Below the pieces are notes generated by a model, which was not told the origin of the DNA, did no database searches, and saw only the letters and a list, made by a program, of their open reading frames with translations. A DNA stretch of 64,000 nt from positions 1,471,783 to 1,535,782 of the forward strand of contig OZ252215.1 in NCBI GenBank assembly GCA_965249025.1. The letters run 5' to 3'. This stretch comes from Dehalococcoidia bacterium. Lineage in GTDB: Bacteria; Chloroflexota; Dehalococcoidia; Lucifugimonadales; CAYTFF01. Shown in pieces: positions 1 through 64,000 of this stretch (the stretch's first letter is position 1; the number at the start of each line of letters is the position of its first letter). The translations under genes and the position numbers were made by a program.

Positions 1-681
1 CTTGAGTATAGACCCATCCAATATCCTAGACACATCGCTCAGTTTGATGCGCTCCTTGGAAAACTCCTCTGGAATAACGGTCAGGGTAGCCCCAGCCGAC
101 TTGCCAATGCCCAAGGCCAAGTGTCCCGCCTTGCGGCCCATCACCACAACAAAGTACCAGCGATTGGTGGTCCTAGAGTCCTCCATAAGATTGAGGACTA
201 GCTCCGTTCCAACATGTCTGGCTGTCTCGAAACCAAAGGTAGGCATTCCTGTAGGCAACGGCAAATCGTTGTCTATGGTCTTGGGAACGTGAGCAACTCG
301 AATAGTACCGTTGGCGGCTCTAGAGACCTCGCGAGCACCAAAAGCGGTATCATCGCCGCCTATGGTAACCAGGTACGCGACTCCGAGCTTTTGGAGGGTT
401 TGTACTGCACATTCAAGGTGCTCCTTCTTTCGAGTCGGATTTGTGCGGGATGTGCGTAACATGGATCCCCCCTGGGTGTGGATGCGCGACACATCTGAGA
501 TCTCCAGGGACCTCACCATATCTGCGCGACCTTTCACCAAATGCTCGAAACCGTCATATATACCGAGAACTTCAACTCCGGAGTTATTTGCTTCAATGGT
601 GGCGGAACTGATGGCGCTGTTAATTCCAGGGGCCGGCCCGCCGCCTACAAGTATGCCTAGACGACCATGCTTCTTAACCAT
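1..681 (-). CDS. 6-phosphofructokinase, PPi-dependent-type signature (N-terminal 227 aa; C-terminus runs off the left edge)
   Basis: Hand translation of the minus strand from ATG 681-679 (GGAGGAGG just upstream) gives MVKKHGRLGILVGGGPAPGINSAISSATIEANNSGVEVLGIYDGFEH, then TIGGDDTAF and HVPKTIDNDLPLP, which are PfkA-family motifs. It is absent from the ORF track because no stop lies in the window. The + ORFs 2-292, 214-459 and 311-724 are antisense shadows. Confidence 0.85.
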   Translation of the reverse strand, partial: MVKKHGRLGILVGGGPAPGINSAISSATIEANNSGVEVLGIYDGFEHLVKGRADMVRSLEISDVSRIHTQGGSMLRTSRTNPTRKKEHLECAVQTLQKLGVAYLVTIGGDDTAFGAREVSRAANGTIRVAHVPKTIDNDLPLPTGMPTFGFETARHVGTELVLNLMEDSRTTNRWYFVVVMGRKAGHLALGIGKSAGATLTVIPEEFSKERIKLSDVSRILDGSILK

Positions 682-828
682 AGCCTCCTCCCCTATAAAT
701 CCCTTCGTATCCAGACTTTCATAAAGGATCTATTGTGTCAAGACAGCCCCCTACGCTATCTTAAGGATAAGTTCTTTACGCCTCTTGGCATCTGCCCAAT
801 AGAAGCGCTCATCAAAGATAATGTAGAG

Positions 829-1446
829 ATGAATCCCAACGTACATGTTGACACGTATTATGAAGTTAATGGAGAGGTGATCGTGAAAAGAGCCCAAGCG
901 AAGAACAAAAAAGAGATAAGACGTTTTGTCAAACTTTCCACCTCGCTTCTGGTAGGTGTAACATTTGCGGCATTCTTGCTTGCGGCTTGCACGGGCCAGA
1001 GCAACGAAACGTCGACTCAAACGCAAAACAACCTGAAGGCAGCCCCTGAAATTCGCATGACTCTCTATAGCGGCGAAGAGTTCAACCTCTCGGATTTCAG
1101 AGGCAAGCCAGTTGTTATCAACTTTTGGTTCCCCTCGTGTCCGCCATGCAGGGCAGAGATGCCAGATTTGGAAAACGCCTGGCAGAACCATAAAGCCGAT
1201 GGTTTGGTATTCATAGGAGTACAACTGCTAGGGGTTGATGGCCTGCAAGATGGCAAGGACTTCATAGAAGAGGTGGGAGTAACCTATCCGGTAGGCGCTG
1301 ACGAAGACGGCCAGATATTTATCGACTACGGGGTATCGGGTTTCCCGTCCACCATTTTTATCACCAAGGCCCAGGAAATTGCCAAAAAATGGACTGGGGC
1401 ACTAGACGCCAAGCGCCTAGAAGAATTAATCCAGGAAATTTTGTAA
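829..1446 (+). CDS. TlpA/ResA-family thiol:disulfide oxidoreductase (thioredoxin fold, probably membrane-anchored or lipoprotein)
   Basis: ORF 667-1446. CxxC active site in FWFPSCPPCRAEMPDL. The hydrophobic N-terminal segment ends LLAAC. The start is uncertain: ATG 829, or GTG 883 after GGAGAGG. Confidence 0.8.
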   Translation: MNPNVHVDTYYEVNGEVIVKRAQAKNKKEIRRFVKLSTSLLVGVTFAAFLLAACTGQSNETSTQTQNNLKAAPEIRMTLYSGEEFNLSDFRGKPVVINFWFPSCPPCRAEMPDLENAWQNHKADGLVFIGVQLLGVDGLQDGKDFIEEVGVTYPVGADEDGQIFIDYGVSGFPSTIFITKAQEIAKKWTGALDAKRLEELIQEIL

Positions 1447-1497
1447 GAGTCTCCGAGAGGGGATACCATCTCCTCCAGCGCAATTTCTGCTACACTG

Positions 1498-2010
1498 TTG
1501 CCCATGAGCGTAGCGGATGGCTTTCTTCTAGCAGTACGTTGGCTCCATAACATATCGGCGGTAACCTGGATTGGTGGTAGCCTCTTCTACTTCCTTGTGC
1601 TACGCCCCGCGGCCAAGAGGGAAAGCTCAGCATGGGCATCAGCGAATCGAGCCATCGCCAAAGAGTTCAAAAGCCTTGTAGACACATGCATCCTGGTCCT
1701 GGTTGTCACCGGTACCATAATGTCTTTCGATAGGCTCACCGGGGAATTTATCGGCGTCCTTTATGTGACTACCCTTGCTGTAAAGATTTCTTTAGCCTTG
1801 TGGATGTTTTACCTGGTTCTCTCTAGACGTAGGCGCATCCCGATAACGCAGGCATCGCAGGCGTTAGGCTCACCTGTGCCCCATTCTTTGTGGCAAAAAG
1901 TAGGAAGAGCAGTATCAGGCTACAACGTCATAGTAATATTCGGGGTTGTAGTATTCCTATTGTCGGATATTCTTAGGTTCATGGTTGAAAAAGCCTTGGC
2001 AGGAAGCTAG
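1498..2010 (+). CDS. integral membrane protein, CopD-like (function uncertain)
   Basis: 170 aa with about 4 hydrophobic helices. The N-terminal RWLHNISAVTWIGGSLFYFLVLRP resembles CopD-type domains. It follows the thioredoxin-like gene. Confidence 0.4.
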   Translation: MPMSVADGFLLAVRWLHNISAVTWIGGSLFYFLVLRPAAKRESSAWASANRAIAKEFKSLVDTCILVLVVTGTIMSFDRLTGEFIGVLYVTTLAVKISLALWMFYLVLSRRRRIPITQASQALGSPVPHSLWQKVGRAVSGYNVIVIFGVVVFLLSDILRFMVEKALAGS

Positions 2011-2096
2011 GAGTAAACAAGTAAGGCATTAACCTACTTGTAAAGTGACTTGCCAAAATGCTAAGGTGTCATATGCGTTCCTAAGGGGAAGTAATC

Positions 2097-2279
2097 ATGA
2101 AGAAAGACCTGCTGGATATATTGGCTTGCCCCGTATGTAAGGGCCCCCTAACCCTCTCTATAAAGAAGGAGGAGAACGAGAGAGTAATTGAGGGCAGCTT
2201 GTACTGTGCAAGTTGTCAAGAGTCATACCCTATTGAGGACTCAATACCTAATCTTCTTCCTCCTGATCTCCGCGAATAG
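2097..2279 (+). CDS. Trm112-family small zinc-ribbon protein
   Basis: 60 aa. DILACPVCKGPL ... YCASCQESYPIEDSIPNLLP is the typical Trm112/UPF0434 pattern. GGGGAAG lies upstream of the ATG. Confidence 0.75.
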   Translation: MKKDLLDILACPVCKGPLTLSIKKEENERVIEGSLYCASCQESYPIEDSIPNLLPPDLRE

Positions 2280-2289
2280 ATAAGCAGAC

Positions 2290-2805
2290 TCAGTCCGAAG
2301 AGACCTGTGCTGGCAGCTTCTTCACTCCCCAAGGCCTTTCAATACGGCCCAGCACTTCCGACATCTTAAGATTAAGCACAGGATGAAGTAGATCGGGAGC
2401 AATCTCCACCAGCGGAACCAGAACAAAGGCACGCTCTACTAGTCTGGGATGTGGGATAGCCAGGCGAGGAGTCTCAAGAACTAAGTTATCAAACAGCAGA
2501 ATATCTATGTCTGCGTATCTGGGCCCATTGCGGAAGGTGGCTCCAGGGCCTACGCCAGCTTCTATCTTCTTTATCCACGACAATAGCTTATCAGGCGTCA
2601 TCTCAGTCTCAATCAAACAGACGGCATTGAGAAACGTGGGCTGATTCAGATAGCCCACTGGTATGGTTTCATAGATAGACGAAAGCTGAATCAGCTTGGT
2701 CTCTTCCTCCAAACCAGCCAACATACCTTTAACGTTTTCAAATCTGTCTCCGAGATTAGAACCCAGCCCAAGGTACGCCTCTGACATGGTCAACTCCCGC
2801 TCCAT
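2290..2805 (-). CDS. folK: 2-amino-4-hydroxy-6-hydroxymethyldihydropteridine diphosphokinase
   Basis: 171 aa. AYLGLGSNLGDR near the N-terminus and RYADIDILLF are HPPK hallmarks. It overlaps folP by 16 nt, so the two form an operon. Confidence 0.85.
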   Translation of the reverse strand: MERELTMSEAYLGLGSNLGDRFENVKGMLAGLEEETKLIQLSSIYETIPVGYLNQPTFLNAVCLIETEMTPDKLLSWIKKIEAGVGPGATFRNGPRYADIDILLFDNLVLETPRLAIPHPRLVERAFVLVPLVEIAPDLLHPVLNLKMSEVLGRIERPWGVKKLPAQVSSD

Positions 2806-3692
2806 CCGCGGACTATAGCATCGCTCATACGTGCCACTCTCACCATCTCTCTAACATCGTGCACGCGGACTATATCGGCGCCATAGGCGATGGCCAAAGC
2901 CACTGTCGCCGCCGTGCCCTCCAACCGCTGATCGACAGGAAGGCCAAGGACGGCTCCTATGGTTGACTTGCGAGACATGCCTACCAGAATTGGTCTGCCC
3001 AGCACCTTAAACTCGTCTAGTCGGCGAAGGATCTCTAAGTTATGTTGAGGGTTCTTGCCAAACCCCATGCCAGGATCCACGATTATGTTCTCCAAAGAGA
3101 TTCCGGTATTCAGAGCAGCTTGAGTCCCGGACCGAAGTTCAGCTATGACATTTGGGACAACATCGTCATATTTAGTGTGTGATTGATTATGCATAAGAAC
3201 CACAGGAACTCCTTTACTAGCGACCACCTCAGCCATCTGAGGGTCAGCTTGAAGACCCCACACATCATTGACCATAGAGGCCCCCACATCCAAGGCTCTC
3301 TCCGCTACCGACGCCTTGTAGGTATCTATGCTTATTGGCACCCTTAGGCGCCCCTTCAGGCGACTTATCACAGGTAACACGCGTCTCAATTCTTCCTCTG
3401 GGGTTACAGATGTGGCAGCTTCCTGCCCATAGGTATGCGACGGACGAGTCGACTCTCCACCCACATCTATTATGTCCACGCCTTCTTCCTGAAACCGAAG
3501 TGCTTTCTCTATAGCCGCATCGGCATTGTAGCCCAGGCCATCGCCTGAGAAGGAGTCATTGGTAACGTTGATGACTCCCATAACATAAGTACGTTTACCC
3601 CAGATGAACTCGGTGTCTCCGATGTTTGTTGTTCCCCTGCCAGAGACCTTGACCAACACTATGCTCCTTAACTCAACTTCATATTGTAGCAT
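2790..3692 (-). CDS. folP: dihydropteroate synthase
   Basis: 300 aa. MGVINVTNDSFSGDG, DIIDVGGESTRP and VDPGMGFGK are pterin-binding DHPS motifs. The start could lie further in. Confidence 0.9.
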   Translation of the reverse strand: MLQYEVELRSIVLVKVSGRGTTNIGDTEFIWGKRTYVMGVINVTNDSFSGDGLGYNADAAIEKALRFQEEGVDIIDVGGESTRPSHTYGQEAATSVTPEEELRRVLPVISRLKGRLRVPISIDTYKASVAERALDVGASMVNDVWGLQADPQMAEVVASKGVPVVLMHNQSHTKYDDVVPNVIAELRSGTQAALNTGISLENIIVDPGMGFGKNPQHNLEILRRLDEFKVLGRPILVGMSRKSTIGAVLGLPVDQRLEGTAATVALAIAYGADIVRVHDVREMVRVARMSDAIVRGWSGS

Positions 3693-3799
3693 GAGGACGA
3701 GGCAGCTTAGGTTTGAGCTTCCTTGCTTTGATAGTTAGAATCTGCTAGCATAAAATCGCAATTCAGATATGTCCTTGAACACGACATCTAGGCGGAGAG

Positions 3800-5362
3800 A
3801 TGACCATAGAGAGCAAAGCTCAGATAAAGCTAGAACACCTTCAAAAGCTAAGAGCACAGTCTAGGTTGGGTGGAGGCGAGAATAAAATAGAATCACAACA
3901 CAAGAAGGGCAAACTCACTGCACGTGAGAGGATTGCCCTTCTTTTAGATGAAGGCTCTTTTGAAGAGTTAGATGCATTTGCCACTCACAGATGCACAGAT
4001 TTGGGGGCAGAAAAGGACCGACCACTTGGTGACTCTGTGGTTACCGGTTACGGTTACATCAATGAGAGGCTCACATATGTATACGCCCAAGACTTTACGG
4101 TCTTTGGAGGGTCTCTATCTAAGATCGCAGGAGAGAAGATATGTAAGGTGATGGACTTAGCCCTAAAAAACGGGGCCCCTGTTATAGGTCTCAACGACTC
4201 TGGCGGAGCGCGTATTCAAGAGGGCGTCGACAGTCTGGCAGGCTATGGTGATATCTTCCTACGAAACACCATAGCATCCGGAGTAATACCACAGATAACG
4301 GTTATATTGGGGCCAGCCGCGGGTGGAGCGGTGTATTCTCCAGCCCTTACAGATTTCACGTTCATGGTCAAAGATAAGGCCCTGATGTATATCACGGGGC
4401 CTGATGTGGTCAAAGCGGTTACCCAGGAAGAGGTTACTCACGAAGAGTTGGGAGGAACTGAGGCCAATGTTACGAAGAGCGGGGTAGCCCACTTCTCCTT
4501 CGATAGCGAGGAGGAGTGCCTGGAACAGGTAAACCGCCTTCTAACCTTCCTTCCTCAAAATAACATGAGTGACCCAACGCCTGTAGAATTCTTTGATCAC
4601 AACGAACGCATAGATGAGGAATTAGCGTTCATAGTTCCCGATGATGTCTCGAAGCCCTACGACATGAAGGAAATATTGATTAGGGTGGTAGATGATGGCG
4701 ACATAATGGAGGTACATGAAGAACACGCTAAAAACATAATAGTGGGCTTTGCACGTTTCAGCGGACGCCCCATAGGAGTCGTTGCCCAACAGCCTCTTTA
4801 CCTATCAGGCGCTCTTGACATCAACGCTTCAACCAAAGCGGCTCGGTTCGTTAGATTCTGTGATGCCTTCAACATACCCCTGGTAACGTTCATAGACGTA
4901 CCGGGGTTCTTGCCTGGGGTAGCGCAAGAGCACGGCGGTATAATAAAGAATGGGGCCAAGCTTATATACGCCTACGCCGAGGCAACAGTGCCTAAGGTCA
5001 GTGTTATCATACGGAAGGCCTATGGCGGCGCATATATAGTCATGAGCAGCAAGCATCTCCGTGGGGATATTAACTACGCCTGGCCCAACGCTGAGATTGC
5101 AGTAATGGGGCCTGAGGGCGCCGTAAATGTAATTCATAGGCGTGCAATAGAGGAGTCGAGCAATCCAGAAAATACGAAAGTAAAGCTGACTCAAGAATTC
5201 CGAGAGCTGTTCGCATCTCCGTACATCGCGGCTAGCAGAGGATATATTGACGATATCATAGACCCATCTGAGACCAGGCCAAAGATTATCAGAGCATTGG
5301 AAATGCTTCAAAATAAGCGCGATAGCCTTCCTCCCAAGAAACACGGAAATATCCCACTTTGA
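3800..5362 (+). CDS. acyl-CoA carboxyltransferase (propionyl-CoA carboxylase beta / methylmalonyl-CoA carboxyltransferase 12S type)
   Basis: 520 aa. The layout is that of a carboxyltransferase: [50 protein letters not shown] and [11 protein letters not shown]. Confidence 0.9.
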
Positions 5363-5407
5363 TCGTAGGTCGCTGGTCGATATTGAACGCCAAATCTCTA
5401 AAGAAAT

Positions 5408-5647
5408 ATGTCTACCAAAGGGAATGAAGAAAAGAAGGTTGCAGCAATGCTTGCCGCCATTGAGGCGTATCTCGAAAAAGAGAAGCTAGCAGCAACAATG
5501 GCAGCTATCGAGGCGTATCTGGAAAAGGAGAGCAGAATCCGACACGTTCGCGAGTCTTCAGCATCGACTAAGTGGAGATCGGCCTTCAGACGCATGGGCG
5601 TCCCCCTACAATATAGATGGGGCACTCCATGGCTAAACAGATTCTAG
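5408..5647 (+). CDS. small hypothetical protein with an internal 16-aa tandem duplication (possibly a decarboxylase/OadG-like small subunit)
   Basis: 79 aa lying between the two carboxyltransferase genes on the same strand. It reads AAMLAAIEAYLEKEKL / AATMAAIEAYLEKESR followed by a basic W/R-rich tail. The RBS is weak, and an equally long antisense ORF (5398-5625) exists. Confidence 0.35.
   Translation: MSTKGNEEKKVAAMLAAIEAYLEKEKLAATMAAIEAYLEKESRIRHVRESSASTKWRSAFRRMGVPLQYRWGTPWLNRF
5441..5536 (+). repeat. 2 x 48-bp tandem duplication inside the small ORF
   Basis: gcagcaatgcttgccgccattgaggcgtatctcgaaaaagagaagcta is followed directly by gcagcaacaatggcagctatcgaggcgtatctggaaaaggagagcaga. Confidence 0.8.
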
Positions 5648-5671
5648 AAACAGGTAGGACATAGTAGGAAC

Positions 5672-7627
5672 ATGCCATCTAAAAAAGCTTCTGCAAATCC
5701 TGTAAAGATCACAGACACGACTTTCAGGGACGCTCACCAAAGTCTGTTAGCCACCAGGATGCGCACGGAGGACATGGAGCCAATAGCCTCCGAATTAGAC
5801 GACATTGGGTTTCACTCTGTAGAGGTATGGGGAGGAGCTACCTTCGACGTATGTACTCGTTTCCTTGCTGAGGATCCTTGGGAACGACTAAGAAGGCTGA
5901 AAAAGCTAATGCCGAGGACCCCTTTTCAGATGCTGCTAAGAGGTCAAAATCTGGTGGGCTACAGAAACTACCCAGATGACGTAGTAGAAGCGTTCGTTGA
6001 ACACGCTGCCGAGACTGGCATGGATATATTCAGGGTGTTCGATGCTCTGAACGACGAACGCAACCTGGAGACCGCGGGTAAAGCTGTCAAGAAAGCTGGG
6101 ATGCATTTTCAGGCGGTCATTTGTTATTCGGTAACCGAAGAAGGACACTTGGATGGTCCAATATTCAATCTGGACTACTTTGTTAACAAAGCGCTAATAA
6201 TGGAGAGCATGGGAGCCGACAGCCTGTGCATCAAAGATATGGCTGGCCTTCTGGCTCCCTATGACGCCTATGAGCTAGTAAAGGCCCTTAAAGCCAAGCT
6301 GAGCATACCATTACAGCTTCACATGCATTACACAAGTGGGATGGCCGCCATGACCGCTCTAAAGGCCATTGAGGCTGGGATTGATATAGTCGATGCCTGT
6401 CTAGCTCCATTCGCTTTACGGACCTCTCAACCTGCCGTAGAGCCTCTCATAACCACCCTTCGGGGAGGCCCGAGGGATACAAACCTCGACCTAGAGAAGC
6501 TGATAGAGCTAGGTGACTATTTGGAGTCAATTGCTCCAAAGTATTCACACCTCCTTCAAAGCAACAAGGCAGGCATAGTAGATGTCAAAGTCTTGAGCCA
6601 CCAAATACCTGGTGGAATGACGAGCAACCTCATATCTCAACTCAAGGAAGCAGACGCCCTAGATAAGCTAGACGAAGTCCTTAAAGACCTACCCGTTACT
6701 AGAAAAGAGCTGGGCTATCCGCCATTGGTCACTCCAACAAGTCAAATCGTCGGATCACAGGCGGTGAGCAATGTCCTATTTGGACGGTATAAGATGGTGT
6801 CTGGCCAAGTCAAAGACTACGCCTACGGACTCTACGGCCAACCTCCAGCGCCAATGGACCCAGAGGTGGTAAAAGCGGTCCTGAAGGGCTACCCAAGAGG
6901 TGAAGAGCCGATAACTGGAAGACCTGCGGACTATTTAGAGCCTGAACTAGAACAGGCCAAGGAGGACGCCAAGGACATCGCCAAGGACATCGGGGATGTG
7001 CTCACATACGCTCTCTATCCCACCACTGGAATGAAGTTCCTGCGCATGAAGTATGGTCTGGAGCCGATACCACCTGAGATGAGGCCAAAGACTCTCGATG
7101 AAGCAAGGAAAGATCAAGAGCTTGTCGCCAAGGCCAAGGCGGGGCTCCTTGCCGAAAAAAGCGCTCCAGAGCCGTCTCTTACACCACCACCGCCACCATC
7201 CAAGAGCCCCAGGTCAAGGCTTTTTAACGTCTATATTGGAGATGAACACTATCAGGTAGAGGTAGATCCAGCCAGAGGAACCAATAGACCCTCTGTTTCA
7301 AGAGTGAAACCGACACTATCTCAACCAGTGGCTGCTACTCCTCAACCTGCGTCTCGACCGGAACCTCAGGCTCCACAGACTGCGGCAGGCTCCCTGACAG
7401 TAGGCGAAAGACAAAAGGCCATAGAAGCTCCGATGCTAGGCATTGTAATCAGATACGAAGTGGAGGTAGGCCAGCAAGTCAAATCCGGTGATACAGTAGT
7501 CATCCTTGAGGCTATGAAAATGGAGAACGCCCTGCCTTCTCCTGTAGATGGAGTGGTTAAGGTGCTGCCTTGCCAGCCAGGGGCTAAGGTTGCGAAAAGC
7601 GATATCCTTGCTATAATTGATATGTAA
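5672..7627 (+). CDS. pyruvate/oxaloacetate carboxyltransferase (transcarboxylase 5S / OadA / PycB type) fused to a C-terminal biotinyl carrier domain
   Basis: 651 aa. The N-terminal ITDTTFRDAHQSLLATRMRT belongs to an HMGL-like TIM barrel. A Pro/Ala-rich linker follows, and the C-terminal VVILEAMKMEN carries the biotinyl-lysine motif. Confidence 0.9.
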   Translation: MPSKKASANPVKITDTTFRDAHQSLLATRMRTEDMEPIASELDDIGFHSVEVWGGATFDVCTRFLAEDPWERLRRLKKLMPRTPFQMLLRGQNLVGYRNYPDDVVEAFVEHAAETGMDIFRVFDALNDERNLETAGKAVKKAGMHFQAVICYSVTEEGHLDGPIFNLDYFVNKALIMESMGADSLCIKDMAGLLAPYDAYELVKALKAKLSIPLQLHMHYTSGMAAMTALKAIEAGIDIVDACLAPFALRTSQPAVEPLITTLRGGPRDTNLDLEKLIELGDYLESIAPKYSHLLQSNKAGIVDVKVLSHQIPGGMTSNLISQLKEADALDKLDEVLKDLPVTRKELGYPPLVTPTSQIVGSQAVSNVLFGRYKMVSGQVKDYAYGLYGQPPAPMDPEVVKAVLKGYPRGEEPITGRPADYLEPELEQAKEDAKDIAKDIGDVLTYALYPTTGMKFLRMKYGLEPIPPEMRPKTLDEARKDQELVAKAKAGLLAEKSAPEPSLTPPPPPSKSPRSRLFNVYIGDEHYQVEVDPARGTNRPSVSRVKPTLSQPVAATPQPASRPEPQAPQTAAGSLTVGERQKAIEAPMLGIVIRYEVEVGQQVKSGDTVVILEAMKMENALPSPVDGVVKVLPCQPGAKVAKSDILAIIDM

Positions 7628-7832
7628 GTCGTCTGCAATGGATTAGGAGGAGCCATAACCCGTGGTAAACCCCAGTTCAGCAAGTCAGCCAAGGCGTTTT
7701 CACCTCCTTTTTGTAGAACCCTTCATCTGCGATTCCCAACACATTATTAATTTCAATCACTCACAGCCTTTGTTAGTGCCAGAGTTAATAGCATATGGAT
7801 AAAACACGCGTACAAGAAGAAAGGAGAGCATA

Positions 7833-9038
7833 TTGGTAGACCAGAAAGCTATTGAAGCAGCGAAGGACCATTTCGAAAAGCTCCTCAAACGTCAGCTAGC
7901 GCGAATAGAGCTCGTGAAGGCGGACAAAGAGTGGGCGGACTTCTCGAAAGTCAGTCCGATAATCGTCGGTATTCTAGGAGGAGATGGCATCGGCCCCTTC
8001 ATCGCCGCCGAAGCTCAGCGGGTCTTAGAGACCTTGCTTAAAGAGGACATAGCTAAAGGCAAAATTGATTTCCGGGTACTTGAAGGCTTAACCATTGAGA
8101 ATCGTGCCAAACACCTCAAAGCCATTCCTGATGATGTTCTTGAAGAGATCAAGAAATGCCATGTAACGTTGAAAGGCCCAACCACCACTCCAGAGCGTGG
8201 CGACGAATGGCCTAATATAGAGAGCGCCAATGTGGCCATGCGTAAGGAGCTAGACCTCTTCGCTAATATTCGACCAGTCCGAATCCCTAGAGAAGGCATA
8301 GACTGGATGTTCTTCCGCGAGAACACAGAGGACCTATACGCTGTAGGTCCCGATGGCACAATGGTGACAGACGACCTGGCCGTAGACTTTAGAGTGCTCT
8401 CTAGGCCTGGCTCAGAGCGCATTATAGAGGCCGCCTTTGAGTATGCCAATAGCAATGGTAAACTCAGCGTTACTGTAGTGACCAAGGCCAACATCGTAAA
8501 GACCACGGATGGCGTCTTTCTGGATGCGGCGCGAAAGGTGGCGGAGAATTATCCCGATATAAAATGGGAAGGCTGGTACATAGATATTATGACCGCCAAG
8601 CTTCTTGACCCAAAGAGGCGCAAGGACTTTCAGGTAATTGTGTTGCCCAACCTGTACGGCGACATACTAACTGACGAGGCTGCGGAGATGCAAGGTGGCG
8701 TCGGCACTGCAGGAAGCGCCAACGTCGGAAAGAAATACTCCATGTTTGAGGCCATTCATGGCAGTGCGCCCAGGATGGTACGGGAAGGACGCGCAAAGTA
8801 TGCGGACCCCAGCTCAATGGTTCGTGCCGGAGCCATGCTACTGGAGCACATAGGATACAAAACTTTAGGCCAAAAGCTCCAAATGGCTCTAGACATCTGT
8901 GGGCAGTACGAAAAGAAGATCGTGCTTACTGGACGCGACACCGGTGCTACCGGTAAAGAGTTAGGCGACTACGTGATGGTAACCCTAAACGACTCCCAGC
9001 TAAAGACCAGGTGGGAAAACTATGCGTTTGCTAAATAA
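7833..9038 (+). CDS. isocitrate/isopropylmalate dehydrogenase family protein (probable isocitrate dehydrogenase)
   Basis: 401 aa with a TTG start. ILGGDGIGPF, NLYGDILTDEAAEMQGGVGTAGSANVG and EAIHGSAP are beta-decarboxylating dehydrogenase motifs. It sits next to mdh. Confidence 0.8.
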   Translation: MVDQKAIEAAKDHFEKLLKRQLARIELVKADKEWADFSKVSPIIVGILGGDGIGPFIAAEAQRVLETLLKEDIAKGKIDFRVLEGLTIENRAKHLKAIPDDVLEEIKKCHVTLKGPTTTPERGDEWPNIESANVAMRKELDLFANIRPVRIPREGIDWMFFRENTEDLYAVGPDGTMVTDDLAVDFRVLSRPGSERIIEAAFEYANSNGKLSVTVVTKANIVKTTDGVFLDAARKVAENYPDIKWEGWYIDIMTAKLLDPKRRKDFQVIVLPNLYGDILTDEAAEMQGGVGTAGSANVGKKYSMFEAIHGSAPRMVREGRAKYADPSSMVRAGAMLLEHIGYKTLGQKLQMALDICGQYEKKIVLTGRDTGATGKELGDYVMVTLNDSQLKTRWENYAFAK

Positions 9039-9131
9039 CAGGCCCATCACAGCGAACTCATAACTAGGAGTAGAGCGATCTCTACTAGTTCAAATTTGAT
9101 AGGGATGGCCAGTTTGCTAAGGGGGAGGCAG

Positions 9132-10070
9132 ATGCTAAATAAGATAACAGTTGTAGGAGCGGGAAACGTTGGGGCCACTACAGCCCAGCGCATGGCAGAC
9201 AAGGGCTATGCCGACGTAGTGCTAGTAGACATAGTGCCAGGGCTACCTCAGGGAAAAGCACTAGATATGTTAGAGGCCGGAGCCATCATCGGCTCTGATG
9301 CCCTGGTGCTAGGCACCAATGACTACGAGGATACGGCGGGATCGGACATAGTCGTCATTACTGCGGGCTTACCCAGGAAACCTGGAATGAGTCGCGACGA
9401 TCTCCTATTCAAGAACATGAAGATTATGACCGAGGTCACCCAGCAAATCGTCAAATACTCCCCCCACTGCATATTGATCGTCGTTACAAATCCTCTCGAC
9501 GCCATGGCTCAACTGGCTTTCGAGGTGAGCGGATTTCCTAAACACAGAGTTATGGGTATGGCCGGCATTTTAGACACGGCGAGATTCCGAACTTTCATAT
9601 CAAGAGAGTTGAACGTGTCTGTTCACAACGTGGCGGCTTACGTACTAGGTGGGCATGGGGACAGCATGGTTCCGCTGGTGGGTTATACAAACGTCGCTGG
9701 CCAGCCGATTACGCAGCGGTTGGACAAGGAGCAAATAGACAGAATTGTTCAGCGAACTCGAGCAGGAGGTGAGGAAATAGTTGGGCTTTTGCAGACTGGA
9801 AGCGCATTCTACGCTCCCTCAGCGGCAATAACTCAAATGGTGGAAGCCATCCTCTTCGATAGAAGAGAGATCCTACCCTGCTCCGTTTATCTAGAGGGTG
9901 AATACGGCATCAGTGGGGTTTTCGCAGGAGTGCCTGCAAAGCTCGGCACCCACGGCGTCGAAAGGATACTAGAAATAGAACTTCACCCCGAAGAGCTGGA
10001 GGCACTGAGAACATCTGTGGAAACTGTACGAGGCCTTGTAGAAAAGATGCGCTCCAAAACCGCCGCCTAA
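9132..10070 (+). CDS. mdh: malate dehydrogenase (LDH-like, NAD-dependent)
   Basis: [15 protein letters not shown] Rossmann motif, [16 protein letters not shown] and [12 protein letters not shown] 9132 is preferred over 9096 because GGGGGAGG sits 4-11 nt upstream. Confidence 0.9.
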
Positions 10071-10107
10071 GGTGTTGCTAGTAAAGAGCAAGAATCACAG
10101 GTACATA

Positions 10108-10133
10108 GTGAAGAGGGATAAAGCCCTCTTCAC
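10108..10133. terminator. bidirectional stem-loop between convergent mdh and the NUDIX gene
   Basis: GTGAAGAGGG-ATAAAG-CCCTCTTCAC forms a perfect 10-bp stem. It overlaps the NUDIX stop codon. The U-tract is weak. Confidence 0.45.
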
Positions 10134-10711
10134 TGGCGTTTGTTAGACAGATTCAACTGGTCATCAAACAGGTAAAGAGCCATCAACAGAGCCGCAATAC
10201 TCTTGCCGTCTCTTATCTCGCCATCCACTATCATGCGAGATACTTGGTTCAAAGGTACCTTCACTACCTCTATATCTTCGTCGTCGTCCTGGTTCACGGT
10301 GCCACGACGCAGTTCAGTCGCGACGTAGGCATACATGTATTCGGTGCAGAATCCGGGGGCTATCCAAAAGCTGCCAATACGCCTCATATCACCAGCTATA
10401 TAACCTGTCTCCTCCTCAAGCTCACGCCGAGCGCAAACATCCGGGTCCTCTCCATCCTCTAGGGTACCTGCGGTAGCCTCCAGCAGGAACTCTCCCGTAG
10501 GTTTTCTAAACTGTCGCACAAGTATCGCCTGGCCCTTATCGTCCAAGGCCACTATGACTACTGAGCCATTATGCTCTACGATTTCCCGTTTTGCCTCGCC
10601 CCCGTCTGGAAGTCTTACCGTATCTACCCTTAGGTTGAGAATCCGCCCCTTATATACGGAATGACTATCTACAGTTTCTTCTGGCTTCACAGGTAAGTTA
10701 TCCATCGTCAC
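10130..10711 (-). CDS. NUDIX hydrolase (ADP-ribose pyrophosphatase-like)
   Basis: 193 aa with the Nudix box GTLEDGEDPDVCARRELEEETGY. Confidence 0.85.
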   Translation of the reverse strand: MTMDNLPVKPEETVDSHSVYKGRILNLRVDTVRLPDGGEAKREIVEHNGSVVIVALDDKGQAILVRQFRKPTGEFLLEATAGTLEDGEDPDVCARRELEEETGYIAGDMRRIGSFWIAPGFCTEYMYAYVATELRRGTVNQDDDEDIEVVKVPLNQVSRMIVDGEIRDGKSIAALLMALYLFDDQLNLSNKRQ

Positions 10712-11586
10712 GAGTTACTATTTCCGGGCACATTTGGTAAACCCACTCCAAGTCGCCTCGTCAAACTTGCATAATAATTACTCTTGGGATGCCCCCGTAG
10801 GAACCGGGCTAAATGTGGGCTTTTCTTGATTGACACTCTATCACCAGGAGATAGGTCGAACTGTAAATAGCCATCTATGCTAAGTATAGCCTGGTAAGGC
10901 CCCTTCAATATCAACTCAATGGAAGCCTCTGCTGGGATCACCAGGCAAGAACTCATACACAAATGGGAGGCAACCGGCTGAATGATGATGCCTCCCACCT
11001 GCGGATGCAGAATGGCGCCCCCCGCGGAAAGAGCGTATCCCGTACTGCCAGTCGGCGTGGCGACGATTAGAGCATCGGCTCTATAAGTGGCCAGCAAAGC
11101 TTCATCAATTCGGGTTTCTATGTCAATCAGATTGGAAACAGTGCCTCGGCCGAGCACTATATCGTTCAGGGCATGGACAGTCTCAAGTTCTTTTGTAGAA
11201 TTCCCACGGTTCTCTGAGGATACACTGGCCGTAAGCATAATGCGTTCCTCTACCCAGGAATCACCGTTTATGTAGTGAGGTATCTTGTCTAAGGCTTGGT
11301 CCGCCCTGATTTCAGCGATGAATCCCACCCGCCCCAGGTTAACGCCCAATATTGGAACCTCATAGAGAGACACAACCCGCGCAGCTCTAAGGATGGTGCC
11401 ATCTCCTCCTAATGTAATAACCAGAGAGCTTTGAGACATCTGCTCATGGAAGGCGTCTAACTCCAAGGCAGAGGCTATCCATGGTCTTCTAAGGCCAAGG
11501 GTGTCTACAATAACACCAGCCAATTTCTTAGCCTCATCTATTCTAGGACTATAGATCAGGCCAATAGCTTGTTCTTGACTACTCAC
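10708..11586 (-). CDS. nadK: NAD(+) kinase
   Basis: 292 aa. GGDGTILRAAR, the conserved NDIV region and TPTGSTGYALSAGG are present. A 4-nt overlap links it to the NUDIX gene. Confidence 0.9.
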   Translation of the reverse strand: MSSQEQAIGLIYSPRIDEAKKLAGVIVDTLGLRRPWIASALELDAFHEQMSQSSLVITLGGDGTILRAARVVSLYEVPILGVNLGRVGFIAEIRADQALDKIPHYINGDSWVEERIMLTASVSSENRGNSTKELETVHALNDIVLGRGTVSNLIDIETRIDEALLATYRADALIVATPTGSTGYALSAGGAILHPQVGGIIIQPVASHLCMSSCLVIPAEASIELILKGPYQAILSIDGYLQFDLSPGDRVSIKKSPHLARFLRGHPKSNYYASLTRRLGVGLPNVPGNSNS

Positions 11587-11742
11587 GAACTTCCCTTAAA
11601 CTCTTGCCCCATAATCTATCGCGATTAGCGGGCCATAATCTTCGCCGAAAACAATCGACTGCCACCGGTAAGAGATGTCCTAAAATACCTCGTAGCAAAG
11701 GGGAGTCTAGCATTGGGTATTGTAACTGTCAACGAATAGAGG

Positions 11743-13245
11743 TCACGAAGAGGCTCTAGGCAACAATATGTCTGCGGCCCTCTCTGCCAAACGTAGAAGG
11801 GGCGTGGGAATAATCCCTAAGAATGCTACTGAAACCGAAGTGACGGCGATTGCAAGCCTAATTGGGGCAGAAGAGGGAACAGCCTCTTCCGATAGCGGAA
11901 GTGAAAGATACATCACCCTGACCACTCGTAAGTAGTAATATGCTGAGAGCACACTGTTAATCACCCCGACCAAGGCAAGCCATGCAAGGTCGCTCTTGAT
12001 CGCAGCGCCAAAGATATAGACCTTGGCCATAAAACCAGCAGTGGGTGGCACACCAATAAGAGAGAGCATAGAAAGAGCAAGCACCAGAGCCAAGATGGGT
12101 GCCCGTTTACTCATGCCAGCGTAGCCGCTGATGGAGTCGCTGCCAATCTTGTTAGAGATGGCAATAATGGCAAAAAAGGCTGCTAGATTGGTAACGGCAT
12201 AAGCGCCCAAATAAAAGAGAACGCCTGTGGGGCCTATGGTTGCATCCCCTGGTGCGCGAGCAATAGCCGCCAAGCCAATCATCAGATACCCAGCATGGGC
12301 CACAGTACTAAAAGCCAGCATTCGCTTTATGTTACTTTGTATTATGGCAACCAAATTGCCGACAGACATGGACAGTACGCTGAGGATCGCAAATATAGCA
12401 GACCACTGGGAGCTAAGCATGTCCATCGGAAAGGCAACGTAAAAGATTCGAAGAAGAATAGCGAAGCCCGCAGCTTTACTGGCTACAGAAAGATATGCCG
12501 TAATTGGCGTAGGAGCGCCTTCGTAGACGTCTGGGACCCACATCTGAAATGGCACAGAAGCAATTTTGAAACCAACCCCTGCTACCATTAACACCACTCC
12601 TAAAAGAACAGCATAACTTCCAAAGGGAACGTCAGCAAACAGGCCTATTCTCCCAAGTCTTTCCGCAATCTCCGCTAAATAAGTGGTCCCAGTAAATCCG
12701 AATATGAAAATCATCCCGTAAAGCAGCACGGCAGAGCTGACAGCGCTTAGAACCAGAAGCTTTATGCCAGCTTCGGCAGAGCGATCGTCCCTGGAAATGG
12801 CCACCAGGGCCACCATAGGCAAAGCGGTCAACTCCAAAGAAATATATATGGAGATCAACTCCACCGTAGAGGCTAGAAGCATCATACCCGTAGTGGAGAA
12901 TAAGATGAGAGCCAGGTACTCAGTACGGACCCGCTCGAACTTGGATATGTATTCGTTCGAGGCAAGGATGACAACGCCGACTACGCCTATGAACAGGAAC
13001 TTAAAAAAGAGGCTAAACCTATCTACTGCGAGGGTATTGAAGACCCCCATCATCTGGGAGGTGTCCTGATTGCCAAGGTCAACCCACAAAGCTATAGAGA
13101 AGCCCAAAGGTATTGCCAGTCCAATTAAAGATAGAGCAGTAATTATATTGCGATGCGATATAAACAGGCCCAAGAGTACTAAGGATATTCCTATGCCTGC
13201 AAGGCTTATCTCAGGAGATAAAAGATACAGGTCTCTAACGGTCAT
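11743..13245 (-). CDS. nuoN: NADH-quinone oxidoreductase subunit N
   Basis: 500-aa polytopic antiporter-like subunit and the last gene of the nuo operon. It overlaps nuoM by 4 nt. Confidence 0.85.
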   Translation of the reverse strand: MTVRDLYLLSPEISLAGIGISLVLLGLFISHRNIITALSLIGLAIPLGFSIALWVDLGNQDTSQMMGVFNTLAVDRFSLFFKFLFIGVVGVVILASNEYISKFERVRTEYLALILFSTTGMMLLASTVELISIYISLELTALPMVALVAISRDDRSAEAGIKLLVLSAVSSAVLLYGMIFIFGFTGTTYLAEIAERLGRIGLFADVPFGSYAVLLGVVLMVAGVGFKIASVPFQMWVPDVYEGAPTPITAYLSVASKAAGFAILLRIFYVAFPMDMLSSQWSAIFAILSVLSMSVGNLVAIIQSNIKRMLAFSTVAHAGYLMIGLAAIARAPGDATIGPTGVLFYLGAYAVTNLAAFFAIIAISNKIGSDSISGYAGMSKRAPILALVLALSMLSLIGVPPTAGFMAKVYIFGAAIKSDLAWLALVGVINSVLSAYYYLRVVRVMYLSLPLSEEAVPSSAPIRLAIAVTSVSVAFLGIIPTPLLRLAERAADILLPRASS

Positions 13246-14759
13246 GGTAAAGACACCCGTGCAAATTGCTGAAGAGACTCAACTATCGGCGATACGCCAA
13301 CATTCAAGGCATCGGTTATTATTGCTGGATAGATTCCAACGACAAAAATCGGAATGACCAGGACTGCTATGGGTACTACTTCCACAAAACTGGCATCCTG
13401 TACCCCAGAGAATCGAGATATCTCTGGGCCAAACAGAGTCCTCTGAATTGTCCATAGTATGTACCCAGTCGTTATAACTATACCAAATACGGCAAGAGCC
13501 GTAGCCCAACTCCATACAGAAAAGGTTCCAAGGAACACCGTCAACTCTGCAGGGAAGCCGCTAAGACCTGGTAAACCCAGAGAGGCCAGCCCAGCGACAA
13601 GAAAAGCAGTAGTCACTAAAGGCATACGACTAGCTAGGCCACCTAAATCAGGGATGTGTCGAGTATGCGCTTTGTCATATATCATGCCTACCAGAAGGAA
13701 TAGCAATCCAGTTATAATTCCATGAGCAAACATCTGAAGAGATGCCCCTGTCAATCCCACGGCAGAAACAGCGCCTTTCGCCCCCACTACGGATGAAATG
13801 CCAAGCAATACATAACCCATGTGACTGACGCTGCTGAAAGCAATCAGCCTCTTCAGATCAGTTTGTCTTAGAGTCACTATAGCCCCATACAGAACGCTAA
13901 TAGTAGCCAGAGTTGCAAGCAGCCAGGCAAACTCAGAAGCTTTTCCAGGGAATAGTCCAACGGCAAGACGAATCATCCCATATCCTCCCATCTTCAGGAG
14001 AACCCCGGCCAACAGAACGCTTACCGCTGTAGGAGCGTCTGTGTGAGCATCGGGTAGCCAAGTATGAAGGGGCCAAATAGGCAACTTAATAGCAAAGGCT
14101 ATAAAGAAGAAAGCAAACAGAGCGCCCGCCGGCATGAGAAGTTGAGGGGCGTGGGCAAGAGCAGCCGGCAGAGCCGTCATATCAAAGGTGCCGACAGAGA
14201 AAAACAGTACGAGTATGGCTACCAGCATAAAGGCGCTACCCAAGATGGTGAACATAACGAACTTCATAGCTGAATACTCTTTTCGACCACTACCCCATAT
14301 GGTGATAAGAAGGTACATGGGCAGAAGTTCCAGCTCCCAAAATATGAAGAAGAGCATCAAGTCCAGAGAGGCGAACACTCCCATAACCGCAGTTTGGATC
14401 ACCAAAAGCCAAATGAAGTACTCCTTTTGCCGAAGCTGTATATTCCAGGAGGCGAAGACGGCAGTCAATCCCAAAAGACCTGTCAAGAGGATCATAGGAG
14501 CGCTTAAGCCATCCACACCAAGGAAATACTCTATCCTGAATGACTCTACAGGCACCCAATTGGCAAACCGATCCACTAATTGAAAACCAGCCTGACTGCT
14601 GTCATATAGAGCAAATACGATGATGGCCAGTATCAGCTCCACTGCCGATACTGAAGCGGCCACGTACTTAACCCTTCTGCTTTCCAATGGCAGCAGCGCT
14701 ATCATCATAGCCCCAGCGACGGGTAGGAAAACTGCTGCCGTTAGCCAGCCATGAAACAT
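13242..14759 (-). CDS. nuoM: NADH-quinone oxidoreductase subunit M
   Basis: 505-aa antiporter-like subunit with WLPDAHTDAPTAVSVLLAGVLLKMGGYG. Confidence 0.9.
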   Translation of the reverse strand: MFHGWLTAAVFLPVAGAMMIALLPLESRRVKYVAASVSAVELILAIIVFALYDSSQAGFQLVDRFANWVPVESFRIEYFLGVDGLSAPMILLTGLLGLTAVFASWNIQLRQKEYFIWLLVIQTAVMGVFASLDLMLFFIFWELELLPMYLLITIWGSGRKEYSAMKFVMFTILGSAFMLVAILVLFFSVGTFDMTALPAALAHAPQLLMPAGALFAFFFIAFAIKLPIWPLHTWLPDAHTDAPTAVSVLLAGVLLKMGGYGMIRLAVGLFPGKASEFAWLLATLATISVLYGAIVTLRQTDLKRLIAFSSVSHMGYVLLGISSVVGAKGAVSAVGLTGASLQMFAHGIITGLLFLLVGMIYDKAHTRHIPDLGGLASRMPLVTTAFLVAGLASLGLPGLSGFPAELTVFLGTFSVWSWATALAVFGIVITTGYILWTIQRTLFGPEISRFSGVQDASFVEVVPIAVLVIPIFVVGIYPAIITDALNVGVSPIVESLQQFARVSLP

Positions 14760-14849
14760 CTATCTTCTCTCCAGCTAGTCTTCTCTTGCCATCTCGACAA
14801 ATGGATTCTCCTCAGTGCTGCGCTGTGATTGGAGTTTAGACATCTTGCC

Positions 14850-16856
14850 TCAACCCCAGATCAGGTAAATTCCAAAGATCACCAATATACCTATGGGTAT
14901 TCCCATAGCATATAGCTGAAGTTGGCCAGTCTGGGCCCTTACTACAACCCTTCCAGTATTGCGGCCAAACCAACCAATGTTATTCACAACCTTGTCCACT
15001 ATAGCCCTATCCGCCCAGTCCAAGGCGCCTGCAAAGGCCCTGTAAAAAACTCTGGTCGTTATATAATCCTCATACGCCTCGTCGAAGTAATACTTCCTGG
15101 ACAATATAGTGTACGCTCTATTCAGTCGACGCCCCATCGCTTCAGGTGATAGCTGTTTGGACTGGTACATTACGTATGCCAGACCTACTCCTGCTAAAGC
15201 TACCATGTTAGATACCACTGCAATACCCACATTAAACTCGGGGTGCAAAAAATGGTCCGCCAATTTAGTCGGGAGAACCTTTAATATGCCAGAGGGTACA
15301 AACTCGCTTATCCAGTGTATGGGTATAACGCCAAGGTTGATTGGCGGGTTTGCAATGAAACCTATGACTATAGAGGCTATTCCCAACAGAATCATCGGCA
15401 TTACCATGACCGCCGATGATTCGGCCAGGTGAACTCTGGAACTACCTTGATTCGTCCCCTCTTCAGCCTCTATTCCACCTTTGAATTCACTGTGAAAGGT
15501 AAGGAAAATAACACGGAATATGTAAAATGCCGTCATGAACACGGCTATGAGAGCTAGCCAGAAGACCAACTGGGCAACACCTGTCGTTGCCGCAAAGTCG
15601 CCAGCCCAGGCCTGTGCCAGAATCTCATCTTTGCTCCAGAAACCTGCCAGAGGAAATATGCCCGCCAGGCTAATCCCTGCGATCATGAAGGTCACGTAGG
15701 TCCAAGGCATATACCTCCGCAGCCCGCCCATGAACTGCATATTGAATGTCCCGCTTGCGTGATTCACACTCCCCGAACCTAGGAAAAGGAGGGCTTTAAA
15801 GAAAGCGTGTGTAAATAGATGGAAAATAGCAGCCCCATAGGCCCCAACTCCTAAAGCCAGCATCATGTAACCTAGCTGGCTTATGGTAGAGTAAGCCATA
15901 ACACGCTTGATATCGTTCATGACAAGGGCCATACTGGCAGCAAAAATGGCAGTAACCCCACCGATGATGGCTACGGTATTCATAGCTATATCAGAAGCGA
16001 CAAAAATTGGGAAAAGGCGGGCCACCAAAAATACCCCTGCAGTGACCATTGTAGCGGAATGGATTAGAGCGCTGACCGGCGTAGGGCCTTCCATAGCATC
16101 GGGCAGCCAGGTATGGAGAGGAAACTGGGCCGACTTCCCAACTGCCCCGGCAAAGACGCCGATTGCCAGCCATGTTATAGTGCCACTACCAATGACGCCT
16201 CCAAGGACTACGGCATGGTAAATATCTGGGATTTCAAGAGGGTTGAGTCCGTGGCTCGCAAAGCTATCCACATTGAAGAACAGGTATAGAATTGCTAAAA
16301 GAAGACCAAAGTCTCCCAATCGGGTGACGATAAATGCCTTCTTTGCAGCTGCTACCGCAGAAGGTCTGTGGTACCAGAATCCTATGAGAAGGTACGAACA
16401 TAGCCCCACAAGCTCCCAGAAGACAAAAAGCTGAATCATGTTGCGAGCCAGAACCAGACCGATCATGGAAGCAGTGAAGAGGGACATGAAGGCGAAGTAT
16501 CTGGCATAGCCTTTATCTCCGCGCATGTACCCCTGGGAGTATATCTGCACCATAAGGCTTATGGCGGTGACCACCACTAGCATGATGGCTGTAAGGGAGT
16601 CCATAAGTATACCCAGATTAATGTCCAGGTTACCTATGGTCATCCAAGAGTGTGGTTGCCAACCTATAGCCCCCTCATGGCCGGTGGTAGACTTAAGAGC
16701 CCACAAGGATAGAACCAGAGAGCCTGAAATGGTCAGGACGGTAGTGTACCCTGCTACTTTGGAGTACCGATTGAAAAAGGGCCTGATGATTAAAGCTATG
16801 ATTACAAATGAGGCCAGCGGCAAAAAGAATATGGCCCAGGCTGCAAATTCAGGCAT
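14850..16856 (-). CDS. nuoL: NADH-quinone oxidoreductase subunit L
   Basis: 668 aa. WLPDAMEGPTPVSALIHSATMVTAGV is present, and the long C-terminal extension is typical of NuoL. Confidence 0.9.
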   Translation of the reverse strand: MPEFAAWAIFFLPLASFVIIALIIRPFFNRYSKVAGYTTVLTISGSLVLSLWALKSTTGHEGAIGWQPHSWMTIGNLDINLGILMDSLTAIMLVVVTAISLMVQIYSQGYMRGDKGYARYFAFMSLFTASMIGLVLARNMIQLFVFWELVGLCSYLLIGFWYHRPSAVAAAKKAFIVTRLGDFGLLLAILYLFFNVDSFASHGLNPLEIPDIYHAVVLGGVIGSGTITWLAIGVFAGAVGKSAQFPLHTWLPDAMEGPTPVSALIHSATMVTAGVFLVARLFPIFVASDIAMNTVAIIGGVTAIFAASMALVMNDIKRVMAYSTISQLGYMMLALGVGAYGAAIFHLFTHAFFKALLFLGSGSVNHASGTFNMQFMGGLRRYMPWTYVTFMIAGISLAGIFPLAGFWSKDEILAQAWAGDFAATTGVAQLVFWLALIAVFMTAFYIFRVIFLTFHSEFKGGIEAEEGTNQGSSRVHLAESSAVMVMPMILLGIASIVIGFIANPPINLGVIPIHWISEFVPSGILKVLPTKLADHFLHPEFNVGIAVVSNMVALAGVGLAYVMYQSKQLSPEAMGRRLNRAYTILSRKYYFDEAYEDYITTRVFYRAFAGALDWADRAIVDKVVNNIGWFGRNTGRVVVRAQTGQLQLYAMGIPIGILVIFGIYLIWG

Positions 16857-17051
16857 CTAAAGCTTCCTCAATATTTCCTCTGCTACGTGTTCCCTACCCC
16901 TTGGCACCAGTATTCGAAACGGGACTCGCTCTCCCCAATCCGTGATGTCGCTCTCCGGAACAAGTTTAGTAGGAAGGCCTTCGCCTTCCAAAATGCTCTT
17001 CCACATTTCAGCGATCATCAAGTTGGGAGCCTTCTTAAAATCAACCCACAA
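16857..17051 (-). CDS. small hypothetical protein embedded in the nuo operon (DUF2007-like pattern)
   Basis: 64 aa. Its stop codon abuts the nuoL start (16857/16856). MIAEMWKSILEGEGLPTKLVPESD...FRILVPRGREHVAEEILRKL resembles the small alpha/beta 'putative signal transducing' DUF2007 pattern. This comes from memory of the family, not a search. Confidence 0.45.
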   Translation of the reverse strand: MWVDFKKAPNLMIAEMWKSILEGEGLPTKLVPESDITDWGERVPFRILVPRGREHVAEEILRKL

Positions 17052-17138
17052 GATCCTCTCCTATAAACGAATGCAACACTCCATTACGATGTAAAGTTCA
17101 AAGCCTTAACCGAAGAATCAAGGCACGATATTACAATC

Positions 17139-17492
17139 TCAATACTTCATCAAATTAATCTCAGTTACATCGGAGGTCTCTCTATTGCGATAAATGGCAA
17201 TGATGATAGCCAACCCCAGCGCCACCTCCGCAGCCGCAACGGTGATTATGAATACTGCAAAGATCTGGCCCGTAAGGAGAAATTGGAGAGCATCTTCCGA
17301 GGTAGACCCTGGGTTAGCAGCTAATGCAGCGGGCACCATGTACCTGGACATTGCTACAGCCGTGATGTTTACCGCGTTGAACATCAACTCCAAGCACATG
17401 AGCACGGCAATTGCATTCTTCTTGGTAACGACACCATAAAGACCGATGCAAAAAATAATGGCCGCTACTAAAAGTATCCTCTCTAAGGTCAT
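17139..17492 (-). CDS. nuoK: NADH-quinone oxidoreductase subunit K
   Basis: 117 aa, three TM helices, with the [10 protein letters not shown] motif. Confidence 0.85.
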
Positions 17493-17500
17493 ATCCTGCT

Positions 17501-18028
17501 CTACTCTTCCTTCACCAACATCAGCGCTCCAACTATAACCGCCAACAGGAGTAAAGACGCAGCTTCAAAGGGAAGCACAAAGTTCCTAATGAGTAGCCTA
17601 CCTATCCACGGAGTTGAGTTAGCGAAAACATTGTCAATCTCAGGCGACGGCGGCTCCGATAGGGTGATCCACTGGGTGCCCGCCACGACTACGAAGAGAA
17701 CCCCCAGAAGAAGAAACGCCAACGCCAAGGAGGGCAACTTCAACTGGTTGGAAGGATTCCCCCACTGCACATCCCTAGTCATTAGTATCGCAAAGACAAT
17801 CAGTACAGAAACGGCGCCAACATATATGAGGACTTGTACCACAGCCAGAAACTCAGCGCGCAACAAAACAAAAAAGGCAGCTACAGCCAGGAAGGACAGG
17901 ATGAGAAATAGAGCTGACCTGAGTATGTCTCTCGTCTGCACCACGGCCACCGCCGATACTACGCCTACAAATGCTACTACCCAAAATGCTATGTCAGCAA
18001 AGAGAGATGCTTCTACTGGTTGGGTCAT
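17501..18028 (-). CDS. nuoJ: NADH-quinone oxidoreductase subunit J
   Basis: ORF 17501-18040. The ATG at 18028 makes an ATGA overlap with the nuoI stop. Hydrophobic NuoJ-like sequence [23 protein letters not shown]. Confidence 0.8.
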
Positions 18029-18645
18029 CGCTCCACCCACTTCTCTTTCAGTCGTTCAGAGCTAGGCTCCTCAGAGCGTCCTACCTCTTCCCAAGAAAGC
18101 TCCTGACCGGAACGTGGATCGTACTCCCCTGATTCCAGCCGAGGCTTAGTTATCACACCCAACGTTTTCTGAGCGGCTGTAGTATGAGGATTGTACTTCT
18201 TAGCCTCAAGCTGAGGTCTAAACCAGGTGCTGGGAAGTTTGGGGGCTTTCCTCAGCCGATCCACCGAGATTACCAAATCCCCCCTTCTGAATTGCCCTTC
18301 TTCAAAGCCGCTTCCCATGAAGAGAGCATCATATGGGCATGCCTCCACACAAAGGCCGCAGAACATACACCGCCCAATGTCAATATCAAACACATCTATG
18401 GCATAGGCCTCACCCTCTTGTTTATGCTCGCCGCTAGGTTGAGTAACGATGCGTATGATACCTAGAGGACAGAATTTAGCACAGCTAGCACATCCAGTAC
18501 ATCGCTCCTCGTACCAGGTGAACTCTTCTCCCCTAAATCGAGGGTGCTGAGTAAGCCGTTCTTCCGGGTATTGAACAGTAAAGGGCTTCCTGATGAGATT
18601 CTTTATGGTGACGGTAAGTCCCTTAAACAAGCCTAATCCATACAT
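18025..18645 (-). CDS. nuoI: NADH-quinone oxidoreductase subunit I (2x[4Fe-4S])
   Basis: CTGCASCAKFCP and CMFCGLCVEACP are the two ferredoxin-type cluster motifs. There is an unusually long, roughly 60-aa C-terminal tail. Confidence 0.9.
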   Translation of the reverse strand: MYGLGLFKGLTVTIKNLIRKPFTVQYPEERLTQHPRFRGEEFTWYEERCTGCASCAKFCPLGIIRIVTQPSGEHKQEGEAYAIDVFDIDIGRCMFCGLCVEACPYDALFMGSGFEEGQFRRGDLVISVDRLRKAPKLPSTWFRPQLEAKKYNPHTTAAQKTLGVITKPRLESGEYDPRSGQELSWEEVGRSEEPSSERLKEKWVER

Positions 18646-18647
18646 AT

Positions 18648-19838
18648 CTACTCGCCCTCCTTAATGGAAAATGCCAACGGGGATGGAAGTGCCTTGACTC
18701 TCCTTAGTCTTTCTTGGCCAAGAACCATGGCGGCAAGCGCTACGGAGATCAGCATTATAGCCCAGTTTATAGCCACCATGACCCATAGTTGTCCTATGGA
18801 AGGACTTGGCCAAATCTGTACTTCGACCGCTGTGATAAACAAATTTACCAGAGCCAGGGGGAGTAGCCCCTTCCATGCGAGAGACAGTATCTGATCTATT
18901 CTAAGCCTTGGGAATGTGGCCCTTATCCATAAAAACAAGAATACAACGATGAATGTCTTCAGGAAAAACCACAGATGGGACGGCAGAACAGGACCCCTCC
19001 ATCCTTGTAGGAATATAGTGGCTACAATGGCTCCGTTCAATATAGGGGCCGCGAACTCTGCCAGGAATATCAAGCCGAATTTCATTCCACTGTATTCTGT
19101 CGTATGGCCTGCCACCAGCTCTGATTCCGCCTCCACAACGTCAAAAGGAGTCCGACTCATCTCAGCGGAGGCAGCCATCAAAAATACAAGAAACCCCAGA
19201 GGTTGCACCAACAAGAAGGGGATTCTCTGGTTGTCCACGATATCAATCAGAGACAATGAACCCGTCAATAGAAGTATGCCTACTATTGAGAGCGCCATAG
19301 GCACTTCGTAGCTTATGAGTTGCGCTACTCCTCTCATAGCGCCAAACAACGCATATTTATTTCCAGAGGCCCATCCAGCCATAAAAACGCCCAATGTGTT
19401 CACCGATGTGACAGCAATAATGAAGAGGATCCCTACATTCAAGTCAGCGATGAAAGAGTTCTTGCCGAAAGGGATAACCGCCAGCACCAGAACCCCAGGG
19501 ATGAACATCACAATAGGAGCTAGGTTGAACACCCATCTGTCGGCTCCAACGGGCACTATGTCCTCTTTGGTAAGAAGTTTGACAAGATCAGCTACAGGCT
19601 GGAGGAGACCAAATGGCCCCCATCTATTAGGGCCAATTCTCACCTGGAAACGCGCGAGAGCTCGCCGCTCAAACCAGGTGTACAGTGCGACCAAGACCAA
19701 AAACACGTTAATGATAACAACAGCAATGACTAAGCCCGTTAGGGAGTAGGCTAACCAGTCTAACGACTCTGGCAAGAAGCCATCAAACCAGAAGTAGATG
19801 TTCCTATAAAGTGAGCTGGTAGAGGTACTAGGTTCCAC
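18648..19838 (-). CDS. nuoH: NADH-quinone oxidoreductase subunit H
   Basis: 396 aa with a GTG start. FERRALARFQVRIGPNRWGPFGLLQPVADLVKLLTKED is the NuoH signature. Confidence 0.9.
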   Translation of the reverse strand: MEPSTSTSSLYRNIYFWFDGFLPESLDWLAYSLTGLVIAVVIINVFLVLVALYTWFERRALARFQVRIGPNRWGPFGLLQPVADLVKLLTKEDIVPVGADRWVFNLAPIVMFIPGVLVLAVIPFGKNSFIADLNVGILFIIAVTSVNTLGVFMAGWASGNKYALFGAMRGVAQLISYEVPMALSIVGILLLTGSLSLIDIVDNQRIPFLLVQPLGFLVFLMAASAEMSRTPFDVVEAESELVAGHTTEYSGMKFGLIFLAEFAAPILNGAIVATIFLQGWRGPVLPSHLWFFLKTFIVVFLFLWIRATFPRLRIDQILSLAWKGLLPLALVNLFITAVEVQIWPSPSIGQLWVMVAINWAIMLISVALAAMVLGQERLRRVKALPSPLAFSIKEGE

Positions 19839-20942
19839 CTATCGATCCACCTCGCCCATATTTACGTCTATGCTTCCAAAGGACACGACCACGTCTGCCA
19901 AGTTCCAGCCTATTAGTATGTCACGTAAAAGAGTCAGGTTTATAAACGAAGGAGAACGAATCTTAAAGCGATACGGCGAAATAGTACCATCACTTACTAG
20001 ATAGAAGCCCAGCTCACCCTTGGGAGCCTCTACCCTTGCGTAGGCGTCACCTATAGGCGGCCTAACAAGGAGTGGAACATCAGCCTTGACGGGGCCAAGC
20101 TCGATCTGCTGTATACATTGCTCCACTATCTTCAAGCTCTGTCGCATCTCCATGATGCGCACCCAGTATCTGTCATAGTTATCTCCAACGGAACCTATGG
20201 GGACTTCAAATCTAACCCTGTCATATATCTCATAGGGGTCGGCCTTGCGCCAGTCCCACTGGACTCCGCTGCCTCTTAATACTGGTCCACTTGCAGAGGC
20301 GTTTATGACTGCCTCTGGAGACAGTGTGCCTACGTTCCTGGTTCTGGCCAATACTATTTCGTTTTCCGAAATCAGTCCCTCATACTCGTCTATGTAATTA
20401 GGCATCTCGTCCAGGAACCTACGTAGGGCAGGCCAAAAGTCGTCAGGCACGTCTTGAAACACACCGCCAGGTCTCATGTAGCTGAGGGTGATCCTAGCTC
20501 CACACATCATCTCAAATAGATCGAGGATTCTCTCCCGCTCTCTAAAACAGTACATTAATGGAGTGACAAATGCTCCCAGCTCTTGGAGAAAGAACCCGAC
20601 CGCTATCAAGTGACTTGCGATCCGTTGAAGCTCAGCCGCAATTACCCTCAGGTACATCCCCCGCTCTGGGACTTCAATATCAGCCAATTTTTCCACCGCC
20701 CTCACGTACGCTAGGTTATTGGACATACTGGCCGTGTAGTCCAACCGATCCGTAAGGGTAACCACCTGGGTGTAAGTTCGCTCCTCAGCGAGCTTTTCTG
20801 AGCCTCTATGAAGGTACCCGAAGACAGGTTCTATATCCAGAACTTTCTCACCATCAAAGGTCACACGCATCCTGAAGACACCATGTGTGCTCGGATGTTG
20901 AGGCCCTACGTTTATGGTGACCGGCTCAGATTTTATTGGCAT
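19839..20942 (-). CDS. nuoD: NADH-quinone oxidoreductase subunit D
   Basis: 367 aa with INVGPQHPSTHGVFRM. nuoH follows directly, with no nuoE/F/G in between. Confidence 0.9.
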   Translation of the reverse strand: MPIKSEPVTINVGPQHPSTHGVFRMRVTFDGEKVLDIEPVFGYLHRGSEKLAEERTYTQVVTLTDRLDYTASMSNNLAYVRAVEKLADIEVPERGMYLRVIAAELQRIASHLIAVGFFLQELGAFVTPLMYCFRERERILDLFEMMCGARITLSYMRPGGVFQDVPDDFWPALRRFLDEMPNYIDEYEGLISENEIVLARTRNVGTLSPEAVINASASGPVLRGSGVQWDWRKADPYEIYDRVRFEVPIGSVGDNYDRYWVRIMEMRQSLKIVEQCIQQIELGPVKADVPLLVRPPIGDAYARVEAPKGELGFYLVSDGTISPYRFKIRSPSFINLTLLRDILIGWNLADVVVSFGSIDVNMGEVDR

Positions 20943-21000
20943 AAAACTTCGCCCCAGGTGCTGACCTGCCGTTTATCTGGAAATGCAGTGAGCGTGAGTC

Positions 21001-21444
21001 CTACCTCAGATAATCTTTTCTTAAAGGGTGCCCTGGAAATTCCTCCCACAGCAATATTCGCCGTAGGTTGTGATGGTTCTCAAACCGTATTCCCATAAGG
21101 TCCCAAACTTCTCGTTCTTGGAAATCTGCTCCTTTCCATATAGGGGTCACAGTAGGAACAGTGGGATTCTCTCTTCCATAGTAACGGACCTTTACTACCG
21201 CACTGTGGTTATGCCTCAATGAAGTGAGGTGGTAAACCACCTCAAAGTACTCTATATAGTCCACTCCGGTAATCGAGTTCAAGTAAGCATAGTCCAACTC
21301 TGGTGTATCCTTTAAGAACTGGGCGACCTCATACCAGGACTCAGGTCTAACCCATACATCAGATGCCGTCCATTCGGTTGCAGCACCAGGTACCTTTCGA
21401 TTTATTAAGTCTGCGAGACGCTCACCTGATATAGAGGTAGTCAA
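21001..21444 (-). CDS. nuoC: NADH-quinone oxidoreductase subunit C
   Basis: 147 aa with a TTG start. EREVWDLMGIRFENHHNLRRILL is the 30-kDa subunit motif. Confidence 0.85.
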   Translation of the reverse strand: MTTSISGERLADLINRKVPGAATEWTASDVWVRPESWYEVAQFLKDTPELDYAYLNSITGVDYIEYFEVVYHLTSLRHNHSAVVKVRYYGRENPTVPTVTPIWKGADFQEREVWDLMGIRFENHHNLRRILLWEEFPGHPLRKDYLR

Positions 21445-21446
21445 GA

Positions 21447-22076
21447 TCAGGTTGTCACTTTCCTTTCAAAGTTAGCATGGCGCTTTATCTTTTCATGAAG
21501 CTGCATTATTCCATACAAGAGGGCGTCAGGGCGAGGTGGACAGCCAGGCACATACACATCCACGGGAATGATGTGATTCACTCCAGGAACCACGCTGTAG
21601 GACTCATAGTAGGGGCCTCCACTGGTTGCACAGACGCCCATCGATATGACCCACTTAGGCTCAGGCATTTGCTGATAAAGGCGTTGGATCACTGGGGCCA
21701 TCTTCCAGGTAACCGTGCCGGCAATTATCATGAGGTCTGCCTGCCGGGGCGAGGCCCGAAATACCTCCATGCCGAAGCGTGATATATCAAACCGAGACAT
21801 GGCGCTAGCCATCATTTCGAAGGCACAACACGCTAGCCCAAAGGAAAGGGGCCACATAGAAGATTTTCTTCCCCAGTTCAAAAGAGCGTCGACTGAGGTG
21901 ACCGCTATGTTACCCTTAATATCTTCGGGAACTTCCACCGCAAGCTCAGGAAACGGCTCTGTGTGCGTTGCCTTTAGCTCATTTACAGCGCTCCCCTCTT
22001 TTATATCTAGTTCCCAGGTGGTTTGGTAAAGAGGGGTACGCTCTTCTACAGCGTCGGTAGTGAGTTCATCTGGCAT
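21447..22076 (-). CDS. nuoB: NADH-quinone oxidoreductase subunit B
   Basis: [20 protein letters not shown] and VPGCPPRP are the N2 cluster ligands. ATG 22076 (GGAGA upstream) is preferred over 22112, which would overlap nuoA by 35 nt. Confidence 0.85.
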
Positions 22077-22077
22077 A

Positions 22078-22473
22078 CTATCTCCATTCCAGCGCTTGTT
22101 TGCGCCAAGCATATAGCCAAGCCACCACTAGAATGCCAATAAAGACAAACATCTCCATCAGGACAGCAAGGCCAAATCTTGCTGACAAGACCCCGAACTG
22201 CATTGCCCACGGATAGATGAAAATCGTCTCCACATCAAAGACTAGAAACAGCAGGGCGAAAAGATAGTATCGGGGATTGAATTGCTTCCAGCGGGGAGAG
22301 ATGGTCTCCATTCCGCACTCATATATACTCAGTTTGATGGCGCTGGGTTTGTGAGGGCGAATCCGTATACGGGACAGTAGCCAAGATACCATAAGCATAC
22401 TGCTGGCTACCACTATTGCACCGCCAGCAAGAATTACGATCAGTCCATACTGCCTAAAATAGTCGTCTAGCAT
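22078..22473 (-). CDS. nuoA: NADH-quinone oxidoreductase subunit A
   Basis: 131 aa and the first gene of the operon. YECGMETI and [12 protein letters not shown] are present. An AT-rich promoter region lies upstream (22474-22834). Confidence 0.85.
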
Positions 22474-22834
22474 AGTCTATTTAACTAAATATACTAACTT
22501 CCTAGTATTGCACTATAGCATCGTAAGTATTCAAAACGCAAGTGAAATTTTACACAATCTAAGTCCGCGAACAATGAGTAGTTATTGCCCTGTTAAAACC
22601 CATGCACTTTTGAGGAGTAATAGGACGGCTAATTCGGCAATTATCTCGCTATCATGCTGTACCCAGTTATTCATATAAATCGCCCATCCATTAGGCCAGG
22701 CAAAGAAGCGCCTTGACTTTGACCATAGACGATGTAAAACTAAAAAAGATTTAGCTACCTATTATCAGTCTGAAGTCTAGTATGTAAGAAGGGCAGCCAC
22801 CTGCAGCGTGACCGTCCTCAAATGGAGCAGATAA

Positions 22835-23515
22835 TTGCTTATAGACCTGCATACTCACACTTATCCCAATTCTGATGACAGCTTCCTAAGCATCGAAGAG
22901 CTAATAGAGGAATCGAAACGGGTAGGACTTGACGGCATTTGCCTGACCGACCACGATTTTTTTTGGGACGAGGAATCGATAAGAAAACTCTCAAACAAAC
23001 ACGACTTCCTAATTCTCCCTGGCTGCGAAGTTACTACCGAAGAAGGACACCTGTTGGTATATGGACTGAGTAGCTATGTGTTCGGTATGCACAAAGCAGA
23101 TATGGTAAAAGAGCTAACAGATGATGAGGGTGGAGCTATGATCGTGGCCCATCCCTACAGGCGTAGATATGCACAATGGATGGAACAAGAGGAAGGTTCT
23201 TATTTTTCTTTGATTGACCGTACTTGCCAAGAGAAGGTGTTTGATTTAGCCCACGGAGTAGAGGTACTCAATGGGCGAGGCTCTGATATAGAAAACACCT
23301 TTTCAAAGGAGGTCGCCGACAGGCTCTCCTTACGGGGTACTGGCGCAAGCGATGCCCACAGAGTGGAAGATATAGGCATCTTTGCCACCAAGTTCGATTC
23401 CCAAATTAGAGATATTGTAGACCTAGTCAGGGAATTACATGCGGGCAGGTTTAGTCCGGTTATGCTTAAGGCGCGAAAGACATCCGTCGTTTGGAGTGAT
23501 TCGGCAAGGACATGA
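22835..23515 (+). CDS. PHP-domain metal-dependent phosphoesterase
   Basis: 226 aa with a TTG start. LIDLHTHTYPNSDD, CLTDHD and GASDAH are PHP motifs. Confidence 0.8.
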   Translation: MLIDLHTHTYPNSDDSFLSIEELIEESKRVGLDGICLTDHDFFWDEESIRKLSNKHDFLILPGCEVTTEEGHLLVYGLSSYVFGMHKADMVKELTDDEGGAMIVAHPYRRRYAQWMEQEEGSYFSLIDRTCQEKVFDLAHGVEVLNGRGSDIENTFSKEVADRLSLRGTGASDAHRVEDIGIFATKFDSQIRDIVDLVRELHAGRFSPVMLKARKTSVVWSDSART

Positions 23516-24501
23516 ACAACATTGCGCTAAAAGTTGAGAACCTCCACACCTACTTTTTCACAAAACAGGGGGTAGTCCGTGCCGTCAACGGAGTCAACCT
23601 GGTCCTCAGACAGAGTAAAATCCTTGGACTAGTGGGCGAAAGCGGTTGTGGTAAGAGCGTTACTGCCCTCTCAATTCTGGATCTAGTTCCTACTCCTGGC
23701 CGCATCGTCCAAGGCAAGGTCTATTTTAACGACACAAACATTCTTGAACTACCGGGATACAAACTACGAGAAATTCGAGGAAACGACATCTCTATCGTTT
23801 TTCAAGATCCTACAATGTCTCTCAACCCAGCGCTCACTGTAGGCTCTCAAATGGAAGAGATATTCCGAGCACATTCAGTTGTGAGCAAAGATGCTGCTAA
23901 AGAATCTGTGCGCAAACTCTTTGATAGCGTCGGGCTAGGCGACGTACAGGCTTTGTACAACCGATACGTCTTCGAGCTTAGCGGAGGCATGGCTCAACGA
24001 GTCATGATAGCTATGGCCCTAGCGTTGAATCCTCAGATACTCATCGCAGACGAGCTTACCTCCAATCTGGACGTGACCCTACAGGCGCAGGTCCTCCAAT
24101 ATCTCAAGGAGGTGCAACAGAAGTATAACTCATCTGTAATATTGATCACCCACGATATGGGTGTAATAGCACGCATGGCTGACGACGTAGCAGTCATGTA
24201 CGCAGGGTCAATTGTGGAATCAACCGACACGAAAACCCTATTTAAGCGCCCGTCTCACCCATACACGTGGTTACTGTTTCAATCACTCCCCCGACTTGAC
24301 AAACCAGACCAACCCCTATTGGCTATGAAGGGTTCTCCGCCATCAATGATAGACCTTCCAGACCAATGCCCGTTTTTGCCTCGCTGCCCTAAGGCTACAA
24401 TGACCTGTCGCCTTAGCCCTAGGCCCAAACTAGAGGAGCTAGAATCAGGTCACTTTGTGGCATGCTACAACGCCGTTACGGATATCGCTAACGATAGCTA
24501 A
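23512..24501 (+). CDS. ABC transporter ATP-binding protein, oligopeptide/dipeptide (OppD/DppD) type
   Basis: 329 aa. Walker A GESGCGKS, signature LSGGMAQR, Walker B ILIADE and a C-terminal oligo_HPY-like Cys-rich tail. ATGA overlap with the PHP gene. Confidence 0.85.
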   Translation: MNNIALKVENLHTYFFTKQGVVRAVNGVNLVLRQSKILGLVGESGCGKSVTALSILDLVPTPGRIVQGKVYFNDTNILELPGYKLREIRGNDISIVFQDPTMSLNPALTVGSQMEEIFRAHSVVSKDAAKESVRKLFDSVGLGDVQALYNRYVFELSGGMAQRVMIAMALALNPQILIADELTSNLDVTLQAQVLQYLKEVQQKYNSSVILITHDMGVIARMADDVAVMYAGSIVESTDTKTLFKRPSHPYTWLLFQSLPRLDKPDQPLLAMKGSPPSMIDLPDQCPFLPRCPKATMTCRLSPRPKLEELESGHFVACYNAVTDIANDS

Positions 24502-25531
24502 TACGAGCTCTTATTTCTTTAGGCTCATCGCATAACTGAGCTATCAGAAGGTCAAGGGCAACCTCTTCAGTAATTTGGCCCCTCTTGATACCTAAGTCCG
24601 TTTCAAGGAGCCTGGCATGTATTTGCCTCAGTCGTTGGAAAGTAAATTTGCGTTCCTGCTCTAGAGTTTTCTTTAACACAAATGGTGCGCTGATCCCTAA
24701 CCTTCTTCCAATCTCGTCCTCGCGAAGCTTATGGGCTTTCATCTCTTTGGCAAGCATAAGCAGGCGAAGCTGCCTAGCCAGCATGACCAGGATATAGGAC
24801 ACCGCCGCCCCAGACTGCATCAGACGATGGAGAAGGTCTACGGCTAATGCAGACCTCCCCTCTATAACAGCGTCTACGGCAGCAAAGATATTCGCTTCCC
24901 TGGCCGGAGCTACAATTGCCCTTATATCCTCTTCTCGAATCTCTTTGTCAACTGTATACAAACAAAGCTTCTCCACCTCACTATCCATAATCCAGAGATT
25001 GCCTCCCACAATGTCCGCAAGATAACGGACAGCCCTTGGGTCCATATTGCAACCTCTTTTAGCTACTGATTCCCTTATCCACTGCCGGAGTGGCTCGTTA
25101 TCAAGGCGTGGGAACCCTTTAACGATAACAGTAGCAACTCGACTAAGTCTTCGTAGAAGAGGATTGTCTTTTCTTAAAGCTCCTTCCAGGAACACTAATT
25201 CTGTTGTGTCGGGAACTCCGTTCAAGTAATCCGCAAGTCCCTTCCACTGTGCAATACGCGAGTTTTCCTCTTTAAAGGCGGTCTGCTGTCCCCTTCCACG
25301 GCGGCGACGAGGCTCTACAGAGTGAAGCAGTCCCTCCATGACCACTAAACGCTTCTCCGATAAAAAGGGAATCGTGTCGCAAGCCGCGGATAGCTGCTCA
25401 AGAGAAGTCTCAACCCCCTGCAACACGGTGGTATTAGCATCCCTCAGGTCGGGGGACCCAAGGCTTTTTCTTATATCATTTAGTGCCTGCGTTATGGAGA
25501 AGTTGTCTTCCCCAAAAAGTACACGGATCAC
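24488..25531 (-). CDS. holA: DNA polymerase III subunit delta
   Basis: 347 aa. The overall HolA layout is present: an N-terminal LFGEDNF-type start, a central DIVGGNLW region and a C-terminal helical domain. Confidence 0.75.
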   Translation of the reverse strand: MIRVLFGEDNFSITQALNDIRKSLGSPDLRDANTTVLQGVETSLEQLSAACDTIPFLSEKRLVVMEGLLHSVEPRRRRGRGQQTAFKEENSRIAQWKGLADYLNGVPDTTELVFLEGALRKDNPLLRRLSRVATVIVKGFPRLDNEPLRQWIRESVAKRGCNMDPRAVRYLADIVGGNLWIMDSEVEKLCLYTVDKEIREEDIRAIVAPAREANIFAAVDAVIEGRSALAVDLLHRLMQSGAAVSYILVMLARQLRLLMLAKEMKAHKLREDEIGRRLGISAPFVLKKTLEQERKFTFQRLRQIHARLLETDLGIKRGQITEEVALDLLIAQLCDEPKEIRARISYR

Positions 25532-25603
25532 AGTGTGACGTTTCCTTATCGAAGCTCAATGCTCTATAATGGCTATTGAGTTGCTGCACTGGAACAGCTT
25601 ACT

Positions 25604-25936
25604 ATGAGGATTTTACTACCATTCTACCATTGGGTGCTAAGCATTTGGCTAATGCTACGATTGCTCTTTGATTCGCGCGTCCCATATCGAATAAAAATCA
25701 TACCGGCCTTGGCAATCCTGTATGTAGCATCGCCTATTGACCTGTTCCCAGACTTTATCCCAATCCTAGGTCGACTAGACGACTTGACCGTTGTAATTGT
25801 AGCTATGTACCTGTTCATCGTCTTGGGTTCAAGACATCTTAAGCAAAGCAACCTGAACGCGAACAGATTGGAGCGGGAAGCCGAAGGCAAAGTAGTCGAG
25901 GCCGCATACCGTTTTGCTGACGACGAAGAACAGTAA
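25604..25936 (+). CDS. DUF1232 (YkvA-like) membrane protein
   Basis: 110 aa. YVASPIDLFPDFIPILGRLDDLTVV is the DUF1232 core. Confidence 0.75.
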   Translation: MRILLPFYHWVLSIWLMLRLLFDSRVPYRIKIIPALAILYVASPIDLFPDFIPILGRLDDLTVVIVAMYLFIVLGSRHLKQSNLNANRLEREAEGKVVEAAYRFADDEEQ

Positions 25937-26050
25937 GCCTTCCTAGTGCTCACATCGCAAGAAGTCGCATGATTCCTTCCTTTTGCGCAATAAGCGCAGT
26001 CGTACTATATACCTATCGAAACAGCTAAAGCCATTAAGTGAGTCATTAAG

Positions 26051-27148
26051 ATGGAAATTGGTGTCATAGGGCTTCCATTAAGCGGAAAAACAACCTTATT
26101 CAACGCCCTTACTAGGGGACACGCCCAAGTAGCCGCCTACTCTCAATCGGGCAAACCCAACGTAGGAGTGGTCAAGGTTCCAGATTCGCGATTAGACATC
26201 CTCTATAGTATGTATGAGGGTGCTAAATACACTCCCGCTGAAGTCATCTATACCGACATCCCAGGTGCGCCTGAAGGTCTGGGCAAGACCGAAAGCATTG
26301 GAGGGGAGTACCTCAATCGACTGCAAATGACGGCGGCTTTACTGCATGTGGTGCGCGCCTTTGAGGACCCCTCAATTCCTCATCTAGAAGACGGCACAGA
26401 CCCCTATCGTGACTTGACCAACATGGACATGGAACTGTCCTTCTCTGACCTGGCGATCTTGGAAAGACGCCTCAGCCGGTTGGAAGACGGACTGAAGGCG
26501 GCGAAGTCCAGTGAACGAGACGGCATCTCCAGAGAGCAAGAGTTCCTGGAAAGGATCAAGGGGAATCTTGAAAAGGAGATTCCATTAAGGGGACAGGAAA
26601 TCTCTCTTCAAGAGGCTATCATGTTGCAGAACTACCAGTTTCTTACCGCCAAACCCCTTCTTGTGGCGCTTAATATAGACGAAGGAAAGCTAGCTCAAGC
26701 CTGTGATCTGGAAAGGGAGCTGGAATCAAGGGCAATTGACTCCTGGGCCAGGGGAATTATCATCTGCGGTAAGCTGGAATCGGAACTGGCTCAAATGAAG
26801 GAAGCGGAGGAGAAGGAATTTCGAGAATCAATGGGCTTGGGCGAATCGGGACTGAAGCGTATGTTGCGGCTTTCGTACGATGTTCTCGGTATGATCTCCT
26901 TCTTTACCATTGGCGAGGACGAAGTTAAAGCCTGGAGCATTATGAAGGGAACCGACGCTGTAAGAGCGGCTGGCAAAATACATTCGGACATAGAGCGAGG
27001 CTTTATCAGAGCAGAGGTGATCTCCTTCGACGACCTGGTGAACTGCGGTAGCTTAGCCAAGGCCAGAAAACAGGGGTTGCTGAGGCATGAAGGCAAGACC
27101 TACCAGGTCAAGGATGGGGACGTGATAAACTTCCTGTTCAACGTCTAG
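26051..27148 (+). CDS. ychF: redox-regulated ribosome-binding ATPase YchF
   Basis: 365 aa. G1 GLPLSGKTTLFNALT, a coiled-coil insert and the C-terminal TGS-like EGKTYQVKDGDVINFLFN. Confidence 0.9.
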   Translation: MEIGVIGLPLSGKTTLFNALTRGHAQVAAYSQSGKPNVGVVKVPDSRLDILYSMYEGAKYTPAEVIYTDIPGAPEGLGKTESIGGEYLNRLQMTAALLHVVRAFEDPSIPHLEDGTDPYRDLTNMDMELSFSDLAILERRLSRLEDGLKAAKSSERDGISREQEFLERIKGNLEKEIPLRGQEISLQEAIMLQNYQFLTAKPLLVALNIDEGKLAQACDLERELESRAIDSWARGIIICGKLESELAQMKEAEEKEFRESMGLGESGLKRMLRLSYDVLGMISFFTIGEDEVKAWSIMKGTDAVRAAGKIHSDIERGFIRAEVISFDDLVNCGSLAKARKQGLLRHEGKTYQVKDGDVINFLFNV

Positions 27149-27156
27149 GAATTGGC

Positions 27157-28425
27157 ATGGAAGACACAGCATCAAGAACGGCTCCTTCTGAAGACATCTC
27201 ACTATACTTGCATATACCTTTCTGCGAGACCAAGTGCCCGTACTGTGATTTCAACACCTACGCCCAAATAGAAAACCTCATGGCCCCATACAACGAGGCG
27301 CTGGTTCGAGAAATAGACCTGTGGGGAAAGCTCCTTAAACGTCCCAACATTGGGACTATCTTCTTTGGGGGCGGCACGCCCTCTTACCTGCCTCCTGACA
27401 ACATAACCACTATGTTAGAGGCAGCCTGCTCCTTCTTTCGAGTAAGAGAGGATGCTGAGGTCACTATCGAAGCCAACCCTGGCGATTTCAATCTCGAAGG
27501 CTTGAGGCAGTATTTACATTCTGGAGTAAACAGGCTGAGCATCGGATTTCAGACCCTGAGCAACGATCTACTGAAGGTTCTTGGACGACGACATTCAGCA
27601 GAGCAGGCCCTGGAAGCATATCGACTGGCGCGCAATGCTGGGTTCAGCAACGTAAGTATAGACCTTATGTTTGGCCTGCCTCATCAGGAGATGGAAGATT
27701 GGAAGAGCACCCTGGAAGGTGTCTTGAGCCTTGAGACTAACCACCTGTCTCTGTACTGCTTGACCCTGGAGGGTGATACTCCCATGGAGAGTTGGGTAAA
27801 GTCGGGAAAAATGCCAGAACCCGATGAAGATCTGGCTGCGGACATGTACCTTCTGGCGGAGGAGATGCTAGACAACGCTGGCTTTAGGCATTACGAGATC
27901 TCCAACTGGGCGATGCCAGGATTTGAGAGCAGGCACAACCTCACCTACTGGCGAAATCAGCCTTATCTTGGTGTAGGGCCTGGCGCTCATTCCTATCTAA
28001 ACGGGCGCCGTTTCTACAACTTGAAGTCTCCTAGAGAGTATATCAAACGGTTGAGAAGCATACACGATAAGTCTGGGTTAACGACGTCAGAGCTTACGGA
28101 GGAGGTCATTCGACGTGTGCCAGTTGTCCAGGATGTAGAAACGTTAAACCCAGACATCGAGGTGGCTGAGACGTTGATGATGGGCCTGCGGCTGGATGAG
28201 GGTGTCAGCGTGGAAAGGTTCAAGGAACGCTTCGGGGTTAGGATAGAAGAGGTATATAGGACAGACATAGAAGACTTGACCTCCTTGGGCCTGGTAACAG
28301 TTGAATCAGGGGCGTTGCGCCTAACACCCCGGGGTCGCCTTATGGGCAACGAGGTGTTCCAGAGATTTGTAGACAGAAAATCGCATGATAGCCCAGCTTA
28401 TAAAGTAGCCTCACCCCAGACTTAA
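27157..28425 (+). CDS. hemW: radical SAM heme chaperone HemW (HemN-like)
   Basis: 422 aa. YLHIPFCETKCPYCDFNT is the CxxxCxxC motif, with IFFGGGTPS and a C-terminal HemN_C-like domain. Confidence 0.85.
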   Translation: MEDTASRTAPSEDISLYLHIPFCETKCPYCDFNTYAQIENLMAPYNEALVREIDLWGKLLKRPNIGTIFFGGGTPSYLPPDNITTMLEAACSFFRVREDAEVTIEANPGDFNLEGLRQYLHSGVNRLSIGFQTLSNDLLKVLGRRHSAEQALEAYRLARNAGFSNVSIDLMFGLPHQEMEDWKSTLEGVLSLETNHLSLYCLTLEGDTPMESWVKSGKMPEPDEDLAADMYLLAEEMLDNAGFRHYEISNWAMPGFESRHNLTYWRNQPYLGVGPGAHSYLNGRRFYNLKSPREYIKRLRSIHDKSGLTTSELTEEVIRRVPVVQDVETLNPDIEVAETLMMGLRLDEGVSVERFKERFGVRIEEVYRTDIEDLTSLGLVTVESGALRLTPRGRLMGNEVFQRFVDRKSHDSPAYKVASPQT

Positions 28426-28500
28426 CTGGGAGACCCATTCTAAATTGCCTTCGCCATAGGGCTATGCTACCCTACTCCAGAGCACTGTTGGAGCACCCCA

Positions 28501-30363
28501 ATGTACGTCATAGGCACAGCGGGCCATGTCGACCACGGTAAGTCTACTCTGGTTAAGGCCCTCACAGGGATAGACCCCGACCGCCTCCAGGAAGAGAAGG
28601 AGCGCGGCCTTACAATTGACCTGGGCTTCGCATGGCTCAAGCTCCCTTCAGGCGATGAAGTAAGCATAGTAGACGTTCCCGGGCACGAACGTTTCATCAA
28701 GAACATGCTGGCCGGCGTAGGCGGCATAGACCTGGCCTTACTTGTCATAGCCGCGGACGAATCGGTTATGCCTCAAACTAGGGAACACCTCGCTATTTTA
28801 GACCTCCTTCAGATTAAAAAGGGCATTGCCGTAGTCACCAAGAGCGATCTTGTGGATGGCGACTGGCTGGACCTGGTAGTCGCAGATGTTGAAGAGGTCC
28901 TAACAGGCACTACCCTAGAGAGCTCTCCTGTCGTAACGGTATCGGCTACAACAGGCAAAGGGTTGTCTGAGCTAATCCATACTATAGAGGAATCTCTCAA
29001 GGTCACACCAACCAAGAAGGACTTAGGAAGACCTCGTCTTCCCATCGATCGCTCCTTTGTAATCTCCGGCTTCGGCACGGTTGTAACGGGAACCCTGATA
29101 GACGGCAAGCTCAAGGTCGGGCAAGAAGTGGAGCTTGTGGTATCCGGGAAACACACCCGTATCAGGGGGCTTCAGACCCACAAGAAAAAGGAGGAAGAAG
29201 CGCTTGCTGGGAGCCGCGTCGCCGTAAATCTGACCAACATCCCTCACGAAGAGATACGAAGAGGAGAGGTATTGACCATACCCAGATGGCTCCGACCCAC
29301 CACCGCCATAGATGTGCACCTAAGGATCATTGCAGACGCCCTTCGTCCTTTGAAACACAACTCCCACGTCACCCTTCACATCGGAAGCAGCGAAACCAAT
29401 GCCAGGGTTCGGTTGCTGGAGGGCGATAAAGTCACCCCTGGAGAGTATGCCTGGGCGCAACTCAAGCTAGATGATGCTCTGGCAATTGTGAAGGGGGACT
29501 GTCTTGTTATCCGATCACCGGAGACCACCCTGGGCGGCGGCAATGTGGTAGATACTCATCCCAAACGCCACAAACGCAACCATCCACCTACCATCGAACG
29601 ATTAGAGGTCATGGCGAGAGGCTCACATAGAGACGTCATCTTGAAAGCCATTGAGGTCTCGGAGCCTTCTTCTTTTCAGAACCTCGTTAACAGGGCTAAC
29701 CTTGAAGTAGAAGAGGCCCGTAGCGAATTAAAGGCCATGGCTTCCGAGGGTCTGGTGGTCGTATTGGGCGATGAGGAATTTGGAGACGGCGCAACCATCT
29801 TGACCGCTTCAGGCTGGGACTCCGTCCAGAAAAAGACGCAGAAGGTGTTAGAGGCACACCACCGTGAGCACTCACTACGCAGGGGTATGGCCAAGGAGGA
29901 GCTACGTAGTCGGCTTCAGATGTCGGCTCAAGAATTTCCCAAAGCCTTGAAGCGTCTGGTCGAAGCCGGAGTGGTATCAGATAAGGGGTCACTTGTACGG
30001 CTACCCAATCACCAACCACAGCTTGTGGAAGGGCAACGCCAAGCGGCAGAGGATTACCTGAACTCCCTGGAGTCGAACCCGTATTCACCCCCTACGGATA
30101 TACCTTTGGACGACGACATCCTCAACCTCCTGGCAGAGGAAGGCAAGGTAGTCAAGGTCAGCAATACAATAACATTCTCGGCCAGGGCATATGATGAGAT
30201 TGTTGCCAAAATAGTGGAATATACAAAAAAGAACGGCACGATAACCGTGGCGGAGGTGCGGGACCTGTTTCAGACAAGCCGTAAGTACGCGCTGGCTTTG
30301 ATGGAACATCTGGACCAGCGTAGAATAACACGGCGGGTAGGAGATGAGCGGGTGTTGAGATAG
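28501..30363 (+). CDS. selB: selenocysteine-specific translation elongation factor
   Basis: 620 aa. [27 protein letters not shown] and TKSD form the GTPase domain. The long C-terminal winged-helix region ends [25 protein letters not shown]. Confidence 0.9.
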
Positions 30364-30493
30364 AGTCGAGGTGAATACGCAGGGAACACGCTCACCTTTA
30401 TTCCTTCGTTGCGCTCAGGACGGGCTCTCTCAAAAGGGAGAAGGGATATCTAGTTGACACGCTCACCATGGACAGTACGCATAGGAAAAATAA

Positions 30494-31705
30494 ATGGCAC
30501 TAGACCTGAACAAAACGGCGACACAGATAGGCGAGATGGCGACTCGTATCAGGGAGCGTCGTAGCGACTGGGAGACTCGGTTGCAGACGGCATCGAGAAC
30601 CCTCGCGGTGGTCGAGGCTTCCTTCATTGAAGAGAAGCGTCAACAGAGCAAGGTCGAGGAGACGTGGCTGGTGCCTGAGGTATCAGGAAGCGTAAGCGGA
30701 CACTATACGCCTCCGCCGTTGCCGCCGGACTTTTCCGTGCTGGCCGTAGACGGGTCGCACATAGACGTGGATCGGCACACGGCGGCCCGCTGCTACCTGA
30801 TTAACATCGGCGGTTGTACGTTTACCTACGGCTCAGAATCAGACGCCACGCTATTCAGCAGGCCCAGGCTTTACGCCGACGATGAAGACCTGGTCATCCG
30901 CAGCCCTGAAACGGCTACAAGGGAACAGATAGTTGAAGGGGCTGTGCTGGGATTCAAGCGGACGGTTGAGGAGATAATGGCGCTGGCCCAACTGGCTGGA
31001 GCGTTGCCGCTAGACACGCCAACGCTAGCTCTGATAGACGGCTCGCTGATAATGCTGGGACTCATAGGTCAGGGATATCCAGACTTCGTCCGAGACATCT
31101 TGCTAAAGGACGGCTATATATCGGCACTGGATGAAATCAAAAGTATCGCCGAAAAGATGTCGCTAGCGCTGGCGAGCTACATTAGTCTGCCCCGCAGCAC
31201 GGAACTGATGAACGCCTTGCGAATGAAGGCATGCACCTTTGAGCGAGCCGACTGTGGGATTAACTGCCACAACAAGAGGCCAGGGCAGAGGCCGTGTGAT
31301 AGCCTGACCGGCGTATTGGACAGGGATGTTCTCCGACAGTGGCTGTCTCCTGGGGAGCGGTCCGATGTTTTCAAAAGCACTTCAAAGATAGTAAACGACT
31401 ACTACGGACAGCACCATGTACACTTCTTCTATGTGAACGTTGGAGATGAGATAGGCAGGGTTGAGATTCCAGAATGGGTGGCCCAGGACGAGGAGCTTCT
31501 CGGACTGACCCATGCCGCCATCGTTGACCAGTGCCGTAAGGGACAGGGATACCCAGTTGCTCTGATGGAGGCCCATGAGCAGGCAGTGGTGACAGGGGGA
31601 GACAGGCAGAGGTTCCAGGAGCTGGTAGACAATACCCTATGGAAGAAGCGATTGCCTGTGTACGCATCGGCGAAGAGCAAATCCAAGCGAATGAGGTGGA
31701 TGTGA
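30494..31705 (+). CDS. NurA-domain nuclease
   Basis: 403 aa. FSVLAVDGSHIDV, TLALIDGSLIM and GYPVALMEAHEQAVV match the catalytic D / DGS / H-x-x-A layout of NurA 5'-3' nucleases. There is an extra Cys-rich insert, CGINCHNKRPGQRPC. Confidence 0.75.
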   Translation: MALDLNKTATQIGEMATRIRERRSDWETRLQTASRTLAVVEASFIEEKRQQSKVEETWLVPEVSGSVSGHYTPPPLPPDFSVLAVDGSHIDVDRHTAARCYLINIGGCTFTYGSESDATLFSRPRLYADDEDLVIRSPETATREQIVEGAVLGFKRTVEEIMALAQLAGALPLDTPTLALIDGSLIMLGLIGQGYPDFVRDILLKDGYISALDEIKSIAEKMSLALASYISLPRSTELMNALRMKACTFERADCGINCHNKRPGQRPCDSLTGVLDRDVLRQWLSPGERSDVFKSTSKIVNDYYGQHHVHFFYVNVGDEIGRVEIPEWVAQDEELLGLTHAAIVDQCRKGQGYPVALMEAHEQAVVTGGDRQRFQELVDNTLWKKRLPVYASAKSKSKRMRWM

Positions 31706-32295
31706 CACAAGAGCAGGCTCAGCGGGTAGGTGAGGTGGTAGAGGCGTCGACTGGGGAGTTCACGGCCCAGTGCTACCGATTATACGAAGCGCCAAAACTG
31801 GGATCTCTGATTCGCACAGGCAGCGATGACCCCGTATATGGCGTGGTATACGACATTGTAACGCAGGGCATTGACCCCGGACGCAGGCCTATTGCAATGG
31901 GAGAAGACGAGGCCACAGAAGAGGCAGTATATCAGAGCAATCCACAGATTACGCAGTTGCTGCGTACCGATGTGCACGCACTGGCCATAGGCTACAAGAA
32001 CGGGACGTCCATCCGGCAAAGTCTACCGCCGGTGCCGCCTAGAATTCACTCCTTTGTGTATCAGTGCTCGCCACAAGAGATGGCGGAGTTCACGTCGGCG
32101 CTGGACTTCTTGTCGTTGCTGCTGGACGCCAGGATAACTGCATCTGACCAGGTGATAACAGCGTTCTTGAAGGAGTCCAGCGAAGCCCACGAGGACGGCA
32201 GAGAGTTCCTGGTACTGGCAGGTAAGGAGTTGGCGTTTTTGCTAAGTAGACAGATGCAGCGACTCAACACCATCCTACGGGGGCTTGCGGTATGA
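31702..32295 (+). CDS. hypothetical protein, HAS-barrel-like N-terminus (middle gene of the NurA/HerA operon)
   Basis: ORF track 31639-32295. I prefer GTG 31702, whose GTGA overlaps the NurA stop, because the ATG at 31639 would overlap NurA by 67 nt. RVGEVVEASTGEFTAQCYRLYEAPKLGSLIRT...VYGVVYDIV looks like the small beta-barrel at the N-terminus of HerA/F1-ATPases. No NTPase or nuclease motif is visible. Confidence 0.6.
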   Translation: MTQEQAQRVGEVVEASTGEFTAQCYRLYEAPKLGSLIRTGSDDPVYGVVYDIVTQGIDPGRRPIAMGEDEATEEAVYQSNPQITQLLRTDVHALAIGYKNGTSIRQSLPPVPPRIHSFVYQCSPQEMAEFTSALDFLSLLLDARITASDQVITAFLKESSEAHEDGREFLVLAGKELAFLLSRQMQRLNTILRGLAV

Positions 32296-33947
32296 ACAGT
32301 GACTCCTTTGAGCAGACGATGGGCGCGCCCCTGGGCATGGTGGTTTCTGGGTCGCTGACGCAGGGGATGGAGGTGAAGCTGGATCCGTCGACGTCTGTGG
32401 AGGACGTGAAAGTAGGCACCTTCGTCACGATACAGGGAGAGCGGCTGCGGTTCTTCGGGCAAGTGACTGAGGTCGGTCTGGAGTCGACGGATCCCAACAT
32501 GAGGCTAGCCCCTCCGGATGTGTCGAACCCGTTTGTCGCTGAGGTGGTGTCGGGCACTACGGCCTACGGGGTCATCAAGGTGCTGCCGATGCTAACCATC
32601 TCCGGCGACCCGATGTCGATGCTGGAGGGGCCGCAGCCAGCCAAGACCGTTCCGGCCCACTTCTCGCGGGTGCACACGGCATCGGAGCGGGATATCGAGC
32701 TGGTCTTCGGGAAGGAGGACGAGCGCCACTTCTGGATAGGCAACCCGCTGGACATGGAGACCAAGGTCTGCCTGAACCTGGAAGAGTTCGTCAAGCGGAG
32801 CAATGGAGTCTTCGGGAAGAGCGGCACGGGCAAGACTTTCCTCACTCGGCTGCTGCTGCTGGGGATACTGCAGAGCGGGCTGGCATCGAACCTGGTGTTC
32901 GACATGCATAGCGAGTACGGCTGGAAGGGATACAGGGAAGGCGGCACCGAGGTGAAGGGAATGAAGCAGCTCTTTCCGTCGAAGGTGGCGGTGTTCTCCC
33001 TGGACGAGGAGAGTTCTCTGAGGAAGGGGCTGTCGCCGGACTACGTGGTGCGCATCGGGTACGACGAGATCGAGCCAGATGACATCGAGATGCTGTCGGA
33101 GACGCTGAACCTGACGGAGAACGCGGCCCAGGCGACCTATCGGCTGGTGAGGAAGTTCGGGTCTAGGAAGTGGCTGTCGTCGTTCCTGGCAATCGAGTCG
33201 AGGGAGGAACTGAACTCGCTGGCGTCGGAGCTAGGCGAGCACGAGGGGACGATATCGTCGCTGAGAAGGAGACTGGAACGGTTCAGGAGATTCGGGTTCA
33301 TCGATGAGAAGTCGGGGCACGACGCCGTGGGCAACATACTGCGGTATCTGGAGCGGGGGATGCACGTGGTGCTGGAGTTTGGACGGTACGGGAACGACCT
33401 GGCGGCGTACATGCTGGTGGCGAACCTGCTGACCAGGCGGATACACGAGCGGTATGTGCATATGAGTGAGTCGGCGATGGGCGAGCAGGGGCAGGAGCCT
33501 CGGCCGCTGGTGATCACAATAGAGGAGGCCCACAAGTTCCTCTCGCCGCACCTGGCGGGACAGACCATCTTCGGGAGCATAGCCAGGGAGATGCGGAAGT
33601 ACAACGTAACGCTGCTGGTGGTGGACCAGAGGCCCAGCGGGATCGACGAGGAGGTCATGAGCCAGGTGGGGACTCGGATTACGTGCCTGCTAGACAACGA
33701 GCGGGACACGGACGCGGTGCTGATGGGGCAGGCCGGCGCGAGGGAGTTGAAGGCGGTTCTGGCGAGGCTGGAGAGCAAGCAACAGGCACTGATATTCGGG
33801 CACTCGGTGCCGATGCCGATAGTGGTGCAGACGCGGGAGTACGGGTCGGCGGAGAGCTATAAGGAGTTCGGGTTCCGGGAGGCATCGGAGCTGAAGGCTC
33901 AGATGGAGAAGGACGTGGATGACCTCTTCGGGCCGCAGGAGGGGTAG
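32292..33947 (+). CDS. HerA-like (DUF87/FtsK-class) hexameric ATPase/translocase
   Basis: 551 aa with an ATGA overlap onto the upstream ORF. The N-terminal barrel is VKVGTFVTIQGERLRFFGQVTEV. Walker A FGKSGTGKTFL, Walker B LVITIEEAHKF and LLVVDQRPSGIDEEVMSQVGTRI follow. Confidence 0.8.
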   Translation: MNSDSFEQTMGAPLGMVVSGSLTQGMEVKLDPSTSVEDVKVGTFVTIQGERLRFFGQVTEVGLESTDPNMRLAPPDVSNPFVAEVVSGTTAYGVIKVLPMLTISGDPMSMLEGPQPAKTVPAHFSRVHTASERDIELVFGKEDERHFWIGNPLDMETKVCLNLEEFVKRSNGVFGKSGTGKTFLTRLLLLGILQSGLASNLVFDMHSEYGWKGYREGGTEVKGMKQLFPSKVAVFSLDEESSLRKGLSPDYVVRIGYDEIEPDDIEMLSETLNLTENAAQATYRLVRKFGSRKWLSSFLAIESREELNSLASELGEHEGTISSLRRRLERFRRFGFIDEKSGHDAVGNILRYLERGMHVVLEFGRYGNDLAAYMLVANLLTRRIHERYVHMSESAMGEQGQEPRPLVITIEEAHKFLSPHLAGQTIFGSIAREMRKYNVTLLVVDQRPSGIDEEVMSQVGTRITCLLDNERDTDAVLMGQAGARELKAVLARLESKQQALIFGHSVPMPIVVQTREYGSAESYKEFGFREASELKAQMEKDVDDLFGPQEG

Positions 33948-34060
33948 GCAGTCGCTGAGGGCACCGCACCCTAAAGGGCACGGCACCTGGGATAGTGGTC
34001 TGAACGGTCTTGGTTGTTTTCAAGCTGCAAGGGGTTGTTTTTCCATTTTTATTTTTTGGG

Positions 34061-34089
34061 CCTATCTGATTTCACGGACGTCAGATAGG
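34061..34089. other. perfect 9-bp inverted repeat (CCTATCTGA-11 nt-TCAGATAGG) downstream of herA
   Basis: Read directly from the sequence. T-rich sequence follows. It could be the operon terminator or a protein-binding site. Confidence 0.4.
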
Positions 34090-34568
34090 AGAGTTTCGGG
34101 TTGTTTTTCTCGTCGGAACAGGTGTGCTGCCTGACTTGATTGCCACATTACTGCTCCTATTTAGTACGGTTACGGCCATGTTTGCTGTCATTTCTGTCGA
34201 GTTTTTCGCCTGTTTTTCTTTACCACGTTTTTGGGCACTTTTGCAGGGTACTCCCTGCACCCATTCCGATGGATCGGGACTGCCGCTCTGGTAATGCTGA
34301 CGATGATTTCCCACCCAAGACCCGCCCTCGGTATGTTTTGGGATGCGAGGGCACATCCCTCGCTCTCCCTGCCCCTTCGACTATGCTCAGGGTAAACTCC
34401 TATGGCTCTGTCCTCTCTGGACACACCCGTTGAGATGCTGGATACGCTTTTATTGTAAGGCGTGATGGGGGTTATGGGGGAGGGGAAGGTGGCGGAGAGG
34501 GGTACTACTCTGGACCCGCGAGGTTGCCAGTCAGAACTGTTGAGGGAACCTTAAGGTGCAGAAGCACG

Positions 34569-37500
34569 CTACTCCAATGAGGGGAGGGATTTCACGATTT
34601 TTACTGTCTCTAAACTAATTACCTTGCCGATTAGACGCACGATGTACTCAGGGTCGTCCGAGCGGTTGGGGTCGTTGACAATGCCGCTCCGCTTATCCGT
34701 TTTTACCTGATACTGGTCAATTATCCACTCAAGGGCTGAACGGTTGCCCAGGCGGTACTCGAAGGCAGCGGCTGGGATGCCACCCAGAGTCAGGAAATCA
34801 TTGTAGACAAGCTGCGTCTTGTCTTTGGAGAGCTTCATCTTTTCCACTCGCCAGTTCAGCGGGACGTCCTTGTTCTCCAGCCACTGAAGAGGATATTCCG
34901 CCTGCTCCTCGTAGTCCGAGTGTAGCTCCGCCAACCTGGCTCCCGCTTGGGCGAATCTGCGGAAACCTGACGCAAAGGGTATGCGCGGTAGCTCCCTTTT
35001 CAAGTTGGCGGCATACTTCTCCCTGTATTGTGGATGGTGCAGCAGGCCATAGACGTAATGGAAGATGTCCCACTTGGAGACGCCGTCATCCTTGTAGTGG
35101 GTCCGAAACTCCTCCAGCGCCCAGTCTGTAATGTTCTCTCGCCGGTTTCTGCCGTCCTCACCGTAAGTGTAGAAGGGAAAGCATTGCGTGGCATCGATTG
35201 AGGTCAGCGCCACGTTAGGAATAAGACTCGCACAGAGACACCAGTAATTTGACCGTCCACCTAGACTGGGGGCACAAATCAGACGGTTTTCGTTTTCACT
35301 CCGGTTGGTAGGGAATATACGAGGGAGCTGATAAATATCCTCGTTGAATACACGCTCAAAATAATAGAATTGCACACAGAATGGACGATACAGCGCCTTA
35401 CGAATCCGAGTGTTGTCAAATTCTACTCCTTCATTGCGCAATAAGCTTCTCTTTGTATGCCTAATCCACTTTAGAACCTTTTCATTAATATCTAGAATCT
35501 CGTCAAGATTGCTTGGCTGTCCTTTGCGTCTCCATCTATTAAGTCCTTCACGGTAAGCCTCTACCATTTTCAGTGCAGTTGTTCGTAGTAACTTACTGTC
35601 AAAGCTGTATACGTACGAGTCATTATTGCTTTTGACTCCATTGCTGAACGAAGTAAAGATAGCTTGAACATTAGCCAACCTTTTGTTAGCCTTATCTCCC
35701 ATTAACAAGAGGACTCGAACTCGGGTCTCATGCCTTCGGTCAGCCAAGTATGCTTTGTGTCAGGAGTAATCTCTGTCCAGTCAATTCCGCCCAGAGAAGT
35801 CTTCTCGTCCAGGAAATCGTACTTTTCCTTCTTGCGCCAGAATTCGTCCAGACGGGCATAGTAAATTCTTGCCTGTCTGGGTTCATCGGTCTTCCGTTTG
35901 ATGAAGAGGTTAATGCTTACTCCAATCTGAATCCCGAATACATTGTGCGTTGTGCCTGATAGTTTTGGGTTCTTCCTTACATTCCCGCCCAGGTCCAGAA
36001 TGTAGATAGCGTCAAAATCATCTTCTAGATGCCTTCTTACTCCATCAAATGCTATCCCTTCGATAAAGCTGTTATTAGTTACAAAGGCTACAATCCCTTC
36101 ATCGTTTACTCTATCGGAAGCAAAACGGATTGCTTTTACGTATGGGTCACTTAATTGATTCAATAAGGTAGCGGTGGAGTCCCTGGAATAGGTCTTGGCA
36201 ACGTGTTTATCCATTTCTTTATACTTGCGGTTCTTGTTGTTGTCATTCTCATTTACCTGACCGGCGTTATAGGGTGGGTTCCCGATGACGACAAAGATTG
36301 GTGCTCTTTTCTGGCGTTCCACCCGCGCCGTGTTTTCCTCAGTGAACAGCGGGAGTTGCTTCCCTTCGGCCAGCTCGAATGTATCCACCAGGCAGATACC
36401 CTCAAAGGGCTGGTAAGAGCCTGTGAGTTCATAGTATTCGTGTTCAATATTCATGGAGGCGATGTAGTAGGGCAACAGCATGACCTCGTTGCAGTGAAGC
36501 TCGTTGGCGTACTTGTAGGGCAGTCTGGATTTCTGCATCTCCCGCATTACCCGCACCATGAAACTGCCTGTGCCCACAAAGGGGTCGATAGTATGAACGC
36601 CTTCATCCGAAAATGAGCGGCCAAATCCCTCGTGGAGGATCTCCTCCACCGATTTGACCATGAAGCTCACGATGGGCTGTGGCGTGTACACGATGCCGTG
36701 GGTGTCGGCCACCTTGACCGAGAAACCCTGGAAGAACTTCTCGTAGACAGTGTTCAAGAAGCTCTGCTTCTGGGTGAAGTCATCGATAGTGGCGGCGGTA
36801 GATTCAATGGCACCATAGAAGCGGTCGAGGGATTTCAGAAATTCGTGGCGACTGAAGGACTGCGAGGTCAAGGCCAGAATGACCTTCTCGATTTCGTGGG
36901 CGATAACGTTGCGTTCCACAAAGTCGGGGTTGTTGAACACCTTGCGGAAGATACGCTCCGTTAGCAGGTGCTGAATGAGCATCTCTTCTATGGCCTGAGT
37001 GGAGATGTTGGGGTTGATGGTCTGGCGGCAGAGATTTGAAAAATCTTCGAAGGCCTGAATGAATTGCTGATTGCTGGAACGCTCCTTTTCGATGAGTTGA
37101 ATCAGTCCTTCGGCCAATTCCGGGACCTTGAGTTTGAACTCCTCGACAGCTTGTCCAAACTGCTCATAGGCAGGCGGCTGATAAGCAAAGAAAGTCTTCA
37201 AAGCCTCTATGAGACGTTCCGGCTGGGCGATAGTTCCGTCGAAGACCTGTCTGGAGTCCTGCCAGATGACTATTCGATTGGGAGCCTGAAAGAGAATGTT
37301 GTCCTTAGGGTATCCGACAGCGAACTTCTTCTTGATTTCCTTGTCCAGATCGTCGCTGCTGTCTTTGGCCTCCCAGTAGCCATGAACCAGCTTGAAGCCG
37401 TCCACAACGGCGCCATCGACGCGGATGGGGTGGCCGTTGCGTTTGACGGAGTGTTGCTCAAGCAGCGTCCAAGCGAATTGGCGGGCGCAGTGACGCAGCA

Positions 37501-37657
37501 GGGCTGCAAACGCAGGGGAAACAGCGCCCTCATGAGACGTGTCAAGGGTGGCAAGATTGCTCAGGGTATCGTAGTAGTCTTTGACTGCCTTGTGGCTTGG
37601 TTTGAGATTCAGTGTGTCCCTAGGTTGTCTTTCCGACGCACCTTGAAGTGCGATTAG
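34569..37657 (-). pseudogene. type ISP / YeeA-like N6-adenine DNA methyltransferase with a Type_ISP C-terminal specificity domain, frameshifted and lacking a canonical start
   Basis: ORFs 35702-37405 (motif I DPFVGTGSF, motif IV VIGNPPYNAGQ) and 34569-35747 (ENITDWALEEFRTHY...IFHYVYGLLHHPQYREKYAANLKRELPRIP) overlap by 46 nt in different frames. The join reads EFESSC* versus LLMGDKANK. My hand translation shows the homologous N-terminus (LKPSHKAVKDYYDTLSNLATLDTSHEGAV...) continuing 84 codons upstream of GTG 37405 to a stop at 37658-37660, with no ATG/GTG/TTG among them. Confidence 0.75.
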
Positions 37658-37712
37658 CTATCGCAGTTTTATCCGATGGCGGCTGATGTGTCAAGGGTTG
37701 GGGTGGGAAGAA

Positions 37713-37755
37713 ACACCCCCTCTCTAACTCTCCCCCATAAAGGGGGCGAGAAGGG
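37713..37755 (+). repeat. hairpin repeat module CACCCCCTCTCT(A/G)ACTCTCCCCC-ATAA-AGGGGGCGAGAA
   Basis: The same module recurs at 39591-39625, 39937-39969, 46589-46607 (partial), 48519-48550 and 48868-48910. Confidence 0.75.
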
Positions 37756-37765
37756 CACACTACCC

Positions 37766-37903
37766 CAGATGCTTCGTCGGCGAGAGGCATTATAAAGCGG
37801 TTGGGTTTAACAGACTCCTCCTTCGGTCGCCGACGCTCCATAGCTTTAGCGACGGAGCGGGGGACGGAGTCCTCCCTTCGGCGGACAAAGTCCTCAGCAG
37901 GAC
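37766..37903 (+). repeat. structured interspersed repeat, copy A (long variant)
   Basis: CAGATGCTTCGTCGGCGAGAGGCAT...AACAGACTCCTCCTTCGG[extra hairpin CGCTCCATAGCTTTAGCGACGGAGCG]GGGGACGGAGTCC...GGACAAAGTCCTCAGCAGGAC aligns with copies B, C and D. Its 3' end overlaps the stop region of the HxlR gene. Confidence 0.8.
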
Positions 37904-38319
37904 CCGCCTGCGGCAGGCTGGGCGGGAGATTCCTCTACCTCAACCCAAGAGTCCGCCCATTTTTGAACCGCTTCAACAATCCCCTTTAGATCGGCTCCTT
38001 TGGGCGTCAAAGCATATTCCACGGCAACCGGGCGGTCCGTATGGACTTTGCGCTCAATGACCCCGACCTCTTCTAACTCCTTTAGACGTTCAGAGAGCAA
38101 GCGATCGCTTATGTCTCCTATGTAGGAGGCTATCTGGGCAAACCGACGAGGTCTGTCGACCAGTGCGCGCAGGATAAGTCCCGTCCACCTTTTGCCAAGG
38201 AGGTTTGTTGTCCACTTGTACCGGGGACACATATGCTCAAAGCTCATATCTTCATTCGCAGCCATAGACAGAATCAATACTAATACTAAATTAGCTGCTT
38301 GCCAAGAGTAATTCGGCAT
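37894..38319 (-). CDS. HxlR-family winged-helix transcriptional regulator
   Basis: CPRYKWTTNLLGKRWTGLILRAL...FAQIASYIGDISDRLLSERLKELEEVGVIERKV is the HxlR core. The start may be internal (MSFEHMCP). The last few codons lie inside repeat copy A. Confidence 0.8.
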   Translation of the reverse strand: MPNYSWQAANLVLVLILSMAANEDMSFEHMCPRYKWTTNLLGKRWTGLILRALVDRPRRFAQIASYIGDISDRLLSERLKELEEVGVIERKVHTDRPVAVEYALTPKGADLKGIVEAVQKWADSWVEVEESPAQPAAGGSC

Positions 38320-38402
38320 GTTATTCTATAATTACTAAAAGTAACGAGCTACCTATATATTAGCATATAGGGCTTCAATCCAATCACAATGAAGGAGAGA
38401 TA

Positions 38403-38819
38403 ATGCCAGACTGGAAAGAAATGAGCAAAGAGACCATTAAAGAATTTCGAGACAACGGAGGTAAGGTGGGTGGATTCTTTGAAGGCGCCCCCCTGCTGCT
38501 GATTACGACCAAGGGTGCCAAGACAGGTAACTCACATACGACGCCGGTGATGTACCTACCTGATGGAGATCGCCAGGTCATATTCGCCACCAAGGCAGGC
38601 GCGCAGGAGAATCCCGCCTGGTACCATAACCTCCTGGCTGAACCCACGGTGACAGTCGAAGTAAGGGAAGAAACATTCACAGCTAAAGCCGGAGTTGCCA
38701 ACCGTGAAGAGCGCGACCGGCTTTACGGCAAGCAGGCAAGCATATATCCGCAGTTTGCTGAGTATGAGACGAAGACAACCCGAAAGATACCTGTCGTTGT
38801 TCTGGAGAGAAAAAGCTAA
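38403..38819 (+). CDS. nitroreductase-family deazaflavin (F420H2)-dependent oxidoreductase (DUF385/Ddn-like)
   Basis: 138 aa. GAKTGNSHTTPVMYLPDGDRQVIFATKAGAQENPAWYHNLLAEPTVTVEV is the family core. It is divergent from the HxlR gene. Confidence 0.8.
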   Translation: MPDWKEMSKETIKEFRDNGGKVGGFFEGAPLLLITTKGAKTGNSHTTPVMYLPDGDRQVIFATKAGAQENPAWYHNLLAEPTVTVEVREETFTAKAGVANREERDRLYGKQASIYPQFAEYETKTTRKIPVVVLERKS

Positions 38820-39015
38820 ATTCCCGGCCTGGATCCCTTTCCAGACATTTGGAATCTTAGAATTACGGCCCTACCTCGAAGGCGTTGAGGATGACGGCGA
38901 GGGCGCTGTAGTGTCCGACGGTGACCTTCGTAGACCGCTGAAGTGCTCAGATGACAGCCCTCTCCCCAAAAGGCTAGAATAGACCTCAAATGCTGTTGCA
39001 AACTGAGGGTCTCGC

Positions 39016-39492
39016 TTGTCAGTAGATACGAAAACCATTGCTGAGTCGATCAAGAATCTCGCCCGTGCGATCAAATCCCTTCGCGCCGCTGAGGTAATCC
39101 GCTCCCGTTACCTGTTTGCGGAGCTGGGCGAGTGGTACGTAGAGCAACTCTATGAAGCTGAAAGAAGGCGGGACTCTGGACGTAAGGGGTCAGACCTACG
39201 GCTCCCTAACGGAGCTGTCGTGTTGGTCGAGACGAAGTCCTATGACCCAAAGAATCGCTGGAGCTTCCTGGAGTTCAACACGAACCTATTTGACCGGCTC
39301 ATCCTCGTGATTCTGACCGACGATCTGACTGTTCGCGACCTCTACGATGTTCCAATCACCGATTTCATCAGAGTGCTGAGAGGGGGACAGGAGGACATGC
39401 CTTCTTACTACTGGGACGATTTAACGCCGTGGCGCGTGGATGCCACGAAGTTTCCAGGCTACTCAGCGATTTCTGGGCTCATCGAAGGCTGA
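39016..39492 (+). CDS. hypothetical protein with a PD-(D/E)xK-like nuclease motif
   Basis: 158 aa with a TTG start. ELGEWYVEQLYEAE...KGSDLRLPNGAVVLVETKSY fits D-x(n)-E-x-K spacing. No neighbouring methyltransferase is intact. It is flanked by repeats. Confidence 0.45.
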   Translation: MSVDTKTIAESIKNLARAIKSLRAAEVIRSRYLFAELGEWYVEQLYEAERRRDSGRKGSDLRLPNGAVVLVETKSYDPKNRWSFLEFNTNLFDRLILVILTDDLTVRDLYDVPITDFIRVLRGGQEDMPSYYWDDLTPWRVDATKFPGYSAISGLIEG

Positions 39493-39673
39493 AGGCTGCC
39501 AGAGCGCTGGATGGCATCACACTTCCACCCCGATAGATCGAGGGCAGGCCCAGTATGACCCTTCGACATTGCTCAGGGCGAGCGGGAGACGCCCTCTCTC
39601 TGACTCTCCCTATCTAGGGGCGAGGATATCCGTTTCGCTCAAGGTGAGTGGTGGATTGGAGGGGCGATGCGAT

Positions 39674-39789
39674 AGATGCTTCGTCGGCGAGTGGCATTTT
39701 ACAGCTGCTGGATTTAACCGACTCCTCCTTCGGGGGACGGAGTCCCGCCTATGGCGGACAAAGTCCTCAGCATGACAACCCCAACCCCC
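39674..39789 (+). repeat. structured interspersed repeat, copy B (short variant)
   Basis: TAGATGCTTCGTCGGCGAGTGGCATTTT...AACCGACTCCTCCTTCGGGGGACGGAGTCCCGCCTATGGCGGACAAAGTCCTCAGCATGACAACCCCAACCCCC. Confidence 0.8.
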
Positions 39790-39863
39790 GCAGGTATCTC
39801 CATGGCAATGACAGGATGGGGAACTCCGTTCATGGGTTCGACACCGACAAACCGAGGACAGGT

Positions 39864-39896
39864 CCGCTCATGCTGAGCCTGTCGAAGTATAAGCGG
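39864..39896 (-). repeat. TTCGAC..GCTCAG hairpin repeat (inverted orientation)
   Basis: CCGCTCATGCTGAGCCTGTCGAAGTATAAGCGG is the reverse complement of the family seen at 52028-52058. Weaker copies lie at 30403-30425, 34374-34397, 39558-39586 and 51998-52022. Confidence 0.7.
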
Positions 39897-39995
39897 AGGG
39901 TTACCCTCTCCCAGAGAGACAGGGGATTTTCAGGCTCACCCCCTCTGTGACTCTCCCCTATCTATGGAGCAATCATGGGTAAACAGTTAAGTCCC

Positions 39996-40820
39996 CTAGA
40001 AGAGGTCGGTTTCGGTGGGGCCGCCGCCCCTCCCTGGACCGGCGCGCTGGAAGTGGTCTTTTCGGAGGACCTGTTCGGTTAGCTCCTGAGGGAAGGCGGT
40101 AAAAGGAGACGCCTGGGAGCGGTGCTGTTCGATAGCACGCATTCTGGTCTCGATATGGGCAGAGACATCGACGATGGTGGTGATCTCTTCGTCGGGCAGG
40201 CCCATGGTGTTGGGGTCTATGTCGACCATGTCGCTGTCCGGGTTGATCTCTTTCATGTATTCCATCCACTGCATCAGCATGCTCCGGGGAAAAGTGTGGT
40301 AATAGAGCCTGCTAGATGTCCAGGGCGGAACGGAATTAGGAGAGGAGAAGGAGGGGTCGCCTGCGGAGTGGAAGGCCTGAGTAGTCAACTCCGAAGCCCT
40401 GATGTGGTCGGGGTGTCCATAGCCGCCGTTCAGGTCCATGGTGATGACGACATGAGGGCGAAACGTCCGCATTATGTCAACGAGACGCTGGAGAACCTCC
40501 GGCTCAGGAGCATTGATGAAGGCGGCTGGGTTCTTGTTATCGTCGGTGCGAGCCATGCCCGAGTCGCGGTAGCCCAGGATGGCAAGGGATTGGACTCCAA
40601 GGACGTTCAGGGCGGCGCGAAGTTCGCCCTCTCGGACGGCGCCGAGGGTCTCGCGGGTGGCGTCGACGCCTGGGGCAATCTCACCCACCTCGCCTCGTGT
40701 AGCGCAGACGAGGGATATATCGACGCCCTGGCTGGCGTAGTGAGCAAGGGTACTGCCAGATCCGAAGGTCTCGTCGTCGGGATGGGCGAATACGGCTAGG
40801 AGGCGTTTGCTGGATGTCAT
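39996..40820 (-). CDS. PIG-L/LmbE-family N-acetylglucosaminyl deacetylase (MshB/Mca/BshB-like)
   Basis: LLAVFAHPDDETFGSG and GYGHPDHI are the zinc-site motifs. ATG 40820 (AGGAGA 9 nt upstream) is preferred over 40880. Confidence 0.8.
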   Translation of the reverse strand: MTSSKRLLAVFAHPDDETFGSGSTLAHYASQGVDISLVCATRGEVGEIAPGVDATRETLGAVREGELRAALNVLGVQSLAILGYRDSGMARTDDNKNPAAFINAPEPEVLQRLVDIMRTFRPHVVITMDLNGGYGHPDHIRASELTTQAFHSAGDPSFSSPNSVPPWTSSRLYYHTFPRSMLMQWMEYMKEINPDSDMVDIDPNTMGLPDEEITTIVDVSAHIETRMRAIEQHRSQASPFTAFPQELTEQVLRKDHFQRAGPGRGGGPTETDLF

Positions 40821-40911
40821 GTTGGGATGTCTCCTGGTTGAGGGTGTAGACATGTTACCGATGGTTGGCAACGGCGTCAATGGCTGTGGGATAGGATTAT
40901 GAGCTAGAGTA

Positions 40912-41535
40912 TCAGCTTACCAGGAAGGGGTTCCAGCGCTTTTCGTCGCCGATGGTGCTTTGAGGGCCGTGGCCTGGGAAGACCTGGGTATCGTCAGGGA
41001 GGACAACGAGTCTGGTCCTGATGTTATCAATGAGCAGGCGTCCGTCGCTTTTGGGGAAGTCGTAGCGGCCGATGCTGCCCTGGAAGAGGGTGTCGCCGGT
41101 GAAGAGAAATCCTGGGGTATAGAAGCAAAGGCTGCCTGGCGTGTGCCCGGCCGTGTCGATGACCTGTAGCTTGACATCGCCTATGCCCAACGTATCTCCG
41201 TGGCGGAGGTTGAAGTCGGGCCTTGGAGGCTGGCGGAAGTCGGGTATCATGGCCTGGCCCGGGCCTTCGGATTCCTCTAAAAGGTATTCGTCGTTCTGGT
41301 GGATGCCGTAGGACGCTCCTGTGGCCTCTTTGACGGCGGCGATGGCTCCGGTGTGGTCGAAGTGGCCGTGGGTGTTGACAATGTACCTGGCAGTGAGGCC
41401 AAGGGTATCCAACTCGGCAAGGATTCGATCGGCCTGGGCGCCGGGGTCGATGACGATGCACTCGCCGGCATCTTCTGAACCTACAATGTATGTATTCTCC
41501 TGAAGAGGCCCCACAACTATTACGCGAAGGATCAT
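40912..41535 (-). CDS. MBL-fold metallo-hydrolase (glyoxalase II-like)
   Basis: 207 aa. NTHGHFDHTG and GHTPGS are present, with a C-terminal GH. Confidence 0.85.
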   Translation of the reverse strand: MILRVIVVGPLQENTYIVGSEDAGECIVIDPGAQADRILAELDTLGLTARYIVNTHGHFDHTGAIAAVKEATGASYGIHQNDEYLLEESEGPGQAMIPDFRQPPRPDFNLRHGDTLGIGDVKLQVIDTAGHTPGSLCFYTPGFLFTGDTLFQGSIGRYDFPKSDGRLLIDNIRTRLVVLPDDTQVFPGHGPQSTIGDEKRWNPFLVS

Positions 41536-41728
41536 GCTCTGCTCCTGTTAGTTATCGACGACATTATAACTACTCTCGAGGCTCGTGGCGAATATGGGGG
41601 CGCCTAAAGAAGGATTGTCCGAGTCAAAGAGCTGTGATAGCTTATTGAACGGCGCTACACGGGAGAATAAGAATTTGCCAAGCTCTCCCAGTGCCGAGCA
41701 TCGTAGCGATGGGAATAGATGAATTGAA

Positions 41729-42283
41729 ATGAGACCACAGGCTATCGGAGGCAGGCGCAGGATGAGTGTAACGCTTTTTGTAATGGCAGGCCTAGTGTTG
41801 ATCCTTGGAATCTTGACGCTGGGCTTTCATGGATGGTCGGGGGTAAATAGCGGGCTTTCGCAGTCTTTCAAGATGCTGCAGGGCGTTGCGCCTCAGATCA
41901 TCCTGGGATTCATGGCGGCGGGGCTGATTCAGGTGGTTGTGCCGCCACAGGTCATCGCCCGGTTGATAGGAGAAGGCTCTGGCATACCAGGCGTATTGGT
42001 AGCGACGGTAGCTGGAGCGCTAACGCCTGCAGGGCCCTTCGTTTCTTTCCCGCTGGTGGTAGCGCTATATAAAAGCGGCGCAGGTGTGGGACCTCTGGTA
42101 GCGTATATTATCTCGTGGGGGATACTGCCCATCCACAGGATGTTGATCTGGGAGTTGCCGCTCTTGGGGCCGTCTTTTGCACTGCCTCGATACACCGTAA
42201 GCCTACTGCTGCCCATAGTGGCTGGAATCCTAGCGCCGTATGTGTTCGCCTTCTTCGGGCGAATGCTGCCCAATCTGAGGTAG
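41729..42283 (+). CDS. small permease-family membrane protein (DUF318/ArsP-like half-size)
   Basis: 184 aa and hydrophobic. GALTPAGPFVSFPLVVALYKSGAGVGPLVAYIISW resembles the predicted-permease family. Only half the usual length. Confidence 0.5.
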   Translation: MRPQAIGGRRRMSVTLFVMAGLVLILGILTLGFHGWSGVNSGLSQSFKMLQGVAPQIILGFMAAGLIQVVVPPQVIARLIGEGSGIPGVLVATVAGALTPAGPFVSFPLVVALYKSGAGVGPLVAYIISWGILPIHRMLIWELPLLGPSFALPRYTVSLLLPIVAGILAPYVFAFFGRMLPNLR

Positions 42284-42578
42284 CTCTGTGGACCACGCAC
42301 TGAAAAGCGTGGCATGGGGAATGCTGCCTCAGCAAGAAGGCGGCGACAGATTCCTCGTCGCCCCGATTTGTCGGGGCACCCCGGCCTTGCACAAAAAAGC
42401 AAAAATCTCAGGAAGGTGACGGAACCCTGGGTTTCCGTCCAGGGGTCTGGGGGTGTCCCCCAGATGCGAACCTGGGTGGAGAGGGTGGGATAATCGAGGT
42501 CTGTTGTTCCTAAAATTGGCAAACCAAGACTTCATGTGTAAAGCTAGGGCACCCATAAAGTATGAAAATGGAGTCGCC

Positions 42579-42695
42579 CAGATGCTTCGTCGGTGAAGGG
42601 ATGCTGGATGAGGAGGACTTCAACCGACTCCTCCTTCGGGGGACGGAGTCCCGCCCATGGCGGACAAAGTCCTCAGCATGACAACCCCCAACCTC
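42579..42695 (+). repeat. structured interspersed repeat, copy C (short variant)
   Basis: CAGATGCTTCGTCGGTGAAGGGATG...AACCGACTCCTCCTTCGGGGGACGGAGTCCCGCCCATGGCGGACAAAGTCCTCAGCATGACAACCCCCAACCTCC. The 5' flank GAAAATGGAGTCGCC (from 42564) is shared with copy D. Confidence 0.8.
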
Positions 42696-42854
42696 CACTG
42701 GCATTTTCGGGGCAATGACAGTAAATGGATATGGCTTTTTAGAAAGCGCTTTTGACTTTACACGATGGAGTTGTTACTTTTACGATTGTGTCAGTAAACC
42801 AATGTATTGAAAAGAGGTAGAAGGTTGACTTCCGATAAGTTGAAACAGGTGAAC

Positions 42855-44333
42855 ATGGATACGATCATGTCCCTCTGCAAGCGCAGGGGGTTCATATTTC
42901 AGAGCAGCGAGATCTATGGCGGGCTGGGGAGCACGTGGGACTACGGCCCCCTGGGCGTGGAGTTGAAGCGGAACGTGAAGGAGGCGTGGTGGAGGTCGAT
43001 GGTATGGGACAGGGACGATGTGGTGGGGCTGGACGCTGCGATACTGATGAACCCGCAGGTTTGGGTAGCCAGCGGCCACGCGGAGGGGTTCACGGACCCG
43101 CTGGTGGAGTGCAAGGCGTGTCAAAACCGCTTTAGGCCAGACAAGGTGATGGTACGTGAAGTGACCACCGAAGGCAAGGGCCACATTGGCTATGTGACCG
43201 GATATACTCAAGAAGAATTGCAAAAAAAGCGGAATGTTCTGTTGAAGGATATTCCACCTATGGATATTTTTGAAGTCTCACCTCCGAGGCCATTCCAGGA
43301 GTTCTTAAACGACACAAGCAAGATCCCTTGCCCTTTCTGTGAGGAAGTAGGTCAGTTTACAGAGCCACGGCAGTTCAACCTCATGTTCGAGACGCACGTT
43401 GGGCCTGTGGAGGACAGCGCCAGCCAGGTGTGGCTGCGGCCGGAGACGGCCCAGGGGATCTTCGTAAACTTCGAGAACGTGCAGACGACGACGCGGAAGA
43501 AACTGCCCTTCGGCATCGCCCAGATAGGCAAGGCCTTCCGAAACGAGATAACGGTGGGAAATTTCATCTTCCGCACTCGCGAGTTCGAGCAGATGGAGAT
43601 GGAGTTCTTCGTAAAGCCAGGGACGGACGACGAGTGGTACAAACGCTGGATAGAAGAGCGGTATCAGTGGTATCTGAGCCTGGGTATTCGCAAGGAGAAT
43701 CTGCGCATCCGTGAACACGACAAGGCGGAGCTGGCCCACTACGCCAAGGCGACGTCGGACATCGAGTACCGGTTTCCGTGGGGGTGGGACGAGCTAGAGG
43801 GGATCGCCAATCGCACGGACTTCGACTTGAGGGCCCACGCTGAACACAGCGGGAAGGACTTGAAATACTTCGACCAGGATGAGAACGGCCATTATTATCC
43901 CTACGTCATCGAGCCGTCGGGGGGCGTGGACAGGTCGGTGCTGGCCTTTCTGCTGGACGCCTACACAGAGGAGATGGCACCGACGGCAACGGAGGGCAAG
44001 GAGGACAAGCGGGTGGTGATGAGGCTGGACAGGTCGCTGGCGCCGGTGAAGGTGGCGGTGCTGCCGCTGAGTCGCAACGAGAGGCTGGTGCCCCTGGCGA
44101 GGAAGGTGTACGAACTGACCCGTGGCCACGGCTGGATGGTGCAGTACGACGACACCCAGAGCATCGGGCGTCGGTATCGCAGGCAGGACGAGGCCGGGGC
44201 ACCACTGTGCGTCACGGTGGATTTCGACTCGCTGGAGGACAAGGCGGTCACCATACGAGACCGGGACACGATGGCCCAGGACCGTGTGCCGATTGACGCG
44301 TTAGTAGAAGAATTGAGGGAGCGGCTGGGGTGA
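42855..44333 (+). CDS. glyQS: glycine--tRNA ligase (alpha2 type)
   Basis: [59 protein letters not shown] and the C-terminal anticodon-binding domain are present. ATG 42855 is preferred over the upstream ATG 42807. Confidence 0.9.
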
Positions 44334-44647
44334 CGTTAGACTTTGGTCTGAAGCAAATCCAAGAGTCGGTAAGGCAACGAAAAGTTCTGTTCAGTAATCA
44401 CGTAAACAATGAGATGCTGGACGAAGATATATCACCCAAGGAAATACGAGAGGCGATTCTTAGTGGTACAATTATCGAGGACTATCCTAAGCACCGTCGG
44501 GGTTCTTGTTGCCTAATTTATGGCAGAACAAAGGAAGGACGCAATCTTCACGTAGTTGTAACGAAAGGTAAAGCTCCCTTAATAGTCATTACTGCATATG
44601 AACCAATGCTCCCGTATTGGACATCACCAACAAAAAGAGGCCGATGA
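44330..44647 (+). CDS. DUF4258-domain toxin-like protein
   Basis: 105 aa. The GTG start overlaps the glyQS TGA (GTGA). [20 protein letters not shown]...[23 protein letters not shown] is the DUF4258 pattern. GC is visibly lower than in glyQS. Confidence 0.75.
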
Positions 44648-44865
44648 CAATGAAATGTGATCTATGTGGTGGAGAATACAAAGAGAAGAGGATTTCCCAA
44701 AGTTATAACCGCTTTAGCAAAACTGTGGTGGTAGAGAACATACCAGCTCTGGTATGTGACCGATGTGGAGATATCCTTTTATCAGAAGAAACTGTTGAGG
44801 CCATTCAAGACGCGCTGAAAAAGGAACCTCAGGGTTCTGTCCCCTTGTATCGGCTTGTTAGCTAA
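44644..44865 (+). CDS. YgiT-type zinc-finger (MqsA N-terminal-like) antitoxin-like protein
   Basis: CDLCGG...(x)...ALVCDRCGD forms a zinc ribbon. ATG 44644 makes an ATGA overlap with the toxin stop. ORF track start is 44617. Confidence 0.7.
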
Positions 44866-44900
44866 ACGGCGCCACGCTTCTCAGTTCTCACCATCCTGGA

Positions 44901-45035
44901 GCACCACTGTGTGTCACGGTGGACTTCGACTCGCTGGAGGACAAGGCAGTCACTATACGAGATCGGGACACGATGGTCCAGGACCGTATGCCGATTGACG
45001 CATTGGTGGAGGAGTTGGGGGAGCGGTTGGGGTAG
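44901..45035 (+). pseudogene. displaced duplicate of the glyQS 3' end (last 44 codons plus stop)
   Basis: The 135 bp align base-for-base with 44199-44333, with about 16 mismatches by eye and no gaps. It translates in frame to [45 protein letters not shown]. Confidence 0.85.
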
Positions 45036-45189
45036 TAAGGGGTTAGACCTCCTTTCTTGACCCATCTGAGTTAAAGAGAGCAAGTCAATATCACGCCTTT
45101 TGGCCTATCTTTTTATGCAAGGCCAGTCTAAACTGTCCAGCGTAATCTAGTGGCCGATCTAACCATGAAACGCTTGACTAGAGGCAGCA

Positions 45190-46458
45190 TTGACGTCTAT
45201 CTCCTATCGCTGGGTAATTGCGTCCCTGTCGTTTTTAGCGTTGTTCGCTTCTATGGGGACGAGAGCTTCCTTTGGAGCTTACGTTCTCTCGTGGGAGGAG
45301 AGCTTTGGGGCCAGCCGTGGCGAGGTAAGCTTCATCTCTTCTTTGAGCTTCATCGTTTTCGGCTTGGGTATGGTGGTGGGAGGCCAGCTGGCAGACCGAT
45401 TTGGCACGCGGAAAGTAGTAGTAACCAGCTTTGTTCTATCTGGCATCAGCTTGTTGGCCTCATCACTGGCAACTTCCCTCTGGCATATGATCATCCTCTA
45501 CGGCGTCATTGTTTCTCTGGGGTCCTCGGGCACCTCTCCTGTAACGTTGTCTCCTGGGGTGATGAAGTGGTTCAGCGATCGGCGAGGCCTGGCATTAGGA
45601 TTCAGCAACAGTGGTATAGCAGTCGGCCAGATGGCGCTGGTGCCGTTGAGCATATATCTAATCAGAGCATTCGACTGGCAAACCTCCCTTCAAATCTTCG
45701 GCTTGGCCTATCTAGCGCTACTAGCGCCTGTCTTCTGGTTCCTGTATCGCGACAACCTACCTGCTGCTAAATCGCCGGACGATGAAAAGAATGGTGTAAC
45801 GGTTGAACCCGTCCAGGAATCAGCGTCCAATAGCGCAACTCAGCTTGATGCCAGTCCAAAACCCAGAGAAAGTCTGGTAGCTGTCATGTGGCTTCTTGTA
45901 ACCTGGATGATTATAGCCCCGTATTTTGTCTGCGGTTTCACAGATATCGGACTATTCAACACACACTTCATTCCACTATCGGAAGGACGCGGATTCTCGT
46001 CCGAAATCATAGTTTTTGCCATTACCCTTAGCAGCATAGCCACTCTAGGAGGGGCAGTGGTCACGGGCTACCTAACGGACACCATGCGCCTGACAACCCT
46101 GCTGAGCCTGACGTATGCATTGCGGGGCGGTAGCCTGGTGCTGCTTTTGTTCGCGAATAGTCCTAGCCTGCTGCTGATCTTCGGCATGCTTCATGGGATA
46201 ACGACGGTGGCTACCATCGCTCCCACGACTACACTGTGCGCAAGGGTTTACGGATACCACAGAGTGGGCAGCGTTTTTGGGGTGATGTCACTGTTTCATC
46301 AGTTCGGGGCAGCCGCTGGCTCCTTTATTCCGGGTCTGCTCTTTGATCTGACGGCAAGCTACAATGTGGCCTTGATTCTGTCTGCCTCTATGTTAGCGAT
46401 GGGTTCGGTTATCACCTGGATGGTTGTGGAAGGGAGAAGGCATACCACCACACCATAA
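45190..46458 (+). CDS. MFS transporter
   Basis: 422 aa with a TTG start after GAGG. There are 12 predicted hydrophobic segments, and GGQLADRFGTRKV is the loop 2-3 motif. Confidence 0.8.
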   Translation: MTSISYRWVIASLSFLALFASMGTRASFGAYVLSWEESFGASRGEVSFISSLSFIVFGLGMVVGGQLADRFGTRKVVVTSFVLSGISLLASSLATSLWHMIILYGVIVSLGSSGTSPVTLSPGVMKWFSDRRGLALGFSNSGIAVGQMALVPLSIYLIRAFDWQTSLQIFGLAYLALLAPVFWFLYRDNLPAAKSPDDEKNGVTVEPVQESASNSATQLDASPKPRESLVAVMWLLVTWMIIAPYFVCGFTDIGLFNTHFIPLSEGRGFSSEIIVFAITLSSIATLGGAVVTGYLTDTMRLTTLLSLTYALRGGSLVLLLFANSPSLLLIFGMLHGITTVATIAPTTTLCARVYGYHRVGSVFGVMSLFHQFGAAAGSFIPGLLFDLTASYNVALILSASMLAMGSVITWMVVEGRRHTTTP

Positions 46459-46649
46459 GAGCTGTGGCACGAAGGGGGTTGGCCCAGGGTGAGTGGTGGT
46501 TGGGTAAACGGTACGATAGATTCCTCGTCTCTCTACAAGTCAGGGTTCTCGGAATGATAGGGCAAATGGGCTAGGGGTGAGCGGAATAGCACCCCCTCTC
46601 TGACTCTGGTCTGTTGGACACAGGGAACAGGGTTGTCTGAGGTACGGCC

Positions 46650-46775
46650 ATGTGGACAGAGACTGCCACCTTGGAAGAGTACAGGCTGATCGTGGATACC
46701 AACTTGACCAGTGTATTCCTCTTGACCCAGCGCGTAGGAAAAGAGATGCTAGCTCGGGGGTGGGGACGTTCCAAC
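46650..46775 (+). pseudogene. short-chain dehydrogenase/reductase fragment
   Basis: WTETATLEEYRLIVDTNLTSVFLLTQRVGKEMLARGWGR matches the mid-section of SDR enzymes (after NNAG, before the catalytic Ser). No Rossmann N-terminus or YxxxK follows. Repeats truncate it upstream. Confidence 0.55.
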
Positions 46776-46877
46776 AGACCCTTCCCCGTCTCCACCTCTC
46801 CTAGGATGGAGTATAGTATTGCCATCCGTGGTGGGCCTGTCGAGCCGCGCAGCCAGAAGAACCGCTAGGAACCACTA

Positions 46878-47081
46878 ATGTCTGACATGACCGACAAAGC
46901 AGCAGAAGAGAATCGCAGGGCGTGGAACTCATTCCGTCGCCAACTGGACAAGGGCAGGGTAAACATACGCCCAGATTCAGCAGCCGCCATCTTGGCAGGC
47001 AGGCGGTTCCTTTATCCCGAGAACTTGCCTGAATTAATGAATAAAGCTAATACTACCAGTGGCTATGGAGCAGCACATTAA
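46878..47081 (+). CDS. hypothetical 67-aa ORF, possibly another gene fragment
   Basis: The ORF track is the only support. The NRRAWNSF segment is reminiscent of methyltransferase N-termini. Confidence 0.2.
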   Translation: MSDMTDKAAEENRRAWNSFRRQLDKGRVNIRPDSAAAILAGRRFLYPENLPELMNKANTTSGYGAAH

Positions 47082-47093
47082 GCATCTCCAAGA

Positions 47094-48389
47094 ATGAGGC
47101 TCAAGCCCAGCGCCATATATCGCGGATGGCTGGTGATAGCCGCTGCTTTTCTATCCACCGCCTTTGTGGTCGGGGGCACTCAGTGGTCCTTTGGTGTCTT
47201 CGTTCAGCCTCTGGAAGCGGAGTTTGGTTGGACAAGAACCCAGATTAATGTTGCTCTTTCCTTATCCGCCATTTCCGGCCTCATTGCGCCCATAGCGGGC
47301 CGCATTATGGACCGCATCGGCGTGCGGCCCATAATGATGGCCTCCCTAAGTATGTTGGTGGCCTCGTTTCTGTTAAGACCCTTCATGACCGAGCTATGGC
47401 ACTGGTATGCCCTGAACGCCCTGATGTTTGCAGGCTTTGCGGGAGCAACTTCCCTGGTTGCAGGTAAGTTGGTGGCACTGTGGTTTCACAGGTCCACAGG
47501 CCGGGTACTCGGATTAACCTCTATCGGCAATAACTTCGGCGCCTTCACTATGCCGCTGCTGGCGGGATTGCTGGTTGGTGTAGCCAGTTGGGAGTGGACT
47601 TATACCGTCTTCGGGATTATCGGTGTTTCAGTATTGACAATAGTTTTCCTAGTAGTCAGAGACAGTCCCGAACACATAGCGAGAGCGCAGGCCAGGTCAT
47701 CGCATGTTGCAAATGAGCCTCCATGGGACAGGAGAGACTTTGACCGGCATGCAGGCGGGTTGAGAGGCCTTACGGTACAGCAGGCCCTCAGGTCACGCGA
47801 CTTCTATGCCCTTGCCCTGGGATTCCTGGCGGGCATGTTTACCTTCAGCACCGTAGTAACTCAACTCGTGCCTCACCTGGAAAACGAAGGGTTTTCTGCA
47901 GGGCGAGCCGTCCTAATTCTGAGCATGATTCCGATTTTCGGTATACTCGGCAAGCTGATTATCGGCTACCTGTCCGATAGGCTACCCGTCCGATACATTC
48001 TTGTCCTCTGTCTGGCTGTCCACTCTCTGTCGATGACAATACTCGTGATGTCGCCCGCATCGTCCTTGATCTGGCTCTTTGTTCCTGTGTATGGCTTATC
48101 TCAAGCTGGGATAGGCATGCTAGCGCCCCTGATGATCCAGAGGTCCTTCGGTCTCAAATCTTACGGGAGCATACTGGGCTTGATACACATGGTGCAGATG
48201 GCCGCCTTCCTGATAGGGCCAGTCATGGCCGGAGCGATATTCGACGCTACGGAAAGTTACAGGCCAACCTTTGTTGTATTGGGCGCAATATTCATGATAG
48301 GGGCGTTAGCGGTGACTCAGGTGCGGGCTCCAAGCGAGACGCCGCCAATGGGACAGGGAATTAGGTCACGTCCGCCGGATGAGGTGTGA
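47094..48389 (+). CDS. MFS transporter (oxalate/formate antiporter-like)
   Basis: 431 aa, polytopic, with GRIMDRIGVRP and a 12-TM layout. Confidence 0.8.
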   Translation: MRLKPSAIYRGWLVIAAAFLSTAFVVGGTQWSFGVFVQPLEAEFGWTRTQINVALSLSAISGLIAPIAGRIMDRIGVRPIMMASLSMLVASFLLRPFMTELWHWYALNALMFAGFAGATSLVAGKLVALWFHRSTGRVLGLTSIGNNFGAFTMPLLAGLLVGVASWEWTYTVFGIIGVSVLTIVFLVVRDSPEHIARAQARSSHVANEPPWDRRDFDRHAGGLRGLTVQQALRSRDFYALALGFLAGMFTFSTVVTQLVPHLENEGFSAGRAVLILSMIPIFGILGKLIIGYLSDRLPVRYILVLCLAVHSLSMTILVMSPASSLIWLFVPVYGLSQAGIGMLAPLMIQRSFGLKSYGSILGLIHMVQMAAFLIGPVMAGAIFDATESYRPTFVVLGAIFMIGALAVTQVRAPSETPPMGQGIRSRPPDEV

Positions 48390-48518
48390 TGGGAAAGACC
48401 CTTCAAAAAGAGGCTTTACCTGTAGGAGGCTAGAATTTCCTTTATGTTCAACCTGCTCACTTTATCTGACGTTCCCTAACATAGAGGCAGAGTGTGATTT
48501 GTACCCCGTGTCCAACAG

Positions 48519-48598
48519 CCCCTCCCCCATGAATGGGGCGAGAATAAGGGGCCTCCCCAGATTCTTCTACCAACGAGGTGGGGTTCTCGGGATCATAC
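48519..48598 (+). repeat. composite hairpin repeat (CCCCTCCCCC..GGGGCGAGAA plus AGATTCTTC..GGGTTCTCGG module)
   Basis: It parallels 48868-48959. Related AGATTCCTCGTC... pieces occur at 42348-42385 and 46519-46560. Confidence 0.65.
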
Positions 48599-48626
48599 AT
48601 GCCCTTGGCAGGGCACCGAAGTGGAT

Positions 48627-48823
48627 GAAAATGGAGTCGCCCAGATGCTTCGTCGGCGAGAGGCATTTTGCAGCGGTTGGGTTTAACCGACTCCTCCTTC
48701 GGTCGCACGTCGCCATAGCTTTAGCGACGGAGCGGGGACGGAGTCCCGCCTATGGCGGCTTCGCCTGCGGCAAGCCTATGGCGACCGAAGGACGCAGTCC
48801 TCAGCATGGCACCCCCCCAACCC
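48627..48823 (+). repeat. structured interspersed repeat, copy D (longest variant, two extra hairpin inserts)
   Basis: GAAAATGGAGTCGCCCAGATGCTTCGTCGGCGAGAGGCATTTT...AACCGACTCCTCCTTCGG[TCGCACGTCGCCATAGCTTTAGCGACGGAGCG]GGGACGGAGTCCCGCCTATGGCGG[CTTCGCCTGCGGCAAGCCTATGGCGACCGAAGGACGC]AGTCCTCAGCATGGCACCCCCCCAACCC. Confidence 0.8.
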
Positions 48824-48867
48824 ACGACTCCTCGAAATGACAGGGTGGGCCCAGTATGAGCAGGATA

Positions 48868-48959
48868 GCACCCCCTCTCTGACTCTCCCCCATTAAAGGG
48901 GGTGAGAACAAGGGGCCTCCCCAGATTCTTCGACCGACGAGTTGGGAGAAGAATGACAG
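48868..48959 (+). repeat. composite hairpin repeat (CACCCCCTCTCTGACTCTCCCCC-ATTA-AAGGGGGTGAGAA plus AGATTCTTC...GAGAAGAATGACAG)
   Basis: Two consecutive inverted repeats can be read directly. Together with the other repeats it fills the MFS-hppA intergenic space. Confidence 0.75.
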
Positions 48960-48973
48960 AAGGGGTGGGGCGG

Positions 48974-51022
48974 TTATAGGAAGAGGGGAGCGAAGACCAG
49001 GGCGACTATTGACATCAGCTTCAGGAGGATGTTCAGGGACGGCCCAGAGGTGTCCTTGAAGGGGTCGCCGACGGTATCGCCAACGACGGCAGCCTTGTGG
49101 GCATCGGAGCCCTTGCCGCCGTAGTTCCCCAACTCGATATATTTCTTAGCGTTGTCCCAGGAGCCTCCGGCATTGGCCATTGTGATTGCCAGCAGAAAGC
49201 CCGCGGCAATAGCGCCTATCAGCAAGCCGCCCAGTGCCTGAGGCCCAAGAATAAATCCCACAATCAAGGGAGCGACGATTGCCAAAATCCCTGGAAGAAC
49301 CATCTCTCTAATGGCTCCCTTGGCGCTTATGTCCACGGCTCGGGTGTAGTCGGGTTTGGCGGTACCCTCCATGAGGCCCTTTATCTCTCTGAACTGTCGT
49401 CTCACCTCTTCCACCATGTTATAGGCTGCTCGCCCGACGGCCTGCATGGTAAGGGCCGAAAACAGGAATGGCATCAGCGCCCCTATGAAGAGGCCCAGTA
49501 GCACATCCGTAGTCTGGAGGTTAAACACGCTGATCCCCACTGCCTGGGAGTAGGCGGCCATCAGGGCAAGGGAGGTAAGCACAGCAGACCCTATAGCGAA
49601 GCCTTTGCCAGTGGCGGCGGTTGTATTACCTAGAGAGTCCAGAGCGTCGGTGCGCTCTCGCACCTTGGGGTCCAAGTGGGCCTGCTCGGCGATGCCGCCA
49701 GCGTTGTCGGCTACGGGGCCGTAGGCGTCGGTGGCTAGGGTAATTCCAAGGGTAGACAGCATCCCCACAGCAGCCAATGCGACGCCGTAAACACCAGCCA
49801 GCCAGCTAGCTAGCCATATACCAACCACAACAGCGACAAGGGGTATCAAGGTGCTCAGCATACCAAGACTAAACCCTCCAATGATAACCGTGCCAGCACC
49901 CGTCTGGGCCTGTTTGGACAGCCACTTGGTAGGCCTGGATTCGTAGGAGGTGAAATACTCCGTAGCTGTGCCTATGGTCTGGCCAACCACAAGTCCCACC
50001 ACGACGACCCAGAAGAGCTTGAAGTCCAACCCCAGGGCCGCTATGGCTAGTCCTGAACCTAGAAGGACCAGACCGCTAGCGGAGAAGATCCCGATGCGAA
50101 GCGCCCATAGCAAGCGCCCCATGGTGGCCTCCTCACCGCTACGGACTAAAAAGGTGCCCAATATGGAAGAGAATATGCCAATGCCAGCAATGAGCATAGG
50201 TAGGAGGAAGAGGCCGTGGTTGAAATTGGCCGTGGAATCGCTGATGTCGCCCAGAGCAAAGAAGCCCGCGCCAACGGCGGCCAGGGCCAGAGCGGCAATA
50301 ATGGAACCGACATAGGACTCGAAGAGGTCGGCTCCCATACCTGCTACATCGCCGACGTTGTCGCCCACGTTATCGGCGATAGTGGCGGGATTGCGAGGAT
50401 CGTCCTCGGGGATGCCCTTCTCGACCTTACCTACTATGTCTGCGCCGACGTCGGCTGCCTTGGTGAAGATGCCTCCGCCTACGCGGGCGAACAGTGCTAT
50501 GGACGAAGCACCGAAGCCGAAGCCAGCCACGATGTTGGGATCTTTGAATATCCACCAGAGTATCGCTATTCCAAGGATACCGATGCCAACCACGGTTATG
50601 CCCATGACGGAGCCACTCTTAAAAGCCACCCTCAAGGCGCGATTCAGGCCGTGCATTGCACCGGCAACGGTTCTGGTGTTGGCCCTAATGGCGATGCTCA
50701 TGCCGATAAATCCGGCCAGCGCAGAACCGATAGCGCCGGCCAGGTAGGATATGGCCGTCGACGGCACCGAGCGGCTGGTTCCTGCCTTGCCGGTGACATC
50801 GAAATCGACTAACAGCGCAAGAATGATAAACACCGCGACCACAAAGAAGGCAAGGAACCTGTATTCTCGGCTCAGGAAGGCGATAGCCCCCTCTTGGATG
50901 GCCTTGCCAATTTCCTTGATAGCCTCGTTGCCTTGGTCTTGTCGCAGTATGTTGATGACGAGGCCCAATGCGAAGAGCATGGCAACGCCCCCTGCGACGA
51001 TGGAGATGTAGATAGGCGTCAT
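48974..51022 (-). CDS. hppA: membrane-bound proton/sodium-translocating pyrophosphatase
   Basis: [40 protein letters not shown] and [22 protein letters not shown] are present. ATG 51022 (GGAGGT 9 nt upstream) is preferred over 51082. Confidence 0.9.
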
Positions 51023-51287
51023 AAAAGGATACCTCCGAAAAATAGCCTCCCCATAGGAGTAGAAGGGAAGGCCCTCTAACAAGTCACATTTGCCACGTGC
51101 AAATTTATACTAGAACGGACTCGGCGTCAAGGTAGAAGGCGGGGTATGGACATCTTATTATAGGGCGCTCATTCGCAGTATTTTCGCTTCAGTTGAAGAG
51201 TTTTGCTTCTTTAGGGCAAGGATGACTTCATTACCACCCTGGAGCACCGACAAACCTGCGAAGGTTAAGTGTAGCAGCATAGCCACC

Positions 51288-51959
51288 TCATTCCTCCTGG
51301 TTCGTCTCGAAGGCCGTCAGCTTCTGCTCCAGGCTCCGCTGTCTCAGGGCCAGGGTCAGGTCGCCGCGAGTACGCTCCAGGACGCCTCTCACCATATCCG
51401 TTGTCCGACGCAGCCCTCTGGTAATAGCGTCCGGAAAGTCAATGGTCACCAGGAGTGAGTAGACGTCGTCCATCACCGTAAGCAGGTCCTCGCATCTGGA
51501 GGTGTCATCATGCCTCAGAGAATCGAGGATGTAGCGCCTCAACTCGCCTACTGCCTCTCCGAGGCCATTGAGGTATGGGGCGTACCCCACACTCAGCTCT
51601 TGTGGGCCTGGCAAAGGACTGCCCTCTGCAAAGGCCAGGGTAGCAGAGGCCTCCGCATACTCCTTCTGAGCATCCTCCAGAAACCCCGCAAAGTAGATGT
51701 TGGGGTGGCCCTGGAGGGCCTGTTCTGCCTCCTTTAGAAGACCCCTGGCTCCACTCAACAGCTTGCGCGCCACATCAAACTCGCCCCTATGGGTGGCTCG
51801 TATGGAGTTGGCTGAGTGCTGAATGATCTTTCGGGACAGGGGCAGCGCCGCTTCTCTGGCAGCCTGTTTCTGAGAGAAGGCACTCCGAACTTCCGATTCT
51901 AGGTTGTTTAAGGTCTTTCTTACGCTGCTTGCGATCTGACGATTTGCTGTTTGACTCAA
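51288..51959 (-). CDS. translin-family protein
   Basis: 223 aa, all-helical. FLEDAQKEYAEA and YLNGLGEAVGELRRYILD are typical of prokaryotic translin-like proteins. Confidence 0.65.
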   Translation of the reverse strand: MSQTANRQIASSVRKTLNNLESEVRSAFSQKQAAREAALPLSRKIIQHSANSIRATHRGEFDVARKLLSGARGLLKEAEQALQGHPNIYFAGFLEDAQKEYAEASATLAFAEGSPLPGPQELSVGYAPYLNGLGEAVGELRRYILDSLRHDDTSRCEDLLTVMDDVYSLLVTIDFPDAITRGLRRTTDMVRGVLERTRGDLTLALRQRSLEQKLTAFETNQEE

Positions 51960-52027
51960 TTTTCATCCCTTTCTAATTTTGGGAAATGCCTCTCCGCTCT
52001 TTCGGCTGGGCTCAGGGCAAGCCACAG

Positions 52028-52058
52028 GCTCATACTTCGACAAGCTCAGTATGAGCGG
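52028..52058 (+). repeat. TTCGACAAGCTCAG hairpin repeat
   Basis: GCTCATAC-TTCGACAAGCTCA-GTATGAGC forms an 8-bp stem. A half copy lies at 51998-52022. Confidence 0.7.
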
Positions 52059-52068
52059 CGTTTGAGGG

Positions 52069-53040
52069 CTACTGTTTCTCTATCTTATCGAGCAGCCTTT
52101 TGGCAGCTTCCTCCGGGTCATTGGCCAGGGTCACGGCGCTGATTACGCAGACTGCGTCGGCGCCGGCTCTCACGACCTCTTCTACGTTGGTCTCGTTTAT
52201 TCCTCCAATTGCCACCACAGGAACGGTAGTCGACTTCTTGACCCTTTGCAAAGTCTCGATGCCAGCGGGGCGGGTATTACTTTTCGTGGAGGTAGGGTAG
52301 ATACTGCCGACGGCAATATAGTCGGCGCCATTGGACTGGGACTCGAGGGCCTCCTGGACAAGGGCGTTAGAGGTGCCGACTATCTGCGTCGGACTGAGTA
52401 TTCGGCGGGCCTCCCCTATTGGGAGGTCATGCTGCCCCAGGTGAAGGCCATGAGAGCCACAGGCCAAGGCCAAGTCGGAGTGATCGTTTACGATGAAGAC
52501 GGCGCTGTGCTTCTCGCACAACACTTGGATCTCCCGGGCCTGTGGCAAGACGTCACCTTTGTCCTGGCCCTTGCTCCTTAGCTGCACAACAGAAGCGCCT
52601 CCCTTGAGGACGGCCTCGGTCACCTGAATCACTGGCCTTCCACTGGTCTGCTCCGAGTCAACAATTACGTAGAGCCCCTTTATCTTGGAGCTGCGCTCTT
52701 TCCTTATCTCACCGGAGACTCGCTGTTCTATCCTGGAGAAAACCCGCTGCGCCTGCTGCTTCCAGGCATCCTCCAAGGGAGAATCAATACCATCCATGTC
52801 CTCAAGGGTTCTAATGGACTGCTGTACTACGCGTAGAGCGTCTAAGGCAAGGATCATGGGGCTCTTGGAGATGTTTTTGTAGGAGACCCTGTCTATCTCT
52901 TTGCTCCTATCCTGAATTGAGGAGGAACCTCGTAGCATGCGGATATCGGAGTAGAGTCCCAGAGGAGTGGTGACGAAGGCTTCCAGAAGGCTAAGGCCCT
53001 CATCGATGGCCTTCAGTTGAGCTTCTATATATGAATGCAT
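52069..53040 (-). CDS. thiE: thiamine-phosphate synthase with an N-terminal extension of about 125 aa
   Basis: GLYVIVD, VQLRSKG, HLGQHDLP and VVAIGGI are ThiE motifs in the C-terminal 200 aa. ATG 53040 (AGGAGA upstream) is preferred, because the 53259 start would run through the neighbouring gene in another frame. Confidence 0.8.
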   Translation of the reverse strand: MHSYIEAQLKAIDEGLSLLEAFVTTPLGLYSDIRMLRGSSSIQDRSKEIDRVSYKNISKSPMILALDALRVVQQSIRTLEDMDGIDSPLEDAWKQQAQRVFSRIEQRVSGEIRKERSSKIKGLYVIVDSEQTSGRPVIQVTEAVLKGGASVVQLRSKGQDKGDVLPQAREIQVLCEKHSAVFIVNDHSDLALACGSHGLHLGQHDLPIGEARRILSPTQIVGTSNALVQEALESQSNGADYIAVGSIYPTSTKSNTRPAGIETLQRVKKSTTVPVVAIGGINETNVEEVVRAGADAVCVISAVTLANDPEEAAKRLLDKIEKQ

Positions 53041-53047
53041 GATTCTC

Positions 53048-53392
53048 CTATAAGTCCAGGTCTTTCGGCATCTCGCCCTCCCGAGCCGACGCAATGGTCT
53101 CCTTGACCGAGTCCGGCACATCGATGCCATACTTCTCGAAGGTCTCCTCCACGCGGCGTCCGACGTTTTGGGGGTCTTTGTAGTAGTCCATGCTATCGCC
53201 GAAGGGCGAGGAGCCTCGGTTCTCTTCGCTACGGCTTTGCTCCGAGCGATGGTAGGCAAAGGACGACATGGCCCTCTCCATATCTTTGCTGTTGCAGTAG
53301 GAACAGACCGCCTCTATCTGAGCGGAAACGGACCTGGCAAAGACTGTGGACCTTTTGCCACATGTACGGCACTTGTACTCGTAAATTGGCAT
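53048..53392 (-). CDS. FmdB-family zinc-ribbon protein
   Basis: MPIYEYKCRTCG...CSYCNS is the CxxC-x(n)-CxxC pattern. Confidence 0.75.
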   Translation of the reverse strand: MPIYEYKCRTCGKRSTVFARSVSAQIEAVCSYCNSKDMERAMSSFAYHRSEQSRSEENRGSSPFGDSMDYYKDPQNVGRRVEETFEKYGIDVPDSVKETIASAREGEMPKDLDL

Positions 53393-53449
53393 CTTGCGCC
53401 CTTAAGGTCGTTGCTTGTCTTCGCCTGGTAGAAGACCAAGCGAAGGACG

Positions 53450-53794
53450 CTATTCGTCGGCTGCCAGGTCGGCGGGTGTCACGCCGGCATCCATCATAGT
53501 CTCGAGATCGGACGAAGATGAGCCAAAGTCCACACCCATCTCCTTTCGTATGCGTTTTGTCATTTCCATCACGCTCTTGGGGTCGTTTTCGTCGAAGTCG
53601 CTCAACGTCTCGAAGGAGGACAGCTTGTCGAAGTCCTCCATAAAGGGCTTGATGACGGCCACCTTAGATATCATGCGCTCCACATTCTCGCTGCTGCAGT
53701 GGGAACAGGAGTGAGGCCGGGTGTCTGAGAAGCTGCGCAGAAACTGGGACGATATTCTACAGCAGTCCTGGCACCTGTATTCATATATGGGCAA
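53450..53794 (-). CDS. FmdB-family zinc-ribbon protein (paralogue)
   Basis: MPIYEYRCQDCC...CSHCSS. A possible extended -10 (TGCTACAAT, minus strand, 53829-53837) lies upstream. Confidence 0.75.
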   Translation of the reverse strand: MPIYEYRCQDCCRISSQFLRSFSDTRPHSCSHCSSENVERMISKVAVIKPFMEDFDKLSSFETLSDFDENDPKSVMEMTKRIRKEMGVDFGSSSSDLETMMDAGVTPADLAADE

Positions 53795-54133
53795 AGCGTT
53801 ATCCTCAGGGTTGTATCTGTGGTAATAAATTGTAGCACAAAGCTCACGCAGGGGTAAGCTTAAGCACTATCTACTATTTTCACTATGACGTGTTCGCATA
53901 GGACTCAGCAGGGGGTTCCAAGAGCACGCCCCACTCGGATATGCGGGCGGGGGCTACTCAAAGCGAGGTCTCGCCTAATGGCTTTTTCGGCTAGCCGCTA
54001 GCTACCACTGCACAAACATCGGCATGACGGATATGAAATCATTATATTGGGTCATCTCGAAAGCCCTATAGTAGCGCATTCATCTTGACACTTCAGCCGC
54101 CTTCTCGACTGGCCGATCAGAGATAGGCGCAGC

Positions 54134-54670
54134 CTATCCCGCATGCGTCCCATCGGCGTCGTAGACGTACACCTTATCGTCGATGATGTCCAACACGTAG
54201 AAGTAAGCTCCATCCCAGGCTATGCCAAAGGGGTAGGTGTTGCCGGTGGCGAGGTCGAAGTCGCGGTCTGACTGGTAGTTCCCATCGGCGTCGTAGACGT
54301 ACACCTTATCGAACAAGTTGTCCGTCACATAGAAGTAAGCTCCATTCCAGGCTATGCCCCAGGGGTAGGTGTTGCCGGTGGCGAGGTCGAAGTCGCGGTC
54401 TGACTGGTAGTTCCCATCGGCGTCGTAGACGTACACCTTATCGTCGACGACGTCCACCACGTAGAAGTAAGCTCCATCCCAGGCTATGCCAAAGGGGTAG
54501 GTGTTGCCGGTGGCGAGGTCGAAGTCGCGAGCGGCCCTTCGCCACGTCCCACTGACCTTGGTCCAAGAATGGGCTGCCTTCCATGTCCCCGCCACCTTCA
54601 CCTTGGCGGCCGCCGTCTGCCATGCCCCCGCTGCCTTGACCTTGATCGGCATCGCTAGTACTCCAGCCAC
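54134..54670 (-). CDS. tail-fibre-associated protein with three NHL/beta-propeller-like 44-aa repeats
   Basis: 178 aa. The N-terminus has KVKAAGAWQTAAAKVKVAGTWKAAHSW repeats. Then come 3 copies of RDFDLATGNTYP(F/W)GIAWxGAYFYVxDxxxDKVYVYDADGNYQSD. Confidence 0.6.
   Translation of the reverse strand: MAGVLAMPIKVKAAGAWQTAAAKVKVAGTWKAAHSWTKVSGTWRRAARDFDLATGNTYPFGIAWDGAYFYVVDVVDDKVYVYDADGNYQSDRDFDLATGNTYPWGIAWNGAYFYVTDNLFDKVYVYDADGNYQSDRDFDLATGNTYPFGIAWDGAYFYVLDIIDDKVYVYDADGTHAG
54149..54529 (-). repeat. 3 x 132-bp near-identical tandem repeat within the fibre-associated gene
   Basis: Units start at 54149, 54281 and 54413. The flanks are identical and differences cluster in one patch of about 18 nt per unit. 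Confidence 0.9.
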
Positions 54671-55200
54671 ACGTCGCCGTCGCCACCGTCCGAGCTGGTG
54701 GGGGCCGAGTCGCTCACCGTAACCCGCCTATACCCCAACGAGGCCAGGACAGCAGGTGTGATCACCCCGGTGGCATCGGTCCCGTCCCCTGCATCCGTGG
54801 CTAGCCTGACAACCCCGCGCTCCGTGGCGGAGGCATTGGGGGGCGACGTATTCAGTGGCTTCCAATGGGACTCGCCGCTGTCGGTAACCGGATCGACGTT
54901 GGTGGAGTCCTGGACGCTTACGTACAGCAGGGCATCGCCGCCCGTTACCAGCGCCGGATGCTCGTATGAGATCGAGGAGTCCCACTCAAGCCCTGCGCCG
55001 TGGACGTTCACCTCGACTCCCAGGGCGGTCACTTCCCGGTGAAGCTCGTTGAAGTGCTCCCGCTTGGGCAGCGACCCGCCGGGCTGGGAGTGGCTGATGT
55101 CCCAGCCAATAGAGCGGTCTATCCCACCGTCCTCCGGGTCCTCAACGTCCCCTGTGGCTGCCCACTTACTGATTTTTAGTGCGTCCGGGTCTCTTGCCAT
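54655..55200 (-). CDS. phage tail fibre protein
   Basis: 181 aa. LPKREHFNELHREVTAL, WDSSISYEHPALVTGGDALLYVS and ERGVVRLATDAGDGTDATGVITPAVL are motifs common in short tail fibres. Confidence 0.6.
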   Translation of the reverse strand: MARDPDALKISKWAATGDVEDPEDGGIDRSIGWDISHSQPGGSLPKREHFNELHREVTALGVEVNVHGAGLEWDSSISYEHPALVTGGDALLYVSVQDSTNVDPVTDSGESHWKPLNTSPPNASATERGVVRLATDAGDGTDATGVITPAVLASLGYRRVTVSDSAPTSSDGGDGDVWLEY

Positions 55201-55202
55201 GA

Positions 55203-56285
55203 CTACTCACTCCTGAAGCTAATGTCGTCCCAATAAAGCACGTGCGGGGCCGAACGGTCGGTGACTCTCAAAGCCAGCCGAATGTCCTGACAAGCGGCGG
55301 AGATAGTCGTCGTGGCTTCGAGATATTCCCAGGAGTCATAGGCGGTCGGGTTCTCCGATCTCGTATTCTCCCATGTGGTGGCGCCCTCTGAATCCACCTC
55401 GCCGCACATTAGCTCTAGCTCCACATCGGAGAGGAGCAGGTCGCTCGCGGGGACGTAGACCCACGCCGAGAAGGTGATTTGGGTCATAGGCAGTAGGTCG
55501 GCGTATGCGACGTTGAAGCCAATGAAGACGCTTGCCGAATCGGAAGCGCCCTGTGCAACCGTGATCTTCCAACTGTGGTTGCCGGAGTGGGCCTGCTCGT
55601 CGCTCCGTTCGTACTCGCTAACGTTGGTATGGCTAGAAGTATGGCCCGCCACGACCGGCGGCTCGTCTCCCTCACAGTCTCCACCGACCACGTACTCCCA
55701 CACGACCCTAGACAGCTCGACACCCGCCGGAGAAGGCAACCCCCCAGCGATATCGAGTGCCTCCAGGAGGCTCCGGGAGTCGAGGCCCTGGTACGCTCCC
55801 TGGACCTCCGCCGTCATGTCGCCGCCGTCCCTATAGCTCACCCCAGGGAACACATGCCCCACCGCATCGCTAAGACGCTCCACCGTACCGTCCGCAAGCA
55901 GCGCCTCCGCCCGCATCATAAGCAGCTTCCGGTAGAACTCGTCTCCCACCGGCACCCTGGGCGACAACGCCTCAACCACCGTGGCGAACGGACCCTGGTC
56001 GAAGCCGACGCCACCTGAGCCGTGGAAACCAAAAGAGGCAAAGTTGGCGATGTCCGTCGCCGGACGCGGAAGCATCAGCCGTTCTCCAATACAGTCCATC
56101 CAGAAACCTTCAGCGGTGTCAATGCGGAGGCGTTCCTCCATCTCCCCCAACGGCCTGACCAGGTGGTCGTCCATCACTCCTTGAAGCGCATCCACCAGGG
56201 CACGCATACGCGGAGCCTGTTGCCACTGCTGGCCTGCTGGTCCAGCAGTGGCGTGAACGTCGATCCTCTTGGCCAGGTCGCTCAT
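55203..56285 (-). CDS. phage baseplate/tail protein (gpI / DUF2612-like N-terminus with a C-terminal carbohydrate-binding-like domain)
   Basis: 360 aa placed directly after the J-like gene. The N-terminal QWQQAPRMRALVDALQGVMDD...MDCIGERLMLPRP pattern is present. The C-terminal beta-rich domain ends LYWDDISFRS. Confidence 0.5.
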   Translation of the reverse strand: MSDLAKRIDVHATAGPAGQQWQQAPRMRALVDALQGVMDDHLVRPLGEMEERLRIDTAEGFWMDCIGERLMLPRPATDIANFASFGFHGSGGVGFDQGPFATVVEALSPRVPVGDEFYRKLLMMRAEALLADGTVERLSDAVGHVFPGVSYRDGGDMTAEVQGAYQGLDSRSLLEALDIAGGLPSPAGVELSRVVWEYVVGGDCEGDEPPVVAGHTSSHTNVSEYERSDEQAHSGNHSWKITVAQGASDSASVFIGFNVAYADLLPMTQITFSAWVYVPASDLLLSDVELELMCGEVDSEGATTWENTRSENPTAYDSWEYLEATTTISAACQDIRLALRVTDRSAPHVLYWDDISFRSE

Positions 56286-57838
56286 GATGCCAACACCGTG
56301 ATGGTGATGTCTTCGGGGATAACCGTCAGCCGCTCGGTCAACTCGATGTCGTCCTGACTGGTGACGGAGCCCTGGACCGTATCGACGGTATCCAGCCCCA
56401 GCTCGTCAGCCGTATCGCCAGTCACCGCGCCGGACACCACAATGGGGTTGCCGTCGGCATCCAGGGGAATGGTGATGACGAACCCTCCATCCACATAGGC
56501 CACCTCTACCTGGTCCAGGTCTGTCTCGGAGGCTCCCCGCAGCGCGCCCTTGACTACCGTGGCCACGTCGTCGTAGCTCGCCACGGCGCCGAAGTCCAGA
56601 CCGGATGCAGTCGCACCGTGCAGCGTGATCGTGCCGCTCCTGATGGCATCCGCACCGTTGACGATGGTTGCGGTGTCCAATCCCAACTCGTCGGCGTTGT
56701 CCCCTGTGAAAGCGGTACTTGCCGTGGTGGCTGCCCCATCGGAGTCCAGGGGCAACGTCACCACGAACGCCGCGCCGTCGTGGGTGACCTCCACATTGTC
56801 CAGGTCCGTGGAGCTGGTAGCCCGGAGCGCGGTCTGAAGCGTGGAAGCCACGTCGTCGAGGTCATTATCGGAGGAGAAGTCGAGGCCGGTCACAGTCTGG
56901 CCCAGGAAGGTCACGGTACCGGCGGTGATGGCCTGGAGGGTCGCCAGAGTACTGTGATTCTCCCCGGTCAGCACGGTGGACCTACCGCGGAACGTATCCA
57001 GGGACGCCACCGTGCCTGTGCCTCTGAGCAACGTGCCAGCCTTGCGCCCGACACCGAGGTTCACGGTGTGTCCCGGCACCAACAGCACGTCGGCAAGGAG
57101 CCGCTGTGCTGTCAGGCGCTCCCCAAGGGCCAGCCCTATCACATGGTCTACCACCCGCATGACGATCCGGCTCGTGCCGTCCGAAGGAAAGCCTGCCATC
57201 AGCGTCAGGGCCAGCTTGACTTTGATTGGGACTGGAGTGACACGGGACAGTCGAATGGGCACGCTCCAGCCTCCGGCATGGGGCACGTCAACGCTGATCT
57301 CTCCGCTGGTGCCCGTTCCTACTGGCTTTGACCGGGCTATCGCCGCTGCGACAGCTTCGTCCGTGCCACCGTCTACAACCAGGCAGATCGAGTAAGCGCC
57401 AATGGTCTTGCCCTGCTCGGTCACCTCGGCGGCGGTGGCGTTCTCACGGATTAGTGCATCGGTTACACCCTCGACGCTAAGCACTGCGGCCAGTATCGCC
57501 TCAGCCGAGCCCCTGGCGTTCCTGGCCACGAGCCTTCCGTACCTGGCCCGGTACTCGTCGTCCGTCTCTCCTTCCAGGCGCGGGATACCCAAGAGAGACC
57601 CCAGATCGTCGAGTTGGACTCCCAGCGCCCTGCTGCGCGACATGCCGTTGCCCACCGTAACCAGCGCCTCGTCCGCCTCCGTCAGCGTCAAGGCCAGGGT
57701 TCCAACCAACTGGCCCGCTGGCGTCTCCGGGGCCAGATCAATGTCCTGGCCCAACGCAGACCGGAACGCCGCCTCCAGCGCGTCTATGTAGCCCTGGAGC
57801 GTCGTGGGCTCTATTCCCTGCGCCGTCACCCGTGCCAT
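56282..57838 (-). CDS. baseplate J-like protein with two C-terminal repeat domains of about 94 aa
   Basis: 518 aa. Size, position and N-terminus (TLQGYIDALEAAFRSALGQDIDLAPETPAGQLV) fit gpJ/gp47. Residues ~303-395 and ~397-490 are a diverged duplication. Confidence 0.6.
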   Translation of the reverse strand: MARVTAQGIEPTTLQGYIDALEAAFRSALGQDIDLAPETPAGQLVGTLALTLTEADEALVTVGNGMSRSRALGVQLDDLGSLLGIPRLEGETDDEYRARYGRLVARNARGSAEAILAAVLSVEGVTDALIRENATAAEVTEQGKTIGAYSICLVVDGGTDEAVAAAIARSKPVGTGTSGEISVDVPHAGGWSVPIRLSRVTPVPIKVKLALTLMAGFPSDGTSRIVMRVVDHVIGLALGERLTAQRLLADVLLVPGHTVNLGVGRKAGTLLRGTGTVASLDTFRGRSTVLTGENHSTLATLQAITAGTVTFLGQTVTGLDFSSDNDLDDVASTLQTALRATSSTDLDNVEVTHDGAAFVVTLPLDSDGAATTASTAFTGDNADELGLDTATIVNGADAIRSGTITLHGATASGLDFGAVASYDDVATVVKGALRGASETDLDQVEVAYVDGGFVITIPLDADGNPIVVSGAVTGDTADELGLDTVDTVQGSVTSQDDIELTERLTVIPEDITITVLAS

Positions 57839-58179
57839 TACAACACCTCCGCGACCGTCACCTGGCCGTCGACCGTACTAACGCGGAGCTCCAGCGACAG
57901 TCTCCGGGTGAGGGGATCAAGGACGGCTCGAACGACAGCTACATCCGTAACGTCCTCTACGCCGAGCACTTCGGCGGCAATGAGCTGTGCGGCGAGTTCA
58001 GGACTACTGTTGTCAGCGAACAGGCCATCGAAGTACGGGATGCCCTGGTCCGAGTCAAGAAACCACTCGCTCAAGGTAAAGCGTAGATGCTGAATTACCC
58101 GCTGCCTGGTGGCTTCAAGGCCATCCACTACAGCGAATCCGTCAAGGAGATCGTCCACGGCTGAGATGGTGCGCATCAC
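57838..58179 (-). CDS. baseplate wedge protein (gpW/gp25- or DUF2634-like)
   Basis: 113 aa between the spike and J-like genes, with overlapping junctions. RVIQHLRFTLSEWFLDSDQGIPYF. Confidence 0.5.
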   Translation of the reverse strand: MMRTISAVDDLLDGFAVVDGLEATRQRVIQHLRFTLSEWFLDSDQGIPYFDGLFADNSSPELAAQLIAAEVLGVEDVTDVAVVRAVLDPLTRRLSLELRVSTVDGQVTVAEVL

Positions 58180-58706
58180 ACTACGCTCCTCGGCGCTTCG
58201 CCGGTACCAGGCCGCCTGAACGTCACGTCCTGCGCCTCTATAGCGAGCGTCCCGGTCGTCTTGATGTGAATCCCGTCCGCCTCAATGGCGATATGGTGTT
58301 CCGGTTCGTCCGTACCAAACCCAGGAATGGCGATGGCGTCCTTCTCGCTGAAGAACCCGATTATGTCCGGGGCGGCCACGTCAAGCCTCTTCTTCCAATT
58401 CGCCAAACCCCGTTGGGAGTAGACCAGCAGCACAGCGTCCCCAGGCTCCAGAGGAAAGGTGAAGGCCGATCTGCCTCCCGACGGGAACAATACGGGGACG
58501 TTGTGGATGGCCTCTCGCTCGATCTCCTCTTTCTTAGTGGTCACCACCCTGAGCGCTCCCTTCACCACCGCCCGTCGGGTCTCCGCGTCGTAGGACTCCA
58601 CTATCCCAGGCATACAGGTGTACAGGTCCTTGAGGGACTGGCGGATTGCAAAGCGAATGGACTGGGCCATGTTCGCGTAGTCGGTGTCTCGGTTCATGCT
58701 GGTCAT
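58176..58706 (-). CDS. baseplate spike / gpV-Gp138 N-terminal-like protein
   Basis: 176 aa. CMPGIVESYDAETRRAVVKGAL...VPVLFPSGG is the OB-fold spike pattern. Confidence 0.6.
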   Translation of the reverse strand: MTSMNRDTDYANMAQSIRFAIRQSLKDLYTCMPGIVESYDAETRRAVVKGALRVVTTKKEEIEREAIHNVPVLFPSGGRSAFTFPLEPGDAVLLVYSQRGLANWKKRLDVAAPDIIGFFSEKDAIAIPGFGTDEPEHHIAIEADGIHIKTTGTLAIEAQDVTFRRPGTGEAPRSVV

Positions 58707-58747
58707 GGCCTATACCCATGAGGTGTCATATGTGTTACCATTGCGAC

Positions 58748-59068
58748 ATGATAGAGGTTCGGGAGTACCTCGACGAAAGAGGCCGCAGCGCCTTCGCTCG
58801 TTGGTTCAACCGCCTTGACGCAGGAGCTGCCACCAGGGTCACGATAGCTCTTGCCCGAATGGAGGCTGGCAACCTCTCCAACGTCAAGGGCGTGGGCAGA
58901 GGTATTCTCGAATACCGCATAGACACGGGCCCTGGATATAGAGTCTACTTCGGAAGAGATGGCGAAACTCTGATCATCCTTCTTGGAGGTAGCACCAAGC
59001 GGCGGCAGCGTCGGGACATCGAACTTGCCCAGCAGCTCTGGCGCGATTATAGGAGCCGCAGAGGCTAG
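58748..59068 (+). CDS. RelE/ParE-superfamily toxin (HigB-like 'addiction module killer')
   Basis: MIEVREYLDERGRSAFARWFNRLDAGAATRVTIALARMEAGNLSNVKGVGRGILEYRIDTGPGYRVYFGRDGETLIILLGG. It is on the opposite strand to the phage genes. ATG 58748 is preferred over the ORF track start at 58646. Confidence 0.75.
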   Translation: MIEVREYLDERGRSAFARWFNRLDAGAATRVTIALARMEAGNLSNVKGVGRGILEYRIDTGPGYRVYFGRDGETLIILLGGSTKRRQRRDIELAQQLWRDYRSRRG

Positions 59069-59083
59069 AGGGGGTACGTAGCA

Positions 59084-59401
59084 ATGGCATTGACACGAGA
59101 CTTCAAAGAGACAGTCCAAGAACGGGTCCGACGCGATCCAGACTTCAGGGCGGAGCTCCTCAAAGCTGCCGTCGAATGTCTTCTCGCCGGAGACGTTGAG
59201 ACCGGCAAGTCGGTACTGAGAGATTACGTCAACGCTACAATCGGGTTCACGGAGTTGGGCACTCTGACGGGGAAATCTCCCAAGAGCCTCATGCGCATGT
59301 TCGGACCCACAGGCAATCCCCAGGCACGCAACCTGCTGGAGGTGATCAACCAGGTCCAGCGATACGAAGGGGTCCGGCTTGAGGTGACAGCCGTTCGCTA
59401 G
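59084..59401 (+). CDS. HTH antitoxin (HigA-like 'addiction module antidote')
   Basis: 105 aa, 15 nt downstream of the toxin. GFTELGTLTGKSPKSLMRMFGPTGNPQARNLLEVINQV is the HTH region. Confidence 0.7.
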   Translation: MALTRDFKETVQERVRRDPDFRAELLKAAVECLLAGDVETGKSVLRDYVNATIGFTELGTLTGKSPKSLMRMFGPTGNPQARNLLEVINQVQRYEGVRLEVTAVR

Positions 59402-59427
59402 TGGAGACATTGTGTAGTTCATGCTCG

Positions 59428-60294
59428 TCATTGCACCACCAAAGCCCCGGCAGATGCGCTGGTCACGGCCTGCATCGGAGGATCGGCCCTCGCTCCCTCG
59501 ATCTCCGTCACGAACTCCCCGCCCCAGTTGTCTCCCCTGTGGACAATGGTCTTGACACTGAACCAGCCATCCACGGCCTCGCTGCTGACTTCAACCAACT
59601 GGCTCAGCTCGATGGAGCCGTTCAGCGCCATCTTCGCCCCCAACCCTTCGTCCTCGGTGACGGACGGAGTGCCAATAAGCCCCGTCGCATGGCTGAGAAG
59701 GAACGTGCCTCGCTCCGGCTCGTCGTCCCTGTGGGTGAAGTGCATGGCCCCGCCTACCTGATAAGCGGTAACCTTGTGGGGTTCCAGGAGCTCCTTGAGC
59801 GCCGACTTCGCTGAGCCGTTGTAGATGAAACCTTCCTCAAGCTCCTCGTCGGGAACGGCGTGGTCAGATTCGATGCGTAGGCCCATAGCGTCCACTACCC
59901 GGCGCACAAGGTCACGCAGCCTGACAGGTCCCACGAGGCTGATGGAGACCAGTGCGCCGGTCGTCGCCGAGTCGGAACGGCCAAGCACGATGGTCGTCAC
60001 GCGGTCTACCCCGGTGCGTTCATGGAGGACGCGCCGAGTCTCTCCCTCGAACAGCGGTTCTGAGTTGGCAATATCCCCGTACCCAGCCCTCACCCGGACG
60101 ATCTGCCTCGGCTCCGCGATGTGGGAGGCGGACCGCTTGCCCAGGTTCCATATCTTCACTGTGGAGGGCGACGAAGACGATTGGTCGTCTATGTGCAGGT
60201 CAAAGGTGATACGCAGCTCCTCGACGATGAGCACAGAGCGATTCTCGTTCTCGATCTCGACGCTTATCTGCCGTAGGTACTGCCTCATGCTCAT
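59428..60294 (-). CDS. baseplate hub protein (gp27/XkdQ/gpD-like)
   Basis: LRITFDLHIDDQSSSSPSTVKIWNLGKRSASHI is typical of hub proteins. ATG 60294 makes an ATGA overlap with the upstream stop. The ORF track has GTG 60360. Confidence 0.5.
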   Translation of the reverse strand: MSMRQYLRQISVEIENENRSVLIVEELRITFDLHIDDQSSSSPSTVKIWNLGKRSASHIAEPRQIVRVRAGYGDIANSEPLFEGETRRVLHERTGVDRVTTIVLGRSDSATTGALVSISLVGPVRLRDLVRRVVDAMGLRIESDHAVPDEELEEGFIYNGSAKSALKELLEPHKVTAYQVGGAMHFTHRDDEPERGTFLLSHATGLIGTPSVTEDEGLGAKMALNGSIELSQLVEVSSEAVDGWFSVKTIVHRGDNWGGEFVTEIEGARADPPMQAVTSASAGALVVQ

Positions 60295-60617
60295 ACCGCC
60301 CACCTCACCTGCCCGACTTCGGACGGCGCAAGGTAGGCCAGCCCGTGGGTCTGCCCCCACGCCTCTCGGCCTATCGGCTCCCCATAGCGCTCCAAGGGAA
60401 TGACCACCAGGTCCCCGACGAAGCCAGGAGCCTCAATCAACCTCCGGGCCGTCGTTACCTGACGCCCCAGCGCGATCGGCTCCTCTCCCCTGGTGTACAG
60501 CGACAGGTACCACGCTTCGGAGAGCGGCTGCCACCAGGCCCGGAGGATGACCGGCTGATTGCCCAGCGTCACCCGCATTCGCTGCCGTGGGTCCGTTGTC
60601 AGCGGTATCGCTTGCAT
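60291..60617 (-). CDS. phage hypothetical protein
   Basis: 108 aa with overlapping start and stop junctions on both sides, within the tail operon. Confidence 0.5.
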   Translation of the reverse strand: MQAIPLTTDPRQRMRVTLGNQPVILRAWWQPLSEAWYLSLYTRGEEPIALGRQVTTARRLIEAPGFVGDLVVIPLERYGEPIGREAWGQTHGLAYLAPSEVGQVRWAV

Positions 60618-61306
60618 TAGCCGATCCTAAAGAATCTACCTACGGATTTGAAAACACCGGCTATCCGATCACCGATTGAGGGACCATCCTCTGAGTCCTC
60701 TGGCTCTTGCAGATCGTTGATCTCCCTAACCACAGGCCCTGCATGAATAGGATGCAGCGAGGGCGCCTCGACCCTGCCCCCATCAACCTCCTCCGACCTA
60801 TCCTCGGCAGGGCCTATCCGCACTGGGGGAGGCCGCTGGCCCCGCTCCAGGGCGCGGAACTGCACCTCCTCAAGCTCCATCTCGAAGCGGAGCGCTCGTC
60901 CCGTGGTTCTATCAACCGGAGCCTTGAGCGACGTAATCAGCATCGACGGGTAGACGTCCAGCAGCGTGACCACCAGGAACGGCTCCCTCGATTCGATCAA
61001 CCGGGTGAGCTGAAGCCACGCATCACTGCCGCGAGACGGGTTGCCCCGCCTCCCTTCAGGAGCCAGCAGGTCCGAGACCCAGCCCGCCAGCTTCAGCGTG
61101 CGCGGCTGTACAACCGCGTGGTCCACGAGCGACCCGCCCGTCTCGACGGGATACGAGGTCTTGCTGATCCTGACGGCGTGCTCTTCAGAGATGAACCCGT
61201 CAGCGATGGAGGCAAGAGGCTGTGCGTACCTGGACAGGACGCTCGACAGCGCACGACTCCCGGGGAAGAGCACGAAACCTTGGCCCTGTAGGATATAGGT
61301 TGCCAT
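60617..61306 (-). CDS. phage tail protein (distal tail / XkdP-position protein)
   Basis: 229 aa. It follows the tape-measure region, with coupled junctions. Confidence 0.45.
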   Translation of the reverse strand: MATYILQGQGFVLFPGSRALSSVLSRYAQPLASIADGFISEEHAVRISKTSYPVETGGSLVDHAVVQPRTLKLAGWVSDLLAPEGRRGNPSRGSDAWLQLTRLIESREPFLVVTLLDVYPSMLITSLKAPVDRTTGRALRFEMELEEVQFRALERGQRPPPVRIGPAEDRSEEVDGGRVEAPSLHPIHAGPVVREINDLQEPEDSEDGPSIGDRIAGVFKSVGRFFRIG

Positions 61307-61539
61307 CAGCGCTCCACCGGCCCGTCGTGGTCGTAGGCGACGTTCCGAATCTGGTCCTGGATCGCTTCGCCTAGCTCCTGGGCGATCCCCTTAGCGTCCG
61401 TCGCCTGGGTCTGTATCACGATGGGCTCATTTATGTTGATGTTTACCGTCCAGTTGGTCACCGAGGACCTGTACATCTGGCCGTAGCCAGGCGGCGCTTG
61501 CGGCAATGCGGCGGGGCCAAGCCGGAACCCTTGGAGCAT
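61306..61539 (-). CDS. 77-aa ORF, probably the detached C-terminal end of the tape measure protein
   Basis: It starts immediately after an in-frame TAG (61540-61542). SVTNWTVNININEPIVIQTQ resembles tape-measure C-termini. Confidence 0.4.
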   Translation of the reverse strand: MLQGFRLGPAALPQAPPGYGQMYRSSVTNWTVNININEPIVIQTQATDAKGIAQELGEAIQDQIRNVAYDHDGPVER

Positions 61540-63733
61540 CTAAGCGAGGACGCTGGAAGCCCCTTGGGGCAGCACCATCTCGCCGCCGTGGATAATGGCG
61601 GGCACCGGGCCTACCCAGCGGTCCGGGAACGACCCCTCCTTCGGCCCCCGTAAACACTTTGCCCACCTTGCCTGCAATCCACGTGAATACCTCAAGTGCA
61701 GCCCCAAGACCTGGCACGTCCCTTATGGCATCTGCGATCATTCCGGGGATGTCCTTTACGATGGCAAGCACCCTGCCGGGCAGCTCGCGCACAAAGTCGA
61801 TGATCGCCTCGATCCAGCCCCGCATGGTGTCGTTGACACGAGACCAGATGCCTCCGACGATCTCGACGATCCTGCTCCAGTTCTTGGCGATCAACAGCGG
61901 GACGGCGATGAACGGCGCGACGACTGCCAACGCGGCCAGGGCGTAGTTGCCGAAACGGTCGAAGAAGTCCCTAACGACTCTCTTCACGGTGTCCCAATGC
62001 TTGACCAGCAGCACGAGAGCGGCGATCAGGGCCACGATGGCCAGCACTATCAGACCGACGGGATTGGCGAGCATGGCCACCGTCGTCGCCCAAACCCCAG
62101 CCGCAAACGCAGCAAGGGCCGGAACAGCGGCCGTCCATATGGAGGCTGCGAAGGCCGCGACGCCAGCGATGCCGGCGACGATTGCACGGCCTGCGAAGCG
62201 CAACATCGTCAGGCTCGCCATCGCCAGCCGTCTGCCCAGTGCTCTCAGCGCCCCGATGGTCGATGCCCAGATGGTCGCGGCGAATCGGCTTAGAGCCGGG
62301 ATTACATTGGTGCGTATAGCAGTTTTGAATCTCCCAAACGCTTCCGTTCCGCTGGTCCACAACCTCACAGCAAATTTCCGCACCGCGATTGCCGCAAGCC
62401 TCAGAGACAGGATGAAGTTGGAGTTCCAGAGAGTGGCAATCATTTGGGGGATTTTCAGGGTGGTCAGCGCAAAGGCATAGCCCCTGACCGCCAAAGCCGT
62501 CCCGAATAGAACTCCTGATAACACCACAAGGCCTCCGCCCAGTATTGCGACTCCTTGGGCTGCTATACGCGCGAACCGATTGTTCGATTCAAAGAGTCCA
62601 CTAACCCAACTCAGCGTGGCACTGAGCGGGCCGAACAAGGTTTCCACAAGCGGTGCTATCGCACCGCCGATGTTGATCATCGCGACTTCAACGTGGCTTT
62701 TCAGCAGATCGAACTTCGCAGCCAGCGATTGTAGTTGCTTTTCCGCAACCAACTGGGTTGTACCGGTTGCATTCCGCAGTGCGGCCTCATACTCCCGTAT
62801 AGCGTCGCTGGTTCCCATCAAGGTAACTAGCGACGATAAGGACCGTTCCTGGAAACCGAGGGTGGTAAGCGCGACGCGTCTCTGTTCGTCTGACAGCCCG
62901 GCTAGGTGGTCTTCGAGATCGCCTATGATCTCGCCTAGATTGGCCATCTCGCCGCTTGCGTCGAACACAGTGACGCCCGCTTGATCGAAGGCGCTCCGGT
63001 TATCTAGAGCCGATTTTTGAAGGTCGCGTAGCACGATATTGAGCTGTTCACCGGCCCGCTGCCCCTTTTCCCCTTGGTCAGCGTAGGCTGCCAGTACAGC
63101 AACGCCTTCCTCCACGTCCTTGCCAAGGTCCCGGAGCGCCGCACCTGCCCTATTTGTCAACGCTTCCGAGAACTGCTGGACGGTCGCATTCGCTTGTCTG
63201 TTCGCTTGGACGAGCGTATCCGACACACGGACCATGTTCTGCATATTGACAGTCACATCGTCCTTGACGGTTAGGCCCAGGGCCGATTGAGCATCGGTCA
63301 GCAAGTCAGTGGCTTGGGCCATGTCGAACATGCCCGCTTGTGCGAATTGCGCTACCAGTGGCAACGCTTCGATAGACTGCTTGGCGTCGAGGCCAGCCGA
63401 GGCCAGGAAAAAGTAGGACGCAGCGGTGTCCTTGGCACTGAAACGCGTCGTGAGGGCAACGTCTTTGGCCGCTTTCACCATGTCTTTACGCATGGCATCC
63501 GAGACGTCCTCCATAATGGCCAGCGATTGGGTCAGAGCATCATCAAACCAGGCAAAGCTCTTGAGGGATAGGCCACTAAATGCAGTGATGGCCCCGCCCG
63601 CAAGTCCGAACTTGCGACCCATAGCATTTAGATTGGTCGAGAACTGCTTGAGTCGTTGATTGACGTTATCAAGAGCCTTCGTGTCGCCCTTGAAAACGAT
63701 CTCAGCTACGAGCGTATCAAGAATGGTTGCCAA
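61427..63733 (-). CDS. phage tail tape measure protein (C-terminus frameshifted)
   Basis: 768 aa with a TTG start. The protein is long and helical, with a central Ala/Gly-rich hydrophobic block. The last ~70 aa of the listed frame are Arg/Pro-rich out-of-frame-looking sequence. Confidence 0.75.
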   Translation of the reverse strand: MATILDTLVAEIVFKGDTKALDNVNQRLKQFSTNLNAMGRKFGLAGGAITAFSGLSLKSFAWFDDALTQSLAIMEDVSDAMRKDMVKAAKDVALTTRFSAKDTAASYFFLASAGLDAKQSIEALPLVAQFAQAGMFDMAQATDLLTDAQSALGLTVKDDVTVNMQNMVRVSDTLVQANRQANATVQQFSEALTNRAGAALRDLGKDVEEGVAVLAAYADQGEKGQRAGEQLNIVLRDLQKSALDNRSAFDQAGVTVFDASGEMANLGEIIGDLEDHLAGLSDEQRRVALTTLGFQERSLSSLVTLMGTSDAIREYEAALRNATGTTQLVAEKQLQSLAAKFDLLKSHVEVAMINIGGAIAPLVETLFGPLSATLSWVSGLFESNNRFARIAAQGVAILGGGLVVLSGVLFGTALAVRGYAFALTTLKIPQMIATLWNSNFILSLRLAAIAVRKFAVRLWTSGTEAFGRFKTAIRTNVIPALSRFAATIWASTIGALRALGRRLAMASLTMLRFAGRAIVAGIAGVAAFAASIWTAAVPALAAFAAGVWATTVAMLANPVGLIVLAIVALIAALVLLVKHWDTVKRVVRDFFDRFGNYALAALAVVAPFIAVPLLIAKNWSRIVEIVGGIWSRVNDTMRGWIEAIIDFVRELPGRVLAIVKDIPGMIADAIRDVPGLGAALEVFTWIAGKVGKVFTGAEGGVVPGPLGRPGARHYPRRRDGAAPRGFQRPRLDAPRVPAWPRRIAASAAWLRPDVQVLGDQLDGKHQHK

Positions 63734-63748
63734 AATTCACTCCCCGAT

Positions 63749-64000
63749 TCAAGAACCGCACATCGCTAGCCCATCGGATTTCACTTGGTATATGTTGATT
63801 TTTGCTCCCGTGGCCGGATTGTCTCGCCAGATCCAGTCCAGAGCGCGAACGTTGCGGTAGCGACTTCTCAAATAAGTGTCAGAGTATCCAGTCAGGGCAT
63901 ACCGTTTGCCATCGTGTTCCACCCAGACCACGTCATCTTCACAACGCAGTTCAACCTCGCTGACCGTAAAGGGCCAAGCACTTCCATAATCTTCTGATGT
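63749..64000 (-). CDS. hypothetical protein (DUF2511-like motif); N-terminus beyond the right edge
   Basis: My translation stays open to the window edge: ...EDYGSAWPFTVSEVELRCEDDVVWVEHDGKRYALTGYSD...LDWIWRDNPATGAKINIYQVKSDGLAMCGS*. The ORF track lists only 63749-63931. Confidence 0.35.
   Translation of the reverse strand, partial: TSEDYGSAWPFTVSEVELRCEDDVVWVEHDGKRYALTGYSDTYLRSRYRNVRALDWIWRDNPATGAKINIYQVKSDGLAMCGS

Follow-up and report, generated by a model that had tools for sequence, protein, structure and literature searches.

The window analysed here is a stretch of DNA of 64 kb, in which a decaying segment of 11 kb contains gene remnants (Type ISP, ArsP and SDR), a 136-nt duplication of the 3' end of the GlyRS gene, a cassette insertion and, between the genes, four long copies (A to D) of a non-coding, hairpin-built element of about 120-190 bases (Table 1). 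A first-pass annotation had reported a repeat in four copies, all on the + strand, and this was borne out with essentially the same coordinates. Indeed (i) covariance models built from the copies score A to D at 114-141 bits and everything else in the window at 16 bits or less, (ii) GACAAAGTCCTCAGCATGAC and AGATGCTTCGTCGGCGAG, searched with up to 3 mismatches, each match exactly the four copy sites (0.01 and 0.06 matches expected, respectively), and (iii) no copy is present in the remaining 53 kb. The copies occupy convergent, tandem and divergent spacers. Copy C is located upstream of a conserved promoter-like region of GlyRS (42750-42790).

Table 1. Long copies and accompanying repeat units in the window
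Feature	Position	Strand	Composition and remarks
Second-family repeat, directly upstream of copy A	37695..37760	+	GGGTTGGGGTGGG...CACCCCCTCTCTAACTCTCCCCCATAAAGGGGGCGAGAAGGGCAC
Copy A, core	37764..37903	+	5' box, 28-nt variable stretch, P3, degraded P4, P5, CAGCAGGAC; no C-rich tail; 114.9 bits
Module X and short AGATTCCTCTAC unit	37905..37960	+	source of the final codons and the stop of the HxlR ORF
Second-family repeat, upstream of copy B	39590..39622	+	further copy at 39937-39969
Copy B	39671..39814	+	minimal 119-nt core (39671-39789), variable 3' stretch, terminal GCAATGACAG; 141 bits
Short AGAT-box unit	42347..42385	+	CAGATTCCTCGTCGCCCCGATTTGTCGGGG; adjoins the ArsP gene fragment
Copy C	42545..42721	+	5' extension, 119-nt core (42577-42695), variable 3' stretch, GCAATGACAG; 116 bits
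Short AGAT-box unit, then truncated second-family repeat	46517..46607	+	unit AGATTCCTCGTC...GGAATGATAG; adjoins the SDR gene fragment
Second-family 3' half, then short AGAT-box unit	48524..48600	+	unit AGATTCTTCTACCAAC...GGGATCATACATG
Copy D	48608..48843	+	5' extension, core (48640-48823), variable stretch, AAATGACAG; 114.8 bits
Full second-family repeat, then short hairpin unit	48846..48959	+	hairpin unit AGATTCTTCGACCGACGAGTTGGGAGAAGAATGACAG

The three shared parts first described, namely a 5' hairpin, a GACTCC/GGAGTC hairpin (P3) and a third part beginning with CCGCC, are all present, although the third, while shared, is better read as two hairpins in succession, CCGCC-YAU-GGCGG and a small GGAC-NNN-GUCC. 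The length variation is due, as proposed, to the insertion of whole hairpins, either into a hairpin loop or between hairpins. Module Y (CCATAGCTTTAGCGACGGAG), which has the same sequence in A and D, is inserted into the loop of another module, the apical loop of P3 (37826-37859 in A; 48702-48733 in D). The position of module X (CGCCTGCGGCAGGC) differs by copy, as it lies inside D, between P4 and P5 (48759-48791), but 3' of the core in A (37905-37918). The extents originally given to the copies were too short, since B, C and D run 3' to a common AATGACAG (39807-39814, 42714-42721 and 48836-48843, respectively); about 45 nt upstream are also common to C and D, and read AGGGCACC..ATGAAAATGGAGTCGCCC in C. 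Copy A is not simply a shorter version either, its core being followed by module X and a short AGATTCCTCTAC unit (37927).

The description as an interspersed repeat holds, but it was incomplete, as two more co-oriented repeat families form a mosaic with the copies. Shorter units carry the same 5' box (AGATKCYTC) as the long copies; interleaved with both is a second repeat (CCCCTCTCTRACTCT...CCCCCATnAAAGGGGG). The whole mosaic is confined to 37.7-49.0 kb, adjoins the three gene remnants and is encoded on the + strand (all long copies, 9/9 regional AGAT-box units and 5/5 second-family units), a co-orientation based on some five independent clusters (p about 0.06). In the cluster at 48524-48959, the order is a second-family half, a short unit, copy D, a second-family repeat and a short unit; similar clusters are found at 37.7, 39.6 and 46.5 kb. 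The 3' end of the HxlR gene is affected, as had been noticed, but it is module X and the AGATTCCTCTAC unit that encode its last ~13 residues (ORF 37894-38319, - strand). Copy A does not abut the truncated methyltransferase gene as stated previously, for ~360 nt, which include another repeat, separate A from the start of this gene (37405).

In two syntenic relatives (L001 and L002), the element is absent upstream of GlyRS and between the MFS and H+-PPase genes. Pattern scans of 185,579 species genomes and of JGI metagenomes, plasmids and phages revealed one true homolog, hereafter E (L254:6563-6681), on a groundwater Chloroflexota contig. It is located between a ThiS-like gene and mfd, a gene context unlike that of the window copies, and is preceded by the CCCCCATnAAAGGGGG hairpin, as is copy A; the oxidoreductase of this contig has paralogs of the source genome as its closest relatives. 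The elements represent insertions into the spacers between genes and do not belong to the neighbouring genes as conserved leaders or trailers. The absence from the syntenic spacers of the relatives and the unrelated gene context of E uphold the earlier view of an interspersed modular repeat family as opposed to random duplication.

Across the five copies (A to D and E), identity is 85-98% in the 18-nt 5' box (AGATGCTTCG) and in a three-hairpin core of 61 positions, with variation concentrated in hairpin loops, whereas the 28-nt stretch between them is fixed in length and near random in sequence (24-52% identity for C and E versus the other copies). For instance, the cores of C and B are 98% identical and their 28-nt stretches 32%. 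The coexistence, in two organisms, of a nearly invariant core and a free segment of fixed length indicates that something recognises the core; a functional RNA or a protein-binding site would be compatible with it as well.

The reverse-strand pseudo-ORFs pointed out by the first-pass annotation exist, but none was found to be annotated in a six-frame peptide search against 5.8 billion predicted proteins. Copy C contains a 39-codon ORF (MKMESPRCFVGE...RTKSSA) that could suggest a small protein gene, as the same frame, ending at the TGA in CAGCATGA, is uninterrupted in B and E too and the 28-nt stretch does not vary in length. Such a gene is nevertheless exceedingly improbable: the 34-nt (A) and 32-nt (D) insertions break the frame, and the element is for this reason considered as not coding. 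Furthermore, there is no in-frame start near B or E, the cores of E and B, compared by eye in this frame, differ by 2 synonymous and 3 non-synonymous changes, and neither a Pfam match nor a homolog among the 5.8 billion proteins was found.

The structured-RNA reading proposed initially is not supported, given that there are no compensatory changes, no Rfam match and weak folding z-scores. Indeed, 0/32 pairs of our own model and 0/31 pairs of an RNAalifold model are changed on both sides, in a comparison of five sequences that has low power, and both the proportion of paired cells (86%) and the covariation score equal those of the shuffled control. The Rfam search gave no match at gathering score in the window and none overlapping the copies at E<=10. 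Fold z-scores are -2.1 (A), -1.6 (B), -1.7 (C), -2.1 (D) and +0.55 (E), with similar values for the reverse strands. Homolog E breaks two of the proposed helices, the 5' hairpin (P1) not being kept and a long-range helix being absent. A U.G pair in P1 and another in P3 fit the + strand only, and G-U pairing had been taken as a sign of RNA; this strand argument is void because the P3 mismatch of E is C.A on the + strand and G.U on the - strand.

In view of these results, it is rather unlikely that the copies are a multi-copy family of structured non-coding RNA genes (sRNA or scaffold RNA), in which the core would be a scaffold that binds a protein or ligand and a copy-specific function would reside in the 28-nt stretch, the 3' variable stretch or both. 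The features that speak for such genes are the conservation of the core and 5' box even in the second organism, next to a 28-nt stretch kept in length and not in sequence, the location of variation and of the extra inserted hairpins at loops, one U-A/C-G exchange in module X between A and D, and a sigma-70-like site at copy D that is placed to start transcription at the element. However, this promoter-like site is the only one detected in a scan of the copies, leaving A, B and C without a promoter, no terminator follows any copy, the orthologous loci of the relatives lack the element, and neither the window nor phage genomes contain a target complementary to the variable stretches. The copies may have an RNA function, five sequences being too few to decide against one. 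A bolder version, in which a new class of multi-copy RNAs would present the 28-nt hypervariable segment on a conserved scaffold as a copy-specific guide or recognition sequence, perhaps together with the 3' variable stretch and with a partner protein encoded elsewhere, appears highly improbable; its logic would be analogous to that of omega, bridge or CRISPR-type guide RNAs, in a dispersed and orphan form.

A MITE in the strict sense, the other reading put forward at the outset, is not supported either. A classical MITE would be an internally deleted DDE-type insertion sequence, mobilised via terminal inverted repeats and leaving target-site duplications, and it would agree with the small size, the several copies, the intergenic location, the hairpin potential and the insertion relative to relatives. 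It remains very unlikely, as no inverted-repeat arms flank any copy in a search of 37400-49100, the 5' box AGATGCTTCG shows no complementarity to the 3' end AATGACAG, and conservation peaks in the internal hairpins and not only at the termini. When the flanks were inspected, with copy ends that are imprecisely defined, the one candidate duplication was a possible GTAAA pair bordering C, and B and D showed nothing consistent. The last left-flank bases are CCC in A, C, D and E and in two short units, and GAT or GAC in B and in two other short units. No related insertion sequence is present in the window: no transposase was detected by Pfam among the window ORFs of at least 200 aa, and no tnpA, tnpB, iscB or RAYT gene among the ORFs scanned. 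That all four copies lie within 11 kb, with none elsewhere in the 64 kb, could be due to local duplication and not to transposition, the repeats being immobile remnants of local duplications and rearrangements, in a segment that is decaying and prone to recombination, with modules arising by slippage or partial tandem duplication. This is in line with the co-orientation and confinement of all the repeats, with the GlyRS duplication and the three gene fragments in the region, and with module X of D, in which 10 nt of P4 (GCCTATGGCG) recur in the manner of a partial tandem duplication. It is unlikely all the same, because the genes flanking the copies are unrelated and no coding sequence around the copies is duplicated, because E occurs in another organism in a different context and with the same neighbouring hairpin repeat, and because the divergence of the 28-nt stretches of B and C next to almost identical cores is not expected of simple duplication and drift.

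The preferred reading, to which we assign a probability of roughly 0.6, is that A to D are members of a new family of mosaic repeats, lineage-restricted, non-coding and intergenic, that are composed of self-contained hairpin modules and similar in kind to BIMEs, NIMEs and BOX elements; they look like selfish mosaic repeat DNA and not like a proven structured RNA. We infer that the family is mobile and probably mobilised in trans. The conserved box and hairpins would be cis sites for an enzyme that acts in trans and is encoded elsewhere in the genome, most plausibly a HUH (Y1, IS200/IS605- or RAYT-like) transposase recognising hairpins or single-stranded DNA, because terminal inverted repeats are missing, no consistent target duplications were seen, insertions occur into hairpin loops and the units are co-oriented head-to-tail. 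Spread by this route together with local recombination could have built the mosaics, and the effects on neighbours (a new C-terminus of HxlR and possibly hairpins in read-through transcripts) would be by-products. A mosaic family of intergenic repeats is thereby described for the first time in a little-studied lineage of Chloroflexota. The finding is of value for annotation, as spurious ORFs arise from the element in several frames and the 3' end of the HxlR gene is rewritten by it, and the element marks a rearrangement-prone segment with gene remnants. The partner of the core may be a transposase, a nucleoid protein or an RNA-binding protein, and naming it is the sole route to a more interesting result.

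Several features are shared with IS200/IS605-derived miniature elements (PATEs) and with the omega-RNA of TnpB/IscB: terminal inverted repeats are lacking and no consistent target duplications were seen here, hairpins are subterminal, orientation is strand-specific (here a bias drawn from about five clusters, p about 0.06) and a conserved scaffold is followed by a variable 3' stretch. Rfam includes IS605-orfB and HEARO-type families. Unlike in those systems, tnpA, tnpB and iscB were not found among the window ORFs scanned with Pfam, the copies match no Rfam family, the variable stretches have no detectable targets and no conserved target tetranucleotide could be assigned at the left flank (CCC in 4/5 long copies, GAT in B).

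BOX elements of Streptococcus pneumoniae are hairpin-rich intergenic elements of the form boxA-boxB(n)-boxC, whose ends are conserved and whose length is set by a variable number of internal modules; they have MITE-like terminal inverted repeats and TA duplications. Their modular length variation with conserved end modules resembles that of the present elements, from which they differ in sequence and phylum. In Neisseria, different repeat families are interleaved in large intergenic regions, as cited for CGTC-1/dRS3 (PMC3733652). NIMEs, in which RS units are flanked by dRS3 repeats, are likewise interleaved mosaics in rearrangement-prone regions, although they have no sequence similarity to the elements described here, which lack the 20-bp inverted dRS3 bounds. 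REP units are single palindromes of 20-40 nt with an unpaired GTAG or CGTC tag, mostly arranged as inverted head-to-head dimers (PMC3733652). By contrast, the conserved unit here is a 119-nt block of three or four hairpins with its own 5' box, CGTC lies inside the P1 loop and is not terminal, and all units are head-to-tail. REP-type units may sit inside other palindromes, as reported for GTAG-23 of Thermomicrobium roseum and others (PMC3733652), which is comparable to the module-in-loop arrangement found here. BIMEs of E. coli and its relatives are also non-coding intergenic mosaics of a few hairpin modules in varying combinations; they lack terminal inverted repeats, as do the present copies, and target duplications, of which nothing consistent was seen here. 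They consist of REP/PU units plus other motifs. As in BIMEs, several motif types occur together in intergenic clusters here, and the REP-RAYT system has a presumed trans-acting HUH tyrosine transposase, as is proposed for the present family.

Direct inspection of the sequence confirmed that the four stretches proposed as repeats in the first-pass annotation (copies A to D) are genuine repeats on the + strand. Indeed, (i) when 3 mismatches or fewer are allowed, each of two conserved motifs matches only the four copies, for chance expectations of 0.01 and 0.06, and (ii) the copies score 114-141 bits with two covariance models, the next best stretch of the 64 kb reaching at most 16 bits. The minimal form, found in copies B and C, is 119 nt long. 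The extra length of copies A and D is due, as had been proposed, to the insertion of whole hairpins: a module Y (34 nt in A, 32 nt in D, sharing 25 identical nt) lies in the apical loop of hairpin P3, and a module X of 33 nt lies between hairpins P4 and P5 in D. In A, the core is followed by a second module X (37905) and then by a short unit starting with AGATTCCTCTAC (37927), so that the location of module X differs between the two copies; the final ~13 codons of the HxlR ORF and its stop codon, outside the Pfam domain, come from these two pieces. On their 3' side, copies B, C and D run through a variable stretch of 13-30 nt into a common AATGACAG, and ~45 nt of upstream sequence are common to C and D.

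Features of the repeat family and of its surroundings (window coordinates, except those on the groundwater contig L254)
Feature	Position	Strand	Composition, neighbours or remark
Copy A	37764-37903	+	28-nt stretch 37781-37808; Type ISP restriction-modification remnant and HxlR
Copy B	39671-39789	+	28-nt stretch 39688-39715; unknown ORF and PIG-L deacetylase
Copy C	42577-42695	+	28-nt stretch 42594-42621; ArsP fragment and GlyRS
Copy D	48640-48823	+	28-nt stretch 48657-48684; MFS transporter and H+-PPase
Homolog E	L254:6563-6681		28-nt stretch 6580-6607; between ThiS-like gene and mfd
5' box		+	(CCC)AGATGCTTCGTCGG; first part of the minimal form
Variable stretch		+	28 nt, between 5' box and AACCGAC
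Hairpin P3		+	preceded by AACCGAC; GACUCCUCCU / GGGGA-C-GGAGUC
Hairpin P4		+	CCGCC-YAU-GGCGG
Hairpin P5 (small)		+	GGAC-NNN-GUCC
3' end of minimal form		+	UCAGCAUGAC, then C-rich tail
Hairpin run downstream of E	L254:6690-6800		GTCCCGATTCATCGGGAT, CCCTGCCTGCCCCGACAGGTCGGGACAGGG, CCTTCCTAGCTAGGAAGG
NurA and HerA (DUF87) genes	30494-33947
Type ISP remnant	34569-37405		two overlapping frames
ArsP permease fragment	41729-42283		profile positions 16-135 of 294
GlyRS 3' end and its duplicate	44196-44331; 44898-45033		136 nt, direct, 89% identical
DUF4258 toxin-like gene	44330-44647
MqsA/YokU-like antitoxin ORF	44617-44865
Short-chain dehydrogenase piece	46650-46868
132-nt tandem repeat	54148-54529		3 units, 90% matches; coding, within 54134-54670
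Phage-tail or contractile-injection-like cluster	54655-63733	-

The four long copies belong to a mosaic of repeats, in which they are the largest pieces. Between 37.7 and 49.0 kb, the box AGATKCYTCKWC is present 9 times, always on the + strand, and five of these occurrences are short hairpin units (e.g. AGATTCTTCGACCGACGAGTTGGGAGAAGAATGACAG); its single exact match outside this interval (at 18005) lies within a coding sequence. A second repeat, (TGAGCRGRATAG)CACCCCCTCTCTRACTCTCCCCCATnAAAGGGGGYGAGAA...GGGGCCTCCCC, is interleaved with the copies and is confined to the same interval, with 5 occurrences, all on the + strand. The spacer between the MFS and PPase genes (48390-48974) consists nearly entirely of a head-to-tail chain of such pieces. 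The shared orientation counts for only about five independent clusters (p about 0.06).

Divergence is unevenly distributed along the element. In pairwise comparisons of the copies, including homolog E from a groundwater Chloroflexota contig, identity over the 5' box and 61 core positions is 85-98%. The stretch separating GTCGG from AACCGAC measures 28 nt in each of the five copies, yet for C or E against the rest its identity is only 24-52%, and in C and E its sequence is near-random. Loops also vary (UAU, CAU and UUC; AAA and GCA). Two explanations are available: selection acts on the core and leaves the 28-nt stretch free to diverge, or this stretch is swapped as a module. A guide-like role of the variable stretches was tested and gained no support: no complementary or identical target is present in the window, and comparison with phage genomes yielded chance-level matches only.

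This repeat family is outside every described family. The copies have no match in Rfam, whether the whole window was searched at the gathering score or the region at E<=10. Among 185,579 species-representative genomes, a two-block pattern of the 5' part gave no match and a pattern of hairpin P3 gave a single chance match, within an ABC permease gene. Patterns of 14-mers matched viral contigs at chance level only among the matches listed, and blastn against plasmids and phages returned no match. In metagenome contigs, the 3' pattern had no match and the 5' pattern had one, the true homolog E (78 bits with covariance model R1; 122 bits with R2, whose alignment includes E itself), carried by an 8 kb contig of a groundwater metagenome (GCA_900218215.1 / PRJEB22302). 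The molybdopterin oxidoreductase of this contig is closest (53-62%) to four paralogs of the source chromosome, so the organism carrying E is related, not close. A CCCCCATnAAAGGGGG hairpin precedes both E and copy A, and the first hairpin downstream of E resembles the CCCCGATTTGTCGGGG hairpin of a short unit of the window (42360). No copy other than E was detected in 93 kb from relatives, including further contigs of the same metagenome. The pseudo-ORFs that were expected to be mis-annotated as proteins are not annotated in public collections, since a concatenated six-frame peptide query had no match among 5.8 billion predicted proteins.

The window belongs to a Chloroflexota chromosome: its GlyRS shows 100% identity to a protein of a 3.28 Mb contig, and the named relatives are Chloroflexi or Dehalococcoidia MAGs. 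The element occupies spacers of every type, the divergent one being that of the homolog and the others convergent or tandem. In a relative with a 72% identical GlyRS, the order LactB-GlyRS-MFS-PPase is kept within 5.7 kb with short spacers and without the element; another relative (79% identical GlyRS) has no element upstream of GlyRS. Copy C lies upstream of a conserved promoter-like TTGACTTT...TACTTTTAC region, outside the leader. Together, the element-free spacers of the relatives and this position show that the copies are insertions rather than conserved cis-regulators. The 3' end of GlyRS is duplicated, and the two segments bracket the DUF4258 toxin-like gene and the MqsA/YokU-like antitoxin ORF; no such cassette lies between GlyRS and MFS in a syntenic relative (L001).

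Three gene fragments (Type ISP, ArsP and short-chain dehydrogenase) are present, together with this cassette, in the same 15 kb. The last two each lie beside a short AGAT-box unit, so the repeats may flag breakpoints of deletions or rearrangements. The Type ISP remnant retains only the coupler, methyltransferase and C-terminal specificity domains; it lacks the nuclease/helicase half, and its break adjoins repeats upstream of copy A. Just upstream of this remnant lies a gene pair for a NurA nuclease and a HerA helicase. Farther along lies a probable prophage or tailocin remnant, a cluster with genes for DUF2612, DUF3383, baseplate hub gp41-like, Dit-like and tape-measure (PhageMin_Tail) proteins; beside it, a 178-aa ORF contains three 44-residue repeats (DFDLATGNTYPFGIAWDGAYFYV..DDKVYVYDADGNYQSDR) encoded by the 132-nt tandem repeat.

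The results agree with a family of mosaic intergenic repeats that is restricted to one lineage and built from hairpin modules. The retention of the core across two organisms speaks for a functional RNA, a reading that nevertheless gained no positive support from the tests run and is improbable. In the five sequences, none of the pairs changed on both sides (0/32 with our own model, 0/31 with RNAalifold), and the cells that pair (86%) equal those of shuffles. The stems of P3, P4 and P5 are invariant, which is neutral for or against structure, and E disrupts the 5' hairpin P1 at several positions. The long-range helix P2 (GGRUUU/AAGUCC) was rejected, as it shows only one-sided changes in the window copies, shifts register in C and is absent in E. 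Pairs of the U.G type possible only on the + strand, on which the argument for RNA had been built, were indeed observed; they are offset by the only P3 change of E, which is a C.A mismatch when read as the + strand and a G.U pair as the - strand. Minimum free energies of copies A to D are only 1.6-2.1 sd below those of shuffles, with similar values on the reverse strand, and that of E is not below them. Among the copies, a promoter-like site was found at D only, and no terminator at any of them. A small coding ORF is rejected, since the inserts disrupt the reading frame and protein searches gave no homolog. Hammerhead and other small ribozymes were discarded (no Rfam match; motifs varying between copies), as were integron attC sites (GTTGGGT / GTTTAAC motifs), since GlyRS and the LactB-GlyRS-MFS-PPase synteny represent core genes, not cassettes.

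The window ORFs that were scanned with Pfam include no transposase, integrase or reverse transcriptase. The intergenic repeats might be mobilised by an HUH-type enzyme that recognises hairpins or ssDNA and is encoded elsewhere, a tentative and somewhat unlikely mechanism to which hairpins within hairpin loops, head-to-tail chains, the lack of inverted ends and the conserved hairpin stems point.

Of the first-pass interpretation, the repeat family is retained, a structured RNA is unproven and a classical MITE is set aside: in contrast to strict MITEs, terminal inverted repeats were searched and are absent, and no consistent target-site duplications were seen. REP sequences are defined as single palindromes of 20-40 nt with a GTAG or CGTC tag, arranged mostly in inverted dimers (PMC3733652), and neither such tagged palindromes nor inverted dimers occur here. 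As mosaic hairpin intergenic repeats, the copies are elements of the type represented by BIMEs, NIMEs and BOX elements.

Follow-up and report, generated by a model that had tools for sequence, protein, structure and literature searches.

The window analysed here, a 64,000-nucleotide stretch of a Dehalococcoidia bacterium contig, contains glyQS, the gene for a dimeric glycine--tRNA ligase (GlyRS), followed on the same strand by a DUF4258 toxin-like gene, a zinc-finger gene, a second copy of the glyQS 3' end and an MFS transporter gene (Table 1). The maximal glyQS reading frame opens at a TTG, and the ATG at 42855 is the likely start. The gene is intact through its C-terminal anticodon-binding domain, with Pfam matches to tRNA-synt_2b and HGTP_anticodon. 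In a full-length protein search, the GlyRS was 100% identical to P0001, a protein from a 3.28-Mb contig.

Table 1. Features at the glyQS locus (positions in the window)
Feature	Position	Strand	Basis or remark
glyQS, dimeric glycine--tRNA ligase	42807..44333	+	NCBIfam NF003211, 671 bits, profile positions 1-452 of 454
Repeat copy 1, functional glyQS last 45 codons and TGA	44196..44333	+	Repeat alignment; homolog residues
Putative toxin gene, DUF4258 family (BECR / RelE-ParE superfamily), 105 aa	44330..44647	+	Pfam PF14076, 78.7 bits
Putative antitoxin gene, YgiT/MqsA N-terminal-type zinc ribbon, 73 aa	44644..44865	+	NCBIfam TIGR03831, 42.9 bits (cut-off 20.2)
Trailer, antitoxin stop to copy 2, 32 nt	44866..44897	+	Without hairpin or inverted repeat
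Repeat copy 2, displaced glyQS 3' end	44898..45035	+	Repeat alignment; residue polarity; anticodon-domain HMM
Spacer 5' of the MFS gene	45036..45189	+	Counterpart in the empty site L082 is 23 nt
MFS transporter gene, native downstream neighbour of glyQS	45190..46458	+	Pfam MFS_1; 73% identical to the L082 counterpart

A repeat search followed by alignment revealed an ungapped direct repeat of 136 nt (44196-44331 and 44898-45033), 89% identical at a spacing of 702, whose blastn E-value of 1e-45 excludes chance similarity. An earlier sequence-only reading of this DNA had described the last 135 bp of glyQS as duplicated downstream with about 16 substitutions and no gaps, which agrees with the 136 nt and 15 coding differences found here. 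Translation likewise confirmed its statement that the downstream copy runs in frame to the GlyRS C-terminus and closes with TAG (45033-45035) instead of TGA (44331-44333); 3 of the 45 residues are unlike the GlyRS C-terminus. Only the DUF4258 toxin ORF, the YgiT-type zinc-finger ORF and a 32-nt spacer lie between the copies, and the Pfam and NCBIfam matches bear out the same reading on this content. The resulting cassette measures 0.57 kb, sits exactly at the glyQS stop codon and has a GC content of 43% (GC3 38-39%), compared with 58% (GC3 78%) for glyQS. A weak terminator-like hairpin follows copy 2 (45039-45051) and includes the 7-mer GTTAGAC, which also occurs 3' of the copy 1 stop (44335-44341). 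Rfam and tRNA scans returned no T-box, tRNA target or known RNA.

The toxin matched PF14076 far above the cut-off of 25 bits, with residues 21-91 covering positions 1-71 of the 71-position profile, and it carries all 16 invariant columns of a 26-member alignment. Its AF2 model (pLDDT 86.9) found MqsR, BrnT and a Salmonella TA toxin as top PDB matches, with probabilities of 0.96-0.98 and TM scores of 0.5-0.66, but with E-values of only 0.17-0.25. As the sequence-only reading had noted, the GTG start at 44330 overlaps the glyQS stop (GTGA): it is formed by the last G of the glyQS Gly codon and the TG of the TGA. A Shine-Dalgarno-like GAGGGAG (44315-44321) lies 8 nt upstream of this start, and the next in-frame start, at codon 29, would cost the protein helix 1. 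DUF4258 has been listed as a BECR-fold toxin family and DUF4258-MqsA fusions have been recorded, with no biochemical activity published for any member (PMC11980606). The nearest toxin homolog was 50% identical, and no close copies of the cassette were found. An exact sequence look-up returned no record for the window toxin or for P0001. With the look-up and the homolog search both negative, the toxin gene is apparently absent from public protein calls.

The downstream gene, 71 aa long if it starts at the ATG at 44650, encodes two CxxC pairs and no HTH domain. Its matches to MqsA families span only the first 56-57 positions of profiles of 127-131 positions and fall below the full-length cut-offs (MqsA_antitoxin, 22.4 vs 30; TIGR03830, 25.6 vs 61.8). 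The same order of a toxin followed by a zinc finger (an ORF of 76-78 aa with two CxxC motifs) occurred in most of about 85 related loci. From these family matches we regard the insert as a putative type II toxin-antitoxin (TA) module, with a DUF4258 toxin, possibly of MqsR/BrnT-like fold, and a YgiT-finger antitoxin that lacks a DNA-binding domain. The ATG at 44644 overlaps the toxin TGA (ATGA), and no promoter was detected within copy 1 or the cassette. Transcription of the pair most likely starts at the glyQS promoter, and its translation is most likely coupled, as suggested by the GTGA and ATGA overlaps together with the GAGGGAG sequence.

We compared the locus with related glyQS loci. In L082, whose GlyRS is 72% identical, the order Lactamase_B (minus strand), glyQS, MFS is conserved with orthologous neighbours (79% and 73% amino acid identity). 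There, only 23 nt separate glyQS from the MFS gene, with neither cassette nor duplicate, so that L082 represents the empty site. L081, with a GlyRS 79% identical, has a single glyQS end and lacks the cassette. A second GlyRS C-terminal copy was present in none of 82 other glyQS loci. Relatives free of the TA genes that nevertheless carried the duplicate would have uncoupled it from the insertion; the duplicate was absent from both L081 and L082. The comparison thus supports an insertion of the cassette at glyQS. The searches for closer relatives reached GlyRS identities of at most 60% among genome contigs, 79% and 72% among full-length proteins and 78% over the C-terminal 120 aa, with no GlyRS relative above 79% identity in any collection searched.

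We then examined how the two copies differ. All 15 substitutions over the 135 coding nt are transitions; 11 fall at codon position 3, and 12 are synonymous and 3 non-synonymous (A>V, V>M and R>G in copy 2). Because L081 and L082 are saturated at synonymous sites, polarity was read from the amino acids alone. At all three non-synonymous sites copy 1 has the commonest residue among 128 GlyRS homologs and copy 2 differs, which identifies copy 2 as the displaced, decaying end. The anticodon-domain HMM scored copy 1 at 84.0 bits and copy 2 at 81.2 bits. The 12:3 split is typical of two functional lineages, and the probability of 3 or fewer non-synonymous changes among 15 was 0.003-0.03 under in-place duplication with one neutral copy. 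Most of the divergence therefore appears to have accrued while both copies were functional, which implies that one end, either copy, was imported and accords with the earlier suggestion that the element carries a replacement end. A lineage-specific Ala, at a site that is Thr in 127 of the 128 homologs, is present in both copies and indicates that both came from close relatives. The GC/AT polarity of the 15 differences flips between 44300 and 44303 (Fisher p = 0.011). This flip could mark a crossover, and could equally reflect selection for an A-rich stretch 5' of the toxin start.

The sequence-only reading had also described a small insert with no integrase. In agreement with this, a Pfam search of the ORFs from 34.5 to 51 kb detected neither an integrase nor a transposase in the roughly 10 kb to each side of the cassette, and genes for conjugation, a relaxase or an integrase were absent from both flanks of glyQS. 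Four loci of the cassette family considered below, L084, L095, L100 and L125, were likewise free of integrase and transposase genes in their flanks, and the only such gene in the flanks of L135 was an IS605-type TnpB upstream of hsdM. Terminal inverted repeats exceeded the shuffle maximum at none of 12 loci, 11 of which were at or below the 95th percentile. The region 44860-45195 folded no better than shuffled sequence (z = 0.02) in a search for an attC-like structure, and inspection of the junctions by eye gave no consistent microhomology. Among viral contigs there was one weak locus and among plasmids three weak matches (30-34% identity), neither of which indicates a vehicle for the cassette.

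To find other copies of the cassette next to different duplicated gene ends, as the sequence-only reading had envisaged, we compared upstream and downstream flanks by blastn and looked for a duplicated 3' end of the co-oriented upstream gene. The same layout was present at other genes in 6 of 62 non-redundant loci with distant cassette homologs, namely UPF0182 (L084/L085/L097, flanking duplication of 64 nt), a CCG/Fe-S oxidoreductase gene (L095, 113 nt), asnB (L100, 54 nt), hsdM (L135, 37 nt), a DUF3473 gene (L124, 55 nt) and an unnamed gene (L125, 69 nt). Control scans at random positions gave 3 of 316 and 9 of 168 hits, all of them paralogs or dispersed repeats. Flanking repeats at L101/L103, L116, L120, L132, L151 and L164 were excluded as dispersed or tandem genome repeats. 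The window locus is therefore not the single oddity that it had first been taken for, since members of the cassette family show the layout at many genes, a recurrence that speaks against a classical integrase specific to one gene. In at least eight independent loci, copy 2 begins 5-54 nt past the antitoxin stop and copy 1 ends 0-72 nt before the toxin start. The GGTGAC that ends copy 1 in both the window and L084 was judged a coincidence, since its spacing to the toxin start differs.

The individual loci differ in detail. In L124 and L125 the insertion lies 45-66 nt 3' of the stop codon, so the duplication there was not needed for gene repair. The inter-copy differences at L084, L095, L100 and L135 are mostly non-synonymous, a pattern that simple decay of one copy could produce and that does not by itself call for an imported end. 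At L084, a near-identity of 97% ends abruptly 10 nt before the stop, and a new three-codon tail comes from the cassette side. The cassettes of L100 and L108 are 94% identical. A 37-nt asnB end (92% identical, reading TMFQIWWERYFR*) precedes the L108 cassette, and both asnB itself and a long flanking duplication are absent from the 5.7-kb L108 locus. The L108 cassette has a GC content of 0.35, in line with the L100 host and unlike the L108 locus (0.43). Judged by identity and composition, these sequences show an asnB gene-end piece that travelled with the cassette into L108. An interpretation of L108 as a circular permutation of the L100 unit was rejected, as L108 lacks the L100 trailer and the left part of the repeat. 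Cassette pairs that are 86-92% identical in differing contexts could not be aligned beyond about 10-77 nt upstream of the toxin start and 0-40 nt downstream of the antitoxin stop, so the cassette behaves as a discrete unit in these alignments. One subfamily has its own promoter inside the conserved unit. Some related loci sit in arrays of TA genes.

The reading that we favour, at about even odds (roughly 50%), is that a TA cassette without a recombinase travels attached to part of the gene that last hosted it and relies on host homologous recombination to integrate. At the window locus, a selfish cassette lodged at the glyQS stop codon would have arrived joined to a 136-nt glyQS 3' end from a related lineage. 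This imported piece would have served as a homology arm and been joined by host homologous recombination to the glyQS already present. Either a circularised molecule (arm plus toxin-antitoxin) would have integrated through a single crossover, or homology would have anchored one junction while the second formed illegitimately. The outcome would be a complete, regenerated glyQS (copy 1) and one gene end stranded 3' of the cassette and decaying (copy 2). Addiction would then protect the insertion, with killing or growth arrest following once the labile antitoxin was lost. In this scheme we infer host recombination, the circular intermediate, co-transcription, toxicity and neutralisation; the circular intermediate in particular remains a proposal, because L108 and the L100 unit are not circularly permuted relative to each other. 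How the cassette first captures the end of a new gene is left unexplained by this mechanism.

An alternative that we consider unlikely is that a bare cassette entered at a widely staggered break, or by template switching at a fork, and that fill-in produced a long target-site duplication in place, whose copies were initially identical and of which copy 2 decayed. The wide range of duplication lengths (37-136 nt) suits such an origin; insertion sequences of the IS1634/IS1549 group are reported to produce long, variable direct repeats. Also in keeping with it are the repeats of L124 and L125, which span the stop codon with the insertion further 3' and look like by-products rather than repair, the mostly non-synonymous differences at L084, L095, L100 and L135 that decay would leave, and the break in near-identity at L084 with its new tail. 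However, the 12:3 split in the window (P = 0.003-0.03) is difficult to obtain in this way, the recent L108 insertion (cassette 94%, asnB remnant 92%) occurred without a long flanking duplication, there are no terminal inverted repeats or conserved ends for a transposase to recognise, and no transposase lies near the window cassette. A glyQS-specific tyrosine-integrase island with a replacement end, deleted down to the TA pair and both att sites in the manner of a CIME, would account for the gene-end attL, the cargo, the displaced gene-end attR and the synonymous-biased divergence, with the TA pair being the last cargo that could be lost; integrase-less CIMEs and microCIMEs that keep att sites at gene 3' ends are documented (PMC7563491). 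We nevertheless judge such a remnant improbable. Neither the roughly 10 kb around the window cassette nor the flanks of five similarly arranged loci contained an integrase, and the tight boundaries in at least eight loci would need repeated near-perfect deletions that spared a useless downstream copy. Moreover, the target genes are many and unrelated, yet the repeat-adjacent cargo is always the same TA family, and no identical core is evident at the inferred polarity switch, the longest block identical between the copies being 23 nt (44223-44245).

Insertion through RNA is very improbable in our estimation. A processed glyQS-toxin-antitoxin transcript would have been reverse-transcribed by an enzyme acting in trans and inserted much like a processed retrogene, a model that predicts units without promoters, ends near ORFs, tails of upstream genes and target duplications that are both long and variable. 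The cassette boundaries do lie close to the ORFs, upstream gene-end pieces travel with the cassette, inverted repeats and a recombinase are both absent, the duplication length varies, and the toxin family is related to mRNA endonucleases. These are points of resemblance alone, and they are opposed by the lack of a reverse transcriptase in the window neighbourhood and the examined loci, the absence of a 3' terminal signature and the subfamily with its own promoter inside the conserved unit. We know of no bacterial precedent for RNA-mediated cassette spread. TA pairs are common integron cassettes, with attC sites of 57-141 nt. GTTAGAC, which fits the core motif GTTRRRY, follows both stop codons, and some related loci lie in TA-gene arrays. 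Even so, an integron cassette or a miniature transposon mobilised in trans is a highly improbable source, because the repeat is not an attC but genuine coding sequence of GlyRS that homologs conserve, the post-antitoxin region folds like shuffled sequence (z = 0.02), the L084 junctions lack GTTRRRY, and the window cassette has neither terminal inverted repeats nor an IntI or transposase nearby; the duplications (37-136 nt) also vary, whereas a transposon or MITE would leave a fixed short length. Finally, we give almost no credence to an assembly artefact or chance similarity. Mis-assembly of a strain mixture can create repeats and would have undone the sequence-only reading, but 15 positions distinguish the copies and unique sequence adjoins them on each side, the source contig measures 3.28 Mb, the size of the contig from which the same GlyRS protein is recorded, and the layout occurs in independent assemblies from different projects, the UPF0182 case in three samples. 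Chance is countered by the blastn E-value of 1e-45.

With movement on a captured gene end as the favoured reading, we tentatively propose, as a possibility open to considerable doubt, that DUF4258/zinc-finger TA pairs constitute a distinct, recombinase-free mobile element that uses a captured host-gene tail as a portable homology arm and lodges at the 3' end of the orthologous gene in new genomes. Other small TA pairs are possibly elements of the same kind. The target may often be an essential gene, whose transcription and translation would be borrowed and whose decaying end copy would be left as a footprint. In a radical version, the unit may spread via a reverse-transcribed, processed co-transcript.

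TA modules move horizontally, and the movement of bare two-gene chromosomal cassettes without a mobility gene is largely unexplained. Gene-end duplication may be the route by which this cassette family spreads. If so, a selfish module whose start codon is fused with the stop codon that ends an essential aminoacyl-tRNA synthetase gene would thereby gain both expression and resistance to deletion, and orphan gene-end pseudogene fragments 3' of TA pairs would be explained. The footprint can be searched for: a TA pair at a stop codon, a duplicated gene end around it and sometimes the tail of the previous host gene. Where it recurs, it would make the question of cassette movement testable in existing genome data. 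The literature searched, outside which most subscription journals lay and which is thus weak evidence of novelty, contained no description of TA cassettes that duplicate gene ends. The layout at other genes across the cassette family and the asnB tail carried with the L108 cassette are new here.

Among known TA systems, MqsR/MqsA of E. coli (PDB 3hi2) and BrnT/BrnA share the toxin-first gene order with the cassette. MqsR and BrnT are also among the best structural matches of the predicted toxin model (TM 0.5-0.66), and the antitoxin matches the zinc-binding N-terminal domain of MqsA. In contrast, the cassette toxin does not belong to the MqsR family at the sequence level, and the C-terminal HTH of MqsA, which serves DNA binding and autoregulation, is missing from the cassette antitoxin.

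Insertion sequences of the IS1634/IS1549 type generate target duplications that are long and vary in length, a trait shared with the cassette. Unlike the cassette, they possess terminal inverted repeats and a transposase gene. In Microcystis aeruginosa PCC 7806, a TA module with 152-bp direct repeats lies downstream of an orthocaspase gene (PMC7935541). This module is likewise a TA pair just 3' of a host gene and bracketed by direct repeats, but its repeats are identical, non-coding and contain inverted repeats, its module is ParDE-like, and no gene end is duplicated. In homology-facilitated illegitimate recombination and Campbell-type integration, as they occur in natural transformation, a single short homologous anchor can bring in foreign DNA without an element-encoded enzyme, and when a circle integrates by one crossover, a copy of the anchor flanks the insert at each end. 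Such integrations are described as laboratory or sporadic events and not as the habitual spread of one cassette family; our search found no published link between them and TA cassettes.

The lambdoid phage 21 and e14 insert in the 3' end of icd in E. coli and bring a replacement end. Streptococcal ICEs and IMEs target the 3' ends of fda (ICESt1/ICESt3), rpsI, rpmG and rplL (PMC7563491). Elements of the phage 21/e14/ICESt3 type share with the cassette an intact gene, an insert and a displaced copy of the last ~50-170 nt of the gene, with copies that diverged mainly synonymously and empty sites in relatives. They are, however, 10-60 kb long with a tyrosine integrase specific to one gene, whereas the insert here is 0.57 kb with two TA genes and lacks an integrase in the surrounding 10 kb or so, and its family has this layout at no fewer than seven unrelated genes. 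Among the integrase-less remnants that retain att sites, documented at the 3' ends of rpmG, rpsI, fda and rplL, CIMEs measure 1.2-13 kb and microCIMEs 130-220 bp (PMC7563491). Like the cassette, these remnants lack genes for recombination, can carry cargo and lie between direct repeats derived from the 3' end of a gene. CIMEs arise from ICEs or IMEs by deletion and typically stand in tandem with an intact element that mobilises them, whereas no such partner or ancestry is visible for the cassette, whose boundaries are reproducibly tight around one TA family.

The window carries an ungapped direct repeat of 136 nt (44196-44331 and 44898-45033; 89% identical) whose copies start 702 nt apart, with two ORFs between them, a DUF4258 toxin gene and a YgiT/MqsA-type antitoxin gene (see table), as the sequence-only reading had correctly described and placed it. 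The glyQS stop is overlapped by the toxin GTG (GTGA), with GAGGGAG 8 nt upstream, and the toxin stop by the antitoxin ATG (ATGA). The GC3 of the cassette was 38-39%, the lowest among all ORFs of the window, compared to 78% for glyQS. The toxin ORF was missing from a collection of 5.8 billion proteins in which a 100% identical GlyRS (from a 3.28-Mb contig) was present; it was apparently never called as a gene there, perhaps owing to the overlap of its GTG start with the glyQS stop. The 7-mer GTTAGAC lies 3' of both stop codons (44335-44341, offset +2; 45043-45049, offset +8), within a weak terminator-like hairpin at the downstream copy. The original duplication may have reached about 16 nt beyond the stop, a later loss of 5-6 nt in the in-gene copy fusing the toxin start to the glyQS stop.

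Features of the glyQS locus in the window, and gene-end duplications at loci with related cassettes
Feature or locus	Position	Strand	Upstream gene	Duplication	Description
glyQS ORF	42807-44333	+			508 codons; full-length dimeric glycine--tRNA ligase; NF003211, 671 bits; Pfam tRNA-synt_2b and HGTP_anticodon
In-gene copy	44196-44333	+			final 45 codons of glyQS ORF; stop TGA
Toxin ORF	44330-44647	+			DUF4258, 78.7 bits (cut-off 25)
Antitoxin ORF	44644-44865	+			73-aa YgiT-type zinc finger; TIGR03831, 42.9 bits (cut-off 20.2)
Trailer	between antitoxin ORF and downstream copy	+			32 nt; shares the inter-copy interval with the two ORFs only
Downstream copy	44898-45035	+			reading frame still open; stop TAG
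L084/L085/L097			UPF0182	64 nt, 95-97%	three samples
L095			CCG/Fe-S oxidoreductase	113 nt, 93%	TA pair and two further ORFs in insert
L100			asnB	54 nt, 96%	
L135			hsdM	37 nt	insert includes PRiA4_ORF3-like gene
L124			DUF3473 gene	55 nt	stop codon inside duplication
L125			unnamed	69 nt	gene end and sequence downstream

Across all collections searched, which held no close relative of the window genome, the nearest GlyRS proteins were 79% (locus L081) and 72% (locus L082) identical. The gene order Lactamase_B(-)/glyQS(+)/MFS(+)/H+-PPase(-) is conserved in L082, with 79% (Lactamase_B) and 73% (MFS) identity to the window neighbours, and 23 nt separate its glyQS from the MFS gene. Neither locus contained a second glyQS end or cassette sequence, and a second end was found at none of 82 glyQS loci. 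Relatives without the TA genes are therefore also without the duplicate, as expected of an insertion at the glyQS 3' end, which the cassette is on this evidence. The two copies differ at three amino acids (A/V, V/M, R/G); at all three the in-gene copy, and not the downstream copy, has the commonest residue among 128 GlyRS homologs, and the anticodon-domain HMM scored them 84.0 and 81.2 bits, respectively. Both have Ala where 127 of the 128 homologs have Thr, and hence come from one narrow lineage. Judged from its sequence, the downstream copy is the displaced glyQS end, and the earlier interpretation is supported, with translational coupling and the enzyme of integration as its putative parts.

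Several further features were observed in the window. A dispersed repeat of about 140 nt, perhaps a small element with a mobile or regulatory role, occurs three times (37767-37914, 39674-39814 and 42580-42721; the last two 95% identical over 75 nt), once directly upstream of glyQS within a Lactamase_B-glyQS spacer of 1.27 kb, compared to 210 nt in L082. The glyQS interior at 43125-43349 has a GC of 42-44% against about 60% in the remainder of the gene; it codes for some 60 inserted aa with CxxC and CPFC motifs at the borders. Since GlyRS homologs come in a shorter class (about 440-455 aa) and a longer one (about 500-520 aa), this looks like a clade-specific insertion domain of odd composition. 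Three tandem 132-nt units (54148-54543; 89-92% identical) lie inside the minus-strand ORF 54134-54670, whose protein thus has 44-aa repeats. A Type ISP restriction-modification enzyme (34569-37405, minus strand) is apparently split into two overlapping ORFs, one with the coupler and methylase domains and the other with the C-terminal specificity domain; this could reflect either a pseudogene with a frameshift or a two-part system. Short dispersed repeats of 41-59 nt (46567-46607/48846-48886 and 48524-48582/48888-48946; 83-85% identical) flank a second MFS gene and a 153-aa ORF; because both genes are missing from the L082 syntenic region, this may be another insertion.

We scanned metagenomes with the toxin alignment, which yielded 80 loci (37-49% identity). 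At each, the 600 nt on the 5' side of the toxin were compared with 1.8 kb on its 3' side, counting as recurrence a tight flanking duplication of the 3' end of a co-oriented upstream gene. Of 62 non-redundant loci whose flanks were adequate, 6 had such duplications, the window being additional, and four or five more loci (L118, L127, L139, L143/L149) had equally tight, non-coding duplications. Random positions gave 3/316, all paralogous gene pairs, or 9/168, dispersed repeats in repeat-rich contigs. The other cassette loci showed no flanking repeat, even with a sensitive aligner. Outside the window, most differences between copies were non-synonymous, as decay of the downstream copy would produce. 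L135, a type I restriction-modification locus (regions 613-1827 and 3437-5020), is a compound insertion in a defence locus, with the TA pair and a 90-aa ORF joining the tabulated gene between the hsdM end and its duplicate. At L132 a different TA pair (79-aa antitoxin-like and 84-aa RelE/ParE-like ORFs) is tightly bracketed by 47-nt direct repeats (920-966/1519-1565); these were rejected as a target duplication, being members of that genome's dispersed heptamer-rich family, so flanking repeats are not always target duplications. A three-gene subfamily (L090, about 2510-2780, and aligned regions of L130, L096, L121 and L114) carries a conserved promoter-like leader of its own (TTGACA, 17 nt, TAAAAT, upstream TG). 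In its glutaredoxin-like third gene, TGA replaces the first Cys of CPYC (TPT-TGA-PYC) at 5/5 loci; the product may, from this codon, be a selenoprotein, and Rfam gave no SECIS match.

For cassette pairs 86-92% identical in different contexts, the alignable part began no further out than 10-77 nt ahead of the toxin start and ended 0-40 nt past the antitoxin stop, so the mobile unit is in essence the two ORFs. We found no terminal inverted repeats of the cassette, no attC-like structure, and no integrase within about 10 kb in the window or in the flanks of L084, L095, L100, L135 and L125; an IS605-type TnpB upstream of hsdM at L135 was the only transposition-related gene in these searches. An integron or transposon origin is highly improbable. 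The cassette at L108, a 5.7-kb locus, is 94% identical to that at L100 and follows the terminal 37 nt of asnB (92% identical, reading TMFQIWWERYFR*). L108 has no asnB and no long flanking duplication; its cassette lies among VapBC-type genes and has the GC of the L100 host (0.35), compared to 0.43 for the locus. These results indicate that a piece of the previous host gene end travels with the cassette, and that this recent insertion at a non-homologous site gave no long duplication.

The 15 coding differences between the window copies were all transitions, 11 at codon position 3 and 12 synonymous. Under duplication in place, with the in-gene copy constrained and the downstream copy neutral, about half would be expected to be non-synonymous, and three or fewer of 15 had a probability of 0.003-0.03, whereas for two functional lineages the 12:3 pattern is ordinary. 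This codon pattern suggests that most of the divergence is older than the juxtaposition and that one end was imported; the three derived residues are slight decay of the downstream copy thereafter. The copy with G/C at variable sites changes abruptly between 44300 and 44303 (Fisher p = 0.011): either a crossover took place there, or selection favoured A-rich sequence immediately upstream of the toxin start. A long target duplication in place would fit the non-synonymous-rich differences at other loci and the duplications at L124 and L125, which are unnecessary for gene repair, but the window codon pattern and L108 make it unlikely. More doubtful is a CIME-type island that was integrase-borne and has decayed (PMC7563491), because the cassette boundaries are reproducibly tight, the targets are many and unrelated, and integrases are absent. 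An RNA-mediated route, suggested solely by resemblance, would be very unlikely, and we give an artefact almost no credence.

The best explanation, with a probability of about 0.5, is homology-anchored, recombinase-free integration. The cassette would arrive joined to the tail of a related glyQS, and host recombination would pair this tail with the resident gene, restoring glyQS and leaving one end stranded 3' of the cassette, either through a single crossover of a circularised molecule (arm duplicated) or through a homologous left and an illegitimate right junction. This model would explain the coding-constrained divergence in the window, the missing mobility gene and cis-acting site, the variable repeat length, the L108 remnant and the lack of duplication where homology is absent. 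It leaves the first capture of a new gene end unexplained, and the circular form is hypothetical.

A 26-sequence alignment has 16 invariant columns, every one of them present in the window toxin, whose AF2 model (pLDDT 86.9) best matched MqsR (3hi2) and BrnT (3u97) with probabilities of 0.96-0.98 and weak E-values. Within the RelE/ParE superfamily, DUF4258 is recorded as a BECR-fold family without known activity, and DUF4258-MqsA fusions are on record (PMC11980606). Almost every one of about 85 related loci keeps the toxin-then-zinc-finger pair. The antitoxin matched MqsA profiles over their first half only; it is without the MqsA HTH domain, making autoregulation through DNA binding unlikely. 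No promoter-like site was found in the in-gene copy or the cassette, and on the most economical reading the pair would be transcribed with glyQS and translated by coupling.

In the literature, of which our coverage was incomplete, we found no description of TA cassettes that duplicate or carry gene ends, so these are provisionally new; the nearest published case, from Microcystis (PMC7935541), has identical non-coding repeats of 152 bp on both sides of a ParDE-like pair. Recurrence across unrelated genes, together with the travelling gene tail, turns a single curiosity into a testable model for the spread of bare TA cassettes. By analogy, the cargo would be functionally similar to MqsRA, but its antitoxin is without the regulatory domain. 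Phage 21 and e14 target icd. Unlike these and other elements that target gene 3' ends and bring a replacement end (ICESt3 at fda), of which a recombinase is the defining feature, the window cassette is without one, yet it leaves a footprint like theirs.
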